Of a stretch of 64,000 bases of DNA, positions 1 through 64,000 are shown in pieces. Source of the stretch: a virus. Made by a program: the position numbers and the translations under genes. The notes below the pieces were generated by a model that worked only from the letters and a program-made list of their open reading frames with translations, searched no databases and was not told the DNA's origin. Positions within the stretch are counted from its first letter, which is position 1, and every line of letters starts with the position of its first letter. The stretch is taken from the UHGV virus genome UHGV-1440165, one strand, 5' to 3'.

Positions 1-1481
1 TCAACGATCTCATCAGCCTGTTTGCGCATGGCGTCCAGTTCAGCATCCAACACAGCAATGTCCGCAACCAGCTTGTCGTCCTGAGCCTTATGGTCATCAA
101 TCAGGGCAGTGACTTCGGCGGTGACTTTATCCAACTGGTTTAACTTCGATTGCAGTTCCTGGATCTGAGGATTGTACTCGCTCTCAATGCGCGCTTTGGT
201 ATCGTCGGACACCAGCTGGGTACACGTCGGGCAAGTCCCCATGTCGTGGAAGCGCTTGATGGCTGACTGATGGCCGTCCATTTCTGTTTGGAAACGGATG
301 CGGAAGTTCTCACCCTGTTGGCGGCGCTGGATAGCAGCGTTCAGGGCGTCCAGGTTTGTGTTGCGCTCGGTGAGCAGAGTGTTTTTGCTTTCGGCTACTG
401 TAAAGGCGCGGTCACGCAGGACCTGAAGATCATGCTCAGCAGCAGAAACCTCGATGCGTTCATAATCGTCGGCCTTTTCCTGGGCGACATCCTTCACCGC
501 CTGGATCTTGGCATCAAAGTCTTTCTTGACAGCCTCGATCTCCACCATGGATTCATCATGCAGGCGGCTTTCTACCGTCTTCATTTCCTGGGTGGCTTCA
601 AACTCAACCGCAGTGAGGCGGGTGCGCTCCTCATTCTGTGCGGCGATGTCAGCGTCCAAGGACTTCAGGGCTTCCTGTTGCTGTAAAAGGATATCAGCCG
701 ACTGCTGCTGGATCAGGGCGTTGGATTGCTCAATCTGCTGCAGCTGCGTTTTCTTGTTCGTGTGGTCAACAACCTTCAGGGCGCACTCATTGGCGATCGT
801 GTCCAGCTTTTCGTTCGCTTTCTTGATGGACGCCTTGACATCTTCATTCATCAGGCTGAAGAAGCCCAAGTCCCAGATAGTCTCCACCATGGCGCGGCGG
901 TCGGCGGTGTACATCTCGGTGAACGGAATGAACTTCTCTTTACCCAGCACCAGAGAGTTCTCAAACATCTTCTGGTCCACTCCGATGAGGTTCACGATGT
1001 ACTTGTTCATGTCGGCTTTGGCTGCTTCGTTATCGATCTGCATCCATTTGCCGTCCACCATCTGATGGACTTCAACAAAGTCAGGCTTGATGCCACGACG
1101 AACCTTCCATTCGCTGCCACGGCAGGCAAACTCCACCTCACCCACACATTCCTTGCGGCTCTGTGAGTTCACCAGGCCTGCCTTCTTCTCCTTCTTGCTG
1201 TACGTGTCGTTGTACAGTACGAAGAACAACAGCCATACCAGCATCGTGGATTTACCCGCGCCGTTATCGTCAGACGTGACGAGGGTGGCCGGGTTGCGCT
1301 GGTAATCGATCTCCATGAACTGATTGCCGATGGAGCGGAAGTTCTTGGCGCGGCCTTTGCGGAAGGTCAGTTTGTGCGTAATGTTGTCACACACTTCAAA
1401 TGGGACTTCGACCTCAACCGGAGTGTCGGCTACCTTCAAAAGATTGCCAAATTTGGCCAGGATATCTGTGCTCTGAGTCAT
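1..1481 (-). CDS. SbcC/Rad50-like recombination ATPase (T4 gp46-like), partial; C-terminus lies beyond the window
   Basis: Minus-strand translation from ATG at 1481 gives MTQSTDILAKFGNLL... with Walker A NGAGKST; the rest encodes a Q/L/E-rich coiled coil. Start sits 1 nt after the SbcD-like stop. Absent from ORF track because truncated at the window edge. Confidence 0.8.
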   Translation of the reverse strand, partial: MTQSTDILAKFGNLLKVADTPVEVEVPFEVCDNITHKLTFRKGRAKNFRSIGNQFMEIDYQRNPATLVTSDDNGAGKSTMLVWLLFFVLYNDTYSKKEKKAGLVNSQSRKECVGEVEFACRGSEWKVRRGIKPDFVEVHQMVDGKWMQIDNEAAKADMNKYIVNLIGVDQKMFENSLVLGKEKFIPFTEMYTADRRAMVETIWDLGFFSLMNEDVKASIKKANEKLDTIANECALKVVDHTNKKTQLQQIEQSNALIQQQSADILLQQQEALKSLDADIAAQNEERTRLTAVEFEATQEMKTVESRLHDESMVEIEAVKKDFDAKIQAVKDVAQEKADDYERIEVSAAEHDLQVLRDRAFTVAESKNTLLTERNTNLDALNAAIQRRQQGENFRIRFQTEMDGHQSAIKRFHDMGTCPTCTQLVSDDTKARIESEYNPQIQELQSKLNQLDKVTAEVTALIDDHKAQDDKLVADIAVLDAELDAMRKQADEIV

Positions 1482-1482
1482 G

Positions 1483-2598
1483 TTATGCGTCCAATTTGTT
1501 CAGGCGTTGTTGGGCAGCATTGTAGAAATGCTCTGCCAGTTTACAGACGTTGTCAGGGCGCTGGATGTTGTTCCCGGCGCGGATATCCTTCTTCAGGACT
1601 TCCACCGCATCGGTCGCCACCATCTCTTCGGTGACCTCAACCTTCTCAGCCGCCACTGTAATCGTCCGGTCTATGAAGTTGTAGTCAATGCACTTGCAGC
1701 GCTTCATTGCATCACAGAACTTTTCATAATGCTTGGCGTTGTCACGGTTCTGTACGATAACCTTAACGATTTGCCCTTCAATACCCAAGCCTGTGTTCAG
1801 CCATTCCGGGTCGATCCAGTTGCCTTCTTCATCGGAGGACAACTTGGTGTAGTCATACTCCACGAACCGGAAGAGCGTCTGGTGCTCGGCGTTCGGGATA
1901 AAGATCTCGCCACCGCGCATGTCGTCTACATAGAAGCCCCGGTTGGTGCCGTCTTTGTAGTCTTCCCAGTTCAGGTGATACGGAGTCCCAATATACTGAA
2001 TGTTACCTTCCATCGAACGGGTATGGAAATGCCCTGTGTCGACCCGGTCAAACTTGGAAAGCAATGCAACGTCGATCTGACCGTGATCACAAGTAGAGGA
2101 CTGGTACATTTTGAACCCTGCCAGCTCCAGATGCGCAAAACAGTACTTGGCGTCTGTATCTTGTATCGCCTTAATAGACGCATCATAGTTCTCCTTGTTG
2201 ATCCACGGTAGGAGCAGGGTCTTAACGCCCTCGATCATTACTTCAGTCGGTTCACTGTAATAGTGATAGACATCTGGGTCGAGTTCGTTCAGGTAGGACG
2301 GCCAGTTGATGCGGTTGGACTCTTCCAGGGTGATGTCATGGTTGCCCACGATGCCATTCCACTTGATACCAGCAGCTTTCAGCGCAGGAGTGAGTTCGTC
2401 CTTCAGCCAGTCTTTGTCGCGCCCGTACATGAATTTGCGGACATCAAAGGTGTCACCAAACTGCCAGATCTCTTTGATGTCAGAGTCAACAAGCTCAGGG
2501 ATGAAGTAATTGATGAGATAGTTCTTTATGAAGTCGCGAACGTAACGGGAACCATTACGGCTCCCGATATGCAGATCGCCGATTTTAGCAATCGCCAT
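1483..2598 (-). CDS. SbcD/Mre11-like metallophosphoesterase nuclease (T4 gp47-like)
   Basis: 371 aa; calcineurin-like phosphoesterase motifs (GDLHIG, GNHD); directly upstream of the SbcC-like gene. Confidence 0.85.
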   Translation of the reverse strand: MAIAKIGDLHIGSRNGSRYVRDFIKNYLINYFIPELVDSDIKEIWQFGDTFDVRKFMYGRDKDWLKDELTPALKAAGIKWNGIVGNHDITLEESNRINWPSYLNELDPDVYHYYSEPTEVMIEGVKTLLLPWINKENYDASIKAIQDTDAKYCFAHLELAGFKMYQSSTCDHGQIDVALLSKFDRVDTGHFHTRSMEGNIQYIGTPYHLNWEDYKDGTNRGFYVDDMRGGEIFIPNAEHQTLFRFVEYDYTKLSSDEEGNWIDPEWLNTGLGIEGQIVKVIVQNRDNAKHYEKFCDAMKRCKCIDYNFIDRTITVAAEKVEVTEEMVATDAVEVLKKDIRAGNNIQRPDNVCKLAEHFYNAAQQRLNKLDA

Positions 2599-3326
2599 TA
2601 TTCTGTTTCTCCTTCGTTTTCGTCCAGATCGAATTGGGTGTTGCCGAAGTCTTGATCTGAATTGTCTTCGGCCTGCGCTGTTACCGTATTCTTACCTTGT
2701 GACATGTATTGAAGTATGCCTTTCGCGATCTTTTTGTTCGATTCGGCGGCTCGGGCGTTCTCTACCTTCTCCCGCTCCTTCTGTCTTTGGGCATCCTTCT
2801 TGTTTTCGAAGTTTCCGATGCGCTCGCGGAAGTCCATGCCAATCCCAGTGGCATCAACAAAGATCTCTTGTTGGAAGTCAGGATCATCGGCCAGGCCTGC
2901 AAATCCACCTGCCTCTTCAAAGGAACGCAGCTTGATGTATGTGTGCTCTTCTTCTATGTTCAGCTTGCGGGCAAATGAGCGGTCAGCGCACATGGTCACC
3001 CAGGAGAAGAAGTTGATCTTGCCTTTGCGCCCGACGTGACCAACATCGAAGGTGTGGAGATAGCGAAGGATGTTGACTACAGCTTCAGACACCATGTCAT
3101 CGCGGTACGGATAATCGCGGTAATTGTAGCGGGTGCTCATCTTGCTGATGATGCGCTGGACCTGGACTGCAACGTAGTTGGGGATCTTGGGGAGCGGTGT
3201 GCCTTCAGTTAATGCCTTCTTGCGAGCGGGGATCCAATCACGAAGGATACTGATGACACGCTCGTTATCTTCGTCCGTAAAATATTTGACGACATTCTCG
3301 CCACGATCAACATAATTCATACCCAT
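2598..3326 (-). CDS. gp55-like late-transcription sigma factor (putative)
   Basis: 242 aa, ATG start; N-terminal half resembles T4 gp55 in pattern and sits next to the gp47/gp46-like genes as in T4; acidic C-terminal tail. Confidence 0.45.
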   Translation of the reverse strand: MGMNYVDRGENVVKYFTDEDNERVISILRDWIPARKKALTEGTPLPKIPNYVAVQVQRIISKMSTRYNYRDYPYRDDMVSEAVVNILRYLHTFDVGHVGRKGKINFFSWVTMCADRSFARKLNIEEEHTYIKLRSFEEAGGFAGLADDPDFQQEIFVDATGIGMDFRERIGNFENKKDAQRQKEREKVENARAAESNKKIAKGILQYMSQGKNTVTAQAEDNSDQDFGNTQFDLDENEGETE

Positions 3327-3337
3327 TGTGGGAACCC

Positions 3338-3865
3338 TCAGATACCGATAAATTCATCAAAAGATCCAACAACCTTCTTCACAGAGATCTTGTCGTTCTC
3401 AATCAGGAAGTTGCTGTCGTTCTTGGCTGCGGTAGCCCATGTGTCCGCGAGTTCATTGCCTTCAACACCCGCATGACCTTTGACCCATTTTAGTTCAACT
3501 TCACAAATTGAACTAACGAGATCATATATTCTGAACAGATCTTTTATGAGTTCAACATTCTTTTCCGGGAACCCCTGATACTCCCACTTGGCTCGCCATT
3601 CGGTGACGCTCTTGATGGTGTATTGACTGTCAGACCAAATTGTTGCCTTTGGTATCCTGCGCTCACCCTTTCCCGAGAATGCCCACAGTAGCTTCAATGC
3701 GTTGGTCACACCCAACAACTCGGCGATGTTGTTGGTGGACGGAGGAGGTAGGTGGCCGAAGAACACCTTCCATTGCATACCCGATATCGGCCTGATGGCA
3801 AAAGCCCACCCTGCAGCCTGATTTGTCCGAGGGTTAGAACCCCCGTCAGAAAAGATTTCAATCAT
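3338..3865 (-). CDS. Ribonuclease H (type 1)
   Basis: RNase H motifs IFSDGGS, TNNIAELLGVTNAL, DSQY, KGHAGVEGNELAD. ORF track extends to 3961 via a non-ATG start; first ATG is at 3865 (MIEIFSDGG...). Confidence 0.8.
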   Translation of the reverse strand: MIEIFSDGGSNPRTNQAAGWAFAIRPISGMQWKVFFGHLPPPSTNNIAELLGVTNALKLLWAFSGKGERRIPKATIWSDSQYTIKSVTEWRAKWEYQGFPEKNVELIKDLFRIYDLVSSICEVELKWVKGHAGVEGNELADTWATAAKNDSNFLIENDKISVKKVVGSFDEFIGI

Positions 3866-3867
3866 GA

Positions 3868-3875
3868 TATAAATA
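3868..3875 (+). promoter_or_regulatory. T4-type late promoter box TATAAATA (plus strand)
   Basis: Exact TATAAATA about 36 nt upstream of the ATG at 3911; RBS AGAGGAA lies between. Confidence 0.5.
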
Positions 3876-3910
3876 TCCCAAACTGGTTTTATAGAAAGAG
3901 GAATGAAACT

Positions 3911-4678
3911 ATGGCACCCCGCGCATATCGTTTCAGTCTCACCGCCCCGCAGATTGAGCAATTGCTCCTTTCTATCAATGATGCTATCAAGTCAGAAGAT
4001 ATCATCTATGATTATGCTACAGGTGGGACTGTTGGGCAAGTCGCAGCAGCGTCTGCCGTCAAGAACATGTGGCTCAAGCTCAATGAGATGGTGACAGGCC
4101 AAGGCCTCAAAGACGCCATCAACAGTGCTGGCGACAGCAACGTGTTCACCGACTATTATAAGTCTCTTCTGGATCGCGAAGGCTGGAAATTTATTGGCTC
4201 CCCAGCAGATATCCTGGCTCGAGACGATATCGACACCACGAACTTCACGGGCGGCGAAGTCATTCTACTTCAGAAGAACGCCTCAGGCAACCCTGAGTTC
4301 CAATACTGGAAGCGAACTCCCGTCGCGGGTGGTGACCCTACCTTCGCCTGGGCTTCGGTCTATGAAGGGAACTCCAACGACTCAACAATCGAAATCCCGG
4401 TGATCGGCACGAGCGTCCTCAAAGACATTCCCAAGGCTCTCTTCCATATGGTGGAGTTCCGAGTTCATGTCTATGACGAAACGCTGGGGCACTGGCAGGA
4501 TACAGACGGCAAGGTCGGTTATCGTGGTGAGGATCTGTTCTACAGCACGTACAATCATGTGCAGACCAAACCGCTCGCCACCATTGACTTCAGCCAAGAC
4601 ACAGACAGCATGAAGATCTCCGTGACTTCCCTGGAGCCGAATGTCAAATGCCATCTGTCGTTTATCGCTGGTTACTAA
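3911..4678 (+). CDS. Hypothetical late protein on plus strand
   Basis: ATG at 3911 with AGAGGAA RBS and upstream TATAAATA; 255 aa with protein-like composition. ORF track (3752..4678) begins at a non-ATG codon. Confidence 0.55.
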   Translation: MAPRAYRFSLTAPQIEQLLLSINDAIKSEDIIYDYATGGTVGQVAAASAVKNMWLKLNEMVTGQGLKDAINSAGDSNVFTDYYKSLLDREGWKFIGSPADILARDDIDTTNFTGGEVILLQKNASGNPEFQYWKRTPVAGGDPTFAWASVYEGNSNDSTIEIPVIGTSVLKDIPKALFHMVEFRVHVYDETLGHWQDTDGKVGYRGEDLFYSTYNHVQTKPLATIDFSQDTDSMKISVTSLEPNVKCHLSFIAGY

Positions 4679-6393
4679 ACCTCAAACACGGCATCGGTAA
4701 ACCAGGCGGGGAAGAACTCTGGGTTGCGCATCATCAATGATTCAAAAGACGAATCAAGGATGTATGTCGCAGCCCAGTCATTCACACCCCTGACCGAACG
4801 CCCGCACATCTGAACGATACGCAGCACCGCCATCCTGAAGTACGCCGAAGGGTCTACACTGTTGACATGAGCTACAAGCGGGTCACCCAGGTAGTCATAA
4901 GGCACTTTGATCAGGATTTGGAAGCGGCTGTAATCGCCTTTGAAGTCATACCCCTCTTCCATAGCCGGACTGGCAATCACACAAGGCTGCTTGGTCCGGA
5001 ACGCATGTTCCATGATATCCATCAGGGCTTTGCGAGTACGAGGCACATGAATGATGTTCCGGTACTTGCTGAACTTCTGTAGAGCCAGGGCACGGTCATA
5101 GCTAACGGTGTGGATGATACCGGACTGGCCGGGATGAAATGCGATGATCTCGTCCACGTACTCAGCCAGCTTCTTCATCTCGTAGTCGCCCATGTTCGCC
5201 GTCATCTTCATGACGGGCATGTAGTTGACCTTGCGATTCTCAATCGGGATAGGGTTGCCGATCTGAATCTTGTGGTACTCGCCATCACGGATGCCCAGTG
5301 ACCGGGCGTACGAGTCGATCCCGCAGATGGTCGCCGACATATGAACATGGTAATCGCCCTTGCGAAACAGGCCGAACTGGGACACATCAGACGCGATGAC
5401 AGGCTTGAACTGAATCATGCCCTTGTCCTTCTCCTGAACGATGAAGGTGCTGGCGTTGGTCTGTCCCATGATGCCGCAGTAGTCGCTGAGGTTGTGAAGG
5501 GTGTCTATGATGTCCGACAGCTTCATCACCTGGGCTTCCGTCAGGCGCTCGTCCTCGACCAGTTCCTCAAGAGTTTCCAGCAGGGCTTCAACCTTATCAT
5601 GCAGGTCGTCAAAGATTGCATGCATCTCACCTGTCAGCGAGTACAGCTTGCCCAACTCATAGTTCTCTGTGCGGATTACGATATCTTTGATGATCTCCAC
5701 GATAGGCACTCCCTCGGGGATCGTAAGCAACCCTTCCACAGCCTTTATGCTGTATTCCATGATCGTGTGCTCTAGGAGCGTAGAGGGCATCTTATGGCAC
5801 TCGTCAAGGATCAACATATCGGCACGGTTTTCTGGCTTCATACAGATCGTCGTACACATCTCCACCATCATGGCGGCGTTGGTGCAGCGCAGGGAGGAGA
5901 CGTCTGTCCACTGACGTCGCGCCTGAACATATGGGCAACGATTCTTGCTGCAGTGGCCATCCCGGCATGCCATACGGCACTGGATGGCGTTGTAGTACAG
6001 GTCAGGGCTGATATGGCAACGATAGTTCTTCTTGCCTTTCAGGATGTCTATCACCACTGCCCTTTCAGCCGCATACTGATCTTGCAGCCCTTTGGTCGGT
6101 GTCGTAATAGACGTGCGGAACTGACCATATGGGTTGCGCTCAAGAACCAGGTGGCGAAGCACATTATGAATAGTAGTACCGATCAGGGATTTACCCACAC
6201 CAGTTGGAGCCTCAATGATCACGTGTTTGACCTTCTTGTTCACGAGGGCATCAACGGCTTCAACGATGCATTCCATCTGGCCGGGGTTGGCGGTGTCGTA
6301 TGGGAAGAACTCAGTAGCAAGAGACTTGATGCGGTCTATGCTGACTGGTCCGACGCCATCGAGCGCCTTGGTGTATTGGTTGAATGCTGTCAC
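4675..6393 (-). CDS. Rad3/XPD/DinG-family DNA helicase with Fe-S cluster motif
   Basis: 572 aa; Walker A APTGVGKS, DECH box (ILDECH), four-cysteine cluster CRMACRDGHCSKNRC; GTG start preceded by AGGAG. Confidence 0.7.
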   Translation of the reverse strand: MTAFNQYTKALDGVGPVSIDRIKSLATEFFPYDTANPGQMECIVEAVDALVNKKVKHVIIEAPTGVGKSLIGTTIHNVLRHLVLERNPYGQFRTSITTPTKGLQDQYAAERAVVIDILKGKKNYRCHISPDLYYNAIQCRMACRDGHCSKNRCPYVQARRQWTDVSSLRCTNAAMMVEMCTTICMKPENRADMLILDECHKMPSTLLEHTIMEYSIKAVEGLLTIPEGVPIVEIIKDIVIRTENYELGKLYSLTGEMHAIFDDLHDKVEALLETLEELVEDERLTEAQVMKLSDIIDTLHNLSDYCGIMGQTNASTFIVQEKDKGMIQFKPVIASDVSQFGLFRKGDYHVHMSATICGIDSYARSLGIRDGEYHKIQIGNPIPIENRKVNYMPVMKMTANMGDYEMKKLAEYVDEIIAFHPGQSGIIHTVSYDRALALQKFSKYRNIIHVPRTRKALMDIMEHAFRTKQPCVIASPAMEEGYDFKGDYSRFQILIKVPYDYLGDPLVAHVNSVDPSAYFRMAVLRIVQMCGRSVRGVNDWAATYILDSSFESLMMRNPEFFPAWFTDAVFEV

Positions 6394-6443
6394 TTGCTTC
6401 CTCCTATGGGATTCGCCTTTAGTTTAACCGATTCCCAAGAACG

Positions 6444-6476
6444 AAAAAGCCGGAGCGTTTGCCCCGGCTTTCTCTT
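6444..6476 (-). terminator. Putative intrinsic terminator downstream of the HU-like gene
   Basis: GC hairpin (AGCCGG...CCGGCT) followed on the minus strand by a T-run. Confidence 0.45.
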
Positions 6477-6521
6477 TTGCCATGCCCTGCGTTGCAGAGC
6501 CAGGCCGCGCGTCAGATAGAA

Positions 6522-6800
6522 TTACTTGCCGTTGGCAGCGTTCTTCAGACCTTCGCCCACTTTGAATTTCACAACGTTTTTCGCCGCGATCTGAATGGTC
6601 TGGCCGTTCAGAGGATTGCGACCTTCACGAGCTTCTTGTGCTTTAACTTCGAACGCGCCGAAGCCGACCAGCTGTACAGACGCGCCTGCAGCAACTGCAG
6701 TTTTAACGCCGTCGATAAAGGATGCCACTACTTTCTCCGCTTCGCCTTTGGTGATGTTCTGGGTCGAAGCAATGTGGGCAACAAATTCAGTACGATTCAT
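6522..6800 (-). CDS. HU/IHF-family histone-like DNA-binding protein
   Basis: Strong HU-like sequence (VQLVGFGAFEV...REGRNPLNGQTIQIAAKNV). ATG at 6800 (MNRTEF...) with GGAGA RBS; track start 6842 is an upstream extension. Confidence 0.85.
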   Translation of the reverse strand: MNRTEFVAHIASTQNITKGEAEKVVASFIDGVKTAVAAGASVQLVGFGAFEVKAQEAREGRNPLNGQTIQIAAKNVVKFKVGEGLKNAANGK

Positions 6801-6894
6801 CTGGATTTCTCCGTTTGGGTTAATGTTTACTTTCATGTTCACTACAAGAGGACTACAGCTTACCTAACAAAACATATTGAATAAAGCGAAATTA

Positions 6895-7143
6895 TTAGTT
6901 TTCCGCCATGACTTCATTCGTCATCGTTCCCCTGCACCTACAGTGTTCACAGACCACGGCAACGCAAGGCTTAAACTTCTGAACACTGGCGACGGGGACA
7001 TTCACCGCATTTGGAAAAACTGGAATCTCTCTGGCTTCAATCCGTTGCTCAGAGAGACGGTCTTCATCCAAGAAGGTGACTGTCTTGTGCGGACAACGCA
7101 TTGACGCTTCACCTTCCCAGGTGATTACTGTGTTTGAGGTCAT
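6895..7143 (-). CDS. Small Cys-rich protein (possible zinc ribbon)
   Basis: 82 aa, ATG start; CPH...C...CEHCRC cysteine pattern. Confidence 0.4.
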   Translation of the reverse strand: MTSNTVITWEGEASMRCPHKTVTFLDEDRLSEQRIEAREIPVFPNAVNVPVASVQKFKPCVAVVCEHCRCRGTMTNEVMAEN

Positions 7144-7427
7144 GATTCTACCTCCGATTTGGAGATGAATGATTCCATGTCTGACCGGGAAATAATCGTT
7201 TCTACACGATCTTCATCGATCAACATTTCGTTCAGAAGGTCATAGCCCAGCACTTGCACACCACGAACACCCCAAGACCTTTTCTTCAGCTCTGCCTCAA
7301 TACTCAGAACTCTCTGAACCGTTAGACCGCCGGAAGAGAATGGAACCGGATAGAAGGTGGAGCACATTTGCGCGCTGCCATTTAATCTATAGCGAACCAG
7401 CAGAACATCACACCATACACCAGCCAT
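7140..7427 (-). CDS. Hypothetical protein
   Basis: 95 aa ORF, ATG start; overlaps neighbours by 4 nt in operon style. Confidence 0.4.
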   Translation of the reverse strand: MAGVWCDVLLVRYRLNGSAQMCSTFYPVPFSSGGLTVQRVLSIEAELKKRSWGVRGVQVLGYDLLNEMLIDEDRVETIISRSDMESFISKSEVES

Positions 7428-7428
7428 G

Positions 7429-8091
7429 TTACACCTCCACCGCGTGGGACTTCAGGAGTTCGTCAATCGCTTTCTGTCCCATGTAGGAGAACGGGGTGCG
7501 CTGGTAGAACGCCCACAGTACCAGCTGAACAACGGCACGGGAACGGGTTTCAGCCGTCATCACCAGGTCACTGAAATGAGGAGACTCGGCTGTCCATTGG
7601 ATCACTTCGCCGAAGTCCTGATTGCAAGTCACAGAGATGCGGAACTTGTTGCACAGATCGTCGACTTCTTTGTAGGCATCGGTGGACACTCGGAGTTGTT
7701 CCGCATGCATCCAAGGGGTTGTGACGATCCTTTCACCCAATGTCTTGTCCGAAATGAACCATTCGACCGTTTTGTCAGATTTGGAGAATCCGTTGATGCG
7801 GTAGATACCGCCTTGTGACTCCATACTGCGCATGGCGTGATAGCGAGCATCGATTTCGTTGTTATGCATGGCATTGAAGTCAATGAACACGCGCCGCGCC
7901 AACACATCGTCCTCCGGCTGAAGAGCCAGGAAATCGTTCAGGCGGCTATAATGGAGGACATTGGAACCGTCGTGGCCATGTGTGCAATATGCGTAATAGC
8001 TGCCGATACGGGCGTGGGCAACATAAGACAACGGGGCGAAGAATAATCCGTCAGGATCAGGTCCGACGATGATAGAATAAAGTTTTTCCAT
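7429..8091 (-). CDS. Hypothetical protein
   Basis: First ATG at 8091 (MEKLYSII...); track start 8106 is a TTG codon. Upstream GC hairpin plus TTTCATTTGAGAGACTATATC leader. Confidence 0.5.
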   Translation of the reverse strand: MEKLYSIIVGPDPDGLFFAPLSYVAHARIGSYYAYCTHGHDGSNVLHYSRLNDFLALQPEDDVLARRVFIDFNAMHNNEIDARYHAMRSMESQGGIYRINGFSKSDKTVEWFISDKTLGERIVTTPWMHAEQLRVSTDAYKEVDDLCNKFRISVTCNQDFGEVIQWTAESPHFSDLVMTAETRSRAVVQLVLWAFYQRTPFSYMGQKAIDELLKSHAVEV

Positions 8092-8146
8092 GATATAGTC
8101 TCTCAAATGAAAGGCGGCCTTATGATAAGCCGCCCGAGATTATTGA

Positions 8147-9061
8147 TTATTGGAAATCGCCAACATACATGTTCAGCTTGTCATCCCACTCCACGACGAC
8201 GCGGATCGTTCCGGAATCTTCAGGGAAGGTCAGCTTAGAGCACATGGCGCGGTTGACATAAGTCCCGCTCTGGTTGACGTTGTAGTCCTTCCCAGCACAG
8301 ACACCGAAACGTTTGAAGTCACGGGTCACCATCATGTTCAGAGTTGTCCAAGGGAGTGCATCGCGCAGGGCTTTACACAGGATGATCTTTCCATCCGGTC
8401 TGAAGGAGACAAACATCTCATTGGCAACCCGGCGGCGAGCAGGCGGTTCAAGTTCGCGCAGGGAGATGAATTCAGAGGGATCATCCAAGGCACCCAAGGC
8501 ACCCAGGGCGACCATGTCTTCGCGAACTTTACTGACAACTTCAGTTACTGCGGACACGACTTCAACAGCCGGATTCGCCTTAAATGGTTCAACAGTCTTG
8601 GACATCTTGGATACAGACATCCCATCACCCTTGCGCTTCTCCGCATATTGCTCGACGGACTTGTCGCTCACCGGAGGCAGTTTGGTGGCAGGGGTTATAA
8701 CCGGGCTTGCATCTGGTTTCGACTTCGGGGTGCTACGAGCCAGGCGAAGATTTTCTTGGGCTTGCAGAATACGCTCTTGTCGTGTCTGTGGAGCCTTTGG
8801 TGAGATCTTCGTACTGAAGTCAGAAACACCGACCCAGTCACCCTGGTCATTGCGCTTGGCAACCAATGTCAGTTTGTGGATGATGCCCTGCAGCTTGCTT
8901 TCACGCAAATTGTCGGCATACCAGAACCTGGCGCCCATCTCGAACTTCTCGGCGAAGATGACACGAGCGTCTTCATGTACGAGCATCACTCGAGCCGCGT
9001 TGGGAGCGAACGTTTTGTTCTTTTCAATGATCGCCGCAGCGATAGTTTTCGTCAGGAGCAT
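8147..9061 (-). CDS. Hypothetical protein with low-complexity linker
   Basis: About 304 aa; ATG at 9061; central P/S/K-rich linker between two domains. Confidence 0.5.
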   Translation of the reverse strand: MLLTKTIAAAIIEKNKTFAPNAARVMLVHEDARVIFAEKFEMGARFWYADNLRESKLQGIIHKLTLVAKRNDQGDWVGVSDFSTKISPKAPQTRQERILQAQENLRLARSTPKSKPDASPVITPATKLPPVSDKSVEQYAEKRKGDGMSVSKMSKTVEPFKANPAVEVVSAVTEVVSKVREDMVALGALGALDDPSEFISLRELEPPARRRVANEMFVSFRPDGKIILCKALRDALPWTTLNMMVTRDFKRFGVCAGKDYNVNQSGTYVNRAMCSKLTFPEDSGTIRVVVEWDDKLNMYVGDFQ

Positions 9062-9111
9062 CACGATGTATTCCTATCGGTTCAATTGGAGGTTAAATTT
9101 TACCCTGAAAT

Positions 9112-9444
9112 CTATTTTGAAACGCCGACAAAGTCCTGGGCAATTCCCCGACAATACATCAGGTCGGTCTTCGTTTGTGGGCTGTTTTCTGCCGCCGACA
9201 TCATCATTGGCAGGTCCAGCGCATTCTCTATCTGGTCAACGCTGAACAGGTCAAGGCGCTTCAGCTCTCCCTCGAAGTCGGACAGGAGAATAGACGTGTC
9301 TTTGTCGTCCGGATGGAATTGCTGATACGTCTCCATCCAGGCAGCGCATGTATTCAGTTTGGACGGCGGGGCGGCATGTACCCCGCCGATATAGGCAACC
9401 ACGACAGCCAGGATTAACAAGAGGATGATTTTACGAGTCATCAT
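9112..9444 (-). CDS. Small secreted or membrane-anchored protein
   Basis: 110 aa; N-terminal MMTRKIILLLILAVVVAYIGGVHA reads as a signal peptide or signal anchor. Confidence 0.5.
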   Translation of the reverse strand: MMTRKIILLLILAVVVAYIGGVHAAPPSKLNTCAAWMETYQQFHPDDKDTSILLSDFEGELKRLDLFSVDQIENALDLPMMMSAAENSPQTKTDLMYCRGIAQDFVGVSK

Positions 9445-10127
9445 TCGTTCTCCTTCATCATGTTATCACAGTCGACACGAGTCTGTTGCAGCTCACGCGA
9501 CATACGAGGATCGTCGAGGTTCACACTCAGATTCGTGGCCAGATCTTTCAGGCCGTTCTGAACACGATCCTCATAATAGTGGTCGTTCTCAACCAGCCAG
9601 GCTCTGAGGCCAAGAGCGCGGGTACGCCATTGTTTCTTCAGAACACGGTCGGTTGTTTGTTCGGCACTGTACTCAAAGACCTTGATGCACTGGTTGCCAT
9701 CGTCGATAAGGTTCAGGTGACGGCGGCCAATCTGCACACCCTTCTGTAATGCCGGAGAAGGGAGCGAACGGCACTGTCTGACGGTCATGCGTCCTTGGGT
9801 GCCCATACGCCCAGTCATGATCAGATCGCTGGCCTCCATGCCTCCACGGTTAAATTCGTCGTCATTGAGGTAGCCCTTGAGGTTATAGGCTCCCTGTTTG
9901 TATCGGTTGAACTCAATCCCGGCATTGACAACAGCGGTGGAGACGTTGCCTGTGTTCCAGAGTTCAGCAAAGTTCTCTATGGATCCAGACTTATCGATTG
10001 CGACTGCCTGGGAGAACCCAGCGCAGTAGGAAAGATCAGACCACAGTTTGTCACCTGTGGTGTTCAGCTTGGCAGCGGCAGGGAGTGCCAGACCTGCAAG
10101 CACAACCCCAAGGATTAAACGTTTCAT
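9441..10127 (-). CDS. Secreted protein (signal peptide)
   Basis: ATG at 10127 preceded by AAGGAG; MKRLILGVVLAGLALPAAA is a signal peptide; mature part contains Cys residues. Track start 10193 is an upstream extension. Confidence 0.55.
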   Translation of the reverse strand: MKRLILGVVLAGLALPAAAKLNTTGDKLWSDLSYCAGFSQAVAIDKSGSIENFAELWNTGNVSTAVVNAGIEFNRYKQGAYNLKGYLNDDEFNRGGMEASDLIMTGRMGTQGRMTVRQCRSLPSPALQKGVQIGRRHLNLIDDGNQCIKVFEYSAEQTTDRVLKKQWRTRALGLRAWLVENDHYYEDRVQNGLKDLATNLSVNLDDPRMSRELQQTRVDCDNMMKENE

Positions 10128-10211
10128 GGTGATTCTCCTTATTTCATTGGATGAAATGATAGGCGGCTCACCATGCTGAGTAAAGGGTTTCAATAAACTA
10201 TCGTATTCAGA

Positions 10212-10661
10212 TTAGTACCGACTATCACTGACCGTCCGGTACTTCACACCCTTGAACTGCTTGGCAACCTTGACGAACTCCATCGCAGGCATGTCCACTT
10301 TGTAGACCTTGATGCGCTGACGGTCATCCATGTTCAGAGCAGCCACATAGCGGTGGGAGCCGTCGACCACATAGTTATCAGAAGACACCCAAACCCGACC
10401 CATGGGCTTCTTGTTTCTGATGTTCTTCATGATCTTCCAGACCTTCATCTTGTTGATTTCGTTCTGGGTGAGACGGAGCGATTTGATAGGAACCTGGCCA
10501 GCATCGATAGTGATGCCGAGTTCCTCCAGGTAGTCATGGAAGGCATCCTGTTTGTCATCGTCGATTTGTGGCATAGAAGAACGCGAAAGCCCGAGGTTTC
10601 CAACAGGAATCCTCAGGCCGTTGATAATGTTCAACCAGTCTATGAAGGAAGACATGAACAT
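10212..10661 (-). CDS. ParB-like nuclease domain protein (putative)
   Basis: Contains VVDGSHRYVAAL, resembling the ParB/sulfiredoxin-fold DGxHR motif; ATG at 10661 with GAGGTGA RBS (track start is GTG at 10670). Confidence 0.4.
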   Translation of the reverse strand: MFMSSFIDWLNIINGLRIPVGNLGLSRSSMPQIDDDKQDAFHDYLEELGITIDAGQVPIKSLRLTQNEINKMKVWKIMKNIRNKKPMGRVWVSSDNYVVDGSHRYVAALNMDDRQRIKVYKVDMPAMEFVKVAKQFKGVKYRTVSDSRY

Positions 10662-10804
10662 GAGATTCACCTCGGGATATGAATTATCCCTTAGTTAGTC
10701 GTGAAATGTCTTGGCGAGAAACCTCCCGACATATTCACAAAAGGCAATGATCACTAAACCCAATCCGCAACCAATAAGCCAACCCCAAAATTCAATGTCC
10801 ACCA

Positions 10805-11092
10805 TCACACCTCGTCTTCTTCAGGTCCACCGTCAATCAGGATACGAGCGGTGTCGAAAGTTTCCCCGCCCGTGTTCAGCAGCTTGGTCAGATCGTCAAG
10901 ATATCGGACCGTGCCAAGATCAGATGACCGCGTTATAAATTCCAGCATACCATACAGGGCTGATTTGAATCGGCTGTTGTCGATATCGTTCTTGATTTCC
11001 ATCAGGCGCAAGATGTTCTCTGACTGAGTATGGCCAACACACGCCTTGTCTCTGATCATCTCCTTGATAGAACTTCTCTCTGTTGGTGTCAT
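10805..11092 (-). CDS. Hypothetical protein
   Basis: 95 aa ORF, ATG start. Confidence 0.4.
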   Translation of the reverse strand: MTPTERSSIKEMIRDKACVGHTQSENILRLMEIKNDIDNSRFKSALYGMLEFITRSSDLGTVRYLDDLTKLLNTGGETFDTARILIDGGPEEDEV

Positions 11093-11466
11093 AACGAACC
11101 ACCCCCGACAGAGATCAAGAACTCTTCTTCAATGGTCGTGACCGGGCGGCGGTTGCGGGTTTCGATCATGAAGCCCCAGCCGCCGTCGGCGACGTTGCCA
11201 AAGGTCTTGACGCCAAAGGTCTTCTTCCCGTTGGAGCAGGCATAGAAGTCCAGGATGAACGGGCTACCCTGATTGTCGATCCCACGGTTTACGCCGTCCG
11301 CTACACAGCGCTCAATCATCTTCCCGTTCTTATACAGAACGAGGTCTTGGCCATACGCCTTGAAAGCATAAACGCCGTTGGTAGACACTCCGGTGATGAC
11401 AGGAGGAGCGGAAACAGCAGAGAAGGAAGCGCCCAGCAGGGCAACGGCGAGGATTAACTTTTTCAT
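11089..11466 (-). CDS. Secreted protein (signal peptide)
   Basis: ATG at 11466; MKKLILAVALLGASFSAVSA signal peptide; two Cys in mature part. Confidence 0.55.
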   Translation of the reverse strand: MKKLILAVALLGASFSAVSAPPVITGVSTNGVYAFKAYGQDLVLYKNGKMIERCVADGVNRGIDNQGSPFILDFYACSNGKKTFGVKTFGNVADGGWGFMIETRNRRPVTTIEEEFLISVGGGSL

Positions 11467-11490
11467 GATATAGTCTCTTGGTTTCAAATG

Positions 11491-11512
11491 GGCGGGGTAT
11501 GATTACCCCGCC
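11491..11512 (-). other. GC-rich hairpin (GGCGGGGTA-loop-TACCCCGCC) of a recurring intergenic element
   Basis: Perfect 9-bp stem; followed on the minus strand by CATTTGAAACC and the RBS/start of the 11466 gene. Confidence 0.5.
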
Positions 11513-11518
11513 GTGGGT

Positions 11519-12025
11519 TTATAGGGTAACAAGTGATACGGTAAAAACCATCGTCCCGTCAGTTGCCATTTTTCTTGAAACTGGTATGACGCGAGGCTGG
11601 CAGAATATCCATTCTTTCTCCATGGACGCCAAGTCCAGCATATCCATTTCTGATTCATCGCCTTTGTTCACAAATTTTTCTAGAGAACCATAGACATTAA
11701 GCCCCTCCGGGAGTCCGTTTCGATGTTTGTAACATATGCGGGCGACAGCTCTGGTTCCATACGATTTAGAAAATTGTTTGGCCACATGCTTCAGTTCACT
11801 GAAGCTAAGACAAGAATCCCATGTCTGAAACATGTCTCCTCGTTCAAACATCATCTCCAAACGCGCAACGTCCTCTTTAGGCAACCCGCGATAAAGTGTG
11901 GTCATCTGCGGTTCGCGTAATTCTCGCACCAGACCACGGATGGCAGGGGAAACAGTGCCAGGGCGCATGATGTGGGACTTATCATGGACGAGGTAAAATA
12001 AATCTTGAATTTGTTGATCGGTCAT
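11519..12025 (-). CDS. Hypothetical protein; possible ADP-ribosyltransferase-like
   Basis: 168 aa; ATG with GAAGGA RBS; candidate R / S-x-S / E-x-E triad (LYRG, DSCLSFS, EKE) is suggestive only. Confidence 0.35.
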   Translation of the reverse strand: MTDQQIQDLFYLVHDKSHIMRPGTVSPAIRGLVRELREPQMTTLYRGLPKEDVARLEMMFERGDMFQTWDSCLSFSELKHVAKQFSKSYGTRAVARICYKHRNGLPEGLNVYGSLEKFVNKGDESEMDMLDLASMEKEWIFCQPRVIPVSRKMATDGTMVFTVSLVTL

Positions 12026-12084
12026 GATGTATTTCCTTCATTTCAAATAGGCGGGGTAATCATACCCCACCCTAAGTTATAGAA

Positions 12085-12324
12085 TTAACTGATGTGCTTC
12101 AGAAGAGCGAAGAGGATCGCGGCCTTGGCTTTCACCTTTCCGACGACGCCTGTTTCGACATCGACTTCTTCGGCAACCCAATCTTTTCCCTTCTTGCTGA
12201 TGATAACATCGCGGCGCTGGGCATATACTTCTTTGGTCGCATACACACGGCGGAACCCTTTAGCGCGGAGCAAGCCCCAATTGCGATCAATCTCTACTGA
12301 AGTTTCGACCATTTTGTTCTTCAT
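12085..12324 (-). CDS. Hypothetical small basic protein
   Basis: 79 aa, ATG start, downstream of an early-type promoter. Confidence 0.4.
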   Translation of the reverse strand: MKNKMVETSVEIDRNWGLLRAKGFRRVYATKEVYAQRRDVIISKKGKDWVAEEVDVETGVVGKVKAKAAILFALLKHIS

Positions 12325-12375
12325 GATATAATCTTACCTTTCAACCTGGTGAACCCATCGTTCGCCAGTTATTGA

Positions 12376-12405
12376 ATAATAGGACATTCTTTAGAGGAAG
12401 TAAAC
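12376..12405 (-). promoter_or_regulatory. Sigma70-type early promoter (-35 GTTTAC, 18-nt spacer, -10 TATTAT)
   Basis: Minus-strand GTTTAC-N18-TATTAT immediately after a terminator hairpin; resembles the T4 early-promoter -35 consensus. Confidence 0.5.
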
Positions 12406-12415
12406 CCCTAAAAGT

Positions 12416-12440
12416 AAAAATCCCCAACAAACGTTGGGGA
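12416..12440 (-). terminator. Intrinsic terminator (TCCCCAAC-loop-GTTGGGGA + T-run)
   Basis: 8-bp GC stem followed on the minus strand by TTTTTA; lies downstream of the 12458..12682 gene. Confidence 0.6.
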
Positions 12441-12457
12441 TTTAATAAAAGTTATGC

Positions 12458-12682
12458 CTATTTAATTTCTCGGCTTGAATTTTCCAGTTCTAATTTTCTT
12501 ATAGCGGAAATTCTACCTTCATCAGTTGCGGGAAACTCCCAAACAGCACGACGTCCGTTGTGAGTATCACAACTTGCCAGCCAGAAGAAATTAGAGGGAT
12601 CTTTAAACAAGACCAATTTAGGGTTAGCAATATTGTTCAGGCAAAATGGGGCGAGGTCAACAACGCGTGATACAGCAGACAT
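12458..12682 (-). CDS. Hypothetical small protein
   Basis: 74 aa ORF, ATG start. Confidence 0.4.
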   Translation of the reverse strand: MSAVSRVVDLAPFCLNNIANPKLVLFKDPSNFFWLASCDTHNGRRAVWEFPATDEGRISAIRKLELENSSREIK

Positions 12683-12731
12683 AATATATACCTTCTTTCA
12701 ACGGACGGGAACGCCCCGCCCTATGAATTCA

Positions 12732-12761
12732 ATAATACGTATTTGCCTTATAGAAGTAAAC
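12732..12761 (-). promoter_or_regulatory. Sigma70-type early promoter (second copy of the GTTTAC-N18-TATTAT cassette)
   Basis: Near-identical copy of the 12376..12405 promoter. Confidence 0.5.
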
Positions 12762-12771
12762 CCCTAAAAGT

Positions 12772-12796
12772 AAAAATCCCCAACGTTTGTTGGGGA
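12772..12796 (-). terminator. Intrinsic terminator (second copy, loop inverted)
   Basis: Same TCCCCAAC/GTTGGGGA stem as at 12416..12440 with the loop sequence reverse-complemented; T-run on the minus strand; downstream of the ACP-like gene. Confidence 0.6.
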
Positions 12797-12802
12797 CTTC
12801 TG

Positions 12803-13126
12803 TTATTTGCGCAGGGCAACCACGAATTCAGCGAGTTCACCCATGGTCGGGTCATCGCCTTTACTGCCCAGCCAGCCGTCGTCTATTTCGACCTGAAACT
12901 CTTCTTCTAGTTCCATTACGATTTCGATAGCATCCAGTTCATCGCCGCCGAGGTCTTTCTTGGTGCGGAGGCCAGCCAGTTTGTCCAGGGCGTCTTCGTT
13001 TTGAGATGCCACGTCGTCCAGCAGTTTGCGCTTGTCATCGTCGCGCCACAGATCCATATTCAGATTCTCTGTAGCGTACTGAGCCAGGTGTCGCATCACC
13101 TCAACATATGTCGGTTTACTGCTCAT
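12803..13126 (-). CDS. Acyl carrier protein-like protein lacking the phosphopantetheine-attachment serine
   Basis: 107 aa; DLGGDELDAIEIVMELEEEFQVEIDD closely matches the ACP helix-II region [20 protein letters not shown], but the DSL serine codon is GAA (Glu); ATG with GGAGA RBS. Confidence 0.6.
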   Translation of the reverse strand: MSSKPTYVEVMRHLAQYATENLNMDLWRDDDKRKLLDDVASQNEDALDKLAGLRTKKDLGGDELDAIEIVMELEEEFQVEIDDGWLGSKGDDPTMGELAEFVVALRK

Positions 13127-13144
13127 GTCACTTCTCCCAAAGAA

Positions 13145-13162
13145 GGGCGGGTTGCCCCGCCC
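13145..13162 (-). other. GC-rich hairpin (GGGCGGG-loop-CCCGCCC) between vWA and ACP-like genes
   Basis: 7-bp perfect stem immediately after the vWA stop; terminator-like but weak T-run. Confidence 0.4.
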
Positions 13163-13168
13163 GTTGGA

Positions 13169-15370
13169 TTAGATTTTGATCTCTTTCTCTGCCAGTTCGG
13201 CAGTGACCTTGTACTTCACGCCATCCACTTCAACTTCCATGGTTGACTCTTCCAGGTCGAGGTCGGTGAACCAGCCATGGCCAGCAACGATACCATACAC
13301 CACTTTAGACAGCGTCTTGTTCAGGGCGCGGACTTCAGTGATGGCCGCCTTGGCAGCAGCGTCGATCCAGTTTTCGATCAGCTGTTTCTGTACGGCTTCA
13401 GGCACAGCAGTAATAGCCGGGGACTTCACGAATGCGTCGTATTCTTTCAGTGCATTGGCGATGAACATATCACCCGCATTGAGAGCCTTTTTATCAGCAA
13501 TCTTCTTCTGTACCGCAGCGATGGACGGCAGAGAAGACGCCCCGGCGATCTTAACGTTCAGCTCACGGCTCATGTAGACGTCCGTGGAGTCCTTCAGCTC
13601 GGTCTTCGGTGAGAAGCCATAATCGCGGATACCAACACTAGACAGGTATTCTGCGGCCGCAGCGCCGTACTGAATAGCCAGACCTTTGGCATTACCCTTA
13701 CCAACCAGGGCGTCGCGATAGAACTTCAGTACCTTCTGCTTGCCTTTCAGGGCTTCCAGGCGAACGTTGTCGGCAAAGAACTGTGCAGCACTGATGTTCT
13801 TGACCATCGCACGGTTGACCAGCGGTACGCTTTCCAGGTTCAGAATGAACACTTCCGGACCAACGAACACGTGGACGCCCATTTCGATCAACTTCTGCAC
13901 AACTTCGATATCAGCCTTGAACGGCAGGGTCTTCACATTGATGATGCCGTCTTTGACGATGGTGTAGTTGCGCCACTGGAATGTGTCCAATTCTTCGGGT
14001 AGACCGAACTTCTTCTGAGCGAATTCGGGCACCGCCACAGTTCCATGCTGGATTGTACGCACACTGATGTTCGGGCGCTCAGAGTTATAGACCAGGTCGC
14101 TGATTGAGATCACGCCCAGATCGTTAGCAGGTTCAAACGACGGTGTCCACTCTTCGTGCTCAGCCAGCTTGAGAGCGAGGGCTTTACGCTCTTCTTTGGA
14201 CTTGGCGTTCGCGATTTCTTCCGCCAGCTTGTCTTCGGTATCATCGGCTTTCTGCACAGTACCGCGACCAATGCTCTTGTAGGAGAACATCGGGTGCTTG
14301 GTGGCAACAGACACGCCAGCTTCGGCCAGGTACGTCAGCACATCAACGACAGTGGTCGCATCTTCAGCCGGAACCATATTGTAGTCGATACCGTCCACGC
14401 CGCGCAGCTGATCATCAACGATGGCCTGGGTCAGATCAACTTTGATGTTGGAGTAGTCCTGCTTGGTGAAGCAGTTGCTGTACTGTTTGATGAAGCGGAC
14501 GTCGCCCGTTTTCTTCAGCGCAGCCCACACCAGGTCGGCGTCCATGATGTGTACGCCGTAGAACGCCAGCACGTATGCTGCCTGGATGTCCGTCAGCGCA
14601 TCAAGCTGGTCGATCATGTTAGGGTTGACGACCCACAGCTTCGTGACGCTCTCAGGGATGCTCACGTGGCCGATAGGATGGTCTTCATCCGGCTGTACCG
14701 CCAGCACGGTTGCTACGCCGTTTTCAACGTAGATGGCGTGAGTGTACACCACAGGAACGTCAACACGAACCTTCGGCACCGAGGACTTCAACACGTTTTC
14801 CAGCTCAGTCTGATATTCAGTCTGTCCTTCGGCGAACACGTGAGTCGCGCCGGAACGCTCGGACATCTGGGCCAGGAGTTCGCGGTTACAGTACCAGCCG
14901 TATTCGATAAAGGTGATGTTATCGAAAACAAATGGCAAGGTTTCGGCGACGGCCAGGATTTCATTGGAGCGCCAGCAGTTGTCATAACCATCGGTCATGA
15001 ACGCCAGGTTGTTGACGTAGCCGGGTTTCTTCAGGCTACGCGCAGTATCTACCGCGAGACCCAGGGGTTCGACGAAGCCAGTGCAACCGGATGGTTGCAG
15101 GAAGCGGTCGATCAGTTTGTTCAGCTCGCTCAGGTCAGACGCAGCACTGACCTGGCGGCCAGCGAACACAGTACCAAAGTCGCCACGGGATGAGAAGTAC
15201 AGGAGGCTCACTGTGTCTTCCGGTTTCACCAGGGAAGGCAGGTTCTCCTTCAGGTGCTTACGGACTTCAGGGAGCGCCCGGTACATGGAACCGGAAATGT
15301 CCACAACGATTACATGGTTGGACGGGGCAGCAGTCGCAACCGCATTCTTAAACTCCAGGGATTCAATCAT
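13169..15370 (-). CDS. von Willebrand factor A (vWA) domain protein
   Basis: MIDAS-type motif VVDISGSM near the N-terminus and later TDGYDN; about 733 aa from ATG at 15370 (MIESLEF...). Track start 15433 overlaps a small upstream ORF. Confidence 0.65.
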   Translation of the reverse strand: MIESLEFKNAVATAAPSNHVIVVDISGSMYRALPEVRKHLKENLPSLVKPEDTVSLLYFSSRGDFGTVFAGRQVSAASDLSELNKLIDRFLQPSGCTGFVEPLGLAVDTARSLKKPGYVNNLAFMTDGYDNCWRSNEILAVAETLPFVFDNITFIEYGWYCNRELLAQMSERSGATHVFAEGQTEYQTELENVLKSSVPKVRVDVPVVYTHAIYVENGVATVLAVQPDEDHPIGHVSIPESVTKLWVVNPNMIDQLDALTDIQAAYVLAFYGVHIMDADLVWAALKKTGDVRFIKQYSNCFTKQDYSNIKVDLTQAIVDDQLRGVDGIDYNMVPAEDATTVVDVLTYLAEAGVSVATKHPMFSYKSIGRGTVQKADDTEDKLAEEIANAKSKEERKALALKLAEHEEWTPSFEPANDLGVISISDLVYNSERPNISVRTIQHGTVAVPEFAQKKFGLPEELDTFQWRNYTIVKDGIINVKTLPFKADIEVVQKLIEMGVHVFVGPEVFILNLESVPLVNRAMVKNISAAQFFADNVRLEALKGKQKVLKFYRDALVGKGNAKGLAIQYGAAAAEYLSSVGIRDYGFSPKTELKDSTDVYMSRELNVKIAGASSLPSIAAVQKKIADKKALNAGDMFIANALKEYDAFVKSPAITAVPEAVQKQLIENWIDAAAKAAITEVRALNKTLSKVVYGIVAGHGWFTDLDLEESTMEVEVDGVKYKVTAELAEKEIKI

Positions 15371-15533
15371 CGTTATTGCCTTCTTCAGGGTTGTCATCGG
15401 CCTCACCTTCCGGATTGACCAGCATGTGTTCAACGAATTCGCGATTCAGCTCAATCTGGCTCATCAGCGCATCCGTCGGAGTAAAGCGGCGGTCGAGGTT
15501 ATCGACACCCGCACGTTTAAATGGTTTGGACAT
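15363..15533 (-). CDS. Small hypothetical ORF (56 aa) between NAMPT-like and vWA genes
   Basis: ATG at 15533 with GAGG RBS; its TGA stop overlaps the vWA start (ATGATTGA); acidic C-terminus. Not in ORF track (under 60 aa). Confidence 0.4.
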   Translation of the reverse strand: MSKPFKRAGVDNLDRRFTPTDALMSQIELNREFVEHMLVNPEGEADDNPEEGNNDD

Positions 15534-15543
15534 TCCTCGACCT

Positions 15544-15567
15544 CAAAACAGGGGAGTTTCCTCCCCT
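15544..15567 (-). terminator. Putative intrinsic terminator after the NAMPT-like gene
   Basis: AGGGGAG-TTTC-CTCCCCT hairpin followed on the minus strand by GTTTTG. Confidence 0.5.
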
Positions 15568-15574
15568 TCAGTTA

Positions 15575-17239
15575 TTAGATTTGTGAGGCCAGTTCTGCCA
15601 CCAGAGGAGCAGCACGAACACGCGCATCTTCCAGAGTCTGAGTGTTGAAGAACTTGCCATCACGGTACACCAGTTGGTGTTGGTTGTCGGCGTCTTGCAC
15701 CTGATCAAAGGTGATGCCGTCAACCAACACTAGTTTACCCTGAGAGTCTTTAATGACTTTAAGGAAACCACGCGCAGACTTTTTAGTCCCGCCTTTGTCG
15801 GTCTTCGGCTCTTTGAAGATCTCGCGGAATTCACCGTTCACCTTACCAGCCGTCGCTTTCACTGCCGTTCCAGTACTGTCACGGGTGTTCATCTGGTAGG
15901 TGTAGGAACCAATACCGAAGACCACGTTAATGGAAGCGAAGTTCCGGCCAGCCAGACGACCAAAGATCTGGTCTTCACGTGCCAATGTGATAGAGTCACC
16001 GTAGATCAGACCGATGTGATCGTCCAACAGGAAGTGGCCAGTCTCAGTTTGAGTACCGCCAAAGATCTCCCACAGGCGCTGAATAGAGCCGACTGCTTCA
16101 GAACGGCTGATGATATTACTGTCGTCTGCCATCAGAGAGTTGATCGTACCTTCGCCTGTGATCAGGTGATAGGTGTTCGTCTCTTCGATGTGGATGACTT
16201 CGGTGCTGCTGGACACGCCGCTGATGTTCAGCATAGCGCGGTCTTTGAACCCCTCGATGCGGTAGCCGCCGACGATGTGAACTGGGTCGCCAGAGTCAGG
16301 GCGGATCACGACTTTGCCGTTGCGTGCCATGATAATGTCTTTCAGGCGAGGGAGATAGTCGTCGATGACCTGCCAATAGTCCCACGCATCCGACACAATG
16401 CTGACGATGCCATCAGGATACACGTCCTGCACCAGGCGACGGAAGGTTTCGAATTCTCCATTCTTCGTACCCATGCACATCACGGCGTGTTCGGTGGCTG
16501 CAACGGAGCCAGCAACGACATAGTCTTCATCGATATCCGCGCCGTAATACTCTTCAACGAAGTCCAGGGCAGGGTTGGTGTCAGTGCCTTTGAAGAACAC
16601 CAGATGGCCAGAACCGGAAGACGCCGCGTCATGCCATCCGCTCATACCACGGAAGGAGAAGTCGTGGCCTTGGTAATCGATGAACCAATGGTCCGGTGAC
16701 ACGCCTGTGGCGATAGCGGCTTTCACCATCAGTGCCTTGTAATGCAGGGCGATGGTGGCGTTCGTCATGGGCTTCCAGATCTCAGAGCTGAACACAGTCT
16801 CCAGATAGTTGGTCAGCCAGTAGAACTCCGGCAAGGTGTTGAACATCACATACACCGGAACGCCATACGGGCACATGGTGCCTTCGGGTAGAGCACGGAC
16901 TTCGATAGGCAGATAACCGAGGTCATGCAGGGCTTCGATATGCTCTGTGCCAACACGACCTGGACCCAGTACTTTGTTCATGCGACGGGCATACTTCTTC
17001 AACACCTTGGCCTTCGGGCGCTGGAAGAACGCTTCGTCAAACAGTTCGTGGAACCAGGTCATGAAACCCTGGATGCCCCAGACCACCACGCCGTTCTTCG
17101 GCAGGTGAGAGTTGAATAATTTGTTGGAACGCGGAGTCCCGTTGGAGAACACCAGCTCACTACCTTCAGGGAACTGATAGATGTGCCCTGATTTGTAGAA
17201 GTCGATTGCATGAATTGGGTCTAAGTGGCGCATGCTCAT
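15575..17239 (-). CDS. nadV: Nicotinamide phosphoribosyltransferase-family protein (NadV/NAMPT-like)
   Basis: 554 aa; NAMPT-type N-terminus with the DFYKSGH motif; ATG start overlaps the stop of the upstream Prs-like gene by 4 nt. Confidence 0.8.
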   Translation of the reverse strand: MSMRHLDPIHAIDFYKSGHIYQFPEGSELVFSNGTPRSNKLFNSHLPKNGVVVWGIQGFMTWFHELFDEAFFQRPKAKVLKKYARRMNKVLGPGRVGTEHIEALHDLGYLPIEVRALPEGTMCPYGVPVYVMFNTLPEFYWLTNYLETVFSSEIWKPMTNATIALHYKALMVKAAIATGVSPDHWFIDYQGHDFSFRGMSGWHDAASSGSGHLVFFKGTDTNPALDFVEEYYGADIDEDYVVAGSVAATEHAVMCMGTKNGEFETFRRLVQDVYPDGIVSIVSDAWDYWQVIDDYLPRLKDIIMARNGKVVIRPDSGDPVHIVGGYRIEGFKDRAMLNISGVSSSTEVIHIEETNTYHLITGEGTINSLMADDSNIISRSEAVGSIQRLWEIFGGTQTETGHFLLDDHIGLIYGDSITLAREDQIFGRLAGRNFASINVVFGIGSYTYQMNTRDSTGTAVKATAGKVNGEFREIFKEPKTDKGGTKKSARGFLKVIKDSQGKLVLVDGITFDQVQDADNQHQLVYRDGKFFNTQTLEDARVRAAPLVAELASQI

Positions 17240-18090
17240 TTTACACGTCCTGTATTTTCAGTTTTGAAAGGAAGACCGTCGGCGGTGATGTTCTCCCACC
17301 AGACAGTGTCGGCATACACAGCATCGTAGATCCCGTCGAAAACAGAGAGACCTTTGCTGAAGATGCCATGGGTAACGAAGAGCGTCATGTGCTTAGGCTT
17401 GTGCTTCTGAAGCTCTTTACCCAGCTCAACAAACGTGCGCCCACCGTCGCAGATATCATCAACCACAACCAGATAGCGGTCTTTGATCAGTTCAGGGTTT
17501 GTAATACTCACCCCAATGATTTCACCAGTCTTGGTGTCACGGTTCTTGTGTCCGTAGACAACAGGAACGCCATCCAATGACAGGCTGAGGGTTTCGGTCT
17601 TCTTCGCCGCGCCGCCGTCAGGGGCTACCAGCACAGCATTGTTCCCACGGATGAACCAGCCCAGATACTGGCGCACGATGTGATCTTGTGGGACCACATG
17701 GACGTTGTTGATCAGGGAAGACACAACATGGCTGTGAGGGTCTTTGATCGCCACGCGGTCAAAGTTCATGTTGTTGATGAACTCAGCCGCCCACTTCACG
17801 GACAGAGGCTCGCCGAAGTCGCAATGGCGGTCCTGGCGAGCATACGGGAAGTAAGGGATATACGCATGGAAGGTAGTCAGACGGTCCACGTTACCCAGGC
17901 CGCGCACGGCGTTTACCAGAAGCGCCAGCTCAATGAAGTCGGCTGATGATTTGATGTGAGCATCAATCACCACGTTCTGGACGTGACCGACAGGGATGCC
18001 AGCCTTTTGGATCTTGATATGTTCCTCACCACCTGGGAAGGTGAAGTGCTTGTAGAACACATCTTGGTCGTTCAATTTCAAACGAAACAT
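17236..18090 (-). CDS. Ribose-phosphate pyrophosphokinase-family protein (Prs-like)
   Basis: 284 aa; type I phosphoribosyltransferase/PRPP-binding motif VVVDDICDGGRT; ATG start with GAGG RBS. Confidence 0.75.
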   Translation of the reverse strand: MFRLKLNDQDVFYKHFTFPGGEEHIKIQKAGIPVGHVQNVVIDAHIKSSADFIELALLVNAVRGLGNVDRLTTFHAYIPYFPYARQDRHCDFGEPLSVKWAAEFINNMNFDRVAIKDPHSHVVSSLINNVHVVPQDHIVRQYLGWFIRGNNAVLVAPDGGAAKKTETLSLSLDGVPVVYGHKNRDTKTGEIIGVSITNPELIKDRYLVVVDDICDGGRTFVELGKELQKHKPKHMTLFVTHGIFSKGLSVFDGIYDAVYADTVWWENITADGLPFKTENTGRVK

Positions 18091-18200
18091 AATGTAGCCT
18101 CATGGTGTATTGTACAGCCGTATTATACTGTGATGCACAAATTGAAACGCCCAGCAAATATACCGGGCGTTATTGTTATTGAAGGAGTTTGCTGATTCAG

Positions 18201-18995
18201 TTATTTGTAGGAATCGACGATGGCCTTGAACAGCGCGTCCTTCTGATCAGTTGGGATATAATTCGCCGGAGCCAGCAAGAGTCGCCTTATGTGTTCACAG
18301 CAGTCTTTCTGTTCTTCAGCGCTCATCTTATCCCAGGTGACAGCATTGAAGTAGATCCCGCCCTTGTAAGCCGCCATGCACGTCTTGGCCAGGCGAACAA
18401 CGAGTTCGGAATACAGCTCATCGGGATGCATGTATGAACGCAAATATGCTTCCACTCCAGCTTGGGCTGTGCTGTTGTGTAGATCGTTGTATCGTTCATT
18501 GTCGGTGCGAACCAAGCCAGCAACGAACCCTCGACTCGGATCTCGTGGATGTCGGAACACGAAAGACTGGCCGTGGCCTTGTAGGAATTCCGCCCCAGCC
18601 ATCTGATTTATCGTCCCTCTTTCGGAGACATACTGGAAGATGTCTATCTTCGCATCGGCGGTAGCCACCTCCAGCATCTGCTTCTCTACGACGGCGCGGT
18701 AGGCTTCCAGTTCCCACAGCTGGGAAAAGGTCTTGTCATAGGCCAGCTTCTTACCCAACTCTTCATCAAAGTTGGCGGGGTCGATAGAGGTGGAGCTATT
18801 CTTACCCCAAACGACAAAGCCGTTGTCCATCTTGAAGTGGCAGGTTATAACGCGATGGCCGCCGACTTCACGGTCTTCATAGATGACTTCGGCAATGTGG
18901 GACTTCAGAAGATCTGGGGACAGCCTCAGACCTTCTCGAACAGATTTACCCTTCAGTTCCACACCTTTGGGTTCATTACGATTGATGGTTGCCAT
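18201..18995 (-). CDS. Hypothetical protein
   Basis: 264 aa ORF, ATG start; no recognisable motif. Confidence 0.5.
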   Translation of the reverse strand: MATINRNEPKGVELKGKSVREGLRLSPDLLKSHIAEVIYEDREVGGHRVITCHFKMDNGFVVWGKNSSTSIDPANFDEELGKKLAYDKTFSQLWELEAYRAVVEKQMLEVATADAKIDIFQYVSERGTINQMAGAEFLQGHGQSFVFRHPRDPSRGFVAGLVRTDNERYNDLHNSTAQAGVEAYLRSYMHPDELYSELVVRLAKTCMAAYKGGIYFNAVTWDKMSAEEQKDCCEHIRRLLLAPANYIPTDQKDALFKAIVDSYK

Positions 18996-19001
18996 AATAG
19001 T

Positions 19002-19026
19002 TTCCTCAGATAAAAGAAACCCCGCA
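19002..19026 (-). terminator. Intrinsic terminator
   Basis: CCCCGC-ACAAG-GCGGGG hairpin followed on the minus strand by TTTCTTTTA; downstream of the 19060..19431 gene. Confidence 0.6.
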
Positions 19027-19059
19027 CAAGGCGGGGTTACTCAGGCCGGAGCCGACAGA

Positions 19060-19431
19060 TTATTTCAGCAGCGCTTCCAGTTCTTCAACAGATTTGCCTT
19101 CCAACTCCTGCTGTTTCTTACGCTGGATCAGCTCCAGGATAACCTGGTTGTTCGCCTTACGCTCTGCCGCGTCTTTGCTGTCATCACGCTCTTTCAGCTT
19201 GACGCCGATGATGTGCTTGACAACGTCGAAGCGCAGCTGCAGTTCGGAGTCAACGTTGCTTTTGGTGCCGATGAAATCTTCTTCATCGGTTTCCGCTGCC
19301 TTCACCTGACGGCTCAGGCTTTTCGCCATTTCGTTCAGGGCAGTCAGGCTCAGGTCCCAAACCTGCTCAACAGACAGCAGACCTTTGTTAGACTCGAAGC
19401 GCAGTTTCAGACGGGTTACTTTATCAAACAT
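19060..19431 (-). CDS. Hypothetical charged/coiled-coil protein
   Basis: 123 aa, ATG start, E/K-rich C-terminal half. Confidence 0.45.
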   Translation of the reverse strand: MFDKVTRLKLRFESNKGLLSVEQVWDLSLTALNEMAKSLSRQVKAAETDEEDFIGTKSNVDSELQLRFDVVKHIIGVKLKERDDSKDAAERKANNQVILELIQRKKQQELEGKSVEELEALLK

Positions 19432-19477
19432 TTTACTATCCTCAATGATGAATGGGTTACAGTTTCAAATCAGGGTT

Positions 19478-21496
19478 TTAGAACACAACTTTCACAGTAC
19501 GGTTGAACGAGCCGCTCACCTTCACGAACACGTGGTTGCGTTGGGTGGTAGAGAAGCCCAGTCCGGACAGCTGCTCAGTGCTTGGCTGTACCTTAATCTT
19601 ACTACCTAACATTTCAAAAACCTTACGGTGTTTATCCAGTTCCGGCTTCAGATATTCGTTGTAGAAGCCACGGGTGCCGACCGGGTTGGCACAACCTTCC
19701 AGGATGAAGAACACGTGCTTGTTGCCCGTCTGCTCGCCGTCCCAATGGTTTGGTGAGTTCAGAACCAGTTGCACCTTCTGGAAGACTGAGGTCTTGATAC
19801 CCCAGATTTCCTGGGAGCGAGCGTCGTCTTTCAGGGTCGAACTGATGCCTGTCAATTGTCCAGCGCGGACGTGGAGCACAACAGCCAGGGTGCGGTCTTT
19901 ATGCTTCAGACCGGGATGTGAGAAGCGCTTGGTCTGCCCTTTGTATTCGACTTCAATTTCAAAGCCCATATCGCAGGTTTCACGCTGGCTGAAGTTGGTG
20001 ACATAGAACTCATAGTCGCCATCGCGCAGCTTGCGCTCATCGCTGAAGAAGATGTTCTCGACCGGGCGACGATTTGGATCAATACCGTCCATGCCGTTCA
20101 TGTCGATGTCCAGGGTTGCGCCAGTTGCTGAACGACGGTTGTGGTAATACACATGGTTGTGCAGCGGATCGTTCATGCTCAGGTCCAGGTCATCGTTGTT
20201 GTGCCAAGCCAGGGACACCCGGAGGAAGCTGTCAACGTTGCCACCAGCGGTCTTCACGCGCTCTTTGATGGAGTCAGCCACTTCACCGTTGTATGACCAG
20301 CTGAAGCCGTTGTTCCACTTGAACAGGTTAGGAGCGCCAGCGGTAGCCGGAGCAATCAGAGACATCAGGTTGCCAGTGTGGGAGTTCTCAACCAGCACTT
20401 CCAGGGAATGCGCCTTTGGCAGCACGTTCGTCAGGAAGTCATCGATAGTGATCTCTTCAACCTTATCCAGGGACTTGGTTGGAGTCTTCACTTCAGACGC
20501 CAGCTGAGCAAACGGGTCCATCTTCTTCTGAGCCGCCAGGTCGGCGAACAGAACGTTGTTGATGGTCAGATCGTCATACACGGCATAACGGCGACCCAGT
20601 GAATCGGTCAGACCCAGCGCTTCAACTTCTTTCTGCGCGTTTTCGATCATCGACTTGGTCACCAGCGCAGTTGGGCGCTTGTAGTTCGTCGGAGCTACTT
20701 TGGCTTCGAAAGACTTGACGGCGGTTTCCAGGTCGCGGCCTTCGTTGAGGTCTACCAACAGAGAGCCAATCACGGTATTACGAATGCCGTGAGGGGTATG
20801 ACCGTTCGCACGATAGCCAGTGCGCCAAGCCCACAGAGCGCGTTTCTCTTCTGCAGTCTGTTCGTACAGGGTCTTGTTCACCACGAACGCCTGCACTGCC
20901 GCCTTGTGCTCTTCACCGCGATACAGAGAATTCTGATCAATCAGTTCCAGGACGATTTCGGCCGATTCCAGAGACAGCTCACGCAGACCGCGCTCAAACA
21001 CTTCGATCGCCTGGCGGATTTCACCCTTCTTAGAAGCGATGCCATCAGCGCGCAGAACATAGCTGCCCAGCAGATCGGCATGGAAGTGGTTATAAGTGCG
21101 CACGTTGCCGTCTTTCATTTCGTGATTCGACTCAACGCCGACTTTCTTGGTGTCGTTGAAGTATACGTCGACGATTGCGTGCTGTTTAACATACGCCGAC
21201 AGCGCCGCCGCAACAACATCGTATTCGTTACCCAGCTGAATGCCGTCCCAGATAGTAATCATTTCGTAATCAGGGGTGATGGTGACCACGCCGCCGATGT
21301 TACGGATGAATTGTTTGCAGCAGGTGCAGTCGTGCTCGGTGCGCTCACGGTAAAGCGGGTTAGTGCCCGCAGGGAAAGAAGACAGATACAGATCCCACAG
21401 AGCATCTTTATCGGTGTTGGTCATGAACAGACCAGTTGCTGACATGGCCAGCACGTTGTTGTTTACGGCTACTGCGAAGGGCTTGAATTGTGACAT
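19478..21496 (-). CDS. Large hypothetical protein (672 aa)
   Basis: ATG start; long ORF with protein-like composition; contains HDCTCC and MKDGNVR segments but no confidently recognisable domain. Confidence 0.55.
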   Translation of the reverse strand: MSQFKPFAVAVNNNVLAMSATGLFMTNTDKDALWDLYLSSFPAGTNPLYRERTEHDCTCCKQFIRNIGGVVTITPDYEMITIWDGIQLGNEYDVVAAALSAYVKQHAIVDVYFNDTKKVGVESNHEMKDGNVRTYNHFHADLLGSYVLRADGIASKKGEIRQAIEVFERGLRELSLESAEIVLELIDQNSLYRGEEHKAAVQAFVVNKTLYEQTAEEKRALWAWRTGYRANGHTPHGIRNTVIGSLLVDLNEGRDLETAVKSFEAKVAPTNYKRPTALVTKSMIENAQKEVEALGLTDSLGRRYAVYDDLTINNVLFADLAAQKKMDPFAQLASEVKTPTKSLDKVEEITIDDFLTNVLPKAHSLEVLVENSHTGNLMSLIAPATAGAPNLFKWNNGFSWSYNGEVADSIKERVKTAGGNVDSFLRVSLAWHNNDDLDLSMNDPLHNHVYYHNRRSATGATLDIDMNGMDGIDPNRRPVENIFFSDERKLRDGDYEFYVTNFSQRETCDMGFEIEVEYKGQTKRFSHPGLKHKDRTLAVVLHVRAGQLTGISSTLKDDARSQEIWGIKTSVFQKVQLVLNSPNHWDGEQTGNKHVFFILEGCANPVGTRGFYNEYLKPELDKHRKVFEMLGSKIKVQPSTEQLSGLGFSTTQRNHVFVKVSGSFNRTVKVVF

Positions 21497-21611
21497 GATG
21501 TAGTCTTCCTGTTTCAGTTCAAATGTGCGCCCCGTTTGCCAGGGCGCTTCGTTTAAGTGAGGTCAATAATACGTTGAAAAGAGTTATTGAAGAATGAAGT
21601 AAAGGGAATCT

Positions 21612-22865
21612 TTATTCAGGTTTCTTCAAACGATCAAGGAGATTGACAGAGCTGCGACCGAGCACAACTTCATCACAGCGCTTCTTGTAAGCACCACTTC
21701 CGTCATAACCGACCTTACCCCGAGGCTTATCTCCCCGTTGAACGGCTTCTACGCAGCGGGTGTACTTGCTCAGTTCACAGAACATGTTCTCCAGCTGCAT
21801 GACGTTCATACACTGATCTTCCGGGGCTTCAGCCGACCAGAACTGCTCCCGGACATAACCATAGTCCCCGTAAATCGAATCCTGGTGGTCACGCAGCCAG
21901 AAGATACATTCTTCATGCGTCATGCCGTCCTTGTTCAGGAACAACAGGTCGATCCCAGCGCGGCAACCCGGTCCAGCGATAGTGAAATGGTTCTCACTGA
22001 ACGGATACTCAGGAATGTACGTGAAGTCCACCCAGATCTGATAGGCCAGGAATGGACCCAAGCCTTCGATTTCGTCGTACATGGCCTGGTAGACTTCATC
22101 CGGAGATTCGCATTCCAGCAGCCGCTCGAAGTAATCAGGGTGCTTGTTGACGAATGCCCTCAGAGAACGGATGACGCGCATCGGCATGTACGGTTCCCAA
22201 CCCTCAATGGTGTAGAAGTCCGGCTCTGCTTCAGCAATTGCCTTCGCTTCTTTATAATCCATATTCTGGGTTGAACCGTCTTTGCAGATCAGATTCACCA
22301 TCATCCCACCGAAGCGCTGCTCCTTGTGGTTGACAACCAGCTCAGGGAAAGCCAGGCATTGCTTCAGGCCGCCCGTGTTGAAAGCATTGGTGAAGACTTT
22401 GCCGCCGTTGGCCTCGAACTTCTGTAAACGTTCGCGGGTCGCGTCAAGGTTGATCTTGGCGAAGTCGGAGATCGTCATCGCGCCGCCGATAGCCTGGATC
22501 GGATCCCAGAGGTTAAACATGCGGAACAACACGCAGTTGAACATCTTATCCGGCATAGACAGCGCATCGTTGTTAACGATGTTGTTGATTAGGTTGAGAG
22601 ACTGCCTGTCGTGCTCTCTCCGGACGTTGCAGAACTTGACCTGCCGTAGTATGGCATTATCCGTCCAAGGAGCAGGAAGACGCTGGACGTCCTTCTTAAC
22701 GTGGATCTTGTATCGCTCGCTCATCCATTCGTAAGAAAGACGACGATGAAACGGACTGAGCACGGGCTTGGCGGACTTGATTTTATCTTCGCGGACACCA
22801 CAATAAGGGATGTCACGGGCTTTATCTTTCATGGTATCCTCACAGAATACGAAAACAGAGGCCAT
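21612..22865 (-). CDS. Hypothetical protein (417 aa)
   Basis: ATG at 22865 (alternative ATG at 22832 with GAGGA RBS); no recognisable motif. Confidence 0.5.
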   Translation of the reverse strand: MASVFVFCEDTMKDKARDIPYCGVREDKIKSAKPVLSPFHRRLSYEWMSERYKIHVKKDVQRLPAPWTDNAILRQVKFCNVRREHDRQSLNLINNIVNNDALSMPDKMFNCVLFRMFNLWDPIQAIGGAMTISDFAKINLDATRERLQKFEANGGKVFTNAFNTGGLKQCLAFPELVVNHKEQRFGGMMVNLICKDGSTQNMDYKEAKAIAEAEPDFYTIEGWEPYMPMRVIRSLRAFVNKHPDYFERLLECESPDEVYQAMYDEIEGLGPFLAYQIWVDFTYIPEYPFSENHFTIAGPGCRAGIDLLFLNKDGMTHEECIFWLRDHQDSIYGDYGYVREQFWSAEAPEDQCMNVMQLENMFCELSKYTRCVEAVQRGDKPRGKVGYDGSGAYKKRCDEVVLGRSSVNLLDRLKKPE

Positions 22866-22901
22866 TATAAGCCTCTGCTGTTTAGTGAATAACTGGTTGT
22901 C

Positions 22902-23774
22902 TTAATCGATACGGGTCAGCTGGGTGATCGATGGAGTGATCGGAGTAGCGACGAACACGCGGACGTTAGCTTTCCATTTACCCCAGATCAGTGGCACGTC
23001 TGGCATGTTCTCTTTGTCAAACACAAACACCGGAACATAGCTTTCCATCGCTGTATCAGCATGCGCCTGGAAGCCAGGTTCCATGTACTGCATGATAGAA
23101 CGGACGAAGTCGAATGGGGCGAACCCGACACCAGCTTGTTCGTTGAAGCCGATCTGACCAGAATCGGCAGTGGCGGTCAGGATGATCTCAGTGATCTGAT
23201 GCTTAGGGGTAGCCGTCAGCATATCGGAGAAGTCAGGCTCTTTGAAGGTGGCCATGTTCTTCAGGAACTTCCCAGCCGGGTACTCTTTACCGTCGACGGT
23301 GATGGTGTCAACCACCTTGATGCAAGCCTGAGGGAATTCGCCTTCGATGCGCAGACTTTCACGTGGGAAGCCTTTATCGTAATAGTAGTCCAGCGCTGGC
23401 ACAACTTCATCCATGCTGCGGACGAACTTGCTCATGTTAGAGGCATACACGCGCTGTAAGCATTCATCGCCGTCGAAACCAGCAATGTGCGCCACGCCGT
23501 CGTTGACAGTTGTGATGTCGCCCTGGGCATCCATGATCTGGCGCATGATGTCTTTGGTGTCTACGATGGCAGGGGCGTCGCTCGGCTTAGGATTGACCGT
23601 CAGAGTCAAAGTCACATCGTGGTCAAAGAACGCCGCTTCCAGCAGTTCACGAGTTTCTTCCAGCACCAGTTTGGCCTGGTTGCGGATCTTTGCGAAGTTG
23701 GGCGACGTCACATCGCCCTTTGCATTACCGAAAGCCAGATTCAGTTTCACGTTCTTGTCAAATGTAGTTGTCAT
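22902..23774 (-). CDS. Hypothetical protein
   Basis: ATG at 23774 (MTTTFDKNV...) with GGAG RBS; track start 23861 is an upstream extension. Confidence 0.5.
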   Translation of the reverse strand: MTTTFDKNVKLNLAFGNAKGDVTSPNFAKIRNQAKLVLEETRELLEAAFFDHDVTLTLTVNPKPSDAPAIVDTKDIMRQIMDAQGDITTVNDGVAHIAGFDGDECLQRVYASNMSKFVRSMDEVVPALDYYYDKGFPRESLRIEGEFPQACIKVVDTITVDGKEYPAGKFLKNMATFKEPDFSDMLTATPKHQITEIILTATADSGQIGFNEQAGVGFAPFDFVRSIMQYMEPGFQAHADTAMESYVPVFVFDKENMPDVPLIWGKWKANVRVFVATPITPSITQLTRID

Positions 23775-23790
23775 AATATAGCGACTCCAG

Positions 23791-24255
23791 TTATTCGCTT
23801 TTGGCCTTCGTAGGCCGGATGATGTATTTTGGAACCAGCTTCCATTCAGGAACCTGATCATGTTTGACCACTTTGATGCGAGACATATCGGCGGCCTCAG
23901 TGATCTGCTCAGGGTTCAGAACCTTCAACATGTTCCACTGCTCCAGCAGCTTGATGATGCGGTTCATTCGCAGGATGTCCTCACGGTTGAAGCCGTTGTA
24001 GTGGCCATCCAGCATGAACAGATGCTTGAAGTGAACGATATAATACTTGCCATACTTATGAAGAATATGACAAGTCTGGTACAGAGTATTCGGCTCTTGG
24101 CGCGTGTTTACCCCAATTCGGCTCAGTGTTTCCTTGATCCCCAGGAAGATCCCTGGCCGATCTTGGTTCAATTGAACTTCAACCATACAATCAACGATGC
24201 TGGCCTCATCGTTGACGGCTGAAATGTTCAATATGTCTAGCGTATTGCGCGCCAT
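23791..24255 (-). CDS. regA: RegA-like translational repressor
   Basis: 154 aa; KETLSRIGV...LYQTCHILHKYGKYYIVHFK and EWKLVPKY match T4 RegA; sits next to the clamp-loader genes as in T4. Confidence 0.7.
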   Translation of the reverse strand: MARNTLDILNISAVNDEASIVDCMVEVQLNQDRPGIFLGIKETLSRIGVNTRQEPNTLYQTCHILHKYGKYYIVHFKHLFMLDGHYNGFNREDILRMNRIIKLLEQWNMLKVLNPEQITEAADMSRIKVVKHDQVPEWKLVPKYIIRPTKAKSE

Positions 24256-24284
24256 GACTTATTCCCCTTTTACAATAGTTTGAA

Positions 24285-24707
24285 CTACTTAGCCTTGCGC
24301 GGTTTCGCTTTGGCGTTCAACTCAGTACGTCCCATCTTCTCGCGTATCTCGGCCAGGACTTCCTGCGGCAAGAAACGGACGTACTCGGATGCCTTCTCCA
24401 TACTGATGTAGAAGTATTCGGACAGCATCTTCACATCAGGGTCTACAGCGCCCTTCTTAGACCATTTGTCATAACGTTTACGCGCCGGAATGGAATGAAA
24501 GGCGTATGACCATTGCATCCATGGAGTGATAGCATGCAGCTTATTCATCTGCTGTGCAAACACCAGAGTATCTTTGCTCTGGGCGAGACCACGCCGCGTC
24601 ATGAACGGGTCGAACCCCTTCTGCACTTCCGGATCATCGGTTTGCAGAAGGTTCTCTTTGCTGCTGTTCAGGGCAGACAGATAATCGAACAATCCAGGTG
24701 CGGCCAT
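24285..24707 (-). CDS. Clamp loader small subunit (gp62-like)
   Basis: 140 aa immediately downstream of the gp44-like gene; IPARKRYDKWSKK resembles T4 gp62 VPRGKRYGKWAKL. Confidence 0.55.
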   Translation of the reverse strand: MAAPGLFDYLSALNSSKENLLQTDDPEVQKGFDPFMTRRGLAQSKDTLVFAQQMNKLHAITPWMQWSYAFHSIPARKRYDKWSKKGAVDPDVKMLSEYFYISMEKASEYVRFLPQEVLAEIREKMGRTELNAKAKPRKAK

Positions 24708-24711
24708 AGTA

Positions 24712-25701
24712 TCACTTCCACTTGATGTTGAGCATGATGTTGGTCAGGAAGTACACGGCATGCAGCCATACGTCCCCAACCTGACGGTGCTCAATTTGAG
24801 ACTGACCGCAGACACAGACAAGGTCAGGGATAGACTCAGTCTGTACAGACATCGGCTTCTCTTTGTCCTGTGGTACACAGAACTGGAAGAAGCGGGAATA
24901 GAAGTCTTCGGTGATGTAGTTCTGATTGTCAGTCACCCACTGCTTCATGCCAGCCCAGTCATTGGCTTTCAGCATGCCGACCAGAGTGCCGAGGTCAGCC
25001 GCTTTCAACACAGCCAGGGCGCGTTCGTCAATCTTACCGAACGTGGTGACGTTGTCCTGCAGCGTACCCATGATGCGGCGGTTGTCGGGGAAATGGCGCT
25101 TAACGATAGCAGCCAGAACCTGTGGAACGAATTCAACGTTTTCGGCTCTGAGGATTTCAACGCAGCGCAGACAGAATTTACCCTGAACTTCCAGCGCTTC
25201 CTGCTCGTTCCAGATGAAGTCGATCTCACGGCAACGCGAGCGCAGAGGTTCGTTGACACGCTGCTTGGCGTTCGTGGTCAGGATAAAGGAGCAGTTCTTT
25301 GAGACCTTCTCTACGATACCCTTCAGGGATTCCTGCGCCGACATAGACAGGCGCTCAACTTCGTCGAGGATAACGACTTTGCGGCCGCCGAAGACGCTCA
25401 CGCCCGTAGAATACTGAATGACGCGATCACGGATAACATCGATGCTGTTGTCCAGGGATGCGTTGATAAACAGAGGTTGCTTACAACCGATCTCATTACA
25501 CACGGCCAGAGCAGTAGTGGTCTTGCCCGTACCCGGCTGAGGGGAGTAGAACAGCATGGACGGGATGTTGCCGCTGCCGCTGGTAATGTACCCATGGATT
25601 TTAGCGCGGACGTCCTGAGGGATGATGATCTCATCGAGGTTGTCAGGTCTGTACTTGTTCTCCCACGCATATTGGTCGGACACGATAGTGATATTGGACA
25701 T
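24712..25701 (-). CDS. Clamp loader large subunit (gp44-like, RFC-type AAA+ ATPase)
   Basis: Walker A PQPGTGKTT, Walker B VVILDEVE, SRC motif (RSRC); ATG overlaps the upstream stop (TAATG). Confidence 0.85.
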   Translation of the reverse strand: MSNITIVSDQYAWENKYRPDNLDEIIIPQDVRAKIHGYITSGSGNIPSMLFYSPQPGTGKTTTALAVCNEIGCKQPLFINASLDNSIDVIRDRVIQYSTGVSVFGGRKVVILDEVERLSMSAQESLKGIVEKVSKNCSFILTTNAKQRVNEPLRSRCREIDFIWNEQEALEVQGKFCLRCVEILRAENVEFVPQVLAAIVKRHFPDNRRIMGTLQDNVTTFGKIDERALAVLKAADLGTLVGMLKANDWAGMKQWVTDNQNYITEDFYSRFFQFCVPQDKEKPMSVQTESIPDLVCVCGQSQIEHRQVGDVWLHAVYFLTNIMLNIKWK

Positions 25702-26357
25702 TATGAATTCCCATGATATAGTTTACAGAATAGAACCCAAGCACTGTCATTATATGGGTTCCAACCTTCTTTGAATTTGTTTATCATACTCATTGCAGTG
25801 TTCTCTTTTATTGAGAACAAACGAGCAATTTTACGACAACCATCTCCGGTTTTCAACCAATGTAAGTAAACATCGCCCGATTTCAACCACATTGGTCTAG
25901 TGTTATGCAACAACGCAGCCCCTGTGTCCCAAGGGTTTATACCGAACACCGGATGAGAAGAACCTTTCCTACCGTTCATCGGATGTTCTTTCCCTTTCTT
26001 TCCTTTTAGCCAACCAGGCTTTCCCCTTCTGTGATGGTTTGGTCCTGCTGCTCTTCCGTTAGCCACAGAACACCCTTCCGGTTGAAACATCAAGTTTAAA
26101 CAGAGAGGATTTTGTGAATGTTCTGAAATGAGTTTCTGTTCTTTCCAATATGCATCTTCTGGAGAGTCGAACAATTCTACAAATATCACATCAAAGAAAT
26201 CAGAACCTTTCTTAGATATGATTTCCTTGACCGTTTGTGAAGAAGTGAAATACGAAGTGAACAATTGTAAAGGATGCGCACCCAATTTCGTTCTAGAACC
26301 AAAATAGAAAGAACCATCCTTTCCTAACAAATGATATACAAACGGTTGGTTCCTCAT
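25701..26357 (-). CDS. Putative GIY-YIG-type homing endonuclease (freestanding)
   Basis: VYHLLGKDGSFYFGS (GIY...YIG-like), downstream conserved E and N, basic C-terminal region; ATG at 26357 with AGAGG RBS; inserted between gp45 and gp44. Confidence 0.45.
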   Translation of the reverse strand: MRNQPFVYHLLGKDGSFYFGSRTKLGAHPLQLFTSYFTSSQTVKEIISKKGSDFFDVIFVELFDSPEDAYWKEQKLISEHSQNPLCLNLMFQPEGCSVANGRAAGPNHHRRGKPGWLKGKKGKEHPMNGRKGSSHPVFGINPWDTGAALLHNTRPMWLKSGDVYLHWLKTGDGCRKIARLFSIKENTAMSMINKFKEGWNPYNDSAWVLFCKLYHGNS

Positions 26358-26388
26358 TTCAGCCTCTTGTAGAAGAATCATTTCAAAT

Positions 26389-26407
26389 GGGCGGGAAAGC
26401 CCCGCCC
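26389..26407 (-). other. GC-rich hairpin (GGGCGGG-AAAG-CCCGCCC) of the recurring element
   Basis: Perfect 7-bp stem followed on the minus strand by ATTTGAAATG; a TATAAT hexamer lies just upstream. Confidence 0.45.
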
Positions 26408-26436
26408 ACACATTATAGCATCAGGCTGGAGATTGA

Positions 26437-27105
26437 TTACTCAATCTGCGCGCCGACGAAGTAATTGATCGTCGCGTCGGAGGACTGGAAGTTAACCATC
26501 TGCAGTTCAGCACAGGCACGGAGCGTGTAGTTGCCTTCGATCATCTTCAGGTTGGCAACGTCCAGAGGCATAACAAAGTCGCTCATGGCGGTTTCGCCCA
26601 GCTCTACGGTGTAGTTGTTGGAGTTGTCCAGGCCAGTAGTAGTCGCCACCATGCGGGTTTTGCCACCCTGAGCAACCAGGCGAACTGTTTTGTGGCCGAG
26701 GGTAGAACACGCACGAGTCAGTTCTTTCATCTTCTCTGGAGTGATGATCGCTTCAAAGTCGACGGAAGGCAGTTCGATGGTGTCAGCCGGGACCACAGTC
26801 AGTTCTTTGGCGGAACGCCAGAACTGCAGTTGAGAGCTTTCGCCTTTCAGCAGGATGTAGTCCTGATGGAATTCGGCTTTCGCGCCTTTAAAGGAAGGCA
26901 GACGCTGAATGGCCAGCAGCTTGGTCAGGTCCAGAATAGGGAATTCAAACGGGAAGTCTTCTTCGATCTGCGCAACGGCGATCACAGTAGAAGAATCGTT
27001 GATGCTGCGCAGCATTTTACCCGGTGTCAGAACGATAGAAGGGTTGATGGTCTCAAAGTTGGCCAGCAACTGAAGTGTACGTTCGGAGAGAGTGATCTCT
27101 TGCAT
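26437..27105 (-). CDS. Sliding clamp (gp45-like)
   Basis: 222 aa; N-terminus LQLLANFETINPSIVL resembles T4 gp45 ALLKNFATINSGIML; position upstream of clamp loader. Confidence 0.7.
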   Translation of the reverse strand: MQEITLSERTLQLLANFETINPSIVLTPGKMLRSINDSSTVIAVAQIEEDFPFEFPILDLTKLLAIQRLPSFKGAKAEFHQDYILLKGESSQLQFWRSAKELTVVPADTIELPSVDFEAIITPEKMKELTRACSTLGHKTVRLVAQGGKTRMVATTTGLDNSNNYTVELGETAMSDFVMPLDVANLKMIEGNYTLRACAELQMVNFQSSDATINYFVGAQIE

Positions 27106-27447
27106 TTATGTATCCTCAAAATATAGTGGGGGTTCAAGTCATGTTCGACGCAATCTAGTATCGCTGTGTTGTGCTTATAGAACAAGTGGCAAATTGCGCT
27201 ACGCGTTATAATAAATGCCTTCGGCATTTATGGACTTTATTAAAGATAATAACCTTTATTATTCCTATTCGCTTCGCTCATAAAACAAATACTCGTTGCT
27301 CGTTAACACTCACAACTCGTATAATACCACGCCAGATGTTCAACAAGAAAGCAGTTTTTATTCAACAGCAAAATTAATTTAATTTGGTCTAAACATGTAC
27401 GCGAAATAATATGTATGTCAGGTTAACCCAACACACGAGAGTAATAT
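27106..27447. promoter_or_regulatory. AT-rich divergent regulatory region with sigma70-like promoter elements and a stem-loop
   Basis: 342 nt without convincing ORF; plus-strand TTGCTC-N18-TATAAT near 27296..27325; second TATAAT near 27207; AAATGCC-TTC-GGCATTT hairpin near 27213..27229. Confidence 0.45.
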
Positions 27448-27825
27448 ATGAAACAGTTCGTAGGATTGTACGCAGTGGGATGCAGCAAGCCAGATGCTAT
27501 CCTCACCGCAGGGGAATTTGTTACAGGAACACCAGTGTATCTGTCACAGCTGGCGTCTGATAAGAACTTACCATCGGAACCGCGCTTTGTGCCACTTGGC
27601 CTGATGACAGGCATGAAAGTTGGCTTGTACATTGGTGTCGTTACCTTCAACGATGGTATCGAAGCGAAGGTGCTGCCATTCCAACTCAACAGTGAGCAAA
27701 CACTGAAAGAAACGATTGCTGAGCATCTGAATCCTCAGTGCCTGGCTTCCCTCGATAAATTGTTCGGCGCGGCGGGAGATGAAGGCGAGGCCACCCCCGC
27801 CTATGTGAATCAAGATCAATCGTGA
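27448..27825 (+). CDS. Hypothetical protein on plus strand
   Basis: 125 aa, ATG start, protein-like composition; the overlapping minus-strand ORF 27423..27689 looks non-coding. Confidence 0.45.
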   Translation: MKQFVGLYAVGCSKPDAILTAGEFVTGTPVYLSQLASDKNLPSEPRFVPLGLMTGMKVGLYIGVVTFNDGIEAKVLPFQLNSEQTLKETIAEHLNPQCLASLDKLFGAAGDEGEATPAYVNQDQS

Positions 27826-29324
27826 TTCCCGAGCGCCACCTTCATGAATTCCACGGGGTGACGCTCTGTTAGATAGAATTTGTATCGCTCTTGAGAATGC
27901 CTCACAGCGTGGTTCTGGGATCCTTTGTACGATGCATTGTCGACTAAGTCCCAGATCCATGCAACATCCTTAGAGGAGTGCTGGCGCATCAGACGGCCTA
28001 ATGTCTGTATGACACGGATGTATGACTTGCTCGGGTGAGCCAGTACCAGGTGATGTAGCTTTTTGATAGACACGCCCTGCTGCATTGTGCCATACGATGC
28101 CAACAGCGTGATATCCTCGCCATCTTCCATCGCTTTCTGAATACGCCGACGATCCTCGATCTTCACTTCACCGTTGATGACGAACACGTTGGGTTTCACC
28201 GCGCTCAACATCTCGTACACCACCATCATGTGGGCATCAATACGCTCAAACATGACAGCCACGTTCCCATTGAGGTTCAGTGCCATCTTCGCAATCACTT
28301 CGTTTCGTGACTGATGGGTGATGAGGTATTCAATTTCCTTGCTGTATTCCCCGTCCAGTGTCATTGCGTCGGCGATGGTATGCCTCAGCTCAATCATCTT
28401 GACTTTGATGTCAGTGGCGTAGCCCAGATTAATGAGGTCGCGAGCCGTGATGATCTTGTGATAGGTGCCGAAGTGAGCGACAACCTGCAGCCCAGCAACC
28501 TTCGTGTTCGCAAGCGTACCTGTCACGCCCAGACGCTGGTCGGCATAGATGCAGTTGTTGAGGATGTAGGACAGCTTCTCCGACTTGGAGGTGTGAACTT
28601 CGTCCACCACGATATCACCGAACTGATGGAACCATTCCTTCGGCTGATCTTGTATGCCCTGCCAGGTGCTGATTACAATCGGCTTGGTGATGTTTTTAGT
28701 CGCGCCCTCAAAGATCAGCTGAGTGTTGACAACAGGCTTCCAATCAGTCCCGTGGGAGTATTCTTCGAAGTTGTCATACAGCTGCGTAACCAGGTGGATT
28801 GACGGCACCACGATAAGCGTCCTCAGATTGCTTTCCAGAGCTTCTCTGCGTTGCCTGTAGTACCGCGCCATGACATACAGAACAAAGGACTTCCCGGCAC
28901 TCGTAGCCAGCTCACAGACGCATCTGGTCTGACGCATCGCCTTGGCTATCGTGTCAAACTGGTAATCACGGGTGATCGCATCGATGTACTCATGATTCTC
29001 TGTCCGGACTTTGGCATGCAGGCTGTTGATGAATTCGTGTATCTCTTCATCAGGAATGTTCTGAACGTATTTCAGCGCCGGGTCCAGCTCAATAGTGTAG
29101 CCGTTCTGTTTGCAGAACTTGAACACCTCGAACAACAGGCCGATGTCGATAAGGCCGGAAGATTTGGTGAACAGACGGACAATCCCATCCCATTTAGAGA
29201 ACGGGTTCGGAGTGTAGTTTGGGTCTTCGAATTTGAAGTAATCGTTCAGCTCTTCCCTGATAGAAAGATCTGCGATGCATCGCATGCGGACTTCGTTAAC
29301 CTTAACAATCTGAACGTCTGCCAT
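27816..29324 (-). CDS. uvsW: UvsW-like SF2 DNA helicase
   Basis: N-terminus FKFEDPNYTPNPFSKWDGIVRLF resembles T4 UvsW; Walker A TSAGKS, DEVH box. ATG at 29324 (MADVQ...); track start 29417 is an extension. Confidence 0.8.
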   Translation of the reverse strand: MADVQIVKVNEVRMRCIADLSIREELNDYFKFEDPNYTPNPFSKWDGIVRLFTKSSGLIDIGLLFEVFKFCKQNGYTIELDPALKYVQNIPDEEIHEFINSLHAKVRTENHEYIDAITRDYQFDTIAKAMRQTRCVCELATSAGKSFVLYVMARYYRQRREALESNLRTLIVVPSIHLVTQLYDNFEEYSHGTDWKPVVNTQLIFEGATKNITKPIVISTWQGIQDQPKEWFHQFGDIVVDEVHTSKSEKLSYILNNCIYADQRLGVTGTLANTKVAGLQVVAHFGTYHKIITARDLINLGYATDIKVKMIELRHTIADAMTLDGEYSKEIEYLITHQSRNEVIAKMALNLNGNVAVMFERIDAHMMVVYEMLSAVKPNVFVINGEVKIEDRRRIQKAMEDGEDITLLASYGTMQQGVSIKKLHHLVLAHPSKSYIRVIQTLGRLMRQHSSKDVAWIWDLVDNASYKGSQNHAVRHSQERYKFYLTERHPVEFMKVALGNHD

Positions 29325-29349
29325 ACAAAATCTCCCAAGATATATGGGA

Positions 29350-29356
29350 TATTTAG
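29350..29356 (-). promoter_or_regulatory. Late-promoter-like motif (minus strand CTAAATAT)
   Basis: CACTAAATATCCC about 26 nt upstream of the UvsW ATG. Confidence 0.4.
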
Positions 29357-30099
29357 TGGTTCGGCCATACTCCGTTCTGTTCTTTGTCCATACGATGGTA
29401 CAGGCGGACACGCTCAAACATCTTGCTCAGGATGTCATCACGGTGGAACTCGATGATGGTTGGGTTCAAAGAGGATTCGTTGGCGATGACGTTTATCAAC
29501 CGGGTGATCTTTACGCCAAACATCTGCTGGAACATGACCGAGTACAGGCAAAGCTGAATGCTGTAGTCCTCGATCATTCCGCGAGTCTTGATGGTATTGG
29601 AAGTCTTGAAGTCAATGATGGCTGGTTTACCCTCATACACCCCGATGAGGTCTACGCGCCCAGCGAGGCCAAGGACTTCGCTATATAATGGGATCTCCTG
29701 AGCATAGATCTTGCTCATCTTGTTCAGGTAAGGGAAGAGTTGCTTGAACATGAACATGTATTCGCCAGCCGCCTCAAGCACTTCTTTCATCGGGCGATTC
29801 TTCAAATACAGTTCACAGGCGAGGTGCAACTTCTCACCACGGTCGGCACACCGCATGGTCTCTAAATCGGCGGCCTCGTGTCCTAGCTTGTCCCTCCAGG
29901 CTTCTAGCCATTCATGGTCCCCAGTACGCCCAAGCATCGTCGTGACCGAAGTCAGTTTGACGCCAGTTGGTGAGACGTAGTGGCGACCATTCTCCGTCGT
30001 GACACATTCCAGTTCTTTGTATGGGAGTTCATACTGCTGGAATGTGTGGTGACGATTTTCGAAGTCGTTCAGCTTACGAAGAGCCTGGAGGGATGCCAT
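29353..30099 (-). CDS. PD-(D/E)XK family nuclease (RecB/Cas4-like fold)
   Basis: 248 aa; motif RVDLIGVYEGKPAIIDFKTS fits D...(D/E)xK nuclease core. Confidence 0.55.
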   Translation of the reverse strand: MASLQALRKLNDFENRHHTFQQYELPYKELECVTTENGRHYVSPTGVKLTSVTTMLGRTGDHEWLEAWRDKLGHEAADLETMRCADRGEKLHLACELYLKNRPMKEVLEAAGEYMFMFKQLFPYLNKMSKIYAQEIPLYSEVLGLAGRVDLIGVYEGKPAIIDFKTSNTIKTRGMIEDYSIQLCLYSVMFQQMFGVKITRLINVIANESSLNPTIIEFHRDDILSKMFERVRLYHRMDKEQNGVWPNH

Positions 30100-30114
30100 T
30101 ATATATGATCCTTG

Positions 30115-30567
30115 TTATGCACCATCAAGATATTTTCTCCATTCAATAGCGTTCTTCACTTCGTAGCCCAGCTTGTTCAGGCGGTCCAAACAGCTTTCGA
30201 TAAATTTCACTTTGGCTTTCTGTTCCTGAAGCAGGATAGACAGTTCGACGTAATCTTCGTCGGCCTTGATCCACACATCGATCTCTGACTTCAGAGGACG
30301 GACTTTCAATGGACGCTCGGCATAGATGTTGGGTGGTAACTCCCCGGCGTAATAGCGACGCAGGTAAAGATCAATCTGTCGGAAGCGCCCATTGAGGAAT
30401 TCCAGATAGCGCCCTTCACGCAGGTAATGGCGCTGCACGACCATCCATGAGCGCCCGACCTTCAGTGAGATCTGATCGAGGTTCATGTCTTCTGGGTTCA
30501 CCGCAACCAGCGGCTCCAGCTCATCCATGATGTCCTCGGTCTTCATTGTTTGTAGTTGCTCTGTCAT
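30115..30567 (-). CDS. UvsY-like recombination mediator (putative)
   Basis: 150 aa; similar size, YYAG segment (compare UvsY YYSG) and genomic position near UvsW as in T4. Confidence 0.4.
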   Translation of the reverse strand: MTEQLQTMKTEDIMDELEPLVAVNPEDMNLDQISLKVGRSWMVVQRHYLREGRYLEFLNGRFRQIDLYLRRYYAGELPPNIYAERPLKVRPLKSEIDVWIKADEDYVELSILLQEQKAKVKFIESCLDRLNKLGYEVKNAIEWRKYLDGA

Positions 30568-30609
30568 AACATATCCCAGCTTGTCAATGTCATAAAATTA
30601 TACCGCACA

Positions 30610-31110
30610 TCACGGATTAGAATCTATCTCACGGCCCACAATGGTGGGGACCATCTCCTGGAACTTGAACGTCACAGTTGAAACCAGCTGAGGAACAGCA
30701 GCGTCCACGTCGACCAACACGTTGTCAAGAGCCGTCGGGCGGGAGTCTTGTAACACCAGAGTCAGGCCAATCGGGCGGTTCAGGTTGTCCAGCAGGTCAA
30801 TGGTGATATCCTTGCTCACAGGCAGATCCTTCCCGACGTTGGAGCGAATCCAGTTGTGTAACATCAGCCACGTTTTCCAGTCCTCATCGATTACGAAAGT
30901 AAATACGACGGGGTCATATGTGATACGTTCCGACGGGATGGAAACGAGAACGTCACCAGGTGATGGACCGTCGATGCCCTCGGAATACAAGCCTGGAATG
31001 CTGAAGTCATGGATGTTACGGGATACAAGTACAAGGTCTCCGATAGATAAACGCCACTTATCGGACGCCGCAAAATTAGGGTTTTCGTTTTTGAATTGTA
31101 CATCAGACAT
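30610..31110 (-). CDS. Hypothetical protein
   Basis: 166 aa ORF, ATG start. Confidence 0.45.
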   Translation of the reverse strand: MSDVQFKNENPNFAASDKWRLSIGDLVLVSRNIHDFSIPGLYSEGIDGPSPGDVLVSIPSERITYDPVVFTFVIDEDWKTWLMLHNWIRSNVGKDLPVSKDITIDLLDNLNRPIGLTLVLQDSRPTALDNVLVDVDAAVPQLVSTVTFKFQEMVPTIVGREIDSNP

Positions 31111-31139
31111 AATAGCACCTTTTGCTGTGGAGATATTTT

Positions 31140-31790
31140 GTGACCCTGATGCGCGGGATCAGTAGATTGATGTTGGCATGTGCGATGCTCTTACTCACGA
31201 GCTGTCGCATCTTTGTCACGCCGATCATTTCTGTTTCCGAATTGTGGAACCCGGAAGTGCGCACCCTACCAGTCACCATATCGGCTAATGTCCAGACTTG
31301 CAACAAAGGAATCTTGGACGGCATCGTCCAAGAGTTCCAGAACTTCCAGAAGCTCGTGCCCCTGGGTTGCTTCGAGGAGAACACCAACACCCTCAAACCG
31401 TATTGGAAGACAACCATTCCACTTCTGCGCCGGGGCGATGAAGGGAAGATACCTTACCTGTCTGCCAGTATTTATTACTCCCAGAACAACAGCATCATCA
31501 TCACATTCAATCCATCATTCTATAAAAAACTGAAGCAGCACACTGTGGGGCGTGTTGATGTTGGATCAGAAGTGATTGTTACATTCAAGATCGTGAACGA
31601 CACAGGCAAGCCCGTCCGGATCGCAACTCAGGGCGTGTTCGTCAACAATGATGCCGTTGGGAATGAGATGAACATCTTTGAAGTGAAGCCAGAGGGAACG
31701 ATCTGGGTCAGACTGAGCAATGTGGGAGTGAACTCCCTACTGTTGGATGGCATCGAACCAGTGGGAGTTCTTCCGGCGCGGGAGCGCTGA
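31140..31790 (+). CDS. Putative lipoprotein on plus strand
   Basis: GTG at 31140 preceded by GGAGA (ATG at 31149 also in frame); basic n-region, hydrophobic LMLACAMLLL, lipobox LTSC; convergent with 31791..32519. Confidence 0.5.
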   Translation: MTLMRGISRLMLACAMLLLTSCRIFVTPIISVSELWNPEVRTLPVTISANVQTCNKGILDGIVQEFQNFQKLVPLGCFEENTNTLKPYWKTTIPLLRRGDEGKIPYLSASIYYSQNNSIIITFNPSFYKKLKQHTVGRVDVGSEVIVTFKIVNDTGKPVRIATQGVFVNNDAVGNEMNIFEVKPEGTIWVRLSNVGVNSLLLDGIEPVGVLPARER

Positions 31791-32519
31791 TTACTTCAGG
31801 GCGCTCTTCAGATTATCGGAACCGATGTTGTTGATGACGCCTCCGGCACACAGATCTTTAGCCCACTCGGACAGAACATTGGCAAACGAGAAGTTCAGAC
31901 ACTTGCTGACCATGTCTTGGATGTGGGCTAACTCTGCAGCAATACCATTGGCGATGTCTTGACCGATTTGTGCCACCTGAGCAATAGCAGTATTGATGTA
32001 CCCGGTAACTTCGGCGGCCAGTGCCTGGATCTTTGCCAGGCCAGCGCTCACGCCCTGCGCAACTAACTCAGCCAATTCGGCCATCTTGGCAGTAACAGTG
32101 CTGAGAGCGCTCTCCATAGCCCCGATCCACTGGCGGCCAAGAGTCTGTATGACACCGAAGGCATTGTTGATCAGATCACAGTTAGTCGGCTCTCGCTGGA
32201 TCGACTTCAGGCCGGATTTATACGACACGGAAGTCCCGATGCGGGAATAAGCCTCATTGACGGTCTGGTCGCCGTAATTGTTCAGAGTGGTGAGGCTGGT
32301 GTCGGCAGAGGTGAACATCGTGTTTGTTTCGTTGAGTTTGGCCGTGGTTAGCCCACCTGCCGTCAGAGCGCCCTGGATTTGCGTATCGCCAGTGTTAGCC
32401 AATGAGGCTGTAGTCGCCTTGCCACTGGTGATTAAACCATGAGACGTGCTGCTGAGGGACGGGAGAGGATTGTTAAATGCGTTACCCTGCTCAAGGGCGT
32501 CATAGATCTGTGCGTTCAT
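31791..32519 (-). CDS. Hypothetical late protein (Ala/Thr-rich)
   Basis: 242 aa, ATG start; preceded by a late-promoter-like motif. Confidence 0.5.
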   Translation of the reverse strand: MNAQIYDALEQGNAFNNPLPSLSSTSHGLITSGKATTASLANTGDTQIQGALTAGGLTTAKLNETNTMFTSADTSLTTLNNYGDQTVNEAYSRIGTSVSYKSGLKSIQREPTNCDLINNAFGVIQTLGRQWIGAMESALSTVTAKMAELAELVAQGVSAGLAKIQALAAEVTGYINTAIAQVAQIGQDIANGIAAELAHIQDMVSKCLNFSFANVLSEWAKDLCAGGVINNIGSDNLKSALK

Positions 32520-32547
32520 AAGAAAATACCCCCATGGATGATGGGGG

Positions 32548-32554
32548 TATTTAG
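32548..32554 (-). promoter_or_regulatory. Late-promoter-like motif (CCCTAAATACCCCC)
   Basis: About 29 nt upstream of the 32519 start; embedded in a CCCCCA...TGGGGG inverted repeat. Confidence 0.45.
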
Positions 32555-32766
32555 GGATCAGGGTAGTTTGTAAACGAAGTTGGACCAGAACTTCTGAGCG
32601 AACTTCTTGGCATAGACCTTCCGGCTGACGTACTCGCCATCCTTCAGATCGTTGTATGTCTCGTGCGCTACTGCGGCAAGGAAGTACGCCGTGAAGATAT
32701 AGCAGAACAGATTGATGACAAACATGATGTATCTCCGCTGTGTGGACTCAAATTATTTATGACAGG

Positions 32767-33189
32767 TTACAAAAGGCGCTTGGTTTTGGGTTTACCCATT
32801 AGAGTGATATCCACAGGGAGACCTGCCTTCTTCAGCCTGTTTATCATGTCCAGGGTGCCAGTGGACGAACCATCCCACATCGCAATCGGATACACTTCCA
32901 GCTTGGTCTGCCTGGCGAGTTCCAATGCCTTGTCTAACATGTCCTGATTGCGTTTGTTGCCCATCCCTTTGCCATATTTCTCATAATAGCCGTCCGGGAT
33001 TGGCATAGGAGTGACATCAACATAATTGATTTCAGCCCAATCACGACAAATCGTGTCGACGCCCGTGGCTTCGCCCTCGATCAACGTATAGACTTCATGA
33101 GGATCGAGGAGTTCATCCAGCTTGGCGAAGACCTTATCCCGCTCGGTAATTGAGCGGGAACCAGTGATGACAACGATATACTTCTTCAT
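32767..33189 (-). CDS. Rossmann-like SLOG/DUF2493-type protein (putative)
   Basis: KKYIVVITGSRS near the N-terminus resembles the SLOG/DprA-like GSR motif; first ATG at 33189, RBS weak (track start 33234). Confidence 0.35.
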   Translation of the reverse strand: MKKYIVVITGSRSITERDKVFAKLDELLDPHEVYTLIEGEATGVDTICRDWAEINYVDVTPMPIPDGYYEKYGKGMGNKRNQDMLDKALELARQTKLEVYPIAMWDGSSTGTLDMINRLKKAGLPVDITLMGKPKTKRLL

Positions 33190-33194
33190 AGAAC

Positions 33195-33539
33195 TCACAG
33201 CACCCCAAGATTGCCGATGACATACAGGGAGCACAGGGGAGCCCCTGACGAACGGGGTTCGATTGTCATCCCGCTCAGGCGGATCAGTTCCAGCAAGCCG
33301 TCGGTGGTCTGATACCCGCGTGTCGAACCGTTCGGACGGTATAGCTCCAGCTCGGTTCGCCCTTCCTTTAATGCGTTACGGATGCGAGTGAACACACTGT
33401 GGCCGCCGAACTTCTGTTTCAGAAGATCCAGCTTGGTGACCAGGCGGCGCGTTTTGCGTGGCTTACGCTCGCTCGGCTTTTCGAATTTGACGATGTGGGG
33501 GATCTCCACGGATTTGTTCAGTTTGGTGTCTACTGCCAT
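33195..33539 (-). CDS. Hypothetical basic protein
   Basis: 114 aa ORF, ATG start. Confidence 0.4.
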   Translation of the reverse strand: MAVDTKLNKSVEIPHIVKFEKPSERKPRKTRRLVTKLDLLKQKFGGHSVFTRIRNALKEGRTELELYRPNGSTRGYQTTDGLLELIRLSGMTIEPRSSGAPLCSLYVIGNLGVL

Positions 33540-33608
33540 GGTAAAGTCCTCTATTTGTAGGGGATAGGGTATGAGTTTAACATACCCCGTTCAAAGGTTT
33601 AGAACAAA

Positions 33609-33905
33609 TCAAGCACCAAGCAATTGGGTGACATAACCCTTTTCACCACGTTTGTACGGCTTGCCCGCATTGATGCGACCCAGAATGTCAGTCGCGAATT
33701 TGGTAGCATCAGCGATAGCCTGCTTTTTGGTATAGCGCTCGTTCACGCCGTGCTCGTTCTTGGAGCCGTCGATGCCGAGGCAAGAAACATAAGTGTCACC
33801 GACATAAAGGGAATACACATATGAGTTTTGGCTGTTGGCCCATGCTTCAACGATAAAGCGAGAATCGATTACCAGAGCAGTTTTGGTGGTTGGCATATTG
33901 TTCAT
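33609..33905 (-). CDS. Hypothetical protein
   Basis: 98 aa ORF, ATG start; preceded by an early promoter embedded in a hairpin. Confidence 0.45.
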   Translation of the reverse strand: MNNMPTTKTALVIDSRFIVEAWANSQNSYVYSLYVGDTYVSCLGIDGSKNEHGVNERYTKKQAIADATKFATDILGRINAGKPYKRGEKGYVTQLLGA

Positions 33906-33954
33906 GGTGTAGTTCCTTCATTTCAGAGTCAGTGTTGTGCTGCTTATGGAATGA

Positions 33955-33986
33955 AGTATACGGGGTTTATTGAAGAAGTAAACCCC
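33955..33986 (-). promoter_or_regulatory. Early promoter (GTTTAC-N17-TATACT) overlapping a terminator-type hairpin
   Basis: Hairpin GGGGTTTA-loop-TAAACCCC (about 33962..33986); the -35 GTTTAC is part of the stem; -10 TATACT at about 33955..33960 on the minus strand. Confidence 0.5.
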
Positions 33987-34007
33987 GTTTATTGAATTAT
34001 TTTAAGA

Positions 34008-34244
34008 TTATTTGAATCGGTCAGGAAGGGTGTCGTGCAGTTCAGCTGACATGACTAAGAACTTGCCGTCTTTGGTCGGAAAGCAATAGTCTTTCTTCAC
34101 GATCTTCAGGTGCTCTGCGGTGGCCCGAACACACTCATCGGTGATGTCGGTCTTATTACCAACCCACATGGACTTGACCGTGTCTAGAGTGCCCTGGTAA
34201 ATGGTTCCACCCAATGGGCTTGCGCCGATAGTTTTGATTCTCAT
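34008..34244 (-). CDS. Hypothetical protein
   Basis: 78 aa ORF. Confidence 0.4.
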   Translation of the reverse strand: MRIKTIGASPLGGTIYQGTLDTVKSMWVGNKTDITDECVRATAEHLKIVKKDYCFPTKDGKFLVMSAELHDTLPDRFK

Positions 34245-34252
34245 GGTTGACC

Positions 34253-34690
34253 TCAGTTAATACGGAACAAATGTGGATAACCGCCAGGATGACCTTCCCC
34301 GGTGACAAATACTTCGAACTTCGAACCCTTGATTAGGCCAGGCAGATTGCCAGAGTCCAGCAGTTCTCGGATCTGATCCATCGCCAGCATCCAGTTCTTG
34401 GCAGGTTCGGCCTCTGCCTCCCCACGGTTGATTTTGATCACACCCTCTGAATAATACTTCCCGCTGTCTTTCATGTAGTACAGCTTGATGTGGATATACT
34501 GAGGGGAAGGGACCAAGCGCCAGCCTTCATCAATCAGATCCTGACGATCATTGTCCAGCGACTGGTAATCGATATCACCGGATGCCAGGCCGTAGCTGCG
34601 CATGTAGCGGAACTTCTCGACGCGGTCTTTCACATCGGAGATAAAGAACTCCTTCGTGGCCGGACTGATGAAGATGTATTTCTCTGCCAT
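34253..34690 (-). CDS. Hypothetical protein
   Basis: 145 aa ORF. Confidence 0.45.
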   Translation of the reverse strand: MAEKYIFISPATKEFFISDVKDRVEKFRYMRSYGLASGDIDYQSLDNDRQDLIDEGWRLVPSPQYIHIKLYYMKDSGKYYSEGVIKINRGEAEAEPAKNWMLAMDQIRELLDSGNLPGLIKGSKFEVFVTGEGHPGGYPHLFRIN

Positions 34691-34702
34691 AATATAGATC
34701 CT

Positions 34703-34960
34703 TCAGTTCAAAATGGGATGTTCGTCGATGTCGGACTGTGTTGCAATCTCCCAGCGGACGATATTTTCGGGTGTGATGAAATCACGGTTCAGGTGAGAGG
34801 ATGGCACATACACCATTGTGTTGACCATGAAGTAACGCTGCTCGTTGTTCCAGGAGTCAACATAAGCCTCAATAAGGCATACTTCGATCACTTCGCCTTT
34901 CGGCTTCTTCACAATCTTTTTCAGGTACATGACACAGCCCTCGGATAGTAGACGGGGCAA
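34703..34960 (-). CDS. Hypothetical protein
   Basis: 85 aa ORF. Confidence 0.4.
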   Translation of the reverse strand: MPRLLSEGCVMYLKKIVKKPKGEVIEVCLIEAYVDSWNNEQRYFMVNTMVYVPSSHLNRDFITPENIVRWEIATQSDIDEHPILN

Positions 34961-34990
34961 TAATACCTCTCGCCCCGTTATTGAAAACTG

Positions 34991-35302
34991 TTAGTCTTTA
35001 GCAGGATCTTCGCAGTCTGGATGATAGAAGCTACCCAGCTTGCTGTGGATAACGTTCAGATGGTTGGTGATAGCTTCAATGATATCGTCCTGGGAGGACT
35101 GGATATCAATGATGGCACCGATCAGACCCGGCATAGGCTGTTGTGACAATTTGTCTGGATTCGCTGTCGGGAAATCACCGTCCAGTTGAACGCGGATACC
35201 CTTGATGTCGGCGAGGACATCGTACAGCCGCTCTTTCTGGGTACGAGCGTTTTTCAGGATTTGGGATACAGACTGCTCTGTTGATACGAGGTTACTTGAC
35301 AT
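34991..35302 (-). CDS. Hypothetical protein
   Basis: 103 aa; ATG at 35302 with AGGAG RBS that lies inside an 11-bp-stem hairpin. Confidence 0.45.
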   Translation of the reverse strand: MSSNLVSTEQSVSQILKNARTQKERLYDVLADIKGIRVQLDGDFPTANPDKLSQQPMPGLIGAIIDIQSSQDDIIEAITNHLNVIHSKLGSFYHPDCEDPAKD

Positions 35303-35310
35303 GATTTATA

Positions 35311-35348
35311 CTCCTGTTGTATGGTTGACTGTATAAGCATACAACAGG
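35311..35348 (-). other. Strong hairpin (CCTGTTGTATG...CATACAACAGG) that includes the RBS of the downstream gene
   Basis: 11-bp perfect inverted repeat with a 14-nt loop; one arm contains the AGGAG of the 35302 gene. Confidence 0.5.
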
Positions 35349-35402
35349 TGGGTGTATTGAACAACGCGGGTATTAAATCGACACGATAAAGGAATTAACT
35401 CG

Positions 35403-36875
35403 TCAGACCAAGACGTATTTTATCAGGCCACAGTTCCAAATCCTGACCAGACCTGCTTCAGATGCCAGTTGACTCTCCGTTTTACCTTCGACGTCATACC
35501 CCATGCGAGCAAATGAACCTTTTCTGAAACCGAATTTGTGCTCACGCATAAATGTCCCTGGTTTGTGGTATTTGTAGTCTGGCTTCTGCACTTCCTCTTC
35601 TACGAATCCGTGGGATAGGTAAATGTTGGACAATCTGCTTACAACACACCTATCCCCAAAGGAATAGATTGTGGTGTCGATAAATTTTCTTCTGAAGTGT
35701 GAAAGAAGTTTACTGAATGCCCCGTGACAGTCATGGGAAGCAAATCTGACCAATTCCAGGCCATCTTTCCTTTTAGTGAACAGCATCACGGCTTGTATGA
35801 CCCCACTCTTGTCAATTAACGACAAATGGTAGGTGGAAGAAACGGAACCTTGTATGTGGTGTTTGTCTAAAAACTCCCTCAAGCCATTTATATTTCCCCA
35901 AACGACTTTGTGTTGGCGAGCATATGACGCAGGCGTTTTAATGCCAAGTTTAGCTTTCAGAAGAGATTCGACCACTTCCTGTTTCTCAACCCATTCATCT
36001 TCCCAGATGTGGATCAACTGGATACCCTGAGTTTCACATATTTCAGTCTTTTCCAGGTGATAATGTTTCTCTTTAAAAACTTCTGAATGCCAGTACAGGC
36101 CATTAAATTCAATCGCCAATTTATGTTCATGGCAATAGATATCTAGTTGTTTACCGGATAATATGCTGTAATCAGAAACAGTGTTCACAACTCCCATTGA
36201 GGTGAGAAACTCAGATATTTCCTTTTCATAAGAAGATTTCTTGTTCCTGATAGAACCATTGCTGAACAACGCACGTTTTAGTATGGTCGAGTTTTTCATA
36301 GGGTTGTCAACACCGTAACGTTCTTGTAACGTTGCCAACGCCTTCTCCCTCACACCAGGTAATTGTAGTGTGGAGCAGCTTCCGTATTTGGATATATTCG
36401 AAGTCTCTATGGCTTTACGACCAATCCCACCTTTACACATAGAAACCTGATAACATTCTTCAGAACAATATGTTCTGTAATCTTTATCATTGATGTAAAA
36501 GTTGGTTTCCTTGGAACACACCGGGCATATTTTCACGGTCCTATTGTGTAGCCAAGCTGTGACTTTACAAGCCAAATCTTGTAGGGTGTTGTGGGCATTG
36601 GCGAACACTAAAAGGTCTACATTGATGTGCTTCATAAGCAGTTCAGATTTGCATTTTTGGATATCCAATTTGTTGTTCTTGGTAAACATATTTTTATAGA
36701 AAAATTGGCGATATGATTCCTCATCAGACAATGTCTTCACTGCTTCAAGGAAACCTTCCGGGAGGTTCTTTAGGGTGTTCGATGCGAAGGTCTTGCAAGC
36801 ATCTGAACAAAATTTCTTGTCTTTCCTGGCAGATTTAAATTGTTCATGGCAGATACCACAGATTACCTGATACAT
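35403..36875 (-). CDS. Putative freestanding homing endonuclease (zinc-finger + PD-(D/E)XK-like nuclease domain)
   Basis: 490 aa; N-terminal Cys clusters (CGICHEQF...C..C; CPVCSKE); DIYCHEHKLAIEFNGLYWH fits a D...E-x-K nuclease motif; inserted just downstream of the major capsid gene. Confidence 0.4.
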   Translation of the reverse strand: MYQVICGICHEQFKSARKDKKFCSDACKTFASNTLKNLPEGFLEAVKTLSDEESYRQFFYKNMFTKNNKLDIQKCKSELLMKHINVDLLVFANAHNTLQDLACKVTAWLHNRTVKICPVCSKETNFYINDKDYRTYCSEECYQVSMCKGGIGRKAIETSNISKYGSCSTLQLPGVREKALATLQERYGVDNPMKNSTILKRALFSNGSIRNKKSSYEKEISEFLTSMGVVNTVSDYSILSGKQLDIYCHEHKLAIEFNGLYWHSEVFKEKHYHLEKTEICETQGIQLIHIWEDEWVEKQEVVESLLKAKLGIKTPASYARQHKVVWGNINGLREFLDKHHIQGSVSSTYHLSLIDKSGVIQAVMLFTKRKDGLELVRFASHDCHGAFSKLLSHFRRKFIDTTIYSFGDRCVVSRLSNIYLSHGFVEEEVQKPDYKYHKPGTFMREHKFGFRKGSFARMGYDVEGKTESQLASEAGLVRIWNCGLIKYVLV

Positions 36876-36930
36876 AATTATTCTCCTCTATATGGTATCT
36901 AGTATAACCCATTTGATAATATGAACAAAT

Positions 36931-36956
36931 AAAAACCCCGCCGAAGCGGGGTTTTA
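36931..36956. terminator. Strong intrinsic terminator (bidirectional architecture) after the major capsid gene
   Basis: AAAAA-CCCCGC-CGAA-GCGGGG-TTTT. Confidence 0.7.
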
Positions 36957-36980
36957 ATACGTAAGATGTTGTTTTAATTA

Positions 36981-38312
36981 TTAAAACAAACCTTTTATTA
37001 ACCCTTTACGGAAATACACGTTGCTGTCCTGGGCGATACCATCTGCAGTCACATAGACCTGCGGATCCTGGTTCGCTGGGATCTGAACGAATGGGTTAGC
37101 GCACAGGCCGTAGCGGGTCTTGAACGCCATACGTGGGCTGAAGGTGGTTTCACCCTGGGTGCGGTACATTTCCAGCGGCACATACGGCGCGAAGAAGATA
37201 CCAGCATCCAGCGCGGTCGCGCCTTTATATGCCAGGGTGATGTACTCTGCTACTGCATACGGGTCGATGTAAACGCGCATGCCGTTAGACAGAACACCAG
37301 CGAAGGTCTGGCCAGTTGGGTCGATCGCCAGCTTGGTGTTTTCCTGCAGCGCTGGAGCATAATCCAGCATACCGGACATTGCCAGAGCAGATGCTACGTT
37401 CGGAGAACACAGAACACGGTTGCCTTTACCACGACGGGTGTCAACACCGATGCCGTTCGCTTCGACTTCCAGCATGAAGGTCATGTACTTCCATTTTTCC
37501 AGCGCCCAACGACCGGAGATATCGGTAGAGATATCCACGATGCCGTTTGCACCGAATTTTTTGAAGCGTACTGCGCTGAAGTTCATGGTGCGGATAAACT
37601 CACGGTTCATCTCGGCCTGAATCTCAGTGACCATTACGTCAGACAGGATGCTGTCCACGTCTTCGCCGTGAATCGCCATCATGTCCTGACGCAGCTCATG
37701 GCTGTAGTCAGCGTACAGGCCGCGAGACTTCGCAGTCACGGTGGCTTTCTGCACGGTGATACCAACACGCGCCCATGGGTTTGCGGAAGTACCCAGCAGT
37801 TCAGCGTCGGTGCTTGGCATACCTTTACCGATGGTGGTCACGCCAGCGCCGGAACCTTCGATCTCAGCCTGGGTAAAGCCAGATGGGTCACCAGCCTGTA
37901 CAGTACCGTCACCGGAGTAGCCAGAATCAGCTTCCTGCATGAACAGTTCTTTACGAGACTGTGCGGTGTTGGAGCCGTCTGCAACGCCCTGGCGAGCACG
38001 CAGTGCGAAGATCTGACCGTCAGGACCAGACAGCGGCTGAACGCCGAAGAAGTCCATAGCGATGTTGATCGGCGCCAGACGTTTAGCCATGTCGATCAGA
38101 ACTGGCTGCCATTTACCAACAGTGTTGTTCAGAGAGCCAGGGGCTTCGGATTCGCCCAGGTTTTTGGCGTTCCATTCAGCCTGGTTTTGCAGCAGGCGGA
38201 CGGCAACGTTTTCGGCAGACAGCGGCTGAATCTGTTTGGACTCTTCAGAGAGTACTGGCAGCCACTCTTTGCGCATTTCTTCGGTAACAAGTTTCTTAGC
38301 CATGGTGGTCAT
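36981..38312 (-). CDS. Major capsid protein (putative, T4 gp23/gp24-like position)
   Basis: 443 aa; follows prohead protease and scaffold genes in canonical order; followed by a strong terminator. No motif-level confirmation. Confidence 0.65.
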   Translation of the reverse strand: MTTMAKKLVTEEMRKEWLPVLSEESKQIQPLSAENVAVRLLQNQAEWNAKNLGESEAPGSLNNTVGKWQPVLIDMAKRLAPINIAMDFFGVQPLSGPDGQIFALRARQGVADGSNTAQSRKELFMQEADSGYSGDGTVQAGDPSGFTQAEIEGSGAGVTTIGKGMPSTDAELLGTSANPWARVGITVQKATVTAKSRGLYADYSHELRQDMMAIHGEDVDSILSDVMVTEIQAEMNREFIRTMNFSAVRFKKFGANGIVDISTDISGRWALEKWKYMTFMLEVEANGIGVDTRRGKGNRVLCSPNVASALAMSGMLDYAPALQENTKLAIDPTGQTFAGVLSNGMRVYIDPYAVAEYITLAYKGATALDAGIFFAPYVPLEMYRTQGETTFSPRMAFKTRYGLCANPFVQIPANQDPQVYVTADGIAQDSNVYFRKGLIKGLF

Positions 38313-38394
38313 TCCTTACATTGATATTCAGTTAAGTTGAAATTACTTAGTAGTTCAAAATCAAGCCCCCTTTCGAGGGCTGTGGCTGCTAAAA

Positions 38395-39273
38395 TTAGCC
38401 GTTGATGCCGTACTTCGCACGATAAGCTGCAGTCTGACGACGGATCGATTCTTTCAGCTCTTTGTCTGTTTCATCTTCGTCATCGTCGTTATCGTTGTCG
38501 TCATCACCTTCTTTTTTCGGTTTCTTGCCTTCGTCGACTTTGTCTTTGTCGCCTTTGCCTTTACCGTCGTTGTCATCATCGCCGTCTTTACCGCCGACTT
38601 TGTCCTGGAAGTCATCGTCGTCACCTTCTTTCTTGGTGGACTTACCTTCTACCAGGTTACGGAAGGTGTGAACACGAGAAGCGAATTCGCTTTCGGTGGT
38701 GAACTGAACCGCTTCCAGCAGACCAACGACGGTCGCTTTCTTGGTGTCCACCATACCTTCACAGATACGAGCAATGACAGAATCACGCAGAGTTGCATTC
38801 GCAGCTTCTTTGATCTGACGGTTTTCACTTTCAGCCGCAGCAGCGCGTTGTTCTGCTTCAGTCAGGCGAGCAGTCAGCGCAGCGATCTGGCCGTTTTCGT
38901 CGGTAGCAAAGTTGATGCCAGCTTCTTTCAGAACGCCAGTCAGGCCAGTCAGCAGGTTTTCAGCCGCTTCGCGCTTGATCTGAGCATCGATCGCAGGAGC
39001 GTTCTTGTTAGCCCACTCTTCTACAACCGCGTTCAGGAAGCCGTCGACTTTGACAGCCAGCTCTTGCATGTGAGACTCTTTCAGCTGAGCAATTTCAGCC
39101 TGGTGAGACTCAACGAGGCGCAGGCGCTCAACGTTGGCAGCGTTTTCGGTTTCTTGGATAGCAGTCAGGCGAGCGGCTTCTACTTTAGACTCCAGCAGGC
39201 CGGACACTTTATCCAGGAAGTCAGTGTTGAGGCCGTTAACGCCCTCAAACAGTTTTTGCAATTCAGGTTTCAT
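38395..39273 (-). CDS. Prohead scaffold protein (gp22-like)
   Basis: 292 aa, coiled-coil A/E/Q-rich, highly acidic D/E/K-rich C-terminal third; position between protease and capsid genes. Confidence 0.65.
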   Translation of the reverse strand: MKPELQKLFEGVNGLNTDFLDKVSGLLESKVEAARLTAIQETENAANVERLRLVESHQAEIAQLKESHMQELAVKVDGFLNAVVEEWANKNAPAIDAQIKREAAENLLTGLTGVLKEAGINFATDENGQIAALTARLTEAEQRAAAAESENRQIKEAANATLRDSVIARICEGMVDTKKATVVGLLEAVQFTTESEFASRVHTFRNLVEGKSTKKEGDDDDFQDKVGGKDGDDDNDGKGKGDKDKVDEGKKPKKEGDDDNDNDDDEDETDKELKESIRRQTAAYRAKYGING

Positions 39274-39300
39274 GATTATTTCCTTCTGAACGATTTTCAG

Positions 39301-39307
39301 TATTTAG
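39301..39307 (-). promoter_or_regulatory. Late-promoter-like motif (CACTAAATACTG)
   Basis: About 28 nt upstream of the scaffold gene start. Confidence 0.45.
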
Positions 39308-39318
39308 TGAGGCTGAAT

Positions 39319-39987
39319 TCAGCCCAGATGTTTCAATGCGATATCAAGGCGGCGCAGGAAGTCGTCTTCGAATTGAATATTGGTTTTCACCAATGAATCG
39401 ACCACCTGCCCCTTAATGTCTTTAGGAACCCAAATTCCTGAAGATTCATCAAGCTGCCATTCCACAGATTCGCTCACAGCCTTTACATAACAAACTTGTC
39501 CAGAAGGACGGTCGACTGCATCAACAGCAGTGAGCATGAAGCCAGGTTGAACGTCATCATAACCATTCACTGACTTGGTCTCACCAAGGCCACGTGTAGA
39601 CACGGCCAGGTTGAAGTCTGCTTCAGCCAGAGCACGAATGATCTGACCTTTCGGTGTATTTAGGATCCGCGCTCGACCGATAGCGTTGGTGCCTTCCCAG
39701 CGCATGGATTCGGTTTTGAGCGCAGCGTGTTCGATATCGGGGAAAGGATAATCCGGATGCTTGAGTTCACCGATTGCGCGACGATCCTGGATATACTCTT
39801 TGTCGTATGCTTCGACAGCAGGGATACCCACTTTCTGGAGATCGTAGTTGCGGCCATTACGGTTCACCTGGTTACACATCACGAATGGACCTTCGATGTA
39901 CATGGCTTTGCCGCCAGTAGCCGTGGCCGCTTCACCAATCTGAAGGTCTTTCCCTATCGCAGTGATCTCACGCAACAGTTTCATCAT
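39319..39987 (-). CDS. Prohead core protein/protease (gp21-like)
   Basis: 222 aa; position upstream of scaffold and capsid as in T4. Confidence 0.6.
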   Translation of the reverse strand: MMKLLREITAIGKDLQIGEAATATGGKAMYIEGPFVMCNQVNRNGRNYDLQKVGIPAVEAYDKEYIQDRRAIGELKHPDYPFPDIEHAALKTESMRWEGTNAIGRARILNTPKGQIIRALAEADFNLAVSTRGLGETKSVNGYDDVQPGFMLTAVDAVDRPSGQVCYVKAVSESVEWQLDESSGIWVPKDIKGQVVDSLVKTNIQFEDDFLRRLDIALKHLG

Positions 39988-39994
39988 TCGCTCC

Positions 39995-40300
39995 TTAACT
40001 CAGCCCCATCATACGACGGAACTTCATCGCTTTCTTCTTACGACGCTCGATTTTCCGCTGGTAGCCCATGCCCATGCGTTTCTTGGCTCGGATTGCCTTG
40101 CGGTTGCCCAGCTTGCGAGTACGGCGCTCACTGGCGACCATTACCTCACAACGAGAACCATCCGCAGACAGTTTGAAACCAGGAGCACACTGCAGGCGGC
40201 GACGGCGTTTGCCTCTTGCGTTCACCTTGTCAATGACTTTCTGCTCGTCCATGCGGGAAGCCAGGAAATCAGCGAACGTTGCAACTTCTTCGATTTCCAT
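39995..40300 (-). CDS. Basic prohead core/internal protein (putative)
   Basis: 101 aa, extremely R/K-rich C-terminal half; between portal and protease genes. Confidence 0.45.
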   Translation of the reverse strand: MEIEEVATFADFLASRMDEQKVIDKVNARGKRRRRLQCAPGFKLSADGSRCEVMVASERRTRKLGNRKAIRAKKRMGMGYQRKIERRKKKAMKFRRMMGLS

Positions 40301-40312
40301 GATACATTCCTC

Positions 40313-40483
40313 TTACTGGTCGTCGTCAACAGGACCCATGTCTTGGCTCAGGGAGTCCAAGACATATGCAGTACCCTGCTGCACCAGTTCTTGGGCGCGA
40401 GCAGACAGTTCAGTTTCACACTCAGCTACAGCAGCATCGGTGTCACCAGCGATGATTGCCTTTACCAGATCGATTGCGGCCAT
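40313..40483 (-). CDS. Small acidic protein (56 aa), possible prohead core component
   Basis: ATG at 40483 with AGAGGA RBS; MAAIDLVKAIIAGDTDAAV...; not in ORF track (under 60 aa). Confidence 0.35.
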   Translation of the reverse strand: MAAIDLVKAIIAGDTDAAVAECETELSARAQELVQQGTAYVLDSLSQDMGPVDDDQ

Positions 40484-40521
40484 GTTCGTATCCTCTAAAA
40501 TGTTTTCTATACTTAGTTGAA

Positions 40522-42219
40522 TTATTCTTCACCACCAGGCGGGGTAGGCGCTGGGATGACGTTAGGTCTGAATTTCAGTGGGCTGACTTCCCCGCCGCCG
40601 CCGAAGCCGCCGGATTCATCTGCCTGCACTTCAGGATATTTGCCTTCTTTCTTCTCTTTCGCGATCTTCTCTTGCTGATCTTTGATGTCTTCGTCAGACA
40701 TGCGCAGCAGATTGCGTTGAGCATAATCGATAGAGAAGAGAGTGCCGATGTACGGTTCAATCTGACCAAGAGCCGCCATACGCTGTGACAAGATTTCATT
40801 CTCTTGTTGTTCACGGATGAAGCTGTCTGAAGTGAATTCGAACTTGACAAACGGCTTGATCTTTTCGTTCCAGTCGGCCTGATCTGTAATGCCTTTCAGT
40901 ATCAGCTGGCGACGCAGAAGTTCCAGGAAGATACCAGAAGAATAACGGCGGCGCAGGCTGGCGCAGAACTTGTTGAAGCGCAGTTCTTCCTGAGTAATCT
41001 CAGCCAGATTGGAGCCACCAATGTTGATGGAACCTTCCTCTTGTAGACGCCCTTTCGGGATCATCAGGGACTCGTACAGCTTCTCACGGAAGTAGTTCAC
41101 GTGATCCATCTGGCCAAGCTGATCACCGCCGCCGACGTTGGAGATCTCGGTTGCGTTCTGCCCTTCACGACGCGGCAGCCAGTAGTCTTCAGCGATACCC
41201 ATGAGATGGGTGTTGCCAGCAACCTTACCTGTTGTGCGGTCATATGCCAGACGGTTTTTGAATTTACCCATCATGGCTTGCATGTATTCTTCTGCCGACT
41301 TCTTACCCAGCGTACCCACGTCGAGGTAGAACGCTCGCTTCTCAGGAGCACGCGTGATCGCATAGATGACCGTTGCATCCTCGGTTGTAACAAGGTTGTT
41401 CAGGGGACGGATAGCCGGGTTCAGCAGGCCTGGTACAACCCCATTTGCCAGAGGCTCTTCGCCGCTGTCCAGGTACACAATACTCTCATCGTCGAACACC
41501 AGTTCTTGTTGTGACGGCTGGAAGTTCTGAGACGTACCGGACTGACCAGTGAACTGGTTGCGGTTGTAGTTCGGGTTGTAATAGTATTGGAGTTTGACTT
41601 CGCTGATGACTTCGATGCCGTCACGCATTTCCTTTTGTACGATGTACACAGGACGGATACAGCGTGAGTCCATCATGATGAGTTTGGCGATACCCGCTTT
41701 CTTGTTCTTCGGGTCCACCACGACGTGATAAGCCTGGCGACCTTCAACATACCATTTGCGGATCTTCTGATACGCAGTGTTGTCGAAGTCAAGGAGATGC
41801 ATGATCTCTTTGAATGCGTCAGTGATCTTCTCTTTGACTTCGTCTGTGACGCCCTCTACCTTCTCCAGGTTGATGGATACAGGAGTCTCGTCCTCTTCAC
41901 AGGTGACGACGTCGTTGACAATGATATCCACAGCCTTACGAATCTCAGGCTGCTGGGCCATGGACTGGTACTCTTCGACCAGCTGTTTGACGTTGAGCAA
42001 CTCACTCTCAACACCAACGAAATTGAATGTGTTCGCGCCGCCCTGGAGGATGATGGAACCATCCTGAGCATCGTCCAGCGCAACAACAGTCGCTTTTGAA
42101 AGCAACTTCTCTTCTTGGTTCGTGACCAACTTGTCGGTATCAATCGGCGCTTCTACTTTGCCGCCGCTACCGAACAGGCCGAAGAACCCGTTTCCGAATG
42201 CACCATTACCGAATGCCAT
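40522..42219 (-). CDS. Portal protein (gp20-like)
   Basis: 565 aa, ATG start, glycine-rich N- and C-termini; lies between tail tube and prohead core genes as in T4. Confidence 0.7.
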   Translation of the reverse strand: MAFGNGAFGNGFFGLFGSGGKVEAPIDTDKLVTNQEEKLLSKATVVALDDAQDGSIILQGGANTFNFVGVESELLNVKQLVEEYQSMAQQPEIRKAVDIIVNDVVTCEEDETPVSINLEKVEGVTDEVKEKITDAFKEIMHLLDFDNTAYQKIRKWYVEGRQAYHVVVDPKNKKAGIAKLIMMDSRCIRPVYIVQKEMRDGIEVISEVKLQYYYNPNYNRNQFTGQSGTSQNFQPSQQELVFDDESIVYLDSGEEPLANGVVPGLLNPAIRPLNNLVTTEDATVIYAITRAPEKRAFYLDVGTLGKKSAEEYMQAMMGKFKNRLAYDRTTGKVAGNTHLMGIAEDYWLPRREGQNATEISNVGGGDQLGQMDHVNYFREKLYESLMIPKGRLQEEGSINIGGSNLAEITQEELRFNKFCASLRRRYSSGIFLELLRRQLILKGITDQADWNEKIKPFVKFEFTSDSFIREQQENEILSQRMAALGQIEPYIGTLFSIDYAQRNLLRMSDEDIKDQQEKIAKEKKEGKYPEVQADESGGFGGGGEVSPLKFRPNVIPAPTPPGGEE

Positions 42220-42286
42220 GATTAAGTCCTCAACATTTTCTTGTAATTAGTGAGGGGGAATAAAGATTCCCCCAGCACCGAGGACA

Positions 42287-42820
42287 TTAGAGAGACTTGT
42301 CGGAGATGGCCTGGAAGTAACGCAGGTCAACAGTGAACTGAGTATAAGAGTCCATTGCAGACATGTCCAGTTCCAGCTGGCCGAGGTTCTGTGGCCAGGT
42401 GCCCTGAAGGGTCCAGGTCTTGGTGACGTTATCGTTCGCATCCAGAAGTTCCATGATCACGTCACGGAAGTAATCGTCCGGATTTGCAGACGCACGGTTG
42501 TTGTTGCTACCGTTAATGTACTGCTGCCAGACTTCGAATGCGTTGTAAGGGGCGTTGTCCACGACGTTGATGAACGTCACAGGCAGAGCCTCAAAACGAC
42601 GGTCACCAGGGAATGGAAGTTCACGTCCACCCCATGGGACAAGGATCTCACCCAGCTGGCCAGTCGGGGTGTTGGTTGTTACAGCCAACAGAGACACATC
42701 ACGAATGGTGTCTGAACCCGCCACGAAAGCTGGGAATGGAATGGTTACACGCCAGCGGTGTTGACGTTGTACGCCACCACCACGGGACATGGCACCACGG
42801 AATTCGTTTACTGTAGCCAT
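42287..42820 (-). CDS. Tail tube protein (gp19-like)
   Basis: 177 aa; follows the sheath gene. Confidence 0.65.
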   Translation of the reverse strand: MATVNEFRGAMSRGGGVQRQHRWRVTIPFPAFVAGSDTIRDVSLLAVTTNTPTGQLGEILVPWGGRELPFPGDRRFEALPVTFINVVDNAPYNAFEVWQQYINGSNNNRASANPDDYFRDVIMELLDANDNVTKTWTLQGTWPQNLGQLELDMSAMDSYTQFTVDLRYFQAISDKSL

Positions 42821-42840
42821 TATAGATTCTCCAGAAAGAG

Positions 42841-43554
42841 TTACACAATTCTATTTAGCTGCCAACCAGTCGTATTCAAACGTTCAATGGTCGCAGTTTT
42901 CCTATGATACACAGACGGCGGTGGAACTGGAATACCCTTGTCGATATAGTCATACAATGCTGAATATTTAAGCCCGAGTGTTTCTACATACTCGCGGCAA
43001 TTGCCATGGATGAAGTATTCTTCACCTGATGGAGAAATCAACTTGAACTTCTTGGCGTGTCCGTTGTTTTTGCCCTTCCGAATGCCAGTCTCCACACAAG
43101 TTTTACTGAATAAAGATTTGTCTTCATCTGACCATACTATGCCTGTACGGCAACTAACAATCTCGCCAGTCTTCCAACGCGGGTCATCACAACTGACAAG
43201 ACCCAAACTTTTCCCGGTGATGGGGTCTTTAGCTCCATGTTTCCCTATGAAAGCGGCTCCGTCTCCGCCTGTGGTCTTGTTGTACCCTTTCTGTAGTGAC
43301 ATATGGGTGCCATGTTGCTCGATTAGGATGATTTCTAAATCTTTGAGGTCTTCGGGGGTTTTGGTCTGGGCTATGACCTGGAATGAGAAAGACTCTTCAC
43401 CATATTTGCGTATAGCCTGATGAATGAAGAAATCAGAACCATTCTTGGCACTGTTACAGTGCTCCCACCAGCGATGGTTTGGGTCTCTGGCTGTTATCCC
43501 GATGTACGCTTTCTGATTTACGAGATTCGTGATTTTGTATACGCTTCCGATCAT
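42841..43554 (-). CDS. GIY-YIG homing endonuclease (freestanding)
   Basis: N-terminus VYKITNLVNQKAYIGIT...R...WEH with downstream conserved E/N is a classic GIY-YIG signature; inserted between sheath and tube genes. Confidence 0.7.
   Translation of the reverse strand: MIGSVYKITNLVNQKAYIGITARDPNHRWWEHCNSAKNGSDFFIHQAIRKYGEESFSFQVIAQTKTPEDLKDLEIILIEQHGTHMSLQKGYNKTTGGDGAAFIGKHGAKDPITGKSLGLVSCDDPRWKTGEIVSCRTGIVWSDEDKSLFSKTCVETGIRKGKNNGHAKKFKLISPSGEEYFIHGNCREYVETLGLKYSALYDYIDKGIPVPPPSVYHRKTATIERLNTTGWQLNRIV
42852..42858 (-). promoter_or_regulatory. Late-promoter-like motif (GCTAAATAGAA)
   Basis: About 32 nt upstream of the tail tube ATG, inside the 3-prime end of the GIY-YIG gene. Confidence 0.4.
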
Positions 43555-43634
43555 TTCGATGCTCTCTTAGTGAAATCGATCTATTGTAACTCGCAAGAGA
43601 TCATTGAAATGCCCTCCGGAGAGGGCATGTGTAT

Positions 43635-45530
43635 TTAAGATGCTGCGACGATACCGCCGCCAGTTTCGATCTCGGAGAACTCCATGTCCGGTCGAACGGA
43701 AGCAAAGTCAAGATACACCCAATTTATGCTGTACTCTGGCTTCAACCAGATACCCGCAACCATCTGGTTGGCAGCGATGACGTCGGCGGTGTTGTTGTCA
43801 GCATCACACTTGACTTTACCGTCATAGATCGCACCCATGTTCGCCAGCTGGCGGATGTATGGGCGTACAGCGTTGCTGAACAGGCTGCGAGTGAACTCAT
43901 CGTTGTTCTCACCAAGGTAGTATTTGGCGATGGCAGCGATGTTCTGCTCGGCCATGATGAACAGGCCACGAACGTTGATGCGGTCAAACGCAGATGGACG
44001 AGTCAGGCCAGTCTTGTCGCCGTACAGCACGATGCCTTCGTTGGAGAAGGTAACGATGCTGTTGACCTGATTGCGATAGAGTACAGCACGCTCATCAGAA
44101 GACGCAGACCAGGCCATGCGATTGTAGTTGTTGTATTTGCCACGGTTGTGGAACGCTGGAGACTTGTAGATACCAGCCAGCTCAATGCTGCGTGCCCAAA
44201 CACCTGCCGTACCACCACACGCCGGGATCCAGCGCATCTTGTCGTTGTACTTGTCGTACACATACGCCCAGTTGTCGTCCATGAAGAAGTAGGAGGAGTC
44301 GCGCACCAGGCTTTCGCGCCAGGCAACAACATCATCCATCTCACGCCCACGGTTGCCAACGACATTGTCACGCAGTGGAGATACGAAAGACACGGTGTCT
44401 TTACGCTCGGTAGACAGATCAATCAGCGCCTGTTGCTCGATGAGTTCTTCACAGAAACCGAACACTGGCTTGGCGTCATACGCTTCAGCGTTGTTCAGCG
44501 CCTGGATAGCCGCCACGCGGTTCCCAGTGTAATCGTCCACACCACCTTCGAGTTCAGTAACACCAGCGGCCAGGGTGGTGGCGAAGGTGTACACCCAATT
44601 GGAGGTGTCGTTGATCACATCTTTGAAGTACGCGTTGGAGCCATCGGATTTCTTAGAACCCTGAGTGGTCTGCATCAGTTCATACTTCTCGATGATCGTA
44701 CCGGAAGCGCCGACAGTGGTGATGACAGCGGTAGCAGTCAGACCATTGGCGTCTGGAACAATCGCAGTCACAGCCTGAGGACCGATGGCTTTATGGGTAA
44801 CGATGACGGTGTTGGACTTCACAACAACAGAAGAATACACGTCAGTCAGAGCCGTCAGCGCAGTGCCGATCTTGGTCGCCAGAGTCGCCGGAGTATCAGT
44901 GTCGGTGTACGCCACGTCTTCACCAGCAACAGAGATGGAGCCAGCAGCTGTTGCAGTACCGGAAACAGAGATACGGTCAACCTGACCAACAGCACCAGAA
45001 GAGTCGGTGATGCGACCCACTTTGTCAACGATGACGATGTGGTATTCACCCGGCTGTGGAGCATATGCGAAGTTGTTGCGGAATTCCCAAGTCGGGAACA
45101 GCGCAGCATCACAGATGTTCACAGCGATATCGTTACCCAGGGTGCCAGCATAGCGGCCAGTCCAGGTAATAGACGCAGACGGGGTTGCCGCTTCGAAGTC
45201 CAGCTTGTTGCGGATCAGGATGGCGGTCTGGCCTTTGGTGACGGAGTTACGCGCCGCCGGACCAACCACACGAGTTACCCAAGCCACAGAGCTGTAGGAC
45301 AGGAAGTCAGCAACAACCAGAAAGTCGGTTGCAGTTGCGTCGTTCGGTTTGAAGAATTTCTTCACAAGGCCAGTTTCACCACCAGTAACAAGCACTGGGA
45401 GTTCAGCTTCACCCCATTGGAATTTACCAACGGCTGCACCCTGTACAACAACGGATGGAGACGTCTGAAGCGTGGCATCACGCTCCGTCCACTGTACGGA
45501 CGGCGCGACGCTGAAGCTTTGAGTTGCCAT
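43635..45530 (-). CDS. Tail sheath protein (gp18-like)
   Basis: About 631 aa from ATG at 45530 (MATQSF...) with GAAGGA RBS; immediately downstream of the large terminase gene as in T4. Confidence 0.7.
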   Translation of the reverse strand: MATQSFSVAPSVQWTERDATLQTSPSVVVQGAAVGKFQWGEAELPVLVTGGETGLVKKFFKPNDATATDFLVVADFLSYSSVAWVTRVVGPAARNSVTKGQTAILIRNKLDFEAATPSASITWTGRYAGTLGNDIAVNICDAALFPTWEFRNNFAYAPQPGEYHIVIVDKVGRITDSSGAVGQVDRISVSGTATAAGSISVAGEDVAYTDTDTPATLATKIGTALTALTDVYSSVVVKSNTVIVTHKAIGPQAVTAIVPDANGLTATAVITTVGASGTIIEKYELMQTTQGSKKSDGSNAYFKDVINDTSNWVYTFATTLAAGVTELEGGVDDYTGNRVAAIQALNNAEAYDAKPVFGFCEELIEQQALIDLSTERKDTVSFVSPLRDNVVGNRGREMDDVVAWRESLVRDSSYFFMDDNWAYVYDKYNDKMRWIPACGGTAGVWARSIELAGIYKSPAFHNRGKYNNYNRMAWSASSDERAVLYRNQVNSIVTFSNEGIVLYGDKTGLTRPSAFDRINVRGLFIMAEQNIAAIAKYYLGENNDEFTRSLFSNAVRPYIRQLANMGAIYDGKVKCDADNNTADVIAANQMVAGIWLKPEYSINWVYLDFASVRPDMEFSEIETGGGIVAAS

Positions 45531-45572
45531 AATATTATTCCTTCTCGGTAGAGTTTCGCTCAATTTGAAAGA

Positions 45573-45579
45573 TATTTAG
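45573..45579 (-). promoter_or_regulatory. Late-promoter-like motif (CACTAAATATCTT)
   Basis: Between the terminase stop and the sheath gene, about 43 nt upstream of the sheath ATG. Confidence 0.45.
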
Positions 45580-45582
45580 TGA

Positions 45583-47793
45583 TCACCGTCTCAACCATTC
45601 TTCCATAGACATGCCGGAACGTTCGTCATAAACCTGGATTCCACCAAAGCCTGGCACGTTCTCTATGGAGTGTGGATCAGGGGCAGACAGCACTCCCCCG
45701 AATGGCATCATCTGTGATTCTTCCATCGCAGACAAACGTCCCCTCATGTCCACTGAGATGCTTGAGTTGGTGAGATCACTAAACCATTCTTGTTTCACCG
45801 CCCATGCATAGAGCACGAGAGGCATTACACAGTCATCATGACAACCATCGTCGGCTTCATACCTTGTCCCAGTCCATACGAATGTACTGAGTTCATCGAT
45901 TGTGTCCTGATCGTCGATAACCAACATCTCACGTTCGATGAGAGCCTTGAGGTTGGCACAACCATTCGAACGCACTTTCTTGTTGGTGTTGATACCAGGT
46001 TCAGGGCGGCGGCCACCAATTCGTTTACCAGTGCCCTTCGCATCTGTCGTGGTGAAGATGATCTCTGGATATTCAATTTCCTGATATAGAATTGTGATTA
46101 CCTGGCCACCCACGTCGTTGTTGGTTTCAACCAGCATCGGGCACGTGCCATACTTCTCGCCCATATCGGCGATAGTGTATGCATACATCATTGGAGGTAT
46201 CGTGTTGTTTCGATACTTGGCCGCAATCTTGTGAGGATAATCTGTGATGTCCAAGATGGTCAGAACAGAGTAATCCCCCTCCACTCCCTTGCCTGTATCG
46301 GCGATACCCATGTAGATGCGCTTCGGATCGTAATCGTGATAGATCTTGGTGAACTCGTTTGGCTCCTGATAGAGCTTCGAGGTCATCTTGTCTAAACACT
46401 TCGCCGGGATCAATGAGCCGACAGAACCACGGAACTTGATACCGAATTCCTGATCGAAACGTGCATCGCCCAGCTTCGCCCTCTGTTTGGATTCCCAGTT
46501 TGGATCTTTGGTGTACGTTGGAACGCGATACCATGGGACCTCTGTGAGTTTGAAGTCGTTGTACTGAGGATGCTCTGGGTTCGCCTTGGTGACGATGTCG
46601 TAGAACAACCCGCGCTGGCCTTTCGGTGTACTGGTCAGGATACAACGTGAAGTCTCTGCAGATGCAATCGCGGGGAATGTAGACTCCCAGAATTCAAAGT
46701 CGTTTTCAATGAACGCCACTTCGTCCACATATAGGAGCGATACAGATCGACCACGGATGGAGTCGGATGATGTCGCATAGGCGTAGATCTTCGAACCGTT
46801 TTCGAACTCGATAAGCGTGGAGCCGAACTTCTCACAACCCTGTTGGAGGAAGAATGGCAGATCCTGATACGCCTTGCGGATACGGTCCAGGATTTCAATC
46901 GCCTGCTTCTCTTTGTTCGCCAGTACCGCGATCTCTTTGTCGGAGTGGAACATCGCATACCAGAGGAGGAACGCTGCCACGACTGTCGTGTTATGGCTGA
47001 GGAACCCACCTGTGTAATAACGCTGATCACTCGACTTGACTTGCAGGTCGAACATGTGATGCATTTCACCAGTCTGCCAGACCTCGGCCACTTCTTCTAA
47101 ACCATCTTCGGTCTGAAGGTAAGACCCGGCCTCCAGGTCTTTGGCGAACACTTCCTTCATGTTGCTATTGAAGAACATGTGATCGTCGGCAACGTGAATG
47201 CGTCGACCTGTGGTGGTGACAACCACATACTCCTGATACTGCTTCGTCTTGTGCGCTGCAATAACCGGAACCCAGCCTTTGTCGCAACGAACAAAATAAC
47301 GCTTGCCGAAGCGGCTGTCTACGAACTTATCGTGCTTGCCAAAGGCATTCAGTGGCTCAGCGTGATTCGGTCCCTCGAAGCGGCTGTGAAGCTCCTCGAT
47401 GGTGATGCTGAACTCTTCCTGGCTGACAGTGTCATACACAGTGATGTAAGTGTCGCCCTTCACACACTTACCAGACTGACGCGCCTGCACGACTGCATTG
47501 AAGCGGTGATCCTGAAAGTCGTGGAACAATTGCTTCTGATAATCGTGCATATCGAAGAGGATGAAGCCCTTATCGATTGTCGTGATCTTGTAGTAGTTGG
47601 CAGCGAAGTAATGGGCGTCCATCGCACACTCGACGAACTCAGATTCCTGTTCATCAGTCAGCATCAACTCTACACGAGGAGCACGCACAGACGGCTTGCG
47701 CATGAACGTCTGGTCCATACGCAATCTGACGTCTTCGATTTTGAACCCCGTCTTTATCGGGGCGTATTCGATATCACGCTTCTGATACGCCAT
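45583..47793 (-). CDS. Terminase large subunit (gp17-like) interrupted by a mini-intein
   Basis: ATG at 47793 with GAAGGTGA RBS (track start 47802 is GTG). Removing the insert restores the Walker A motif ARQSGK-TT. Confidence 0.8.
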   Translation of the reverse strand: MAYQKRDIEYAPIKTGFKIEDVRLRMDQTFMRKPSVRAPRVELMLTDEQESEFVECAMDAHYFAANYYKITTIDKGFILFDMHDYQKQLFHDFQDHRFNAVVQARQSGKCVKGDTYITVYDTVSQEEFSITIEELHSRFEGPNHAEPLNAFGKHDKFVDSRFGKRYFVRCDKGWVPVIAAHKTKQYQEYVVVTTTGRRIHVADDHMFFNSNMKEVFAKDLEAGSYLQTEDGLEEVAEVWQTGEMHHMFDLQVKSSDQRYYTGGFLSHNTTVVAAFLLWYAMFHSDKEIAVLANKEKQAIEILDRIRKAYQDLPFFLQQGCEKFGSTLIEFENGSKIYAYATSSDSIRGRSVSLLYVDEVAFIENDFEFWESTFPAIASAETSRCILTSTPKGQRGLFYDIVTKANPEHPQYNDFKLTEVPWYRVPTYTKDPNWESKQRAKLGDARFDQEFGIKFRGSVGSLIPAKCLDKMTSKLYQEPNEFTKIYHDYDPKRIYMGIADTGKGVEGDYSVLTILDITDYPHKIAAKYRNNTIPPMMYAYTIADMGEKYGTCPMLVETNNDVGGQVITILYQEIEYPEIIFTTTDAKGTGKRIGGRRPEPGINTNKKVRSNGCANLKALIEREMLVIDDQDTIDELSTFVWTGTRYEADDGCHDDCVMPLVLYAWAVKQEWFSDLTNSSISVDMRGRLSAMEESQMMPFGGVLSAPDPHSIENVPGFGGIQVYDERSGMSMEEWLRR
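46990..47466 (-). mobile_element. Mini-intein inserted in the terminase P-loop
   Basis: 159 aa insert beginning with Cys (GK|CVKGDTYI...) and ending ...GGFLSHN|T (His-Asn then Thr). Confidence 0.65.
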
Positions 47794-48481
47794 TGTCTTC
47801 ACCTTCTTCCTTCGGCTGCGGCTCCGCCTGAACGTCGATTACATCTTCTTCAGGAGCAGGTTCTTTGGCCGCAGATTTCGCAGCAGCACGCTCGTCAGCC
47901 CGTCTTTTAGCATCTTCAATAGTCTTCAGCAGATCACGCGAAGACCTGGCCTGTTTGCCGACGTTGACTGTTGTTGTGCCATCAGGAGATGTCGTGACTT
48001 CAACAGTCGTTTCATCACCAGGAGGCGGCTCTCTGTCCCCTGTGACAGCCTTGATGGTTTTTTGGTTCTCCATCAGGTCTTTGTTCAGGCCGCGCATGAG
48101 TTCACCCAGCTCTTTGAAGACTGTGAACGCGCGGGGCGCTTCTGTCGTCGTCGCGAGTTTGGCCGCCTGTCCCATCATGAACATGGTGGCCTCTTGCATC
48201 GCATAGGTCGTGTCACGGATGCGTTTGTAGTCGGTGGTGGCATCAGTGTCTTCGAAGTCTGGAACTTTAGACTCCTTGGACTTCAACTCTTCCGGGTCCA
48301 GGGATGGCGGGAACACCACAGGCTCGTACCCTGCAGGCTTTTCACCCAGCCACTCACCTGTATCTGGATCGTAATCCACACCAGCCTTTGGAGTTGTTTT
48401 CTCCATGACCTCTTGAGCGACTTCATCCCTTGCATGGATAGCATCAAGAGTGCTCAGCAAACGTTCCGACATGTTACTCAT
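47774..48481 (-). CDS. Putative terminase small subunit (by position)
   Basis: ATG at 48481 with GGAGA RBS; 3-prime end overlaps the terminase large subunit start; charged, low-complexity C-terminus. Confidence 0.4.
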   Translation of the reverse strand: MSNMSERLLSTLDAIHARDEVAQEVMEKTTPKAGVDYDPDTGEWLGEKPAGYEPVVFPPSLDPEELKSKESKVPDFEDTDATTDYKRIRDTTYAMQEATMFMMGQAAKLATTTEAPRAFTVFKELGELMRGLNKDLMENQKTIKAVTGDREPPPGDETTVEVTTSPDGTTTVNVGKQARSSRDLLKTIEDAKRRADERAAAKSAAKEPAPEEDVIDVQAEPQPKEEGEDNGVSEA

Positions 48482-48483
48482 AA

Positions 48484-49179
48484 TCAATCTCCAGGATGAT
48501 GTACACCGTCTTTGTCAACACGGAACCACTCAGGCAGTTCCGACCACGGCGTTTTCAAATCATTAGACATTTCAATAATTATCTCTTTGATTCCGTTCGG
48601 ATCTCCGCCGCCACCCTGGTCCACCCAATAATCGTAGCCATAGATGAACCCACTGAGCACGAAGGTGAACGTGCAGTCGACGTGTGGAGATTCGCTGGCA
48701 TCCCCTTCCCAGTTGTCGGACATCTGGTGCCCGGTCAGCTGGATCTTGATCTTCTGATCTTGCTGAAGAGTGTCGTTGTCCTTGATGGCACAATCCAGAG
48801 AAGGAGTGTACACAGAATAAATCTGCTCCAGCACCTGCAACATCTCCACCAGTTTCTTGGTCCGGATATTGTACTCGAAATCGATGTTGACTGGGATTCG
48901 CTGTTTTGCCCCCGCCGTCTGTGTTGTTTGACGGTTGTGGAAGGACTTGGTCACGCTCTTATTCGGTTCGAATTGCCCAAAGCTGAAGGTTGCGAACGGC
49001 AGCATATTGGACGGCACGTTCCTGTTGAGGTCATTGCGCCGCCCGATTGCCATATGCAGGGGGACTTCCATCAGGCCACGTTCTGTGTTCACCTTCAGGT
49101 CCGACATGATGGTGGCAAACAGATTGATGTACTTCAGGAACGACTCGTGATAGAAGTATTTTTCAAATGGTCTGGCCAT
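48484..49179 (-). CDS. Putative tail completion/sheath stabiliser protein (gp15-like by position)
   Basis: 231 aa ORF, ATG start, in the slot that T4 gp15 occupies. Confidence 0.35.
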   Translation of the reverse strand: MARPFEKYFYHESFLKYINLFATIMSDLKVNTERGLMEVPLHMAIGRRNDLNRNVPSNMLPFATFSFGQFEPNKSVTKSFHNRQTTQTAGAKQRIPVNIDFEYNIRTKKLVEMLQVLEQIYSVYTPSLDCAIKDNDTLQQDQKIKIQLTGHQMSDNWEGDASESPHVDCTFTFVLSGFIYGYDYWVDQGGGGDPNGIKEIIIEMSNDLKTPWSELPEWFRVDKDGVHHPGD

Positions 49180-49181
49180 GG

Positions 49182-49832
49182 TTAGTCTCCGAAGTCAATC
49201 TTCAGTTTGTCTAGCGCGAGGTCTTGTTCTAACACATCGGCCTGCGCATTATCAGTCTGAAGAGACGAATCTTTGTACACACCCGGATCCCCTTCTTCGT
49301 CCAGGATAGACAGACGCTTATCAATGTCGTCGATCTCTGGTACGCCAGTGTCGAAGTTCTCGTTGCCGTACTGGAACAACGTGCATGGCAGGGAATAGGT
49401 GTGCCACTTGCCGAACTGCATGAAGTCTTCGTCATTGTTCGGGTTGTTCACTTTGAAGATCTTGTTCGCCAGCGGCAGGTAAATCAAATCACCTTCCTGT
49501 GGCTGTTGTTCGAGGCCGACACCGTTGCCAATGACCTCTGCGAATCGACGACGAGAAATAGAGAACGTGACCTCGTCCTGCAGCTGGATACCCCCGAACT
49601 TCTCCCACATCTGGGTGTTGAAGCCCTGGTAGTCCTGCATGTACGCTTCGATGTCGAACGCCTGGTCGAATCTGTGGTTGGCATCGTTGGTGATAGGAAA
49701 TTTTTCAACGATGGAACGTGGTATATACTTGATGTCTATCCCACGCAACTCAATCATTTCCTGTACCAGGTCATCAATCAGCTTTTGGGTGCCGTTGTGT
49801 CCGGTGTAGTTGAAATATTTTGAAGTGGCCAT
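49182..49832 (-). CDS. Putative neck protein (gp14-like by position)
   Basis: 216 aa, ATG start; preceded by a late-promoter-like motif. Confidence 0.35.
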   Translation of the reverse strand: MATSKYFNYTGHNGTQKLIDDLVQEMIELRGIDIKYIPRSIVEKFPITNDANHRFDQAFDIEAYMQDYQGFNTQMWEKFGGIQLQDEVTFSISRRRFAEVIGNGVGLEQQPQEGDLIYLPLANKIFKVNNPNNDEDFMQFGKWHTYSLPCTLFQYGNENFDTGVPEIDDIDKRLSILDEEGDPGVYKDSSLQTDNAQADVLEQDLALDKLKIDFGD

Positions 49833-49856
49833 ATCAATACCCTCAATTTTGAAGGT

Positions 49857-49863
49857 ATTTAGT
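49857..49863 (-). promoter_or_regulatory. Late-promoter-like motif (GACTAAATACCTT)
   Basis: About 25 nt upstream of the 49832 start. Confidence 0.45.
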
Positions 49864-49891
49864 CGAAGTTTATTCTTTTGAGGAATAGCTC

Positions 49892-50104
49892 ATGCAAGTG
49901 GAAGACATCAAAGAAACGCGCGATGGTCGCCGGGTTCGTATTATCTGTATTGATGCGAAGATTGGCGGTGGGGTTTACAATACTGTTGGGCTGGTGAAAG
50001 AACCTGATGGCACCGACTTCATTGAGTGGTGGAACATCACTGAAATGACAGAAGACGGTCTTGTGCGAGGCAGTGGGGACGGCAGTTTAGATCTCAAGCT
50101 GTAA
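49892..50104 (+). CDS. Small hypothetical protein on plus strand
   Basis: 70 aa, ATG with GAGGAA RBS; followed directly by a canonical intrinsic terminator. Confidence 0.45.
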   Translation: MQVEDIKETRDGRRVRIICIDAKIGGGVYNTVGLVKEPDGTDFIEWWNITEMTEDGLVRGSGDGSLDLKL

Positions 50105-50131
50105 AAGAAAGCCGGGGAAACCCGGCTTTTT
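50105..50131. terminator. Intrinsic terminator, bidirectional architecture
   Basis: AGCCGGG-GAAA-CCCGGCT followed by TTTTT on the plus strand and by a T-rich run on the minus strand. Confidence 0.65.
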
Positions 50132-50132
50132 G

Positions 50133-50885
50133 TTATCCCATGTAGAAGTCGATAGGGTACTGCTGACCAGTACGCAGTTCTTCCTCCAACCGCTCGATCT
50201 CCGCTTCGGCCTCGCTGAACATAGTATCACCATCCAGCTCGATACCGCCAGGGAGACGGATGCCTCTTGCCTTCTTCAGCACCTCTGCCCAACGGCGTTT
50301 GACCAACGCTGTCGCATATGCCTTCAGCCACATGTCATTCCATGCTTCTTCATTGCCCTCTACCTCTGGGTCAATGTTCTGGAAACATTTGAACGCCAGA
50401 GCCTCGTCCTTCGTCAGGGCGAATTGAGGGTAGAGCCTGCGTTGGAATTTCTTGTACACGAAGGTGCGCTTCACATTCAGCACACTGGTGATGTCAGACA
50501 GGCGCTGCTGCATGGACACGTAGTCAATCAGGCGGATGGAGACCAGAGCCGACTTCGGCACCAACATGGCCTGCGCCATCTGCCACTGAGGGGTTGCCCA
50601 GTTGCCGATAGATTCGATCGGCGGACCAGGAATTACTTCGGTCACGTCATCGATGTCTTTGGGGAATTCGATGTAGCCGTTGGTGATGGTTTCTTCAGTC
50701 ACAACATGGACGAAGAAAGCGTCTTGGCTGCCATCGCGGTGATACTCCCAGAATTTCTGTAGAGCATCATCGACAGCGTCTGACACCTGTGATGGGTCGA
50801 GGTTGATCTGAATTACAGGTGCCCCCAATTTTTTGAGGATGTAATTCATAAACCCCTTGCGGTCTCTGATGGAATTAACGGACAT
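50133..50885 (-). CDS. Putative neck protein (gp13-like by position)
   Basis: ATG at 50885 with AAGGGGA RBS (track start 50903 is GTG). Confidence 0.35.
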   Translation of the reverse strand: MSVNSIRDRKGFMNYILKKLGAPVIQINLDPSQVSDAVDDALQKFWEYHRDGSQDAFFVHVVTEETITNGYIEFPKDIDDVTEVIPGPPIESIGNWATPQWQMAQAMLVPKSALVSIRLIDYVSMQQRLSDITSVLNVKRTFVYKKFQRRLYPQFALTKDEALAFKCFQNIDPEVEGNEEAWNDMWLKAYATALVKRRWAEVLKKARGIRLPGGIELDGDTMFSEAEAEIERLEEELRTGQQYPIDFYMG

Positions 50886-51213
50886 TGGTGTTCCCCTTAC
50901 CACTCTGGAGATCAGATACTGTAATCCGCAGAGTTCGCACGTCGTCGGACAGACTGCTGCTATTGAGTTTTAATTCAGCAACATTCTGCTTGACGTAGTT
51001 GACGTCTGTGTTCAACACAGCGATCTTCTCACTCATATCGTTGACTTTCACAAGGATCTGGTCAACCTTGTTAGAATCTCGCTCAACCACGTCAAGTCGA
51101 TTCTCGAACTTGCCCATCATCCAAACAACAGAGCCGACGGAGACTATCGCCGCCGTCAGCACCCCGGTGAGGATCGCTTTCACATCGATCACGCTGTTAG
51201 TTTGAGTTGTCAT
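50875..51213 (-). CDS. Membrane-anchored coiled-coil protein
   Basis: ATG at 51213 with AGGAGG RBS; N-terminal hydrophobic helix AILTGVLTAAIVSVGSVVWMMG followed by coiled-coil-like sequence. Confidence 0.5.
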   Translation of the reverse strand: MTTQTNSVIDVKAILTGVLTAAIVSVGSVVWMMGKFENRLDVVERDSNKVDQILVKVNDMSEKIAVLNTDVNYVKQNVAELKLNSSSLSDDVRTLRITVSDLQSGKGNTNVR

Positions 51214-51445
51214 CTTGACCTCCTGACGGGAGTTCGATCCCGAGGTGTTCTGCCAACATCTGGACAGTACTGTTAAGACGCTCAATCTGGGCAGCCTGGT
51301 CAACGATGACTTGTTCTCTGGTCTCTTGTTGCTGGCGTGCACGTAAGGCCGCCAACCCCGCCGCATAGTCTGTATTGACGATTGCGCCAGGGCAAGAGTT
51401 GCTTCTCATCATTGATGCGTGCCCCTGAACTTTTACTCCACGCAT
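51197..51445 (-). CDS. Hypothetical protein
   Basis: 82 aa, ATG start; overlaps the downstream gene start by about 17 nt. Confidence 0.4.
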   Translation of the reverse strand: MRGVKVQGHASMMRSNSCPGAIVNTDYAAGLAALRARQQQETREQVIVDQAAQIERLNSTVQMLAEHLGIELPSGGQDDNSN

Positions 51446-51496
51446 AATCTTATCCTCTAGGTTGTGGCGGGGTTGCCCCCGCCTTTACATTTCTAT

Positions 51497-54400
51497 TTAC
51501 GCCAGAGCAATCAGGCGGAAATCCTTGAACGATGGAGGAGCCACACGGTTGCCACGAACCAGCGCTCTCACCTTCACGGCAACGAACGGATTCGTCGCGC
51601 TCACAGTCTTGTCGTACTCGTACTCGAAGAATGTGGATCCATCGTTCACCAGAGGCGACAGAGGTGTCACGGTTTCCCATGCCACGCTATCCATATCTTG
51701 ACCTGCACGGAGCAGTTTGACCTGCACGGCCATGGTTGACTGCGACGGCAGCATTGCACCAAAGTATAGCTTAATGGTCGAACATGGGTTATCAAATCCG
51801 ACGTCTTTGGTGATGTAGCGGAACACGTCTTCAAATGGATCAACCCCGAAGGTGTTGAAGACCACTGTGAAGTCGTCTCCGTCAACCATTGGCGCAACGA
51901 AGTTGTTGGACTCACTGCGCGTCATGGTAGCCCGAACCTGGAAGTCGCCCACCTGACGATAGATGCCCTCTGTTGGGAGGTACACGTTCGTCTCGGATTC
52001 GAACTCAATCCAATCGGACATTGAATTGGAGGTCGCATCACGGTAGCGGTATTCCAGTTTTAGAATTGAACCTTCCAGAGCCGAGTTCGTGGCGCTGCCA
52101 TAGAACATATCGACCAGATAGTTCCCCAGGTACGAAGCGTCATCACCACCAATTTGTCCGCTGGAGGTAGCCGCCGCGCCCACATCGATGGTGAAGTTGC
52201 TGAACGCAGCATCAGTCACGACATGTGTTTTGTTCAGTTGCTCTGGAGTAAACCCACAGCCGCCTGTCAGGCCGGACAGGGTCACACTGTTGCCCGCAAC
52301 CAGACCGTGGCCAATCGCATCGATCACGATTGTTGAAGCGCCCGAGGTGCAGTTCAACTCATTCAGACCCAGAGGGCGAGGCTTCGGACCAGCTTTCACA
52401 TCGAAGGTGACGATGTTTGCACCAGCATTGAAGTTCGCGCGATACACACGGAATTTCAGGTCTGCCATCTGGTTTGGAGACCAGGTGCTTCCGTTTGAAG
52501 ACGTGAAGAACACGCCAGTGTACGGCTGCTTGGCGATATACTCGTTGGACAGAAGGTTCTTCTTGCCCATCTCTGCGATATATGCGTTGTAGTCCTGAGT
52601 GTTCGCCAGCAGAACGATAGCGAATTCAGTACCAGCCTGCAGATACACAGGGTAATCGAACGTGAACTTCGTAGCCGTCTCAGAGTTGTTGGAGACATTC
52701 ACCTGGTCCGGAGTCAGCGTCTTACGAGTGATCACGCTGTTAGACGGCAGACCGTTGGACATCTCGCGGATCTCCAGTGTGATCGGCACATCACGCGATT
52801 TCGTGGACAGGAAGACTTCCACACCTTCGATGTACTCACCACCGACACTGCTCTGCACCATGAAGGACTGAGCAATCGGGTCTTTCCACTTCTTGATCAG
52901 TTCAGTGTTAGAAGTGGTTTCAGTACTGGAAGACGCGGTGTAACCCAGAACACGGGTGTTCAGATAAGTCTTCTGGATACCCTGTTTCTTGCCGAAAGAT
53001 TTGTGAACAATTTCGGCATTGGTCAGAGTGTCATCGGCAGACTTGCTGTCAACCGGGCTATCCGTCAAACGGAACACGTTATCGCCAGTGTTGAAGCGGT
53101 CTGTTTCTGTCACAGGCACACGGAACACACCTTTGACAGTACCGCTGGCATCTGTCATCAGGGGATCGCCGAAGTTACCAGACTCAGGCTTACAGAACGC
53201 ACTGACAGCACGATTTGAGAAGAACGCATACATCTGGGTGAACGGACGCAGGCCGCTGCCTTCAAACGCGATGTCAGACTGACGCATATACGGGATGACC
53301 TGAGTCTCCACAATCTGCTCGCCAGTCATGGTCGTGGTTGTTGTATCAGTGTACGTGTAAGTGATCACATCACGGGTAGACACTGTGGTGCGGTAGCGGT
53401 AGCCCCACTTGCCGACCTGGGTCTGGTATTCGGTTGTAGAAGAAGTCTTCCACGTACCGTAAACGGAACCCGGCTGGATAGCCCCACGAGTGTTGATCGT
53501 TTCGTTGATCACACGCGGTGCGACATAATAGTTCTCAAACCAGTAGTCGGTGGTCGGGTTCAGTTTGATGTAGCCTTCCCAGTTGAACACGGCGTATGGG
53601 TTCACGTTGATGGTGGTAGTCGCATATTCCTGATTCACAGAGATTTCAGGAGTGTAACGACACACAACCATTCCATCCATAACCTTATCCCAGTTCACTG
53701 GAGTCAGGTCAACGGCATTCTGCTGAGTGAACGGGCGTAGACGACCATTGTCGGTATCAACAGAGCCCATCCAGTCGGAAGACAGATCGTCAATCAGACG
53801 GAAGTCTTTGAACGGGTCGGCGGCGATACCATTTTTGAATCGTGGGTTGCCAGTGATAGGGTCGAACACCTGCTGGGTCATGGCTGATGATTCCAGCTGA
53901 GACAGGGAGGTGTAATATTCGACGTTAGAAATACGCGTCTCCAGCTTCCCGATATCACGCATCGTGTAGCGGCGGTTGTCGACAGTGCGAATCTGGATAT
54001 CGTCGATGTCAGCCGTATACGGCGGGATCAGCATCTCATACAAGCGCATGGCGTTGTCTGGGATAGCCGGGGCTGCCAGGTTGTTGGAGCTGATACCACG
54101 AGCGATGTTGAACACGCCGTTTTCTGCCAGGTACACAGCATCAATTCGAGGCAGATAATACTCTGTGTCCAGGATTACAGCCGTGTTCGGGCGCACCATA
54201 TCGGTATCTGAAGTCCCGTTGGCAATCTTCGGACGGAAATCCAAAGAATCTGCCAGGCTGTACACGGTCCCAGAAGTGCGGGATGTGTAGGTCGGGATAT
54301 CCTGGTAGTCGATAGAGGAGTACGAGTCCGCGGAGAAGAAGTCCCCGGCGCTGTGAGCGAAGTATGAGTACACCACTGTGAAAGTGCCTGAGATTGCCCC

Positions 54401-56320
54401 TGCAGCGGAATTCAACGTGGATGGATAGTAACCCGCATCGCGCTGCCCGCCGTCCAGGGTAAATCTGTTGGTCACATCGGCGCCAGTAGAGTCTTTCACA
54501 CTGATAAGTTTGTACCCGTCCAGGTTAGTCAGAGCCACAGACGTGGAAGAAGTGAAGGTCACTGTTTGAGTCACTTCAGTCACTGTCTTGGTTTTGATGT
54601 TTGCCGTCGTGCGCACCATCATCGCCAGAAGGCTGATCGTCTGGTTGGCATAACTCGCACCCAAGGAAATCTGCAGAGCAGAACCCACCGGAGTACCAGT
54701 CAGTGCCAGGCCAGAGGAAATGTCGAACTGAGCTGTCGTGCCGTCTGCTTTTGCTGCAGAGTACAGAGAAAATTCAGGACTGAAGCTGTATCCCAGAGGA
54801 GCAGAAATCGAACCGGAGCCAGTTGCGCCCAGAGTAACCTTGTAGGTGCGCAGAACCGAATAGTTGATGTCGATCACACCGCTCGGAGCAAGGGTCTTAA
54901 CACCGCTCACAGGCAGAGGGAACACCAGATCGATTGAAGAACTCTGAGAGAACTGGTTCGACTCCAGGTCTGCAGAGAACATGGTTGTGCCACTTTCTTC
55001 ATAAGCGATCTTGGTCACAGTGGACATGTCACCAGTCACCGTCAGGTCACGCAGGTAAAGTTTGAATTCTGTACCAGTACGTTCGGCCGAGATACACAGA
55101 GCAGTTGCCTGAAGGACGCTGGAGGCGTTCAGGAGCTTGTAACGGATAGTGCGTGAGATAACCGGGACGCCCTTGGAGTTCTTGGACACCAGATAGTTCC
55201 CGGTTGCCACAGCCACAGGCGTGTTGTTCAGTACTTCAGTGTCACGGGCTTTGTCGACGTTCACCAGGACTTCACCCAGGTTTTCGATACGACGACCACG
55301 AACATAGGAGACCCCCGGCTTCATAACAGCCACGAACTTGCTTGAATCACCACCTTCGGCTGGGGTATACACGCCGCCGTTGTTGTTCTGTTTCAGGTGT
55401 TCGCGCAGGTCGATCTGGTGCGGAGAAACGTTGTAGTCACCTGATTCTTCATAGGTGCGCTGCGCCATCGTGTCTTCGAGGATATTGTAGGTGGACTGTG
55501 TCACCATGGACTGAATACGCCCATCTTTGACCTTAGCCAGTTCCACAAAGTCCGGCACTTGTTCATCGTAGCCGAAAGCCTGGAGAACCATATCGATACG
55601 GAGACGATGCGCGCCCGGCGCTTTGGAGTTCGGAGTACCCTGAGCATTGGAGTACAAACTCTCATCTTCTGCTTCGGTGACGATGGTCTCGGTTACTTTG
55701 AACCCAACTCGATGTGAAGACGTGTTGGATGTCTTGTCCACGATTAGAGTTGCTGGCTCAACGTCCAGGAACATACCACGAACAAAGTACACGCCACGAG
55801 TCATGCGCGCAACAATAGAACCGCCGACAGTGGCAGCAACACCATAACCGATGCGAATAAAGTTATTGTTGACGTCATAGGTGTTGAAGTACAGGTTGTC
55901 ACCAGCTTCGAAGCCGTCAGAGTTCCCGCTTTCGGTCATCTCCAGAATGGCGTACATCGTGTCTGGTTCAGTAACATAGCGCTCCAGGGACAAGACGCGA
56001 GCCTTCGCATTGTTGTCCTTACCCAGGACATACAACTCCGGGATGTTTTCCAGATCAGTGAATTCAGTACCGCCTGCCAGAGTGAACTTCATGGATACCG
56101 CAGAGTTCGTGATCGTCAGGCCGCCGGGGATAACCATTGATCCGTCTTTGAACAGATGATTCCCAAGTTTCTCCAACTGGTCTTGGAAGATGGTCTGCAT
56201 CTGGTTCAGTTCGCGAGTCTGGATTTTGACCGGAGCTGGACGGAATAAGATGCGTGAAAAACGCTTCTCAGGGTTCCAGTCATCCCAGTATGGGCGACGG
56301 TTTAGATTCATTTCTTGCAT
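51497..56320 (-). CDS. Giant virion structural protein (1607 aa), putative tail/baseplate or adhesin component
   Basis: Single uninterrupted ORF with ATG start and upstream late-promoter-like motif; T/S/G/N-rich composition typical of fibre or baseplate proteins; no specific motif recognised. Confidence 0.55.
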   Translation of the reverse strand: MQEMNLNRRPYWDDWNPEKRFSRILFRPAPVKIQTRELNQMQTIFQDQLEKLGNHLFKDGSMVIPGGLTITNSAVSMKFTLAGGTEFTDLENIPELYVLGKDNNAKARVLSLERYVTEPDTMYAILEMTESGNSDGFEAGDNLYFNTYDVNNNFIRIGYGVAATVGGSIVARMTRGVYFVRGMFLDVEPATLIVDKTSNTSSHRVGFKVTETIVTEAEDESLYSNAQGTPNSKAPGAHRLRIDMVLQAFGYDEQVPDFVELAKVKDGRIQSMVTQSTYNILEDTMAQRTYEESGDYNVSPHQIDLREHLKQNNNGGVYTPAEGGDSSKFVAVMKPGVSYVRGRRIENLGEVLVNVDKARDTEVLNNTPVAVATGNYLVSKNSKGVPVISRTIRYKLLNASSVLQATALCISAERTGTEFKLYLRDLTVTGDMSTVTKIAYEESGTTMFSADLESNQFSQSSSIDLVFPLPVSGVKTLAPSGVIDINYSVLRTYKVTLGATGSGSISAPLGYSFSPEFSLYSAAKADGTTAQFDISSGLALTGTPVGSALQISLGASYANQTISLLAMMVRTTANIKTKTVTEVTQTVTFTSSTSVALTNLDGYKLISVKDSTGADVTNRFTLDGGQRDAGYYPSTLNSAAGAISGTFTVVYSYFAHSAGDFFSADSYSSIDYQDIPTYTSRTSGTVYSLADSLDFRPKIANGTSDTDMVRPNTAVILDTEYYLPRIDAVYLAENGVFNIARGISSNNLAAPAIPDNAMRLYEMLIPPYTADIDDIQIRTVDNRRYTMRDIGKLETRISNVEYYTSLSQLESSAMTQQVFDPITGNPRFKNGIAADPFKDFRLIDDLSSDWMGSVDTDNGRLRPFTQQNAVDLTPVNWDKVMDGMVVCRYTPEISVNQEYATTTINVNPYAVFNWEGYIKLNPTTDYWFENYYVAPRVINETINTRGAIQPGSVYGTWKTSSTTEYQTQVGKWGYRYRTTVSTRDVITYTYTDTTTTTMTGEQIVETQVIPYMRQSDIAFEGSGLRPFTQMYAFFSNRAVSAFCKPESGNFGDPLMTDASGTVKGVFRVPVTETDRFNTGDNVFRLTDSPVDSKSADDTLTNAEIVHKSFGKKQGIQKTYLNTRVLGYTASSSTETTSNTELIKKWKDPIAQSFMVQSSVGGEYIEGVEVFLSTKSRDVPITLEIREMSNGLPSNSVITRKTLTPDQVNVSNNSETATKFTFDYPVYLQAGTEFAIVLLANTQDYNAYIAEMGKKNLLSNEYIAKQPYTGVFFTSSNGSTWSPNQMADLKFRVYRANFNAGANIVTFDVKAGPKPRPLGLNELNCTSGASTIVIDAIGHGLVAGNSVTLSGLTGGCGFTPEQLNKTHVVTDAAFSNFTIDVGAAATSSGQIGGDDASYLGNYLVDMFYGSATNSALEGSILKLEYRYRDATSNSMSDWIEFESETNVYLPTEGIYRQVGDFQVRATMTRSESNNFVAPMVDGDDFTVVFNTFGVDPFEDVFRYITKDVGFDNPCSTIKLYFGAMLPSQSTMAVQVKLLRAGQDMDSVAWETVTPLSPLVNDGSTFFEYEYDKTVSATNPFVAVKVRALVRGNRVAPPSFKDFRLIALA

Positions 56321-56353
56321 TTTGATGCTCCATCGATAGGTGCCATTATAGAG

Positions 56354-56360
56354 ATATTTA
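56354..56360 (-). promoter_or_regulatory. Late-promoter-like motif (TACTAAATATCTC)
   Basis: About 34 nt upstream of the giant ORF start. Confidence 0.45.
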
Positions 56361-56416
56361 GTATACAGCCAACCGAGGAATAGAAAGAAATAAGCCCTCC
56401 GAAGAGGGCTTAGTTT

Positions 56417-56896
56417 TCATGTCGTACTCCATTGAGACACCCTGATAAGCCATGCAGACACACCCAAACCTCCGGTGGTGGTGGGCGTTTGTCCTGGGTC
56501 GACTGTCTTTGGAAGTGAGCCGCCCCAACGATATAAAGAAGTTCCGTCGCTGACGACTTCGTTTTTCACGCGAATGGTGAATCCAGAAGTGAAATCTTCA
56601 GTCAGAACCACGAACTCTTCCCGAAGCACGGCGAGTGCTCCGAGATCTATAGTTCCTGCAGAGTGCACAAGAACTCCATCTATCAGGCTGGTGATGGTAG
56701 CGCCAGCGGGCAGGTTAGAAGGCAATGCATAGGAGCGCTGAGACACCTTATCGTAGATCACCTTGTAACCAGTCAGGGTGGATCCTGGTTTAGCATACAG
56801 AACCTCGGACTTCTTGCACCCGAACTTGCGTGCAATAGAGTCCTTGTTGGTCTCTTTCGAGACCGCACCTTTCGGCTGTGAAAATTGCGGATTCAT
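56417..56896 (-). CDS. Hypothetical structural protein
   Basis: 159 aa, ATG start; between tailspike genes and the giant ORF. Confidence 0.4.
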   Translation of the reverse strand: MNPQFSQPKGAVSKETNKDSIARKFGCKKSEVLYAKPGSTLTGYKVIYDKVSQRSYALPSNLPAGATITSLIDGVLVHSAGTIDLGALAVLREEFVVLTEDFTSGFTIRVKNEVVSDGTSLYRWGGSLPKTVDPGQTPTTTGGLGVSAWLIRVSQWSTT

Positions 56897-57058
56897 AACG
56901 AATCTCCTGTTGTTCTCAATATCGTGAATGATAACTCATTAATGTGTAAAACTCAAATGCGAAACGCCGGACTACGGCAGCAACGTGACGCGGCGAATGC
57001 ACAACTGGATTTTATTCTAAGTAAAAGTACAGAGCCGTAGCCCCGTACTTTGAATTGT

Positions 57059-59497
57059 TTACCAAGACCAAAGATTACCATTGGTATCACAGTTTCCAGT
57101 AGCAACAACCTTAGTCAGACCAGAACCACCCCTAGTCTGGAAGATGTTACCAGTAAGGTTAACAAGTGAGGTGTTTCCATAAGATATATTAATATCTTCA
57201 GAATACCCATAAACTATATTAGCTGACACAGTTGCAATTGCACGGCTATCCGAGTTTGTATTATCCAACCTGATACCATACTGACCAGGTGATACTGATG
57301 CATGTACAATCTGGTTGTTACTGATATTAACGTTACCAACGCTGCGAATATTACCAACAGTAAGAGCGGTATATGCCCCAGGAGTTGGTGCAGTAAACAG
57401 CATTTGATTGCCATTAAAGGAAAACCACCGCAAGCCTTGGGTTGTTGTGGTATTGGTAGTTGTTGTAACTTGGATGTTTTCAAACTGGTTATTATCAATC
57501 TTAACAGTTGCACAGGATTTAATGTGCAGAATTGCCTGCTTATTAAATGAAGTAAACTTGTTATTGACAAAGCTAACTGAAGTTAGTACATCTTGGTCTT
57601 GTTCATAATAAATACCACCAATTGATGTATACTCTGATGGGTTATTAAGAACAGCCGTGTTACCATCAAAGATAACACCCTTGCAAAGACCAATAGCAAC
57701 TAAGCAACCATTTAGTGCATCCTTGGTGTTATTACCTACAGCTACAGAATCAGTACAACTCTCAAAGTCAATGCACACATCTTTGCAGCCATCAACAGCG
57801 TTGCCAGTGATAGTAACCCTATCACCCATAGCACCCCAAATGCCACCTACGGCATTACGTACAGTGTTACCAGAGATTGTTACGTCATTACACTTACGAG
57901 GCTTAGTCATGTCATAGCCCTCATCTGCTTTAAGTGCATCTCCACCAACGAACTGGATACCTTCCTTGTGACCATCAATGTAATTACCGCTAATACGCGC
58001 CATCTTTGCATATGCAGTATAGATTGCAGCTGGTCTGAATGGCGCCCCAAGCACACCATCACCACTACCATAAGACTGACAGTTTACAACTTCAATGTTA
58101 GTACAGTAATCTGCATCCGTTGTAATAAGTGGATATGCACTACCAGCACCAAATCCAATATCATGTGCAATCATGGGGTTTGGACACTTACGAGACTTAG
58201 TAGAGAATAGCGCCATTATCACAGAGACACAGTTACGCATTGAAACATTGTTACAGGAGACTAAGTTAACAGCTGGTGCAAGTGATACACTAGATGCGGC
58301 ATCAAACCTAAGACCTTTAAAAACTATGTTAGATTTCTCAATACCTGTAAATACAGCTTGCCCCTCTTTATCAAGCGTCACCTTGATAATGGCATTATTA
58401 CCACTATGTATCTGGTTAGATTCGAGCATAAGTACACCAGAGTCAACAAGATAAGTACCAGCTGGGTAATCTATCTTGCGTGCACCAGATAATATTGCAG
58501 ATTGAAGGGCTGCGGTATCATTTGTAACACCATCACCGATAGCCCCAAAGTCACGAATGCTGATCGTCTCCAGTAGTTTGTCATGAACTGTACGTGAGAC
58601 GGCACTTGCTAACGGCTGTTTCATCCCTATCAGGGCATCACCTAATACAACGTTAGTAGTGTCCACAAGGTCGTCGCGTAGGTTAGGGTCAGTTTGCGGA
58701 ATCCAATCCGCAGTACCGACCGGGTTAGCCCCTGCGGCTATGACGTGCGGCAACGTCCCGGCCCATGAGTACCACGTCTTACTCACAGGGTCATACACTA
58801 CCTTATTACGGTCGTTAACACCGAGTGTACCTCCAGTATAGAATGTAAACCCAGCGTCAGTGTAGCCATTTTCAATCGCCCAATTAAGTTTTAATTTAAC
58901 CAAGTCAGTATCAATATCATTAAGTTCTTCCTGTACAGTTTGACCGGAAGACGTACCAATCAGACTTGCGCCTCCATCGGAAGAGAGCGCCAGGTAATTC
59001 TGCTTAATGGACATTTCTGCCACGACCCAAACTCCAGCCGCAGGCGAACCTGTGAGGAAACTCACAACTCCTGTTGTGCTGTTGTAGCTGTAGTTGACGC
59101 CAGGAACCTGGAACCGCCCATCGACGTACAGGGACTGCACCCCATAAGATGTGAAGTCTGGGGTGAATGAGGTCTCGTTGCCAACGGCCTGGAATTTGTA
59201 GATGCGGATCCCGTTTTCATAATCTTCTGGGGACAGGATCTTGTCAAACAGACAGTACACTACATCATCAGCCTCCAGCGCTCGACCGAGGTTGACTGTG
59301 TTGCCATCGATTTCGTAATTGTCTACGGGAACCTGAACTCCACCATTGATGGTGATGAAGCCTGTAACGGGATAGAACGGGAGGGAGATAAACGTCTCTC
59401 CACCCGTTGCTGTGTAAGTGTATGGAATCTGGTGCGGGGCTGTTACAACCGCTCCAAAGATGCTCTCGACGTTTCTGGTCATTTGAAGATACCCCAT
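57059..59497 (-). CDS. Tailspike protein with pectate-lyase-type right-handed beta-helix (putative depolymerase)
   Basis: 812 aa; IRDFGAIGDGVTNDTAALQSAI (about 58493..58558) is the hallmark N-terminal motif of pectate-lyase-superfamily beta-helices; N/T/G-rich repeats downstream. Confidence 0.7.
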   Translation of the reverse strand: MGYLQMTRNVESIFGAVVTAPHQIPYTYTATGGETFISLPFYPVTGFITINGGVQVPVDNYEIDGNTVNLGRALEADDVVYCLFDKILSPEDYENGIRIYKFQAVGNETSFTPDFTSYGVQSLYVDGRFQVPGVNYSYNSTTGVVSFLTGSPAAGVWVVAEMSIKQNYLALSSDGGASLIGTSSGQTVQEELNDIDTDLVKLKLNWAIENGYTDAGFTFYTGGTLGVNDRNKVVYDPVSKTWYSWAGTLPHVIAAGANPVGTADWIPQTDPNLRDDLVDTTNVVLGDALIGMKQPLASAVSRTVHDKLLETISIRDFGAIGDGVTNDTAALQSAILSGARKIDYPAGTYLVDSGVLMLESNQIHSGNNAIIKVTLDKEGQAVFTGIEKSNIVFKGLRFDAASSVSLAPAVNLVSCNNVSMRNCVSVIMALFSTKSRKCPNPMIAHDIGFGAGSAYPLITTDADYCTNIEVVNCQSYGSGDGVLGAPFRPAAIYTAYAKMARISGNYIDGHKEGIQFVGGDALKADEGYDMTKPRKCNDVTISGNTVRNAVGGIWGAMGDRVTITGNAVDGCKDVCIDFESCTDSVAVGNNTKDALNGCLVAIGLCKGVIFDGNTAVLNNPSEYTSIGGIYYEQDQDVLTSVSFVNNKFTSFNKQAILHIKSCATVKIDNNQFENIQVTTTTNTTTTQGLRWFSFNGNQMLFTAPTPGAYTALTVGNIRSVGNVNISNNQIVHASVSPGQYGIRLDNTNSDSRAIATVSANIVYGYSEDINISYGNTSLVNLTGNIFQTRGGSGLTKVVATGNCDTNGNLWSW

Positions 59498-59518
59498 AGA
59501 GGATTTGCCAATATGGGG

Positions 59519-59525
59519 TATTTAG
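59519..59525 (-). promoter_or_regulatory. Late-promoter-like motif (GACTAAATACCCC)
   Basis: About 22 nt upstream of the 59497 start. Confidence 0.45.
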
Positions 59526-59549
59526 TCTAAAGAACGATTTGTAGATTTA

Positions 59550-62504
59550 TCAAATTATGCAATAACTAATAACCCCAATTGCTGTAGATGCGGCATCATT
59601 TGCATTCATTGCAATCATCACATTAAGTCCAGAACCTACGTTCTCTCGGCTCAGTATTACTTCACCTTCTCGCCCAAAATCGCTTTTTATAACAACAGGC
59701 GAGGATGGGTTATTTACATTGTTGATGGTTATTGAAGCGCTTACTTGTGTGTTTCCTGATGCAGCATTTGTCGGTACGGACACAATGTTATATTTAATGT
59801 AACATTGATGTCCATATGGAACGTTGAAAAAACCAACGTTCTTAGAGACATCACCAGTAACAGCTGTGTTTAATGTAACCTTCCCATCTTCTTTGAAGCC
59901 ATTGTAACCTTTCCAATCTGATTCAATCATACTGAAAGGAACTGGTCCGAGTTTTCCATCAGTACCAGAGTAACAGTTACTGCTAGAGAAGATGAACTGG
60001 CGTGAGTCAAATTCAGCAGGTCCAGTAGGTGCCTGGATATATAGAACCTTATTTTTAGTTTGAGCGAATCCATTACCAGTAATTAACAGTGGGAATGGGA
60101 AACCTCCACTTAGTGCTGTTGTTGATTTCTGCACCCAGATATCATATCCATTGAACAGGAAGCAGTTACCAATAATGGTCTTAGAGCCTTCTGAGGCCGG
60201 ATTGCCCACAGATGCCGGGATAGTGAAGTTAACCCCAATAGGGTTATTTTCAATCTGTGAACCACTCATATAGAAACTGGTATTCCACCCCGCAACAATA
60301 CCCACTGTTGTGTTTTCTGAAATGGTGCAGCCAATAATCGACTGAGAGCCAGCAAAGGAAAACTCGCTGAGTGATAAGCCACGACCGTTAAGAACGAACT
60401 CACACCCAAAGAAACGGTTTTGGTCAGAACCACCTTCGGCAGAGCCATCTACCTTATCGATGTTACAGCCCGTGGAGCACCACAGGGCGTGCACGTTATA
60501 GAAGTTGTTGAGGTAAACAACACCCGCTAACTTAATACCAAAATCAAAATAACGGATATGAAGACCACTGAAGTTGTTCTCACGAACATGGAAAACTCCG
60601 GCATTCACCGTTTCGTCAACAGATACCCCACAGTACCCATTAACGTTAAGATCTGGCCCCTCTAACATCAAATCCTGTATTTTTACACCAGTTATCCCAT
60701 AATCGAATCGATATCCATCTAGCACAGGCACCAGTTTAAAAATGTCATTATGACCCACTGCCTTAAAGCATGGCATCTGTTTACGAGCTACGGTGGATCC
60801 GCCGTCACCAACAATTTTGATTGGCTTGTTGATGGTGATCGCAGATGAAATCTTATACATAGACTTTGGTGTAGGCACGATGAGCGTACCACCCCACGGG
60901 GTAGCATCAACAGCAGCCTGGGTTGCTGCCGTATCATCAGTACTACCATCACCAGTGGCAAACCAACCAAGGTTAACAGCACCAACTGTTTGGCGTTTCC
61001 AACGTAAACCTGTAGTGTCTACTAAGATGGTCCCCCCATTATCAGCAGAAGTCGCATCAGTGGGGTCGGATTCAAAGATACCAAATCCGCCATCGTATTT
61101 ATTAACCTTTCCTAGACTGTAAACTCGACCATTAACTGGATTTGTATTGGCACGAACATCTGCATAATTGGCAGCACCAATCAAACCAAACCCCAATTTT
61201 CCTGCCAGATTTTTTCTCAACTCGGTTGCCGAGTCGGCAACATCCAAAAGAGTGACTGTCGTGTTCGTACTGCCAACGACATATGTCAGCTGATTACCAG
61301 AGACACTCACAATAGATGCCGTGGTTGGGATGCCCGCTGGGAGTCCCCAAGATTTCTGCGCGACCACGTCATAGATGACGGTCTTACCATTCAGCTTGGT
61401 GATCGTATCAGAACTGAGGATCACCTGAGAGACAGGCACGTTAGCTGCCCGAGCAACTTCATTTGGGGTACGGTCAATCTGGTTGTACAGGGTCGGATCA
61501 CCGTTGATGACAACAACCACTTCATCACCCGCATCCAGCTCATCCGCAAGTGTGATCAGCTTCGTCGTGGAATTATACTGGAACCCAAGATTCTTTTGCT
61601 GGCGTGTGCCGTTGATAAAGATCTCAGACACTTCTTCTGCGTCGACGTCCAGTGTAATTGTTGTCTCGCCGCCTACCGCCGAGCCAGAGTTGTACACCCA
61701 AGTGATGACAGTACCGCCGCCGGAACCACTACCGCCTGCTCCGAGTTGGATAGGGACATACTGGATGATCTGCAATTCTGAACCAGAGGTCAGAGCTGGG
61801 CTGAAATTAACATTGTAGCCATCCAGGGAATACTTGGAATCCAGCAGGCGCTTGCCATCGACGTAGACATCAACGATAGATGGCTGGGTCGCCAGCGTCA
61901 CCTGAGTCGTGTCGGTGGCCAGGGTTGTGGTGAAGATTGTACGGCTGTACACGCGCCCTTGCCCCAGACCAACTCCAGCAGTGACGATCCAACCACGAGC
62001 ATCACCAGACCAGGTGAAAGTGGCAGACACGCTATCCGTGGATAATGTCATCGGTTCAGTAGAACCATAGATGGCATAACCGTTCGGATCGATGGTGAGA
62101 GGATAGACGGAGAATTTACCGTACAGGTCGCATACAGTAACAGAGTCGCCAACGCGCGTAGGATCCGGAAACACCACCGTAGAGACGCCGGAAGAGTTAT
62201 CCACCAGATAGCCCCGCCCTTCAGCCAAAGTTGCCGTAGAGGCATGAGGAAGCACTTCCCAGCGGATACCTCCACCACCCAGAGGTAGCCAACCCCCGTT
62301 CTCGTAATAACCTTCGAATTCGTCGGACGCAGAATTGTATCGAACAGCGGAAGGAAGACCATCCACAGCATCACCTTCAGGGACGGTCATCACCGCATCC
62401 GGTCCATGTTCGATGATACCAGTGTTGAGGACACCAGCCAGTTTAGATTGCTCAGCAGTTTCAAGCCCGAGAGGGAAAATCGGCTGTGTTGGTTTGTTAG
62501 CCAT
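59550..62504 (-). CDS. Tailspike protein with pectate-lyase-type beta-helix (second, distinct)
   Basis: 984 aa; VNLGWFATGDGSTDDTAATQAAVDA motif mid-protein; long N-terminal region preceding the beta-helix. Confidence 0.7.
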   Translation of the reverse strand: MANKPTQPIFPLGLETAEQSKLAGVLNTGIIEHGPDAVMTVPEGDAVDGLPSAVRYNSASDEFEGYYENGGWLPLGGGGIRWEVLPHASTATLAEGRGYLVDNSSGVSTVVFPDPTRVGDSVTVCDLYGKFSVYPLTIDPNGYAIYGSTEPMTLSTDSVSATFTWSGDARGWIVTAGVGLGQGRVYSRTIFTTTLATDTTQVTLATQPSIVDVYVDGKRLLDSKYSLDGYNVNFSPALTSGSELQIIQYVPIQLGAGGSGSGGGTVITWVYNSGSAVGGETTITLDVDAEEVSEIFINGTRQQKNLGFQYNSTTKLITLADELDAGDEVVVVINGDPTLYNQIDRTPNEVARAANVPVSQVILSSDTITKLNGKTVIYDVVAQKSWGLPAGIPTTASIVSVSGNQLTYVVGSTNTTVTLLDVADSATELRKNLAGKLGFGLIGAANYADVRANTNPVNGRVYSLGKVNKYDGGFGIFESDPTDATSADNGGTILVDTTGLRWKRQTVGAVNLGWFATGDGSTDDTAATQAAVDATPWGGTLIVPTPKSMYKISSAITINKPIKIVGDGGSTVARKQMPCFKAVGHNDIFKLVPVLDGYRFDYGITGVKIQDLMLEGPDLNVNGYCGVSVDETVNAGVFHVRENNFSGLHIRYFDFGIKLAGVVYLNNFYNVHALWCSTGCNIDKVDGSAEGGSDQNRFFGCEFVLNGRGLSLSEFSFAGSQSIIGCTISENTTVGIVAGWNTSFYMSGSQIENNPIGVNFTIPASVGNPASEGSKTIIGNCFLFNGYDIWVQKSTTALSGGFPFPLLITGNGFAQTKNKVLYIQAPTGPAEFDSRQFIFSSSNCYSGTDGKLGPVPFSMIESDWKGYNGFKEDGKVTLNTAVTGDVSKNVGFFNVPYGHQCYIKYNIVSVPTNAASGNTQVSASITINNVNNPSSPVVIKSDFGREGEVILSRENVGSGLNVMIAMNANDAASTAIGVISYCII

Positions 62505-62541
62505 TTCAAATACCCCTAAATGTGTTCATGTCATCTAGGGG

Positions 62542-62548
62542 TATTTAG
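62542..62548 (-). promoter_or_regulatory. Late-promoter-like motif (AACTAAATACCCC)
   Basis: About 38 nt upstream of the 62504 start; overlaps an ACCCCTA...TAGGGGT inverted repeat. Confidence 0.45.
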
Positions 62549-62556
62549 TTTTCATT

Positions 62557-63726
62557 TTAGAAAGAAGCGACCAGATTGTAGTCTACTGTGCACGCTGTTG
62601 ATGTGTTCGCATTCGTTATTATCAGACGAAGTTTTGAAGCTACAACCGAACCCGCAAATGTGATTGTTCCAGAAGTTGATTTCTGAATCAGTAACTCAGT
62701 CTTAATAGTTCCGTCTCGAGTGATCGTGACACGATACGTATCGACAACGTTACCAGTGCCCCATTGGGCTGCAACCAATACCTGGCAAAGGTTCACCAGG
62801 TTGAAATCAGGCAATGCCGTGTTACCTGAAGCAGCGATGGTGATACCGCTCGGGTTCGTCTTACCAATCGTCACACGGGCAGCATCAGCCGCATCCAGCG
62901 CCGCCATCTTGGTGTTGTAGGTTGAGGTGTCCACCTTAGCAGCGATGCTGGCATCCAAAGACGTCATCTTCGTATTGTACGTGCTGACATCCACTTTACC
63001 GGAAGTCAGGCTAGCAATACTCGCGTCCAGTGAAGTCATCTTGGTGTTGTAGGTCGATGTGTTGACCTTGGCAGCCAGAGTTGTGTTCACAGTGTTGAAC
63101 TGAGACTGAATATCCAACATATCCGCGTCATAGTCAACAACTTTCACGTAATCATTGAATCTGTTGTCTGCAAACACGGCGTTGAAAAATGCTGTGGTAT
63201 CATACTTGACCGTGTCAACACCACTGGTCATCAACATCTGCGCTGGGGCACCAGAACCGGAATATGATGGCAAGTTGGTCCCATCGATTAAGAGTTTGTT
63301 GTACCCTCCAGGGAGCAATTCGATCCGCAGGCCGGAATTAGATCCAGCAGTGTCTTCGCTAACACCGTGTTTGCGCAGCATTGAAAGGTTGACACCATCG
63401 GTGGAATCAATCGGTTCATCCGTGATGGTCAGTTTCTTCCCCGTGGGGACACTGACACCTCCGAAAGCCCTGATCTCAGCCGCAAAGGTTTTACGACCAT
63501 TGATCGTTTGCTCGCCGCCATCAGTTCTGATAACCTTGGTGCTCAGGGTATCATTGATGGTGTCCACCGCAACCTTGAGCTGATATGTCAGATGCGAAGA
63601 TGCGGGGAATAGAGCATCATCCACCGCGAAATCGTTGGTTATATCGTTCTTGCTCACCTTCTCGTCAACAGACCCAAGAATCTGATCAATCTGCTGACCT
63701 GTGTAACGACTCAGGAAATCGGCCAT
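62557..63726 (-). CDS. Tail fibre-like protein with internal tandem repeats
   Basis: 389 aa; three tandem 21-aa repeats (STYNTKMTSLDASIA...) in the middle; T/S/N-rich. Confidence 0.5.
   Translation of the reverse strand: MADFLSRYTGQQIDQILGSVDEKVSKNDITNDFAVDDALFPASSHLTYQLKVAVDTINDTLSTKVIRTDGGEQTINGRKTFAAEIRAFGGVSVPTGKKLTITDEPIDSTDGVNLSMLRKHGVSEDTAGSNSGLRIELLPGGYNKLLIDGTNLPSYSGSGAPAQMLMTSGVDTVKYDTTAFFNAVFADNRFNDYVKVVDYDADMLDIQSQFNTVNTTLAAKVNTSTYNTKMTSLDASIASLTSGKVDVSTYNTKMTSLDASIAAKVDTSTYNTKMAALDAADAARVTIGKTNPSGITIAASGNTALPDFNLVNLCQVLVAAQWGTGNVVDTYRVTITRDGTIKTELLIQKSTSGTITFAGSVVASKLRLIITNANTSTACTVDYNLVASF
62878..63072 (-). repeat. Three tandem 63-bp in-frame repeats inside the fibre gene
   Basis: Near-identical nucleotide repeats encoding V(N/D)TSTYNTKM(T/A)(S/A)LDA... 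Confidence 0.7.
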
Positions 63727-63728
63727 TT

Positions 63729-63980
63729 TTAGCTCCTCGAACTTTCCAGGAATACAGTAAACCCAGCAGGATGGAAATGCTGACGGAAGACACGCTCAAA
63801 CACGCCTTCAAAATCAGATACTTCGCCAGGAACTCTTATCACGTATGTGAATTCATCATAGTAATAGTCATCGCGCATACCAGTTGCGCCATCACATTCA
63901 AAGTTGTCATCAAGTCCACCGATAACTTCCTTCGGGTAATACACGTTCACTGGGCAACCAAAGTAAATCCAGAAGAACAA
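63729..63980 (-). CDS. Hypothetical protein, possibly N-terminally incomplete at window edge
   Basis: 83 aa ORF ending 2 nt before the fibre gene start; true start may lie beyond 64000. Confidence 0.3.
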   Translation of the reverse strand: MFFWIYFGCPVNVYYPKEVIGGLDDNFECDGATGMRDDYYYDEFTYVIRVPGEVSDFEGVFERVFRQHFHPAGFTVFLESSRS

Positions 63981-64000
63981 CTCTATCGCTTTCTTTGTCC

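Follow-up and report, generated by a model that had tools for sequence, protein, structure and literature searches.

A probable free-standing SegE-like GIY-YIG homing endonuclease gene placed on the gp44 start codon of an Ackermannviridae phage

We found that the 218-codon reading frame lying between gp45 and gp44 in the window, that is the whole 64,000-nucleotide stretch of the viral genome UHGV-1440165 analysed here, is very probably a homing endonuclease gene (HEG) of the free-standing, SegE-like GIY-YIG type, carried by an Ackermannviridae phage; the site it occupies is polymorphic and coincides exactly with the gp44 start codon (Table 1). The window is 98% identical to Yersinia phage CAU_YEP3, which codes for an identical 218-aa protein annotated "homing endonuclease" (XPQ57370.1, PQ863687). 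The replication module is T4-like and the earlier note had taken T4 as its frame of reference; the genome, however, belongs to the Ackermannviridae (ViI-like) and is neither T4 nor Straboviridae, and ViI-like phages are the suitable comparison. No other copy (paralogue) of the endonuclease gene was found within the 64-kb window.

Table 1 Coordinates of the endonuclease gene, the parts of its product and the surrounding elements in the window.
Feature	Positions	Strand	Remarks
regA	23791..24255	-	Pfam
gp62	24285..24707	-	Pfam
gp44 clamp-loader ATPase	24712..25701	-	downstream neighbour, probable target gene; Pfam AAA and Gp44_lid
gp44 nt 1-54, co-conversion tract	25648..25701	-	travels with the endonuclease allele
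gp44 codons 12-18 (YAWENKYRP), candidate recognition/cleavage region	25648..25668	-	inferred
TAATG stop/start overlap	25699..25703	-	endonuclease stop shares one base with the re-created gp44 ATG
Free-standing homing endonuclease gene (probable)	25701..26357	-	218 codons and TAA; between gp45 and gp44
Last 45 nt of the endonuclease gene	25702..25746	-	now gp44 upstream region; ATG preceded at 7 nt by a weak GGA Shine-Dalgarno
C-terminal helical DNA-binding domain, aa 141-218 (predicted)	25704..25937	-	HTH at about aa 169-197; pI 9.3; tail motif GWNPxxDxxW conserved
AATGA microhomology, right copy	25747..25751	-	left copy at 26378..26382
Basic Gly/His/Lys-rich linker, aa 96-140	25938..26072	-	pI 11.6; predicted disordered, pLDDT 41-69
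GIY-YIG nuclease domain, aa 1-95 (predicted)	26073..26357	-	Y8 (VYH), Y18-F-G20 (YFG), Y36/S39 (YFTSS motif), E73, N88
Translation initiation region AGAGGCTGAAATG	26355..26367	-	that of gp44 in empty-site genomes; starts the endonuclease here
GC hairpin (7-9 bp stem, 5-nt loop) and ATTTGAAA	26381..26408	-	conserved gp45-gp44 spacer, outside the insert
gp45 sliding clamp	26437..27105	-	upstream neighbour; Pfam gp45-slide_C; annotated in relatives

The 218-aa ORF that had been noticed between the two genes was confirmed on the minus strand, with its ATG at 26357..26355 and its TAA at 25703..25701. The longest mechanical reading frame opens at a GTG (26411) and has 236 aa; we kept the ATG at 26357 as the start because an AGAGG Shine-Dalgarno (26367..26363) serves it at optimal spacing and because the same start is annotated in every orthologue. 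The translation begins MRNQPFVYHLLGKDGSFYFGS. The GC content of the gene is 39.7%, against 53% in the flanks and, with a dN/dS of about 0.14 (range 0.14-0.18), the gene is, as judged from these substitutions, under purifying selection.

The GIY-YIG-like nature proposed earlier for the product is supported, since structure prediction recovered the fold and HMM comparison the family. The single sequence scored 16.1-18.5 bits with Pfam GIY-YIG (PF01541) and 15.4-18.1 bits with PF19835 SegE_GIY-YIG, under the gathering thresholds of 22.6 and 25, respectively, so that the assignment rests on transitive homology and on the fold. The protein matched PHROG 314 'homing endonuclease' (1.1e-16). A single-sequence homologue search gave two proteins only, and a profile including paralogues was needed to collect the full family (320 homologues); among 120 homologues, 86 matched PF19835 (E<=0.001). 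In the alignment of 120 sequences no substitution occurs at Y18, G20, Y36, S39, E73 or N88, and Y8 is almost as strictly kept. The equivalents of the GIY and YIG tripeptides are V7-Y8-H9 and Y18-F19-G20, located on model strands 6-12 and 17-22, and the 15-residue spacing between E73 and N88 is that of E75 and N90 in I-TevI; E73 and N88 are thus the putative catalytic Glu and metal-site Asn. A weak profile alignment with I-TevI (hhalign probability 25%) aligned L32 to R27 and the invariant Y36 to H31, with no Arg at R27; the family consensus of the 120-sequence alignment has an Arg at position 22 (YYGxR).

The AlphaFold2 model (pLDDT 85.4) showed a three-part architecture: the predicted GIY-YIG nuclease comes first, a disordered linker of basic character follows, and the C-terminus is formed by an HTH domain predicted to bind DNA. 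The nuclease domain, mostly above pLDDT 90 (10-residue block means of 83-98 for aa 1-90 and 75 for aa 91-100), has the beta-beta-alpha-beta-alpha layout of the GIY-YIG alpha/beta fold, and its top structural match is the I-TevI catalytic domain. BFVD gave 120 matches at E<=1e-3, and the 50 listed are mostly named GIY-YIG or Seg-like endonucleases. PDB searches with the single sequence and an 8-sequence profile were uninformative, returning only spurious beta-propeller matches to a 'DGTIYFGS' repeat and one marginal GIY-YIG match (1zg2, E 0.089). The predicted HTH provides the separate DNA-binding module expected of Seg-type endonucleases. A basic C-terminal region had been described for this protein; a basic region does exist, but it is the central linker, and the true C-terminus is the less basic helical domain. 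The NUMOD3 HMM found no match in the linker of the window protein; NUMOD3 is present in 27 of the 120 homologues.

The insertion was delimited by alignment of 10 occupied, more than 25 empty and 2 scar sites. Synteny with the empty-site relatives bears out the earlier view that the gene is inserted between gp45 and gp44, each of which remains whole. The site gains a net 656 bp, bounded by a 4-nt AATG repeat; this insert corresponds to the endonuclease ORF, placed exactly on the gp44 start codon. AGAGGCTGAAATG, identical or nearly so, directly precedes gp44 codon 2 in JA15, ChubbyThor, EspM4VN, Ag3, A221, S117, CBA120, Vi01 and May, as well as in 17 IMG/VR loci. This comparison of sites showed that the endonuclease has taken over the native ribosome-binding site and ATG of gp44. 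At the other end, each of the 10 HEG+ genomes compared keeps the TAATG arrangement. A search of 24000-28000 yielded neither a group I intron nor any other credible Rfam match (an RnaG match, at 28 bits against a threshold of 153 bits, was rejected as chance), and the gene is free-standing, outside any self-splicing intron or intein.

The same-site gene was found in only 16 of 247 related phage records, a small percentage of genomes that are otherwise nearly identical, with an identical insertion point in two subfamilies. Orthologues in Agtrevirus and Kuttervirus (rabagast, allotria, KE31, SP-9-14, YX22, pSal-SNUABM-02), like that of CAU_YEP3, lie at this insertion site, are likewise 218 aa long and show the stop/start overlap. 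The flanking genes of Rabagast (HEG+) and S117 (HEG-) are 98.6% identical. Two HEG alleles, with about 78% nucleotide identity, were distinguished, the window/CAU_YEP3 allele and that of the other orthologues named; they are identical over the first ~170 nt and differ mainly in nt 180-540 (51-80% identity), with divergence that reaches saturation in the linker/DNA-binding part and is greatest in the linker. pSal-SNUABM-02 and the window are 98-99% identical in the flanks and only 78.4% in the HEG, whereas the HEG of pSal-SNUABM-02 is 94% identical to that of Kuttervirus KE31, with flanks at ~77%; between subfamilies HEG identity is 89-94%. The HEG phylogeny thus conflicts with that of the flanks, which points to lateral movement.

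The patch that separates the window from pSal-SNUABM-02 extends into gp44, where 16 differences fall in nt 1-54 and 3 in the following 850 nt, with the edge of the conversion patch at nt +54. At codon 14 of gp44 all 10 of the HEG+ genomes compared read GAG, and every HEG- genome reads GAA. Codons 16-17 vary between RF, which goes with the common HEG allele (GAG AAC CGT TTC CGC), and KY, which goes with the window allele (GAG AAC AAG TAC AGA); the empty-site phage A221 carries the RF variant. The stretch of about 54 nt that includes the WENKYRP region moves together with the gene and probably contains the endonuclease target. By analogy with T4 Seg behaviour, the protein would, in a mixed infection, bind and cut the endonuclease-free allele, most likely inside gp44 codons 12-18 which code for the conserved WENKYRP motif. 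Repair of the break with the HEG+ genome as template would copy the gene together with the adjacent ~54 nt of gp44, and the carrier would be shielded from self-cleavage by GAA->GAG with either AAA-TAT->CGT-TTC or CGC->AGA. The flank differences could also be hitch-hiking variation from one ancestral insertion and not immunity changes, and the RF variant at the empty site of A221 likewise counts against the homing model.

LIMEstone1 and Coodle retain a 45-nt scar that corresponds to the 3' end of the endonuclease gene, and the segment 25702..25746 is 100% identical in LIMEstone1. The 631-bp deletion of the LIMEstone1 type spans between the two AATGA copies. The 45 nt stem from the HEG rather than the backbone, as they encode D204, W207 and F210, which are conserved across the family including the paralogues at other sites. 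With LIMEstone1 as the sole comparison, the final 15 codons had looked like ancestral spacer sequence that the ORF reads into; this was overturned by the empty sites of Kuttervirus, Agtrevirus, Taipeivirus and JA15. Between JA15 and LIMEstone1, phages of one species, identity is 92% in gp44 against 97.8% in gp45, a further sign of lateral movement with co-conversion of flanking markers. Since the 3' end of the gene now supplies the upstream region of gp44, clean loss of the gene would be constrained, and the known loss spared exactly this 45-nt end.

Two further readings, which we regard jointly as possible yet doubtful, build on these observations. The two alleles may compete at one site, differ in target specificity and each home into genomes that carry the other; the patch of ~540-630 bp between the window and the otherwise nearly identical pSal-SNUABM-02 would then be explained. 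The element may also have made itself hard to delete by capturing the start codon and ribosome-binding site of gp44, the scar having become a permanent gp44 expression signal in LIMEstone1-type phages.

Among the alternatives, the one that survives best, although we hold it improbable, is a domesticated, immobile endonuclease-derived gene that has lost its homing activity and persists in some other role. The exclusion of competitor phages, HTH regulation of the gp44 initiation region, or a need of gp44 expression for the 3' end could be such roles, taken together with the same low probability. Purifying selection is compatible with any function, the 3' end of the gene is the gp44 upstream region with the stop overlapping the gp44 ATG, I-TevI doubles as a repressor (PMC2988022), and the weak hhalign alignment has no Arg at I-TevI R27. 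However, HEG alleles at 94% identity in subfamilies whose flanks share only ~77% with each other, together with the sharply bounded conversion patch between two 98-99% identical backbones, argue for recent lateral movement at precisely this position. No variation was seen in the catalytic Tyr, Glu and Asn, and gp44 of LIMEstone1 works with the 45-nt remnant alone, so that the whole ORF is unneeded for gp44. It is still more improbable, in our view very much so, that the gene is ancestral to Ackermannviridae, was inherited vertically and was repeatedly deleted, its patchiness reflecting loss and not homing. Loss does happen, as seen in the microhomology-mediated scar of LIMEstone1 and Coodle, but the more than 25 empty sites examined are pristine, with the native ribosome-binding site joined to gp44 without scar, and many exact excisions would be needed; the HEG identity between subfamilies, far above that of the flanks, contradicts mirrored trees, and the GC content marks the gene as foreign. 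That the ORF is a chance or mis-called frame in a long intergenic spacer, for which nothing but the sub-threshold Pfam scores speaks, is practically untenable and is already refuted by the 16 same-site orthologues of the same length, the dN/dS, the homologue family, the confident two-domain fold, the optimally spaced Shine-Dalgarno and the GC contrast.

Read as a homing endonuclease gene, the ORF resembles those of the T4 Seg endonucleases (SegA-G; PF19835), which are free-standing and combine a GIY-YIG N-terminal nuclease with a separate C-terminal DNA-binding module, with a low identity to Seg-named proteins of 16-24% in structural alignments. Like T4 seg genes, it is embedded in a pre-existing polycistronic unit and has conserved essential genes on both sides that run in its own direction; flanking markers are co-converted, and expression signals of the downstream essential gene are located inside the HEG. 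In T4, intronless homing, HEG-embedded promoters favouring HEG retention and stop/start overlaps have been described (PMC2988022). The locus is different, as nothing lies between T4 genes 45 and 44, and whereas several T4 seg and mob genes overlap the upstream gene (PMC2988022), the window gene sits on the start codon of the downstream gene and uses its ribosome-binding site. Cleavage by T4 Seg enzymes usually takes place hundreds of bp away from the gene that encodes them (PMC2988022), while the tract in the window implies a target within ~54 bp; in view of that usual distance, a target this close is not certain. In contrast with the intron-encoded I-TevI (T4 td, PDB 1MK0/1LN0), to which identity is 14-19%, with no Arg aligned to R27, the window gene lies outside any intron and the linker of its product has no zinc finger. 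F-LimVI of Dickeya phage LIMEstone1/XF4 and the 'GIY-YIG homing endonuclease' of Salmonella phage Maynard are Ackermannviridae paralogues with 36-39% full-length identity and the same three-part architecture, but they are located between rnh and gp55 and have longer linkers with extra Gly/His repeats.

By itself, the gene is one more uncharacterised SegE-like HEG in a HEG-rich family, and an identical protein is already in GenBank. Ackermannviridae are known to carry 14-25 HEGs per genome. The useful part is that one site can be followed in public genomes when empty, when occupied (by either of two alleles) and as a deletion scar, together with a co-conversion tract that has sharp limits and falls in a clamp-loader motif both essential and highly conserved. 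This series offers a cheap and concrete experimental system for target recognition and immunity in free-standing GIY-YIG endonucleases and for allele-versus-allele homing; it bears also on how a selfish gene seizes, and then permanently replaces, the translation signals of an essential gene. It accounts as well for local mosaicism in the replication genes of ViI-like phages under development for biocontrol.

The GC hairpin and ATTTGAAA element said earlier to precede the ORF are both present upstream, but they are a backbone element found at every empty site and no part of the insert. The hairpin, GGGCGGG-gcttt-CCCGCCC, lies at 26389..26407 and is followed by ATTTGAAA at 26381..26388. In Klebsiella phage May the annotation calls it a terminator; a canonical intrinsic terminator is not borne out here, since the hairpin has no T-run and therefore fails a simple terminator scan. 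A long-range pairing that would hide the Shine-Dalgarno (CAGCCU/AGGCUG) was discarded as well, being not conserved in the Kuttervirus and Taipeivirus spacers, with a fold z-score of only -1.7. The letters of the stem vary with pairing preserved, as in Kuttervirus (GGCGGGG/CCCCGCC) and Taipeivirus (GCAGGGGC/GCCCCTGC).

The 218-residue reading frame that the earlier note had placed at 25701-26357 was recovered on the minus strand of the window, and it is very probably a GIY-YIG homing endonuclease gene that moved by homing. The longest mechanical ORF reaches upstream to GTG 26411; ATG 26357 was taken as the real start because a Shine-Dalgarno AGAGG lies five bases 5' of it and because it is the annotated start in all orthologues. 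Protein P0001 of a Salmonella Newport assembly (NCBI), from a 157-kb contig that is evidently phage DNA, is annotated with 226 aa from an upstream ATG within the hairpin/spacer (window 26358..26381); comparison with empty sites, which lack the endonuclease gene, shows that the 218-aa start is correct and this one is not. The GC content of the ORF is 39.7%, compared with about 53% in gp44 and gp45. Yersinia phage CAU_YEP3 is 98% identical to the window over the endonuclease region and encodes an identical protein, whose annotation as 'homing endonuclease' is already correct.

Features of the window around the endonuclease gene and at other sites discussed
Feature	Position	Strand	Remarks
Endonuclease ORF	ATG 26357 to TAA 25701-25703	minus	218 aa, N-terminus MRNQPFVYHLLGKDGSFYFGS
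gp45 clamp	26437..27105	minus	Pfam
gp44 clamp-loader ATPase	24712..25701	minus	Pfam
gp62	24285..24707	minus	Pfam
RegA	23791..24255	minus	Pfam
UvsW	27816..29417	minus	Pfam; 533 aa, intact
5-hmdU DNA kinase	21612..22865	minus	Pfam 1e-82
Divergent intergenic region	27001..27600		36-39% GC
Terminator-like hairpin	27211-27231	plus	
Terminator-like hairpin	27413-27436	minus	
125-aa ORF	27448..27825	plus	no Pfam match
490-aa ORF	35403..36875	minus	about 35-40% GC
gp23 major capsid gene	36981..38312		
Low-GC island	12301-12800		
Low-GC islands	56901-60200		

The ORF protein scored below the Pfam gathering cut-offs for both GIY-YIG (PF01541, 16.1-18.5 bits against 22.6) and SegE_GIY-YIG (PF19835, 15.4-18.1 bits against 25). 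However, PHROG 314 'homing endonuclease' matched it over its full length (1.1e-16), and four more endonuclease PHROGs matched its C-terminal half. A profile built from the ORF and its Ackermannviridae and Rhizobium-phage paralogues retrieved 320 homologues; among the best 120, PF19835 was found in 86, NUMOD3 in 27 and PF01541 in 11, and their alignment showed Y18, G20, Y36, S39, E73 and N88 to be invariant and Y8 nearly so. The AlphaFold2 model computed from this alignment (mean pLDDT 85.4) exhibited two confident domains, residues 1-95 (beta-beta-alpha-beta-alpha) and 141-218 (helical), with a linker of low confidence between them (residues 96-140, pI 11.6). The I-TevI catalytic domain gave the top two PDB matches in Foldseek, 1mk0 (probability 1.0, TM 0.67 on target) and 1ln0, and of 120 viral predicted structures matched at E<=1e-3, the best 50 are mostly named GIY-YIG, Seg-like or NUMOD3 endonucleases. 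The E73-N88 spacing of 15 residues is that of I-TevI E75-N90, as checked against 1mk0; hhalign to I-TevI was weak (probability 25%) and aligned no Arg with R27, a defining residue; in this family it is R22 that is conserved instead. In its C-terminal domain the protein is similar to HTH and winged-helix DNA binders, and a NUMOD3-bearing endonuclease from a T4-like Slopekvirus has this domain too, at 29% identity. The GIY-YIG fold proposed in the earlier note is thus upheld by the PHROG, homologue, motif and model evidence, and the protein is a GIY-YIG endonuclease of classic modular layout.

The insertion was delimited with true empty sites from Kuttervirus (S117, CBA120, sal1, Vi01), Taipeivirus (May), Agtrevirus (Ag3, ChubbyThor, EspM4VN), Escherichia phage A221, Limestonevirus JA15 and 17 IMG/VR loci; T4, the comparison genome implied before, is not the appropriate one, as the window is an Ackermannviridae (ViI-like) phage. 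LIMEstone1 as sole comparison had given wrong insert boundaries, which the true empty sites ruled out. In all of them the gp45-gp44 spacer measures 77-86 nt and consists of a hairpin, TTTGAAA and then ...AGAGGCTGnAATG, whose last ATG is the gp44 start codon. Occupied genomes have this spacer, RBS and ATG as well, but there they begin the endonuclease rather than gp44, so that the endonuclease has captured the gp44 initiation region. The net insert, between gp45 and gp44 as proposed, is 656 bp with a 4-nt AATG repeat at both sides. The hairpin (GGGCGGG-gcttt-CCCGCCC) followed by ATTTGAAA, reported earlier upstream of the ORF, is indeed present; since it occurs in all empty-site spacers, it is backbone and not part of the insertion, and its stem varies among genera with pairing kept. 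In occupied genomes the 45 nt before gp44 are the 3' end of the endonuclease gene, where the only Shine-Dalgarno is a weak GGA seven bases before the ATG. The endonuclease TAA overlaps the re-created gp44 ATG (TAATG), which makes translational coupling plausible; such stop/start overlaps are described in T4 (PMC2988022).

In LIMEstone1 and Coodle the spacer is 104 nt long. A 631-bp deletion, running from one AATGA copy to another, has taken out the native gp44 RBS and fused the hairpin/ATTTGAAATGA to the final 45 nt of the endonuclease gene, which show 100% identity with the window. The endonuclease is the source of this remnant, because the 45 nt encode D204, W207 and F210, residues conserved in paralogues at other locations. 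The remnant now serves as the gp44 upstream region, and a 'putative middle promoter' annotated in the LIMEstone1 record (2200-2305) spans the junction. None of the 14 endonuclease genes listed in the LIMEstone1 paper is at this site. JA15, of the same species (Limestonevirus limestone), has a pristine empty site, so that both states occur within one species; it shares only 92% identity with LIMEstone1 in gp44, against 97.8% in gp45.

Of the 247 phage records that matched, only 16 carried the endonuclease gene, and across the flanking genes rabagast, which has it, and S117, which lacks it, share 98.6% identity. Between pSal-SNUABM-02 and the window, gp45/gp44/gp62 are 98-99% identical and the endonuclease gene 78.4%, whereas between pSal-SNUABM-02 and Kuttervirus KE31 the values are about 77% (gp62 73%) and 94%; by these identities, the gene and flank trees disagree. 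Compared with the common allele of the other carriers, the window/CAU_YEP3 allele is mosaic: identity is 96-100% over nt 1-170, 51-80% over nt 180-540, where synonymous sites are saturated, and 85-98% at the 3' end. The overall dN/dS of 0.14-0.18 indicates that both alleles are kept functional. The window and pSal-SNUABM-02 differ in a single patch of about 160 mismatches, which starts inside the endonuclease gene (nt 82-172), ends at gp44 nt +54 and has near identity on either side.

We compared gp44 codons 12-18 (Y-A-W-E-N-K-Y-R-P) across empty, occupied and scar genomes. Codons 13-18 read TGG GAA AAC AAR TAY CGY (WENKYR) in all empty sites except A221, TGG GAG AAC CGT TTC CGC (WENRFR) in eight common-allele carriers from two subfamilies, and TGG GAG AAC AAG TAC AGA (WENKYR) in the window and CAU_YEP3. 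Of the genomes examined at codon 14, the 10 occupied ones all have GAG and the unoccupied ones all have GAA; in the scar phages GAA is combined with a retained RF (codons 16-17). By analogy with T4 Seg enzymes, and since homing endonucleases as a rule target conserved codons of essential genes (PMC2988022), naive genomes would be recognised or cut by the enzyme in this region, and the linked substitutions would confer immunity. The association of RF with occupancy is imperfect, as empty-site A221 has the RF haplotype (GAA AAC CGC TTC) otherwise tied to the common allele, and the substitutions may instead have hitch-hiked with the gene. A221 could be a target variant with natural resistance, or it may have lost the gene precisely through recombination. 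We give codons 12-18 about an even chance of being the specific target.

Ackermannviridae, especially Aglimvirinae, carry 14-25 homing endonuclease genes at positions that vary between isolates, and in T4 Seg-type intronless homing is described, as are expression signals embedded in endonuclease genes that favour retention (PMC2988022). On these precedents the gene is a known kind of element, itself uncharacterised. As far as we searched the literature, we found no description of the exact start-codon takeover, of the empty, occupied and scar series, or of two alleles with distinct gp44 haplotypes. The 5-hmdU DNA kinase indicates phage DNA with hypermodified thymidines, as in ViI-like phages; any endonuclease that attacks the genome of a co-infecting phage has to cleave modified DNA.

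In the 490-aa ORF directly beside gp23, Cys-rich N-terminal repeats of zinc-ribbon-like type are accompanied by a DUF7487 segment and by DUF559/Vsr/MTES_1575-type (PD-(D/E)XK-like) endonuclease matches. This ORF probably encodes one more free-standing homing endonuclease, presumably the one that the earlier note implied as the 'first'. The uvsW gene, intact in the window, is interrupted in LIMEstone1 (3685-4364) by I-LimI, annotated as intron/endonuclease; this makes a second polymorphic site for mobile elements within 2 kb. The low-GC divergent region with two terminator-like hairpins lies between gp45 and the 125-aa ORF, whose CAU_YEP3 label, 'clamp loader subunit', looks like a propagated misannotation. 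The further low-GC islands may be other laterally exchanged segments; those at 57-60 kb fall within large ORFs, of 812 and 984 aa, that are tail-spike-like.

Follow-up and report, generated by a model that had tools for sequence, protein, structure and literature searches.

Results

The gap between the clamp gene and ORF125

We analysed a window of 64 kb, that is, the whole stretch of DNA under study, in which the minus strand carries almost all genes and a 125-aa plus-strand frame (ORF125) is among the few exceptions. Judging from its closest relatives, the phage is an Agtrevirus-like (ViI-like) member of the Ackermannviridae and not T4, so that T4 promoter rules are not transferable. Over positions 26437-29417 the best match was Yersinia phage CAU_YEP3 (96.5%), followed by Salmonella Agtrevirus-like phages, and Shigella phage Ag3, Dickeya Limestonevirus and others matched at 86-87%. 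The order gp62, gp44, gp45, gap, plus-strand ORF, uvsW, exonuclease, uvsY is common to every relative, and seven divergent metagenomic lineages have an identical gene order around the gap. A free-standing GIY-YIG homing endonuclease gene lies between gp44 and gp45 here and is missing in Ag3 and Vi01. The window also carries a RegA gene at 23791-24255. The clamp itself is related only distantly to T4 gp45 (Pfam E 7e-4). The features discussed below are the following.

26437..27105, minus strand: sliding clamp gene, gp45-like, 222 aa (phrog_223, E 1e-64; Pfam gp45-slide_C; labelled sliding clamp in all relatives)
27106..27165, minus strand: block A1, clamp mRNA leader with Shine-Dalgarno GAGGA at 27117-27113; 86-89% identical to Kuttervirus and Taipeivirus
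27159-27152, minus strand: late-promoter-like ACTAGATT in block A1, resembling the family late motif CTAAATA
27185-27157, minus strand: P45, promoter-like, TTGTTC (27185-27180), 17 nt, GATACT (27162-27157); from the phylogenetic footprint
27211..27231, no strand assigned: 9-bp hairpin ATAAATGCC-TTC-GGCATTTAT between P45 and P1; terminator-like in the scan, stem covaries
27235..27262, no strand assigned: AT-rich variable spacer with the 19-nt direct repeat CTTTATTAAAGATAATAAC in 1.5 copies; read from the sequence
27263..27326, plus strand: block B, TCGCTTCGCTC and CTCGTTGCTCG motifs plus P1; core bases invariant in 12 lineages
27296-27325, plus strand: P1, candidate promoter, TTGCTC (27296-27301), 18 nt, TATAAT (27320-27325); spacing 16-18 nt across lineages
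27338..27395, plus strand: block C, AT-rich conserved segment 3' of P1, 58 nt, including the P2 -35; 79-86% identical across genera
27384..27412, plus strand: P2, candidate promoter proximal to ORF125, TTGGTC (27384-27389), 17 nt, TAATAT (27407-27412); from the phylogenetic footprint
27413..27436, minus strand: minus-strand-specific hairpin followed by AUAUUAUUUC, terminator-like; from terminator scan and folding
27448..27825, plus strand: ORF125, small conserved protein of 125 aa (phrog_4255, E 1e-46 over the full length)
27816..29324, minus strand: uvsW helicase gene, convergent with ORF125 (Pfam UvsW_N, ResIII, DEAD, Helicase_C; 1509-nt CDS in relatives)
29350..29356, minus strand: late-type motif CTAAATA about 25 nt 5' of the uvsW start codon; conserved in Ag3, Vi01 and KN2-1

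The gap between the clamp gene and ORF125 (27106-27447) comprises 342 non-coding nucleotides. It is the longest one between called genes in the window and contains the most AT-rich 200- and 300-nt stretch (31-34% GC compared with about 50%), which bears out the initial annotation, where it had been described as the longest non-coding, AT-rich stretch of about 340 nt. The two TATAAT hexamers (27207-27212 and 27320-27325) and the -35-like TTGCTC (27296-27301, 18 nt 5' of the second TATAAT) that had been listed there are present. A generic promoter scan of the gap returned two promoter-like sites, with 1.8 expected by chance. Therefore, hexamers alone prove nothing, and it is conservation that exceeds chance.

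Sequence constraint in the gap

Alignments were built first from 26 isolates and then from 12 deep lineages, hexamers and spacings were checked by script in up to 17 lineages, and a near-neutral yardstick was taken from the four-fold degenerate sites of gp45. Matches to the whole gap were found in 273 phage records, with identities of 95-99% in Aglimvirinae, about 80% in Kuttervirus and about 73% in Taipeivirus. In Ag3, LIMEstone1 and YX22 the whole gap is 95-96% identical to the window, compared with 63-65% at the four-fold sites of gp45. In Kuttervirus and Taipeivirus these sites have fallen to 48-54% identity, whereas block A1 is retained at 86-89%, A2 at 100%, B at 80-81% and C at 81-86%. 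Even in the Miltonvirus phage Kevin, with 54% at the four-fold sites and 68% at codon positions 1 and 2 of gp45, block C is 79% identical. The blocks are still recognisable in at least 12 lineages. The gap thus evolves far more slowly than neutral sites and is under strong constraint. Other short gaps 5' of genes (e.g. 33906-34007 and 38313-38394) are highly conserved too, so conserved control regions appear to be usual in Ackermannviridae.

The constraint is not spread evenly. The spacer at 27235..27262 varies between genera and is 97-99% identical within Aglimvirinae, with one extra copy of the 19-nt repeat in YX22 and L014. Searches of the window, of 145 kb of Vi01 and of 50 kb of KN2-1 found the motifs of blocks A-C once in each, and the idea that these motifs represent a general repeated promoter consensus was rejected for this reason. 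A spacing of 22-24 nt between AyTCr pentamers, seen by eye, was dropped as well, since insertions in Miltonvirus break it and a repeat search gave no support. Inspection of the gap by eye for sites of the host factors DnaA, IHF, CRP and LexA yielded no convincing match.

Candidate promoters on both strands

P45, P1 and P2 share a sigma-70-type layout, with hexamers 16-18 nt apart and a -10 element whose second base is A and whose sixth is T. In a footprint of a promoter the hexamers and the spacer length are expected to be fixed and the spacer sequence to drift; this pattern was found for P45 and P2, and in P1 the spacer sequence is conserved too. Divergent promoters had already been proposed for this region. 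Footprinting on both strands in 12-17 lineages agrees with that proposal, and it places the clamp-side promoter at TTGTTC-17-GATACT, a site that had been missed. On the plus strand P1 corresponds to the TTGCTC/TATAAT pair noted earlier, and P2 (27384-27412) is an additional candidate. As for the two TATAAT hexamers as promoter parts, the one at 27320 is conserved; the one at 27207 is not conserved in other genera and is thus left without comparative support.

On the clamp side, the -35 of P45 is unchanged and its spacer is exactly 17 nt long in 15 of 17 lineages, with differing spacer sequence, and the -10 varies along the pattern (G/C/T)A..(A)T. In the Miltonvirus group, a near-perfect TTGTCA-16-TATAAT precedes the clamp gene instead. 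By our own hexamer count P45 agrees with the sigma-70 consensus at 7 of 12 positions. It contains the box TTCTATAA (27182-27175) and belongs to a set of five TTC(A/T)ATAA-N11-14-(T/G)A(T/C)(A/T)NT elements in the window, all of which lie on the minus (transcribed) strand and none on the plus strand (0.03 expected). A similar element, TTTACTTCTTCAATAA...TATAAT, is listed as an early promoter of phage Ag3 (PMC3121705, supplement) and is close to this box class. The -10 of P45 is overlapped by a late-like ACTA(A/G)ATT; the motif reads ACTAGATT here, ACTAATTT in Kuttervirus and ACTAAATT in Taipeivirus, and thus differs from CTAAATA by 1-2 mismatches.

The box class resembles T4 middle promoters in that TTC(A/T)ATAA stands 11-13 nt 5' of a TAnnnT-like -10 and recurs before DNA-metabolism genes including the clamp gene, with gene 45 as the T4 example. 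The T4 MotA box has the consensus (a/t)(a/t)TGCTT(t/c)A and is located about 12 nt 5' of the -10; the box found here is unlike it in sequence. MotA is without mention in the Ag3 and LIMEstone1 papers, and so is AsiA in the Ag3 paper. TTC(A/T)ATAA may also be nothing but the spacer of a sigma-70 promoter with a -35 of the form TTnTTC.

On the ORF125 side, P1 agrees with the sigma-70 consensus at 9 of 12 positions and P2 at 7 of 12 (the latter by our own hexamer count). The generic sigma-70 scan recovered P1 at the matching aligned position in 23 of 26 sequences and P2 in Kuttervirus and Taipeivirus. The hexamers of P2 and their spacing of 17-18 nt are kept in all lineages examined (L046 and L047 by eye), and most of the spacer sequence varies; in the Miltonvirus group the hexamers have diverged to TAGCTC and TACCTT. 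The leader behind P2 would be about 29 nt long with the ribosome-binding site GAGAG. Block B, which includes P1, occurs once in the window and once in 145 kb of Vi01. The P1 spacer CTCACAACTCG and about 30 nt 5' of P1 (TCGCTTCGCTCG ... AATACTCGTTGCTCG) are conserved base by base, and the P1 spacing is broken in the Miltonvirus group, where 3-nt insertions on either side of the hexamer lengthen it. Block C ranks among the lowest-GC 40-60-nt stretches of the window (20-23% GC). Its identity to Kevin (79%) lies above that of the clamp codon positions 1 and 2, and its conservation exceeds that of the ORF125 protein, which it would serve and which is 33-40% identical between genera. The RNA from 27333-27450 is less structured than all of 200 shuffles (z +2.3). 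Conservation of this degree in P1, the 30 nt upstream and block C is more than would be required of a simple promoter in front of a rapidly evolving accessory gene.

Hairpins

A hairpin with a 7-bp stem had been noted in the gap; it is present, and its arms AAATGCC/GGCATTT extend to 9 bp (27211-27219 paired with 27223-27231), so that it stands between the back-to-back candidate promoters. Its folding energy is -9.9 kcal/mol on the plus strand (z -2.5) and -8.8 on the minus strand. Of 12 lineages, 8 retain the hairpin, with differing loops (TTCG, TGAC, TAAC); Taipeivirus and Miltonvirus lack it. Across lineages the stem shows one A-U to G-C double change, and 78% of the cells are paired compared with 32-47% when the partner is slid. 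The plus strand passes the scan for intrinsic terminators; the stem has only three G-C pairs, and the U-rich tails are interrupted. A role as bidirectional terminator or insulator, and not as part of a promoter, is plausible and not more than that because the energy is modest and the U-tracts are interrupted. The second hairpin (27436-27413) has a minus-strand folding energy of -12.3 kcal/mol (z -3.2), compared with -3.4 on the plus strand, and inspection of the alignment by eye found it restricted to Aglimvirinae.

uvsW and the late-type motif

For uvsW we used the start of the 1509-nt frame annotated in relatives; the mechanical ORF reaches 29417. The overlap of ORF125 with the 3' end of uvsW, which had been pointed out before, measures 10 nt (27816-27825). 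CTAAATA occurs at 10 sites in the window, all on the minus strand, with 3.1 expected. The T4 late consensus TATAAATA was rejected as late motif of this phage since it has a single site in 64 kb, as chance predicts. By these counts, the recurrent late-type motif of the family is CTAAATA and not T4 TATAAATA. The exact, conserved CTAAATA ahead of the start codon suggests that uvsW is expressed late, as is uvsW in T4. Between the ORF125 stop and 29333 no plus-strand terminator was predicted, and transcripts from P1 and P2 would therefore run antisense through uvsW. Transcripts of uvsW, in turn, would pass antisense through ORF125 and only then arrive at the hairpins of the minus strand.

ORF125 and its conserved peptides

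The plus-strand ORF holds up as a conserved gene. It is present in 272 phage records, and a search of 1.8 billion representative proteins gave only 16 clusters of homologues (E up to 1e-10), each of 114-168 aa. ORF125 is a real gene restricted to Ackermannviridae. Its DNA sequence is about 80% identical within Aglimvirinae. The family shares an N-terminus (K)Q(F/L)VGLYAVG, which is diverged in the Miltonvirus homologue, as well as GLYxGxV, an acidic linker and the motif (S/T)(L/I/M)(D/G)x(L/I)FG. The C-terminal peptide EATPAYVNQDQS has the almost invariant family form (T/S)PxYV(N/D)QD; a search of the remaining proteins of the window and of those in the Vi01 and KN2-1 sequence sampled did not recover it. 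AlphaFold2 predicted a small alpha/beta domain with a disordered tail (pLDDT 80, pTM 0.70). ORF125 had no sequence match in Pfam, NCBIfam, PADLOC or PDB, and a Foldseek search of the model against PDB returned nothing with E below 0.5. Some records label it as clamp loader subunit gp62. This assignment was rejected, as ORF125 has no Pfam match and no BLASTP alignment to the gp62 of the window; Pfam Phage_clamp_A matches the true gp62, which is located upstream in relatives.

In T4, peptides known to bind gp45 are EKASLDFLFG at the C-terminus of gp43 and EPEGLDFLFD in a loop of the ligase (PMC6212786). Residues 100-107 of ORF125 read ASLDKLFG, a close variant that is identical to the polymerase tail ASLDFLFG at 7 of 8 positions; the homologue P0021 carries SLDFLFG exactly, and the gene adjoins the clamp gene. 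The Vi01 polymerase ends with NLLSMMGKKG, in which NLLSMMG has a similar h-x-x-h-h-G pattern. Unlike the T4 peptides, ASLDKLFG is not situated in a flexible tail or loop. It ends 18 residues before the C-terminus and lies inside the predicted helix 92-106 (block pLDDT 90 and 76), and the disordered tail holds the other conserved peptide. Because the motif is in a confidently predicted helix and not in a free tail, we regard clamp binding by ORF125 as a tentative lead and not as a finding. Candidate clamp-contact peptides of ORF125 are DEGEATPAYVNQDQS and PQCLASLDKLFGAAG.

Discussion

The gap upstream of the clamp gene appears to be a conserved divergent control region, of a known kind and in a known phage family, that was only partly annotated before. 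It probably represents a compact transcription-control region common to Ackermannviridae, with divergent promoters and a central hairpin. This reading draws on the elements and their spacing, on their conservation across lineages, on the strand bias of the box class and on the lack of a coding or RNA-fold signal. Leftward, P45 would drive the clamp gene and then the clamp-loader genes downstream, and the conserved clamp leader with its ribosome-binding site would be a plausible target of the translational repressor RegA, encoded about 3 kb downstream. Rightward, the tandem host-type promoters P1 and P2 would drive ORF125, probably early in infection. In the centre, the hairpin and the AT-rich spacer may stop read-through from outside; they would halt, in particular, late minus-strand transcripts that are initiated at the late promoter of uvsW and traverse ORF125 antisense. 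Such a use of promoters and terminators, its timing, RegA control and the sense/antisense interplay with uvsW are what the arrangement of the elements points to.

In the literature searched, no transcription start or replication origin has been mapped for any Ackermannviridae phage, and since no start site is mapped we infer the function of the gap. The LIMEstone1 and Ag3 papers contain in-silico promoters only, and the Ag3 paper lists no promoter for orf165 or orf166 (PMC3121705). Like divergent promoter regions of bacteria and phages, the gap has promoter-like hexamer pairs with 16-18 nt spacing on both strands in AT-rich DNA, a leader with a ribosome-binding site on each side and a hairpin in the shared upstream space. 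It differs in that the hexamers are weak, that the surroundings of P1 are conserved far beyond the hexamers and that two tandem promoters would serve one accessory gene of 125 aa. Accordingly, the points against simple promoters are the weak hexamers (7/12, 7/12 and 9/12), the over-conserved P1 and block C, the P1 spacing in Miltonvirus and the absence of the hairpin in two genera. The over-conserved core fits two readings, namely a promoter under an unknown DNA-binding factor or a T4-like origin composed of a promoter and an unwinding element.

In T4, oriF and oriG each pair a middle promoter with an unwinding element, and the R-loops formed there are unwound by UvsW. Blocks B and C might likewise be, or overlap, an origin of this type, in which the P1 transcript hybridised in block C would prime the leading strand and the late-expressed UvsW encoded next door would later remove the R-loops; this has an outside chance of being right, and it would be compatible with promoters that serve genes. 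As with oriF (uvsY) and oriG (34), a promoter is followed by an AT-rich segment in the neighbourhood of the recombination genes uvsW and uvsY. The P1 -10 ends at 27325, directly 5' of the 58-nt block C (27338-27395; 23-25% GC), which thus follows within about 50 bp and is the best-conserved part of the gap at deep divergence. Moreover, the P1/block C element is single copy in the genome and located inside the replication/recombination cluster, whose synteny is conserved in all lineages. The leader RNA is unusually unstructured, and uvsW bears the conserved late-type promoter. However, every one of these features is also explained by regulated promoters, and other equally AT-rich stretches exist in the window. 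T4 unwinding elements need AT-richness and not a fixed sequence; base-by-base conservation as seen here is therefore not predicted, and it sets this candidate apart from oriF and oriG. The GC skew shows no informative change, and the gap has no iterons or significant direct repeats. A repeat search gave only scattered two-copy families of 9-14 nt and the 19-nt unit in 1.5 copies.

A more far-reaching version would combine a primary R-loop origin in blocks B and C (27263-27395), fired by early P1, with ORF125 as replisome adaptor on the clamp or another conserved partner and a switch timed by antisense transcription and UvsW. We consider this combination a long shot. If true, ORF125 would dock via the SLDxLFG helix and the TPxYV(N/D)QD tail, and early plus-strand antisense RNA over uvsW, followed by late UvsW, would time the switch from origin-dependent replication.

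It is very unlikely that the gap encodes a non-coding RNA, such as a short minus-strand transcript ending at 27211-27231, or a short leader peptide. The hairpin at this position has a U-rich tail on both strands and could end a short transcript, and in Kuttervirus a minus-strand TTGTGA-17-TATTAT is located about 60 nt 5' of it. Yet this -10 is not retained in Aglimvirinae and Taipeivirus, and the lowest conservation between genera is that of the segment separating the candidate promoter from the hairpin. At a permissive threshold, the best Rfam match was Gut-1 with E 0.49 and 19.9 bits against a gathering score of 50, and no consensus structure beyond the hairpin was found on either strand: RNAalifold on 26 sequences gave -3.3 kcal/mol for the plus strand and 0 pairs with 0 kcal/mol for the minus strand. 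For a leader peptide, an ATG at 27336 opens a 13-codon frame in the window, but the frame has no start codon in L032 and L033 and differs in length per genus. Variable columns fall into the three phases in nearly equal numbers (15, 15 and 14), so that the blocks are evidently not coding. A hidden small gene in the gap was rejected because there is no 3-nt periodicity and short frames vary in start and length.

Recent recombination or gene conversion by a homing endonuclease, in place of selection, is highly improbable as the cause of the high gap identity within Aglimvirinae: the GIY-YIG gene lies nearby and phage Se-H has a real recombination joint inside the gap, but conversion would homogenise the flanks too, which are at 63-65% (clamp four-fold sites) and about 80% (ORF125 DNA), and conservation of the blocks extends to other genera and to seven metagenomic lineages whose flanks are very different.

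With a divergent transcription-control region as the preferred reading, the analysis contributes three concrete candidate promoters and a putative terminator before the clamp operon, a 130-nt segment on which constraint exceeds that on the clamp protein, and a small conserved protein whose features include a motif resembling clamp-binding peptides and an invariant peptide at the C-terminus. Biocontrol and therapy make wide use of ViI-like phages (Kuttervirus, Agtrevirus, Limestonevirus, Taipeivirus). The papers searched contain no experimental mapping of their transcription programme or of their origins, and promoter annotations there are pattern searches based largely on T4 or E. coli consensus sequences. 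Even if the region held ordinary promoters only, it would be a useful annotation reference for the family.

Promoter-like motifs on the minus strand

The late-type motif CTAAATA was found ten times in the window, compared with 3.1 expected copies, and all ten lie on the minus strand, which is the transcribed strand. The extended form aCTAAATAcc is frequent among these sites, and structural genes are located directly downstream of most of them. In contrast, the T4 late consensus TATAAATA occurs only once. In the published annotations of Ag3 and LIMEstone1, the promoter search was made with the T4 consensus.

CTAAATA matches in the window, all on the minus strand
29350-29356
32548-32554
39301-39307
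39657-39663
42852-42858
45573-45579
49856-49862
56355-56361
59519-59525
62542-62548

A composite motif, TTC(A/T)ATAA-N11-14-(T/G)A(T/C)(A/T)NT, stands upstream of DNA-metabolism genes, with five copies on the minus strand of the window and none on the plus strand (0.03 expected). Its geometry resembles that of T4 middle promoters; however, neither MotA nor AsiA has been described for Ackermannviridae.

Composite-motif matches in the window, all on the minus strand
3896
18183
21591
27182
34985

Genes and labels around the locus

Several features of the window and its relatives are listed below.

Features of the window and of related loci
15575-17239, minus, nicotinamide/nicotinate phosphoribosyltransferase-family gene
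21612-22865, minus, 5-hmdU DNA kinase gene (Pfam HMUDK_hel, E 1e-82)
25701-26411, minus, free-standing GIY-YIG-like homing endonuclease gene (phrog_314) between gp44 and gp45
27235-27262, window counterpart of the AT-rich 19-nt unit (alignment of YX22 and L014)
29333-29349, small palindrome TCCCAAGATATATGGGA between the late-type promoter motif of uvsW and its start codon
LIMEstone1 1609-2140, I-LimI insertion in uvsW, also in the Dickeya phage matches H27-H30
L046 1035-1253, minus, extra called 72-aa ORF

The kinase and phosphoribosyltransferase genes fit known ViI-like modules for thymidine hypermodification and NAD salvage, respectively. CAU_YEP3, SW16-7 and YX22 also carry a GIY-YIG-like gene between gp44 and gp45; none is present there in Ag3, Vi01 and KN2-1. 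In Dickeya Limestonevirus phages uvsW is interrupted by the HNH endonuclease gene I-LimI, which adds approximately 1.1 kb, and in SW16-7 an additional 573-nt ORF separates uvsW from the exonuclease gene. The palindrome scored terminator-like on both strands, and plus-strand transcripts coming from P1 and P2 would meet their first stop signal there. In the public CAU_YEP3 record, the ORF125 call (2653-2889) begins at an internal start, spans 78 aa and carries the name 'clamp loader subunit', and uvsW (2880-4388) is labelled 'Cas3 helicase'; all of these are likely annotation errors.

Variation and recombination in the gap

YX22 and the related locus L014 contain one tandem copy more of the 19-nt unit CTTTATTAAAGATAATAA(C/T) than the window, and therefore copy number is variable at the gap centre. 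In one metagenomic lineage, L046, the gap extends to 557 nt, and insertion of the extra ORF separates the clamp gene from the conserved blocks.

Salmonella phage Se-H (Kuttervirus) was compared with window positions 27305-27825. Its clamp gene and the left half of its gap are of the Kuttervirus type; its P1 -10 element, leader and ORF125 are of the Aglimvirinae type (80-90% versus 48-63% in other Kuttervirus phages). The recombination joint is within the invariant P1 spacer. Leader and ORF125 therefore transfer between subfamilies as a single cassette.

Follow-up and report, generated by a model that had tools for sequence, protein, structure and literature searches.

We favour, with confidence a little above even, the reading that the intergenic element at positions 33,955 to 33,986 of the window (the whole 64,000-nt stretch of viral DNA analysed, UHGV-1440165) is a promoter/stem-loop cassette of the PeSL type located at a module junction. 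The feature is real and conserved, and almost certainly regulatory. The observations behind this reading are the anatomy, stability and conservation of the element, the existence of a promoter family to which it belongs, the module junction at which it sits and the alternative placements of the hairpin in homologous cassettes.

Promoter and hairpin between two minus-strand genes

Judged by sequence identity, the source of the window is a ViI-like phage (Ackermannviridae). The 4 kb around the element are 97% identical to Salmonella phage pSal-SNUABM-02 (Ackermannviridae, Agtrevirus) and 80-90% identical to many ViI-like phages of Salmonella, Escherichia, Klebsiella, Dickeya and Enterobacter. 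A simple gene call assigned 62 of the 74 ORFs of the window to the minus strand, and because the nearby genes all lie on it, the minus strand is the one to read here. The element lies within a 102-nt intergenic gap with minus-strand genes on both sides, which reads TAA-TCTTAAAATAA-TTCAATAAACGGGGTTTACTTC-TTCAATAAACCCCGTATACTTC-ATTCCATAAGCAGCACAACACTGACTCTGAAATGAAGGAACTACACC-ATG on that strand. At this place in the annotated relative, small hypothetical genes are arranged in series behind the major capsid gene and a homing-endonuclease-like gene. When eight neighbouring proteins were searched against Pfam, DUF7446 and a YpsA-like SLOG domain alone were found, with no regulator and no DNA-binding family. 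A related-locus search with the downstream 98-aa protein returned just three near-identical loci. The features of the gap and its flanking genes are as follows, with their basis in brackets.

34008-34244, minus strand: upstream gene, 78 aa, DUF7446 (ORF list; Pfam PF24233, E = 1e-27)
34008..34010, minus strand: TAA stop codon of the upstream DUF7446 gene (ORF list, sequence)
33989..34007, minus strand: AT-rich stretch 5' of the -35 element, UP-element-like, with the first TTCAATAA copy at 33996..33989 (sequence, A+T content)
33953..33996, minus strand: imperfect 22-nt tandem repeat, 18/22 identical, TTCAATAAACGGGGTTTACTTC then TTCAATAAACCCCGTATACTTC, covering the entire promoter (sequence)
33979..33988, minus strand: 5' arm of the hairpin, ACGGGGTTTA (sequence, inverted repeat I3, folds)
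33977..33983, minus strand: -35 element, either GTTTAC at 33983..33978 (T4-early-like) or TTTACT at 33982..33977 (TTGACA-aligned) (sequence, scans)
33970..33978, minus strand: hairpin loop, CTTCTTCAA, 9 nt, also within the promoter spacer (RNA and DNA folds)
33960..33969, minus strand: 3' arm of the hairpin, TAAACCCCGT, occupying the promoter spacer (sequence, RNA fold, inverted-repeat count)
33955..33960, minus strand: -10 element TATACT (sequence, sigma-70 consensus scan)
33906..33949, minus strand: predicted transcription start at ~33947-33949, placed from the -10 element, and conserved C/A-rich leader (93-100% column agreement)
33919..33913, minus strand: ribosome-binding site GAAGGAA in the leader (sequence)
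33609..33905, minus strand: downstream gene, 98 aa, without a Pfam family, an exchangeable module behind the cassette (ORF list, Pfam)

The initial annotation had reported GTTTAC 17 nt from TATACT, and this is exact on the minus strand (33983..33978 and 33960..33955). It had also placed GTTTAC in one arm of the hairpin; GTTTA does lie inside the 5' arm, but the C is the first base of the loop. Measured from TTTACT the spacer to TATACT is 16 nt, and this TTTACT-16-TATACT site is included in the sigma-70 consensus scan. The generic sigma-70 scan gave 10 sites against 10.0 expected, so that it is uninformative alone and a family-specific pattern is required. GTTTAC-N14-20-TATANT occurs once where 0.05 occurrences are expected, and GGGTTTAC occurs 8 times against 1.06 expected. 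Upstream of the -35 element, A+T reaches 91% over 34010..33989 with the stop codon TAA included. The leader string TGAAATGAAGGAA is found again at 12033-12045. Hypermodified thymidine, which the literature describes in the DNA of these phages, is a caveat to the T-rich promoter reading.

The hairpin described in the initial annotation is real and lies on the minus strand (33960-33988), but it extends two pairs further than was listed there. It consists of 10 perfect pairs, half of them G-C, with a GGGG/CCCC core, and the final base of its 3' arm is the first T of the -10 element (33960). The RNA fold has an energy of -14.0 kcal/mol against -5.1 +/- 1.9 for shuffled sequences (z = -4.8), a value equalled by none of 200 shuffles, while the DNA fold has -9.9 kcal/mol (z = -5.3). 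Perfect inverted repeats of at least 10 bp with a loop of 3-12 nt occur at only four loci in the 64-kb window (7 overlapping hits in the raw count; shuffled sequences gave 0.68 on average and never more than 3). Besides this one there are three regulatory hairpins, namely the clear terminators at 12418-12443 and 36932-36955 and a hairpin at 32524-32552 that surrounds a late-promoter-like motif; a literature search for the late-promoter string returned nothing but unrelated primer sequences.

Several assignments of the hairpin were rejected. The sole match in Rfam 15, mir-205, is a chance match, its 19.7 bits lying far under the gathering score of 55. Sequestration of the ribosome-binding site, as at late-promoter hairpins, was dismissed with that site ~40 nt downstream of the stem. 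In phage N4 the hairpin itself is the promoter for the virion RNA polymerase, and in the single-strand promoters of conjugative plasmids folding restores the -35 as well as the -10 box. Neither type applies here, since the -10 element is outside the stem and the boxes suit sigma-70 on duplex DNA. The earlier proposal that a DNA cruciform occludes the promoter is likewise without support here.

Like a canonical Rho-independent terminator, the element has a stable hairpin with a G+C core directly 3' of a gene. Canonical intrinsic terminators have a G+C-rich stem, a loop of 3-8 nt and a U-rich tract, whereas the loop here is 9 nt, the sense strand carries no U tract, and the hairpin 33960-33988 was not listed in the terminator scan of the window. 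The sense strand 3' of the stem reads ATACTTCATTCC, and its T-tail score of 1.0-1.8 falls short of the 3.1-4.9 reached by clear terminators in this phage. What survives of the label "terminator-type" is thus a stable hairpin, but not a classical intrinsic terminator. As the sense-strand U tract is missing, the hairpin would be an attenuator at best; the weak T tail predicts attenuation at most, and intrinsic termination would be weak unaided. No published transcript maps or RNA ends for Ackermannviridae were found in searchable papers.

The promoter's own transcript is predicted to start at ~33947-33949, downstream of the hairpin (11-13 nt from the stem end by geometry), so that only read-through RNA from upstream can fold the hairpin. 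Folding in the transcript, as first suggested, is possible in this read-through RNA but not in the promoter's own product.

The promoter family and the cassette in related phages

The whole pSal-SNUABM-02 genome (161 kb) was assembled and searched for the promoter family. TTTACW-N15-17-TAnnnT gave 16 matches, ten of which fall in the 7.6% of the genome that is intergenic by the ORF calling of this analysis (p = 3e-8); two further matches fall within gaps of the GenBank annotation. In the window there are four TTTACW-type matches, every one co-oriented with the genes. By sequence, the element thus belongs to a TTTACW-N16/17-TAnnnT promoter family that is T4-early-like and concentrated in intergenic DNA.

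Eleven intergenic co-oriented promoters of pSal-SNUABM-02 were described. They have in common an AT-rich upstream region, TTCAATAA or its complement nearby or inside, a -35 element TTTACT(TC) and a -10 element TATACT or TATTAT. There are 28 occurrences of TTCAATAA/TTATTGAA in this genome, 12 of them within 45 nt of the eleven promoters, where ~0.2 would be expected. A G+C-rich hairpin lies upstream of, abuts or overlaps the -35 element in 7/11 promoters. At two of these sites, 138284 and 152631, a good terminator leads directly into the -35 element by its 3' arm and T tail (GCCCC-TTTACT and GGGGGT-TTTACT), the T tail itself being the -35 element.

Members of the family also recur within the window. 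GGGGTTTACTTC is present in three copies, all on the gene strand and intergenic. Two of them, at 12397-12408 and 12753-12764, stand directly behind a canonical terminator CCCCAAC...GTTGGGGATTTTT, with TATTAT 17 nt further on, and the 47-nt terminator-promoter repeats so formed (D8, 12397-12443 and 12753-12799) flank a 74-aa ORF at 12458-12682. These elements and one further promoter are:

12376..12443, minus strand: sister element, canonical terminator hairpin 12418-12443 and T run, GGGGTTTACTTC (-35 at 12404..12399), 17-nt spacer, TATTAT at 12381..12376 (repeat D8)
12732..12799, minus strand: second sister element of the same build, terminator, GGGGTTTACTTC (-35 at 12760..12755), 17-nt spacer, TATTAT at 12737..12732 (repeat D8)
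10156..10198, minus strand: further family promoter, TTTATTGAA (inverted TTCAATAAA), CCCTTTACT (-35 at 10184..10179), 17-nt spacer, TATCAT at 10161..10156 (sequence)

The cassette, taken as 33996-33908, was compared in 17 relatives from Agtrevirus, Limestonevirus, Kuttervirus and Taipeivirus. Its identity to the window is 93-100% across these four genera, while the upstream gene is only ~65-73% identical in distant relatives and the downstream region is often non-homologous. In Klebsiella phages the 98-aa protein is only 68% identical and the cassette about 93%. At least 80% of the cassette is held by 270 phage records, at 2-3 places per record.

The stem is identical in 15/15 IMG/VR copies and in nearly all GenBank copies. 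Covariation of the stem was sought in the 17 GenBank relatives, the 15 IMG/VR contigs and a metagenome scan, and none was found; the stem is invariant wherever this cassette (cassette A below) occurs, and RNAalifold or a covariance model is consequently uninformative. Loop and leader vary no more than the stem does, so conservation gives the pairing no special status. The changes that do occur in cassette A leave the stem unbroken: the stem is longer in phages ZQ1 (12 bp) and LHE287 (13 bp), SP-9-14 has one extra bulged C, LHE287 has TTTACT changed to TTTAAT at a loop position, and PhaxI (L016) carries the 22-nt unit three times.

Among the relatives, four unrelated gene families stand directly downstream of the same cassette (98-aa proteins, proteins of 105-154 aa with MTTVKIS/MKTPKIS-like N-termini, 93-aa proteins and one 83-aa protein), and there is one deletion (LHE287). 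In BLAST comparisons, homology begins at the stop codon of the upstream gene for Yersinia phage CAU_YEP3 and breaks off at the ATG for most Kuttervirus phages. One further gene separates the cassette from the 98-aa gene in the closest relative. It is inserted directly at the ATG, and the junction is placed there because this relative's 98-aa gene is preceded by a different ribosome-binding site of its own. In Serratia phage KNP4 (Miltonvirus) the 98-aa gene occurs without the cassette. As judged from these alignments, the cassette sits at a module junction.

Three paralogous cassettes are present in pSal-SNUABM-02, at 101892 (A), 138284 (B) and 57805 (C). TATACT and the sequence following it in cassette A recur in both B and C. 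Cassette B has in common with A the upstream AAAATAATTCAATAAA, TTTACTTCTTCAATA, the leader beginning TATACTTCATTCCATAAGCAG and the ribosome-binding site. Its hairpin AAAGGGGC-ATTT-GCCCCTTT (GGGGC-loop-GCCCC) lies entirely upstream of the -35 element, which is the T tail. The same hairpin reads GGGGCAAACGCCCC in Ag3 and GGGGCTTTAAGCCCC in CRW-SP2, where the loop and closing pairs vary and the pairing is retained. Cassette C has no G+C hairpin, just an AT inverted repeat TTATTGAA...TTCAATAA around the -35 element. On the divergent metagenome contig L044, the same promoter precedes a homologue of the same 98-aa gene with its arms decayed (AACGGTTTAC...AATAAAGTCCT); there is no overlapping hairpin, and a canonical terminator CCCGCTTCGGCGGGGTTTTTATTT stands ~25 nt upstream. 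Homologous promoters thus keep a hairpin at differing positions. Among the observations made here, this is the strongest sign that the hairpin itself has a function.

The strongest rival explanation, which we consider unlikely though still the one to be weighed most seriously, accepts the promoter and denies the hairpin any function: the inverted repeat would be a by-product of the promoter motifs and the 22-nt duplication, kept uniform through recombination or through selection on promoter and leader. Part of the complementarity does follow from promoter motifs, as TTTA of the -35 element pairs with TAAA of the recurrent spacer motif TTCAATAAA, and only ~5-6 nt (CCCCG) are specific to the hairpin. 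GGGG precedes the -35 element in two other promoters without a partner arm, the 18/22 tandem repeat has a third unit in PhaxI, loop and leader are as invariant as the stem with no covariation, the U tract is missing, and cassette C lacks a G+C hairpin. Against this explanation, perfect 10-bp stems are rare, with four loci in 64 kb of which the other three are regulatory, and the rare changes lengthen the stem (ZQ1, LHE287) and none break it. Moreover, homologous cassettes retain a hairpin elsewhere, and L044, where the arms have decayed, has a separate terminator. Between the inferred steps of a hairpin mechanism and a hitch-hiking inverted repeat, the present data do not discriminate.

Known systems and further alternatives

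PeSLs, or promoter-early stem-loops, were described in the T4-like phages RB49/phi1, PST/T4 and nt-1/KVP40 (PMC2839356; PMC4122927). Each combines a sigma-70-like promoter, an AT-rich region ahead of it and a stem-loop, usually of the GGGG...CCCC kind, that lies between the -35/-10 boxes, overlaps them or stands just outside; in RB49/phi1 it is found between or over the boxes (PMC2839356). The promoter consensus of the PST/T4 pair is TTTACW-N17-TAYWAT (PMC4122927). Reporter assays established both promoter and terminator activity, and modular shuffling via PeSLs was described (PMC2839356; PMC4122927). PeSL211/210, whose positional subclass was not found, cut downstream lacZ about like rrnB T1 (PMC2839356).

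At the sequence level, all defining features of PeSLs are present in the element. It has sigma-70-like boxes at ~17-nt spacing, agrees with the PST/T4 consensus, is intergenic and is co-oriented with the downstream gene. Its upstream stretch is AT-rich (the 91% A+T over 34010..33989), and its GGGG/CCCC stem places the 5' arm over the -35 element and the 3' arm against the -10 element. It is repeated in the genome, with three cassettes and 11 family promoters in pSal-SNUABM-02, and it lies among small variable genes of unknown function that are replaced, inserted or deleted between relatives. There are also differences. PeSLs have been described in T4-like phages (Straboviridae) only, whereas the element is found in Ackermannviridae; no published PeSL-type cassettes were found for this family, and the papers found to use the term deal with other phages. 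Only three close paralogues are present per genome here, compared with dozens in PeSL phages. Finally, the cassette is nearly base-for-base identical across four genera and is known here from its sequence.

In bacterial promoter-coupled terminators, the DNA of the stem-loop also serves as the -35 element (Fletcher et al. 2026, bioRxiv 10.64898/2026.08.19.745784). They are defined by a mapped RNA 3' end at most 35 bp upstream of a same-strand start, and their motif has a T tract between the stem and the -10 element, with ends ~10 bp apart (bioRxiv 10.64898/2026.08.19.745784). Promoter-bound polymerase raises the efficiency of a weak overlapping terminator, and inactivation of the coupled promoter increased read-through by 58% (bioRxiv 10.64898/2026.08.19.745784). 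The element resembles these terminators in that its stem-loop DNA supplies the -35 hexamer and in that the stem end and the predicted next start are a few bases apart between tandem genes. It differs from them in having no T tract, its 3' arm filling the spacer and abutting the -10 element. Cassette B and the promoter at 152631 in pSal-SNUABM-02 are nearer to this design, but there the T tract is the -35 element and not the spacer.

T4 early promoters, as Liebig and Rueger are said to have reported in 1989, have a -35 element GTTTAC instead of TTGACA, a ~17-nt spacer, a TATAAT-like -10 element and an A/T-rich upstream region. The element resembles them in its GTTTAC, 17-nt spacing, TATACT and AT-rich upstream stretch; as a class, T4 early promoters are not defined by a stem-loop. 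ViI-like phages are without the T4 early and middle regulators Alt, Mod, MotA and AsiA (PMC3184105).

Taken as a PeSL-type cassette, the element would work as follows. The host sigma-70 polymerase would recognise the promoter in duplex DNA through the AT-rich stretch, TTTACT/GTTTAC, the 16/17-nt spacer and TATACT, and would drive the next small gene, presumably early in infection, via the conserved unstructured leader. In read-through RNA, the hairpin would most likely serve in attenuation or as a protective 3' end for the upstream message, and a polymerase at the overlapping promoter may act as a roadblock that aids attenuation. By analogy with the two published results, those on PeSLs and on the bacterial terminators, attenuation is plausible. 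Expression of the downstream module would in that case come mostly from the module's own promoter, leaving it insulated from the genes around it. Since the cassette is nearly invariant, it may double as a homologous linker for module exchange between phages. The coupling of termination to initiation put forward in the initial annotation is a reasonable idea with experimental precedent in other systems, the PeSLs of T4-like phages and the bacterial promoter-coupled terminators: both signals share DNA between co-oriented genes, while the coupling itself stays conjectural.

An improbable alternative is that ACGGGGTTTA-N9-TAAACCCCGT is an operator, on which a dimeric phage or host protein bound across the -35 element and spacer would repress the promoter, for example later in infection. 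The 10-bp half-sites, with centres 19 bp apart, span the core promoter, half-sites of such spacing are typical for repressors, and an invariant sequence is expected of a protein-binding site. According to Fletcher et al. (2026, bioRxiv 10.64898/2026.08.19.745784), the palindromes of terminators can at the same time be sites for transcription factors. However, pSal-SNUABM-02 has a single copy of the full palindrome in its 161 kb, other GGGGTTTAC promoters there carrying one half-site, and cassette B retains the promoter without the palindrome. The neighbouring proteins belong to no DNA-binding family (DUF7446, YpsA-like SLOG or no match), and the downstream gene, being exchangeable, is ruled out as an autoregulator.

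Less probable again is a terminator for antisense (plus-strand) transcription, or a bidirectional one, that overlaps the promoter by chance. The plus-strand tail TTTATTGAATTATTTT reaches a T-tail score of 3.4, inside the 3.1-4.9 span of this phage's clear terminators, but this T-rich tail is the mere complement of the AT-rich stretch 5' of the -35 element. No credible plus-strand gene ends nearby, the nearest (31149-31790) being 2.2 kb off.

The weakest alternative, which we regard as very improbable, is that the hairpin acts as DNA, in a cruciform or single-stranded fold, and is a recombination recognition site that moves gene cassettes: the cassette is a module junction and the DNA fold is significant, but cruciforms form poorly from a 10-bp arm with a 9-nt loop, ordinary homologous recombination over ~90 identical bases accounts for the exchanges, and the junction with the closest relative is at the ATG and not at the hairpin. 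Also counted in its favour, the GGGG...CCCC stem-loop of PeSLs was speculated to be the target of a recombination protein, and PeSL mini-circles were detected (Arbiol et al. 2010, PMC2839356).

Significance for the Ackermannviridae

The early promoters of ViI-like phages were considered not identifiable by informatics in the CBA120 genome paper (PMC3184105). The AG3 and LIMEstone papers gave a few consensus matches and described no such cassettes, and a 2024 review of the Ackermannviridae is silent on promoters and terminators. The present analysis supplies a testable early-promoter consensus, that is, an AT-rich stretch with TTCAATAA, then TTTACTTC, a 16/17-nt spacer and TATWMT. It also indicates that these genomes join terminators to promoters in several different ways, and it points to a conserved linker where small genes swap between genera. 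Because Ackermannviridae are widely used, and engineered, for the biocontrol of Salmonella, E. coli O157, Klebsiella and Dickeya, a portable natural expression cassette and exchange site would be of practical use.

As a long shot, the ~90-nt cassette could be an active site of gene-cassette exchange in Ackermannviridae, at which the hairpin in single-stranded DNA would be bound by a phage recombination or nuclease protein, like integron attC. If true, this would account for the base-for-base identity across four genera despite differing downstream genes. On the preferred reading as a PeSL-type cassette, a known design would be extended to another phage family and no new mechanism is involved. 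The main value would lie in an early-promoter consensus and a map of exchange sites for a family whose transcription signals are largely undescribed.

Cassette A and the 98-aa gene in related phages

The pairing of cassette A, the promoter and hairpin element of about 90 nt, with the downstream 98-aa gene was compared among relatives. A divergent copy of its promoter was found in a metagenome contig, where it likewise precedes a homologue of the 98-aa gene:

JACCDR011179837.1 (L044), about 1920-2070, match-bearing strand (reverse of the locus): divergent promoter copy

This copy lacks the hairpin that overlaps the promoter and is preceded, at a distance of about 25 nt, by a canonical terminator. 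In the Serratia phage KNP4 (Miltonvirus; L048, 270-410), no cassette separates the preceding gene from the 98-aa gene homologue, and the two are directly adjacent. Because KNP4 carries the homologue without the cassette, the cassette is not bound to the 98-aa gene family-wide.

The cassette itself also varies. The 22-nt unit TTCAATAAACGGGGTTTACTTC occurs in three copies in Escherichia phage PhaxI (L016, 415-480), giving two alternative 5' arms. In Escherichia phage LHE287 (L014, 400-520), the -35 element reads TTTAAT in place of TTTACT, the stem is lengthened to 13 bp and the downstream gene is lost.

Elements accompanying early-type promoters

Early-type promoters are the place where the motif TTCAATAA/TTATTGAA clusters. 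Across the whole genome of the closely related Salmonella phage pSal-SNUABM-02 (L020-L023), 12 of 28 copies lie within 45 nt of the 11 promoters, being located 5' of the -35 element, within the spacer or 3' of the -10 element, in both orientations. It might represent either a feature akin to an UP element or the binding site of a factor. Its copies in the window, and those of a conserved leader, are as follows:

33967-33974, 33989-33996, 10189-10198, 12369-12376 and 12728-12735: TTCAATAA/TTATTGAA motif
33906-33949 and 12022-12045: C/A-rich conserved leader (repeat D2)

The leader, which terminates in TGAAATGAAGGAA-N8-ATG, is common to cassette A and its paralogue in pSal-SNUABM-02, cassette B, and its last 24 nt are also found at the gene whose start lies at 12025. 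The leader equals the promoter in its degree of conservation and may enhance translation.

On the plus strand (33960-33998), the cassette A hairpin is followed by TTTATTGAATTATTTT with a T-tail score of 3.4, and therefore it could stop antisense transcription.

Terminators joined to promoters or promoter-like elements, and a further hairpin, elsewhere in the window

Two further kinds of junction and one hairpin were located in the window:

12397-12443 and 12753-12799: two terminator-plus-promoter repeats of 47 nt each (repeat D8)
36897-36955: terminator 3' of the major capsid gene (AAAACCCCGCTTCGGCGGGGTTTTT) plus a promoter-like element
35313-35348: hairpin with 14-nt arms, 93% complementary (repeat I10)

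The 47-nt repeats, 89% identical and spaced 356 nt apart, enclose a 74-aa ORF (12458-12682); in phage RB49, mini-circles of the promoter-early stem-loop cassette (PeSL) arise from the same arrangement. The capsid-gene terminator continues directly into the promoter-like TTTGTT-17-TATACT, which would serve a 490-aa endonuclease-like gene (35403-36875), and is a further case in which the T tract and the -35 element have bases in common. The I10 hairpin lies directly 5' of the ribosome-binding site of gene 34991-35302.

Hairpins at late-promoter-like motifs

All 10 copies of the late-promoter-like motif CTAAATA(cccc) in the window are on the gene strand and none is on the opposite strand; nine of them have a start codon shortly downstream. 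At five sites, the motif makes up the 5' arm of a strong hairpin:

62508-62546, about 59490-59525, about 49830-49862, 32524-32552 and about 29320-29356, minus strand: late-motif hairpins

The 3' arm (GGGGTATTT, GGGAG) is positioned 3-12 nt 5' of the ATG and appears to be the ribosome-binding site. In read-through RNA, the folded hairpin would hide this site or cause termination, while late transcripts, starting within the hairpin, would be translatable. This arrangement resembles the control of the T4 genes e, soc and I-TevI.
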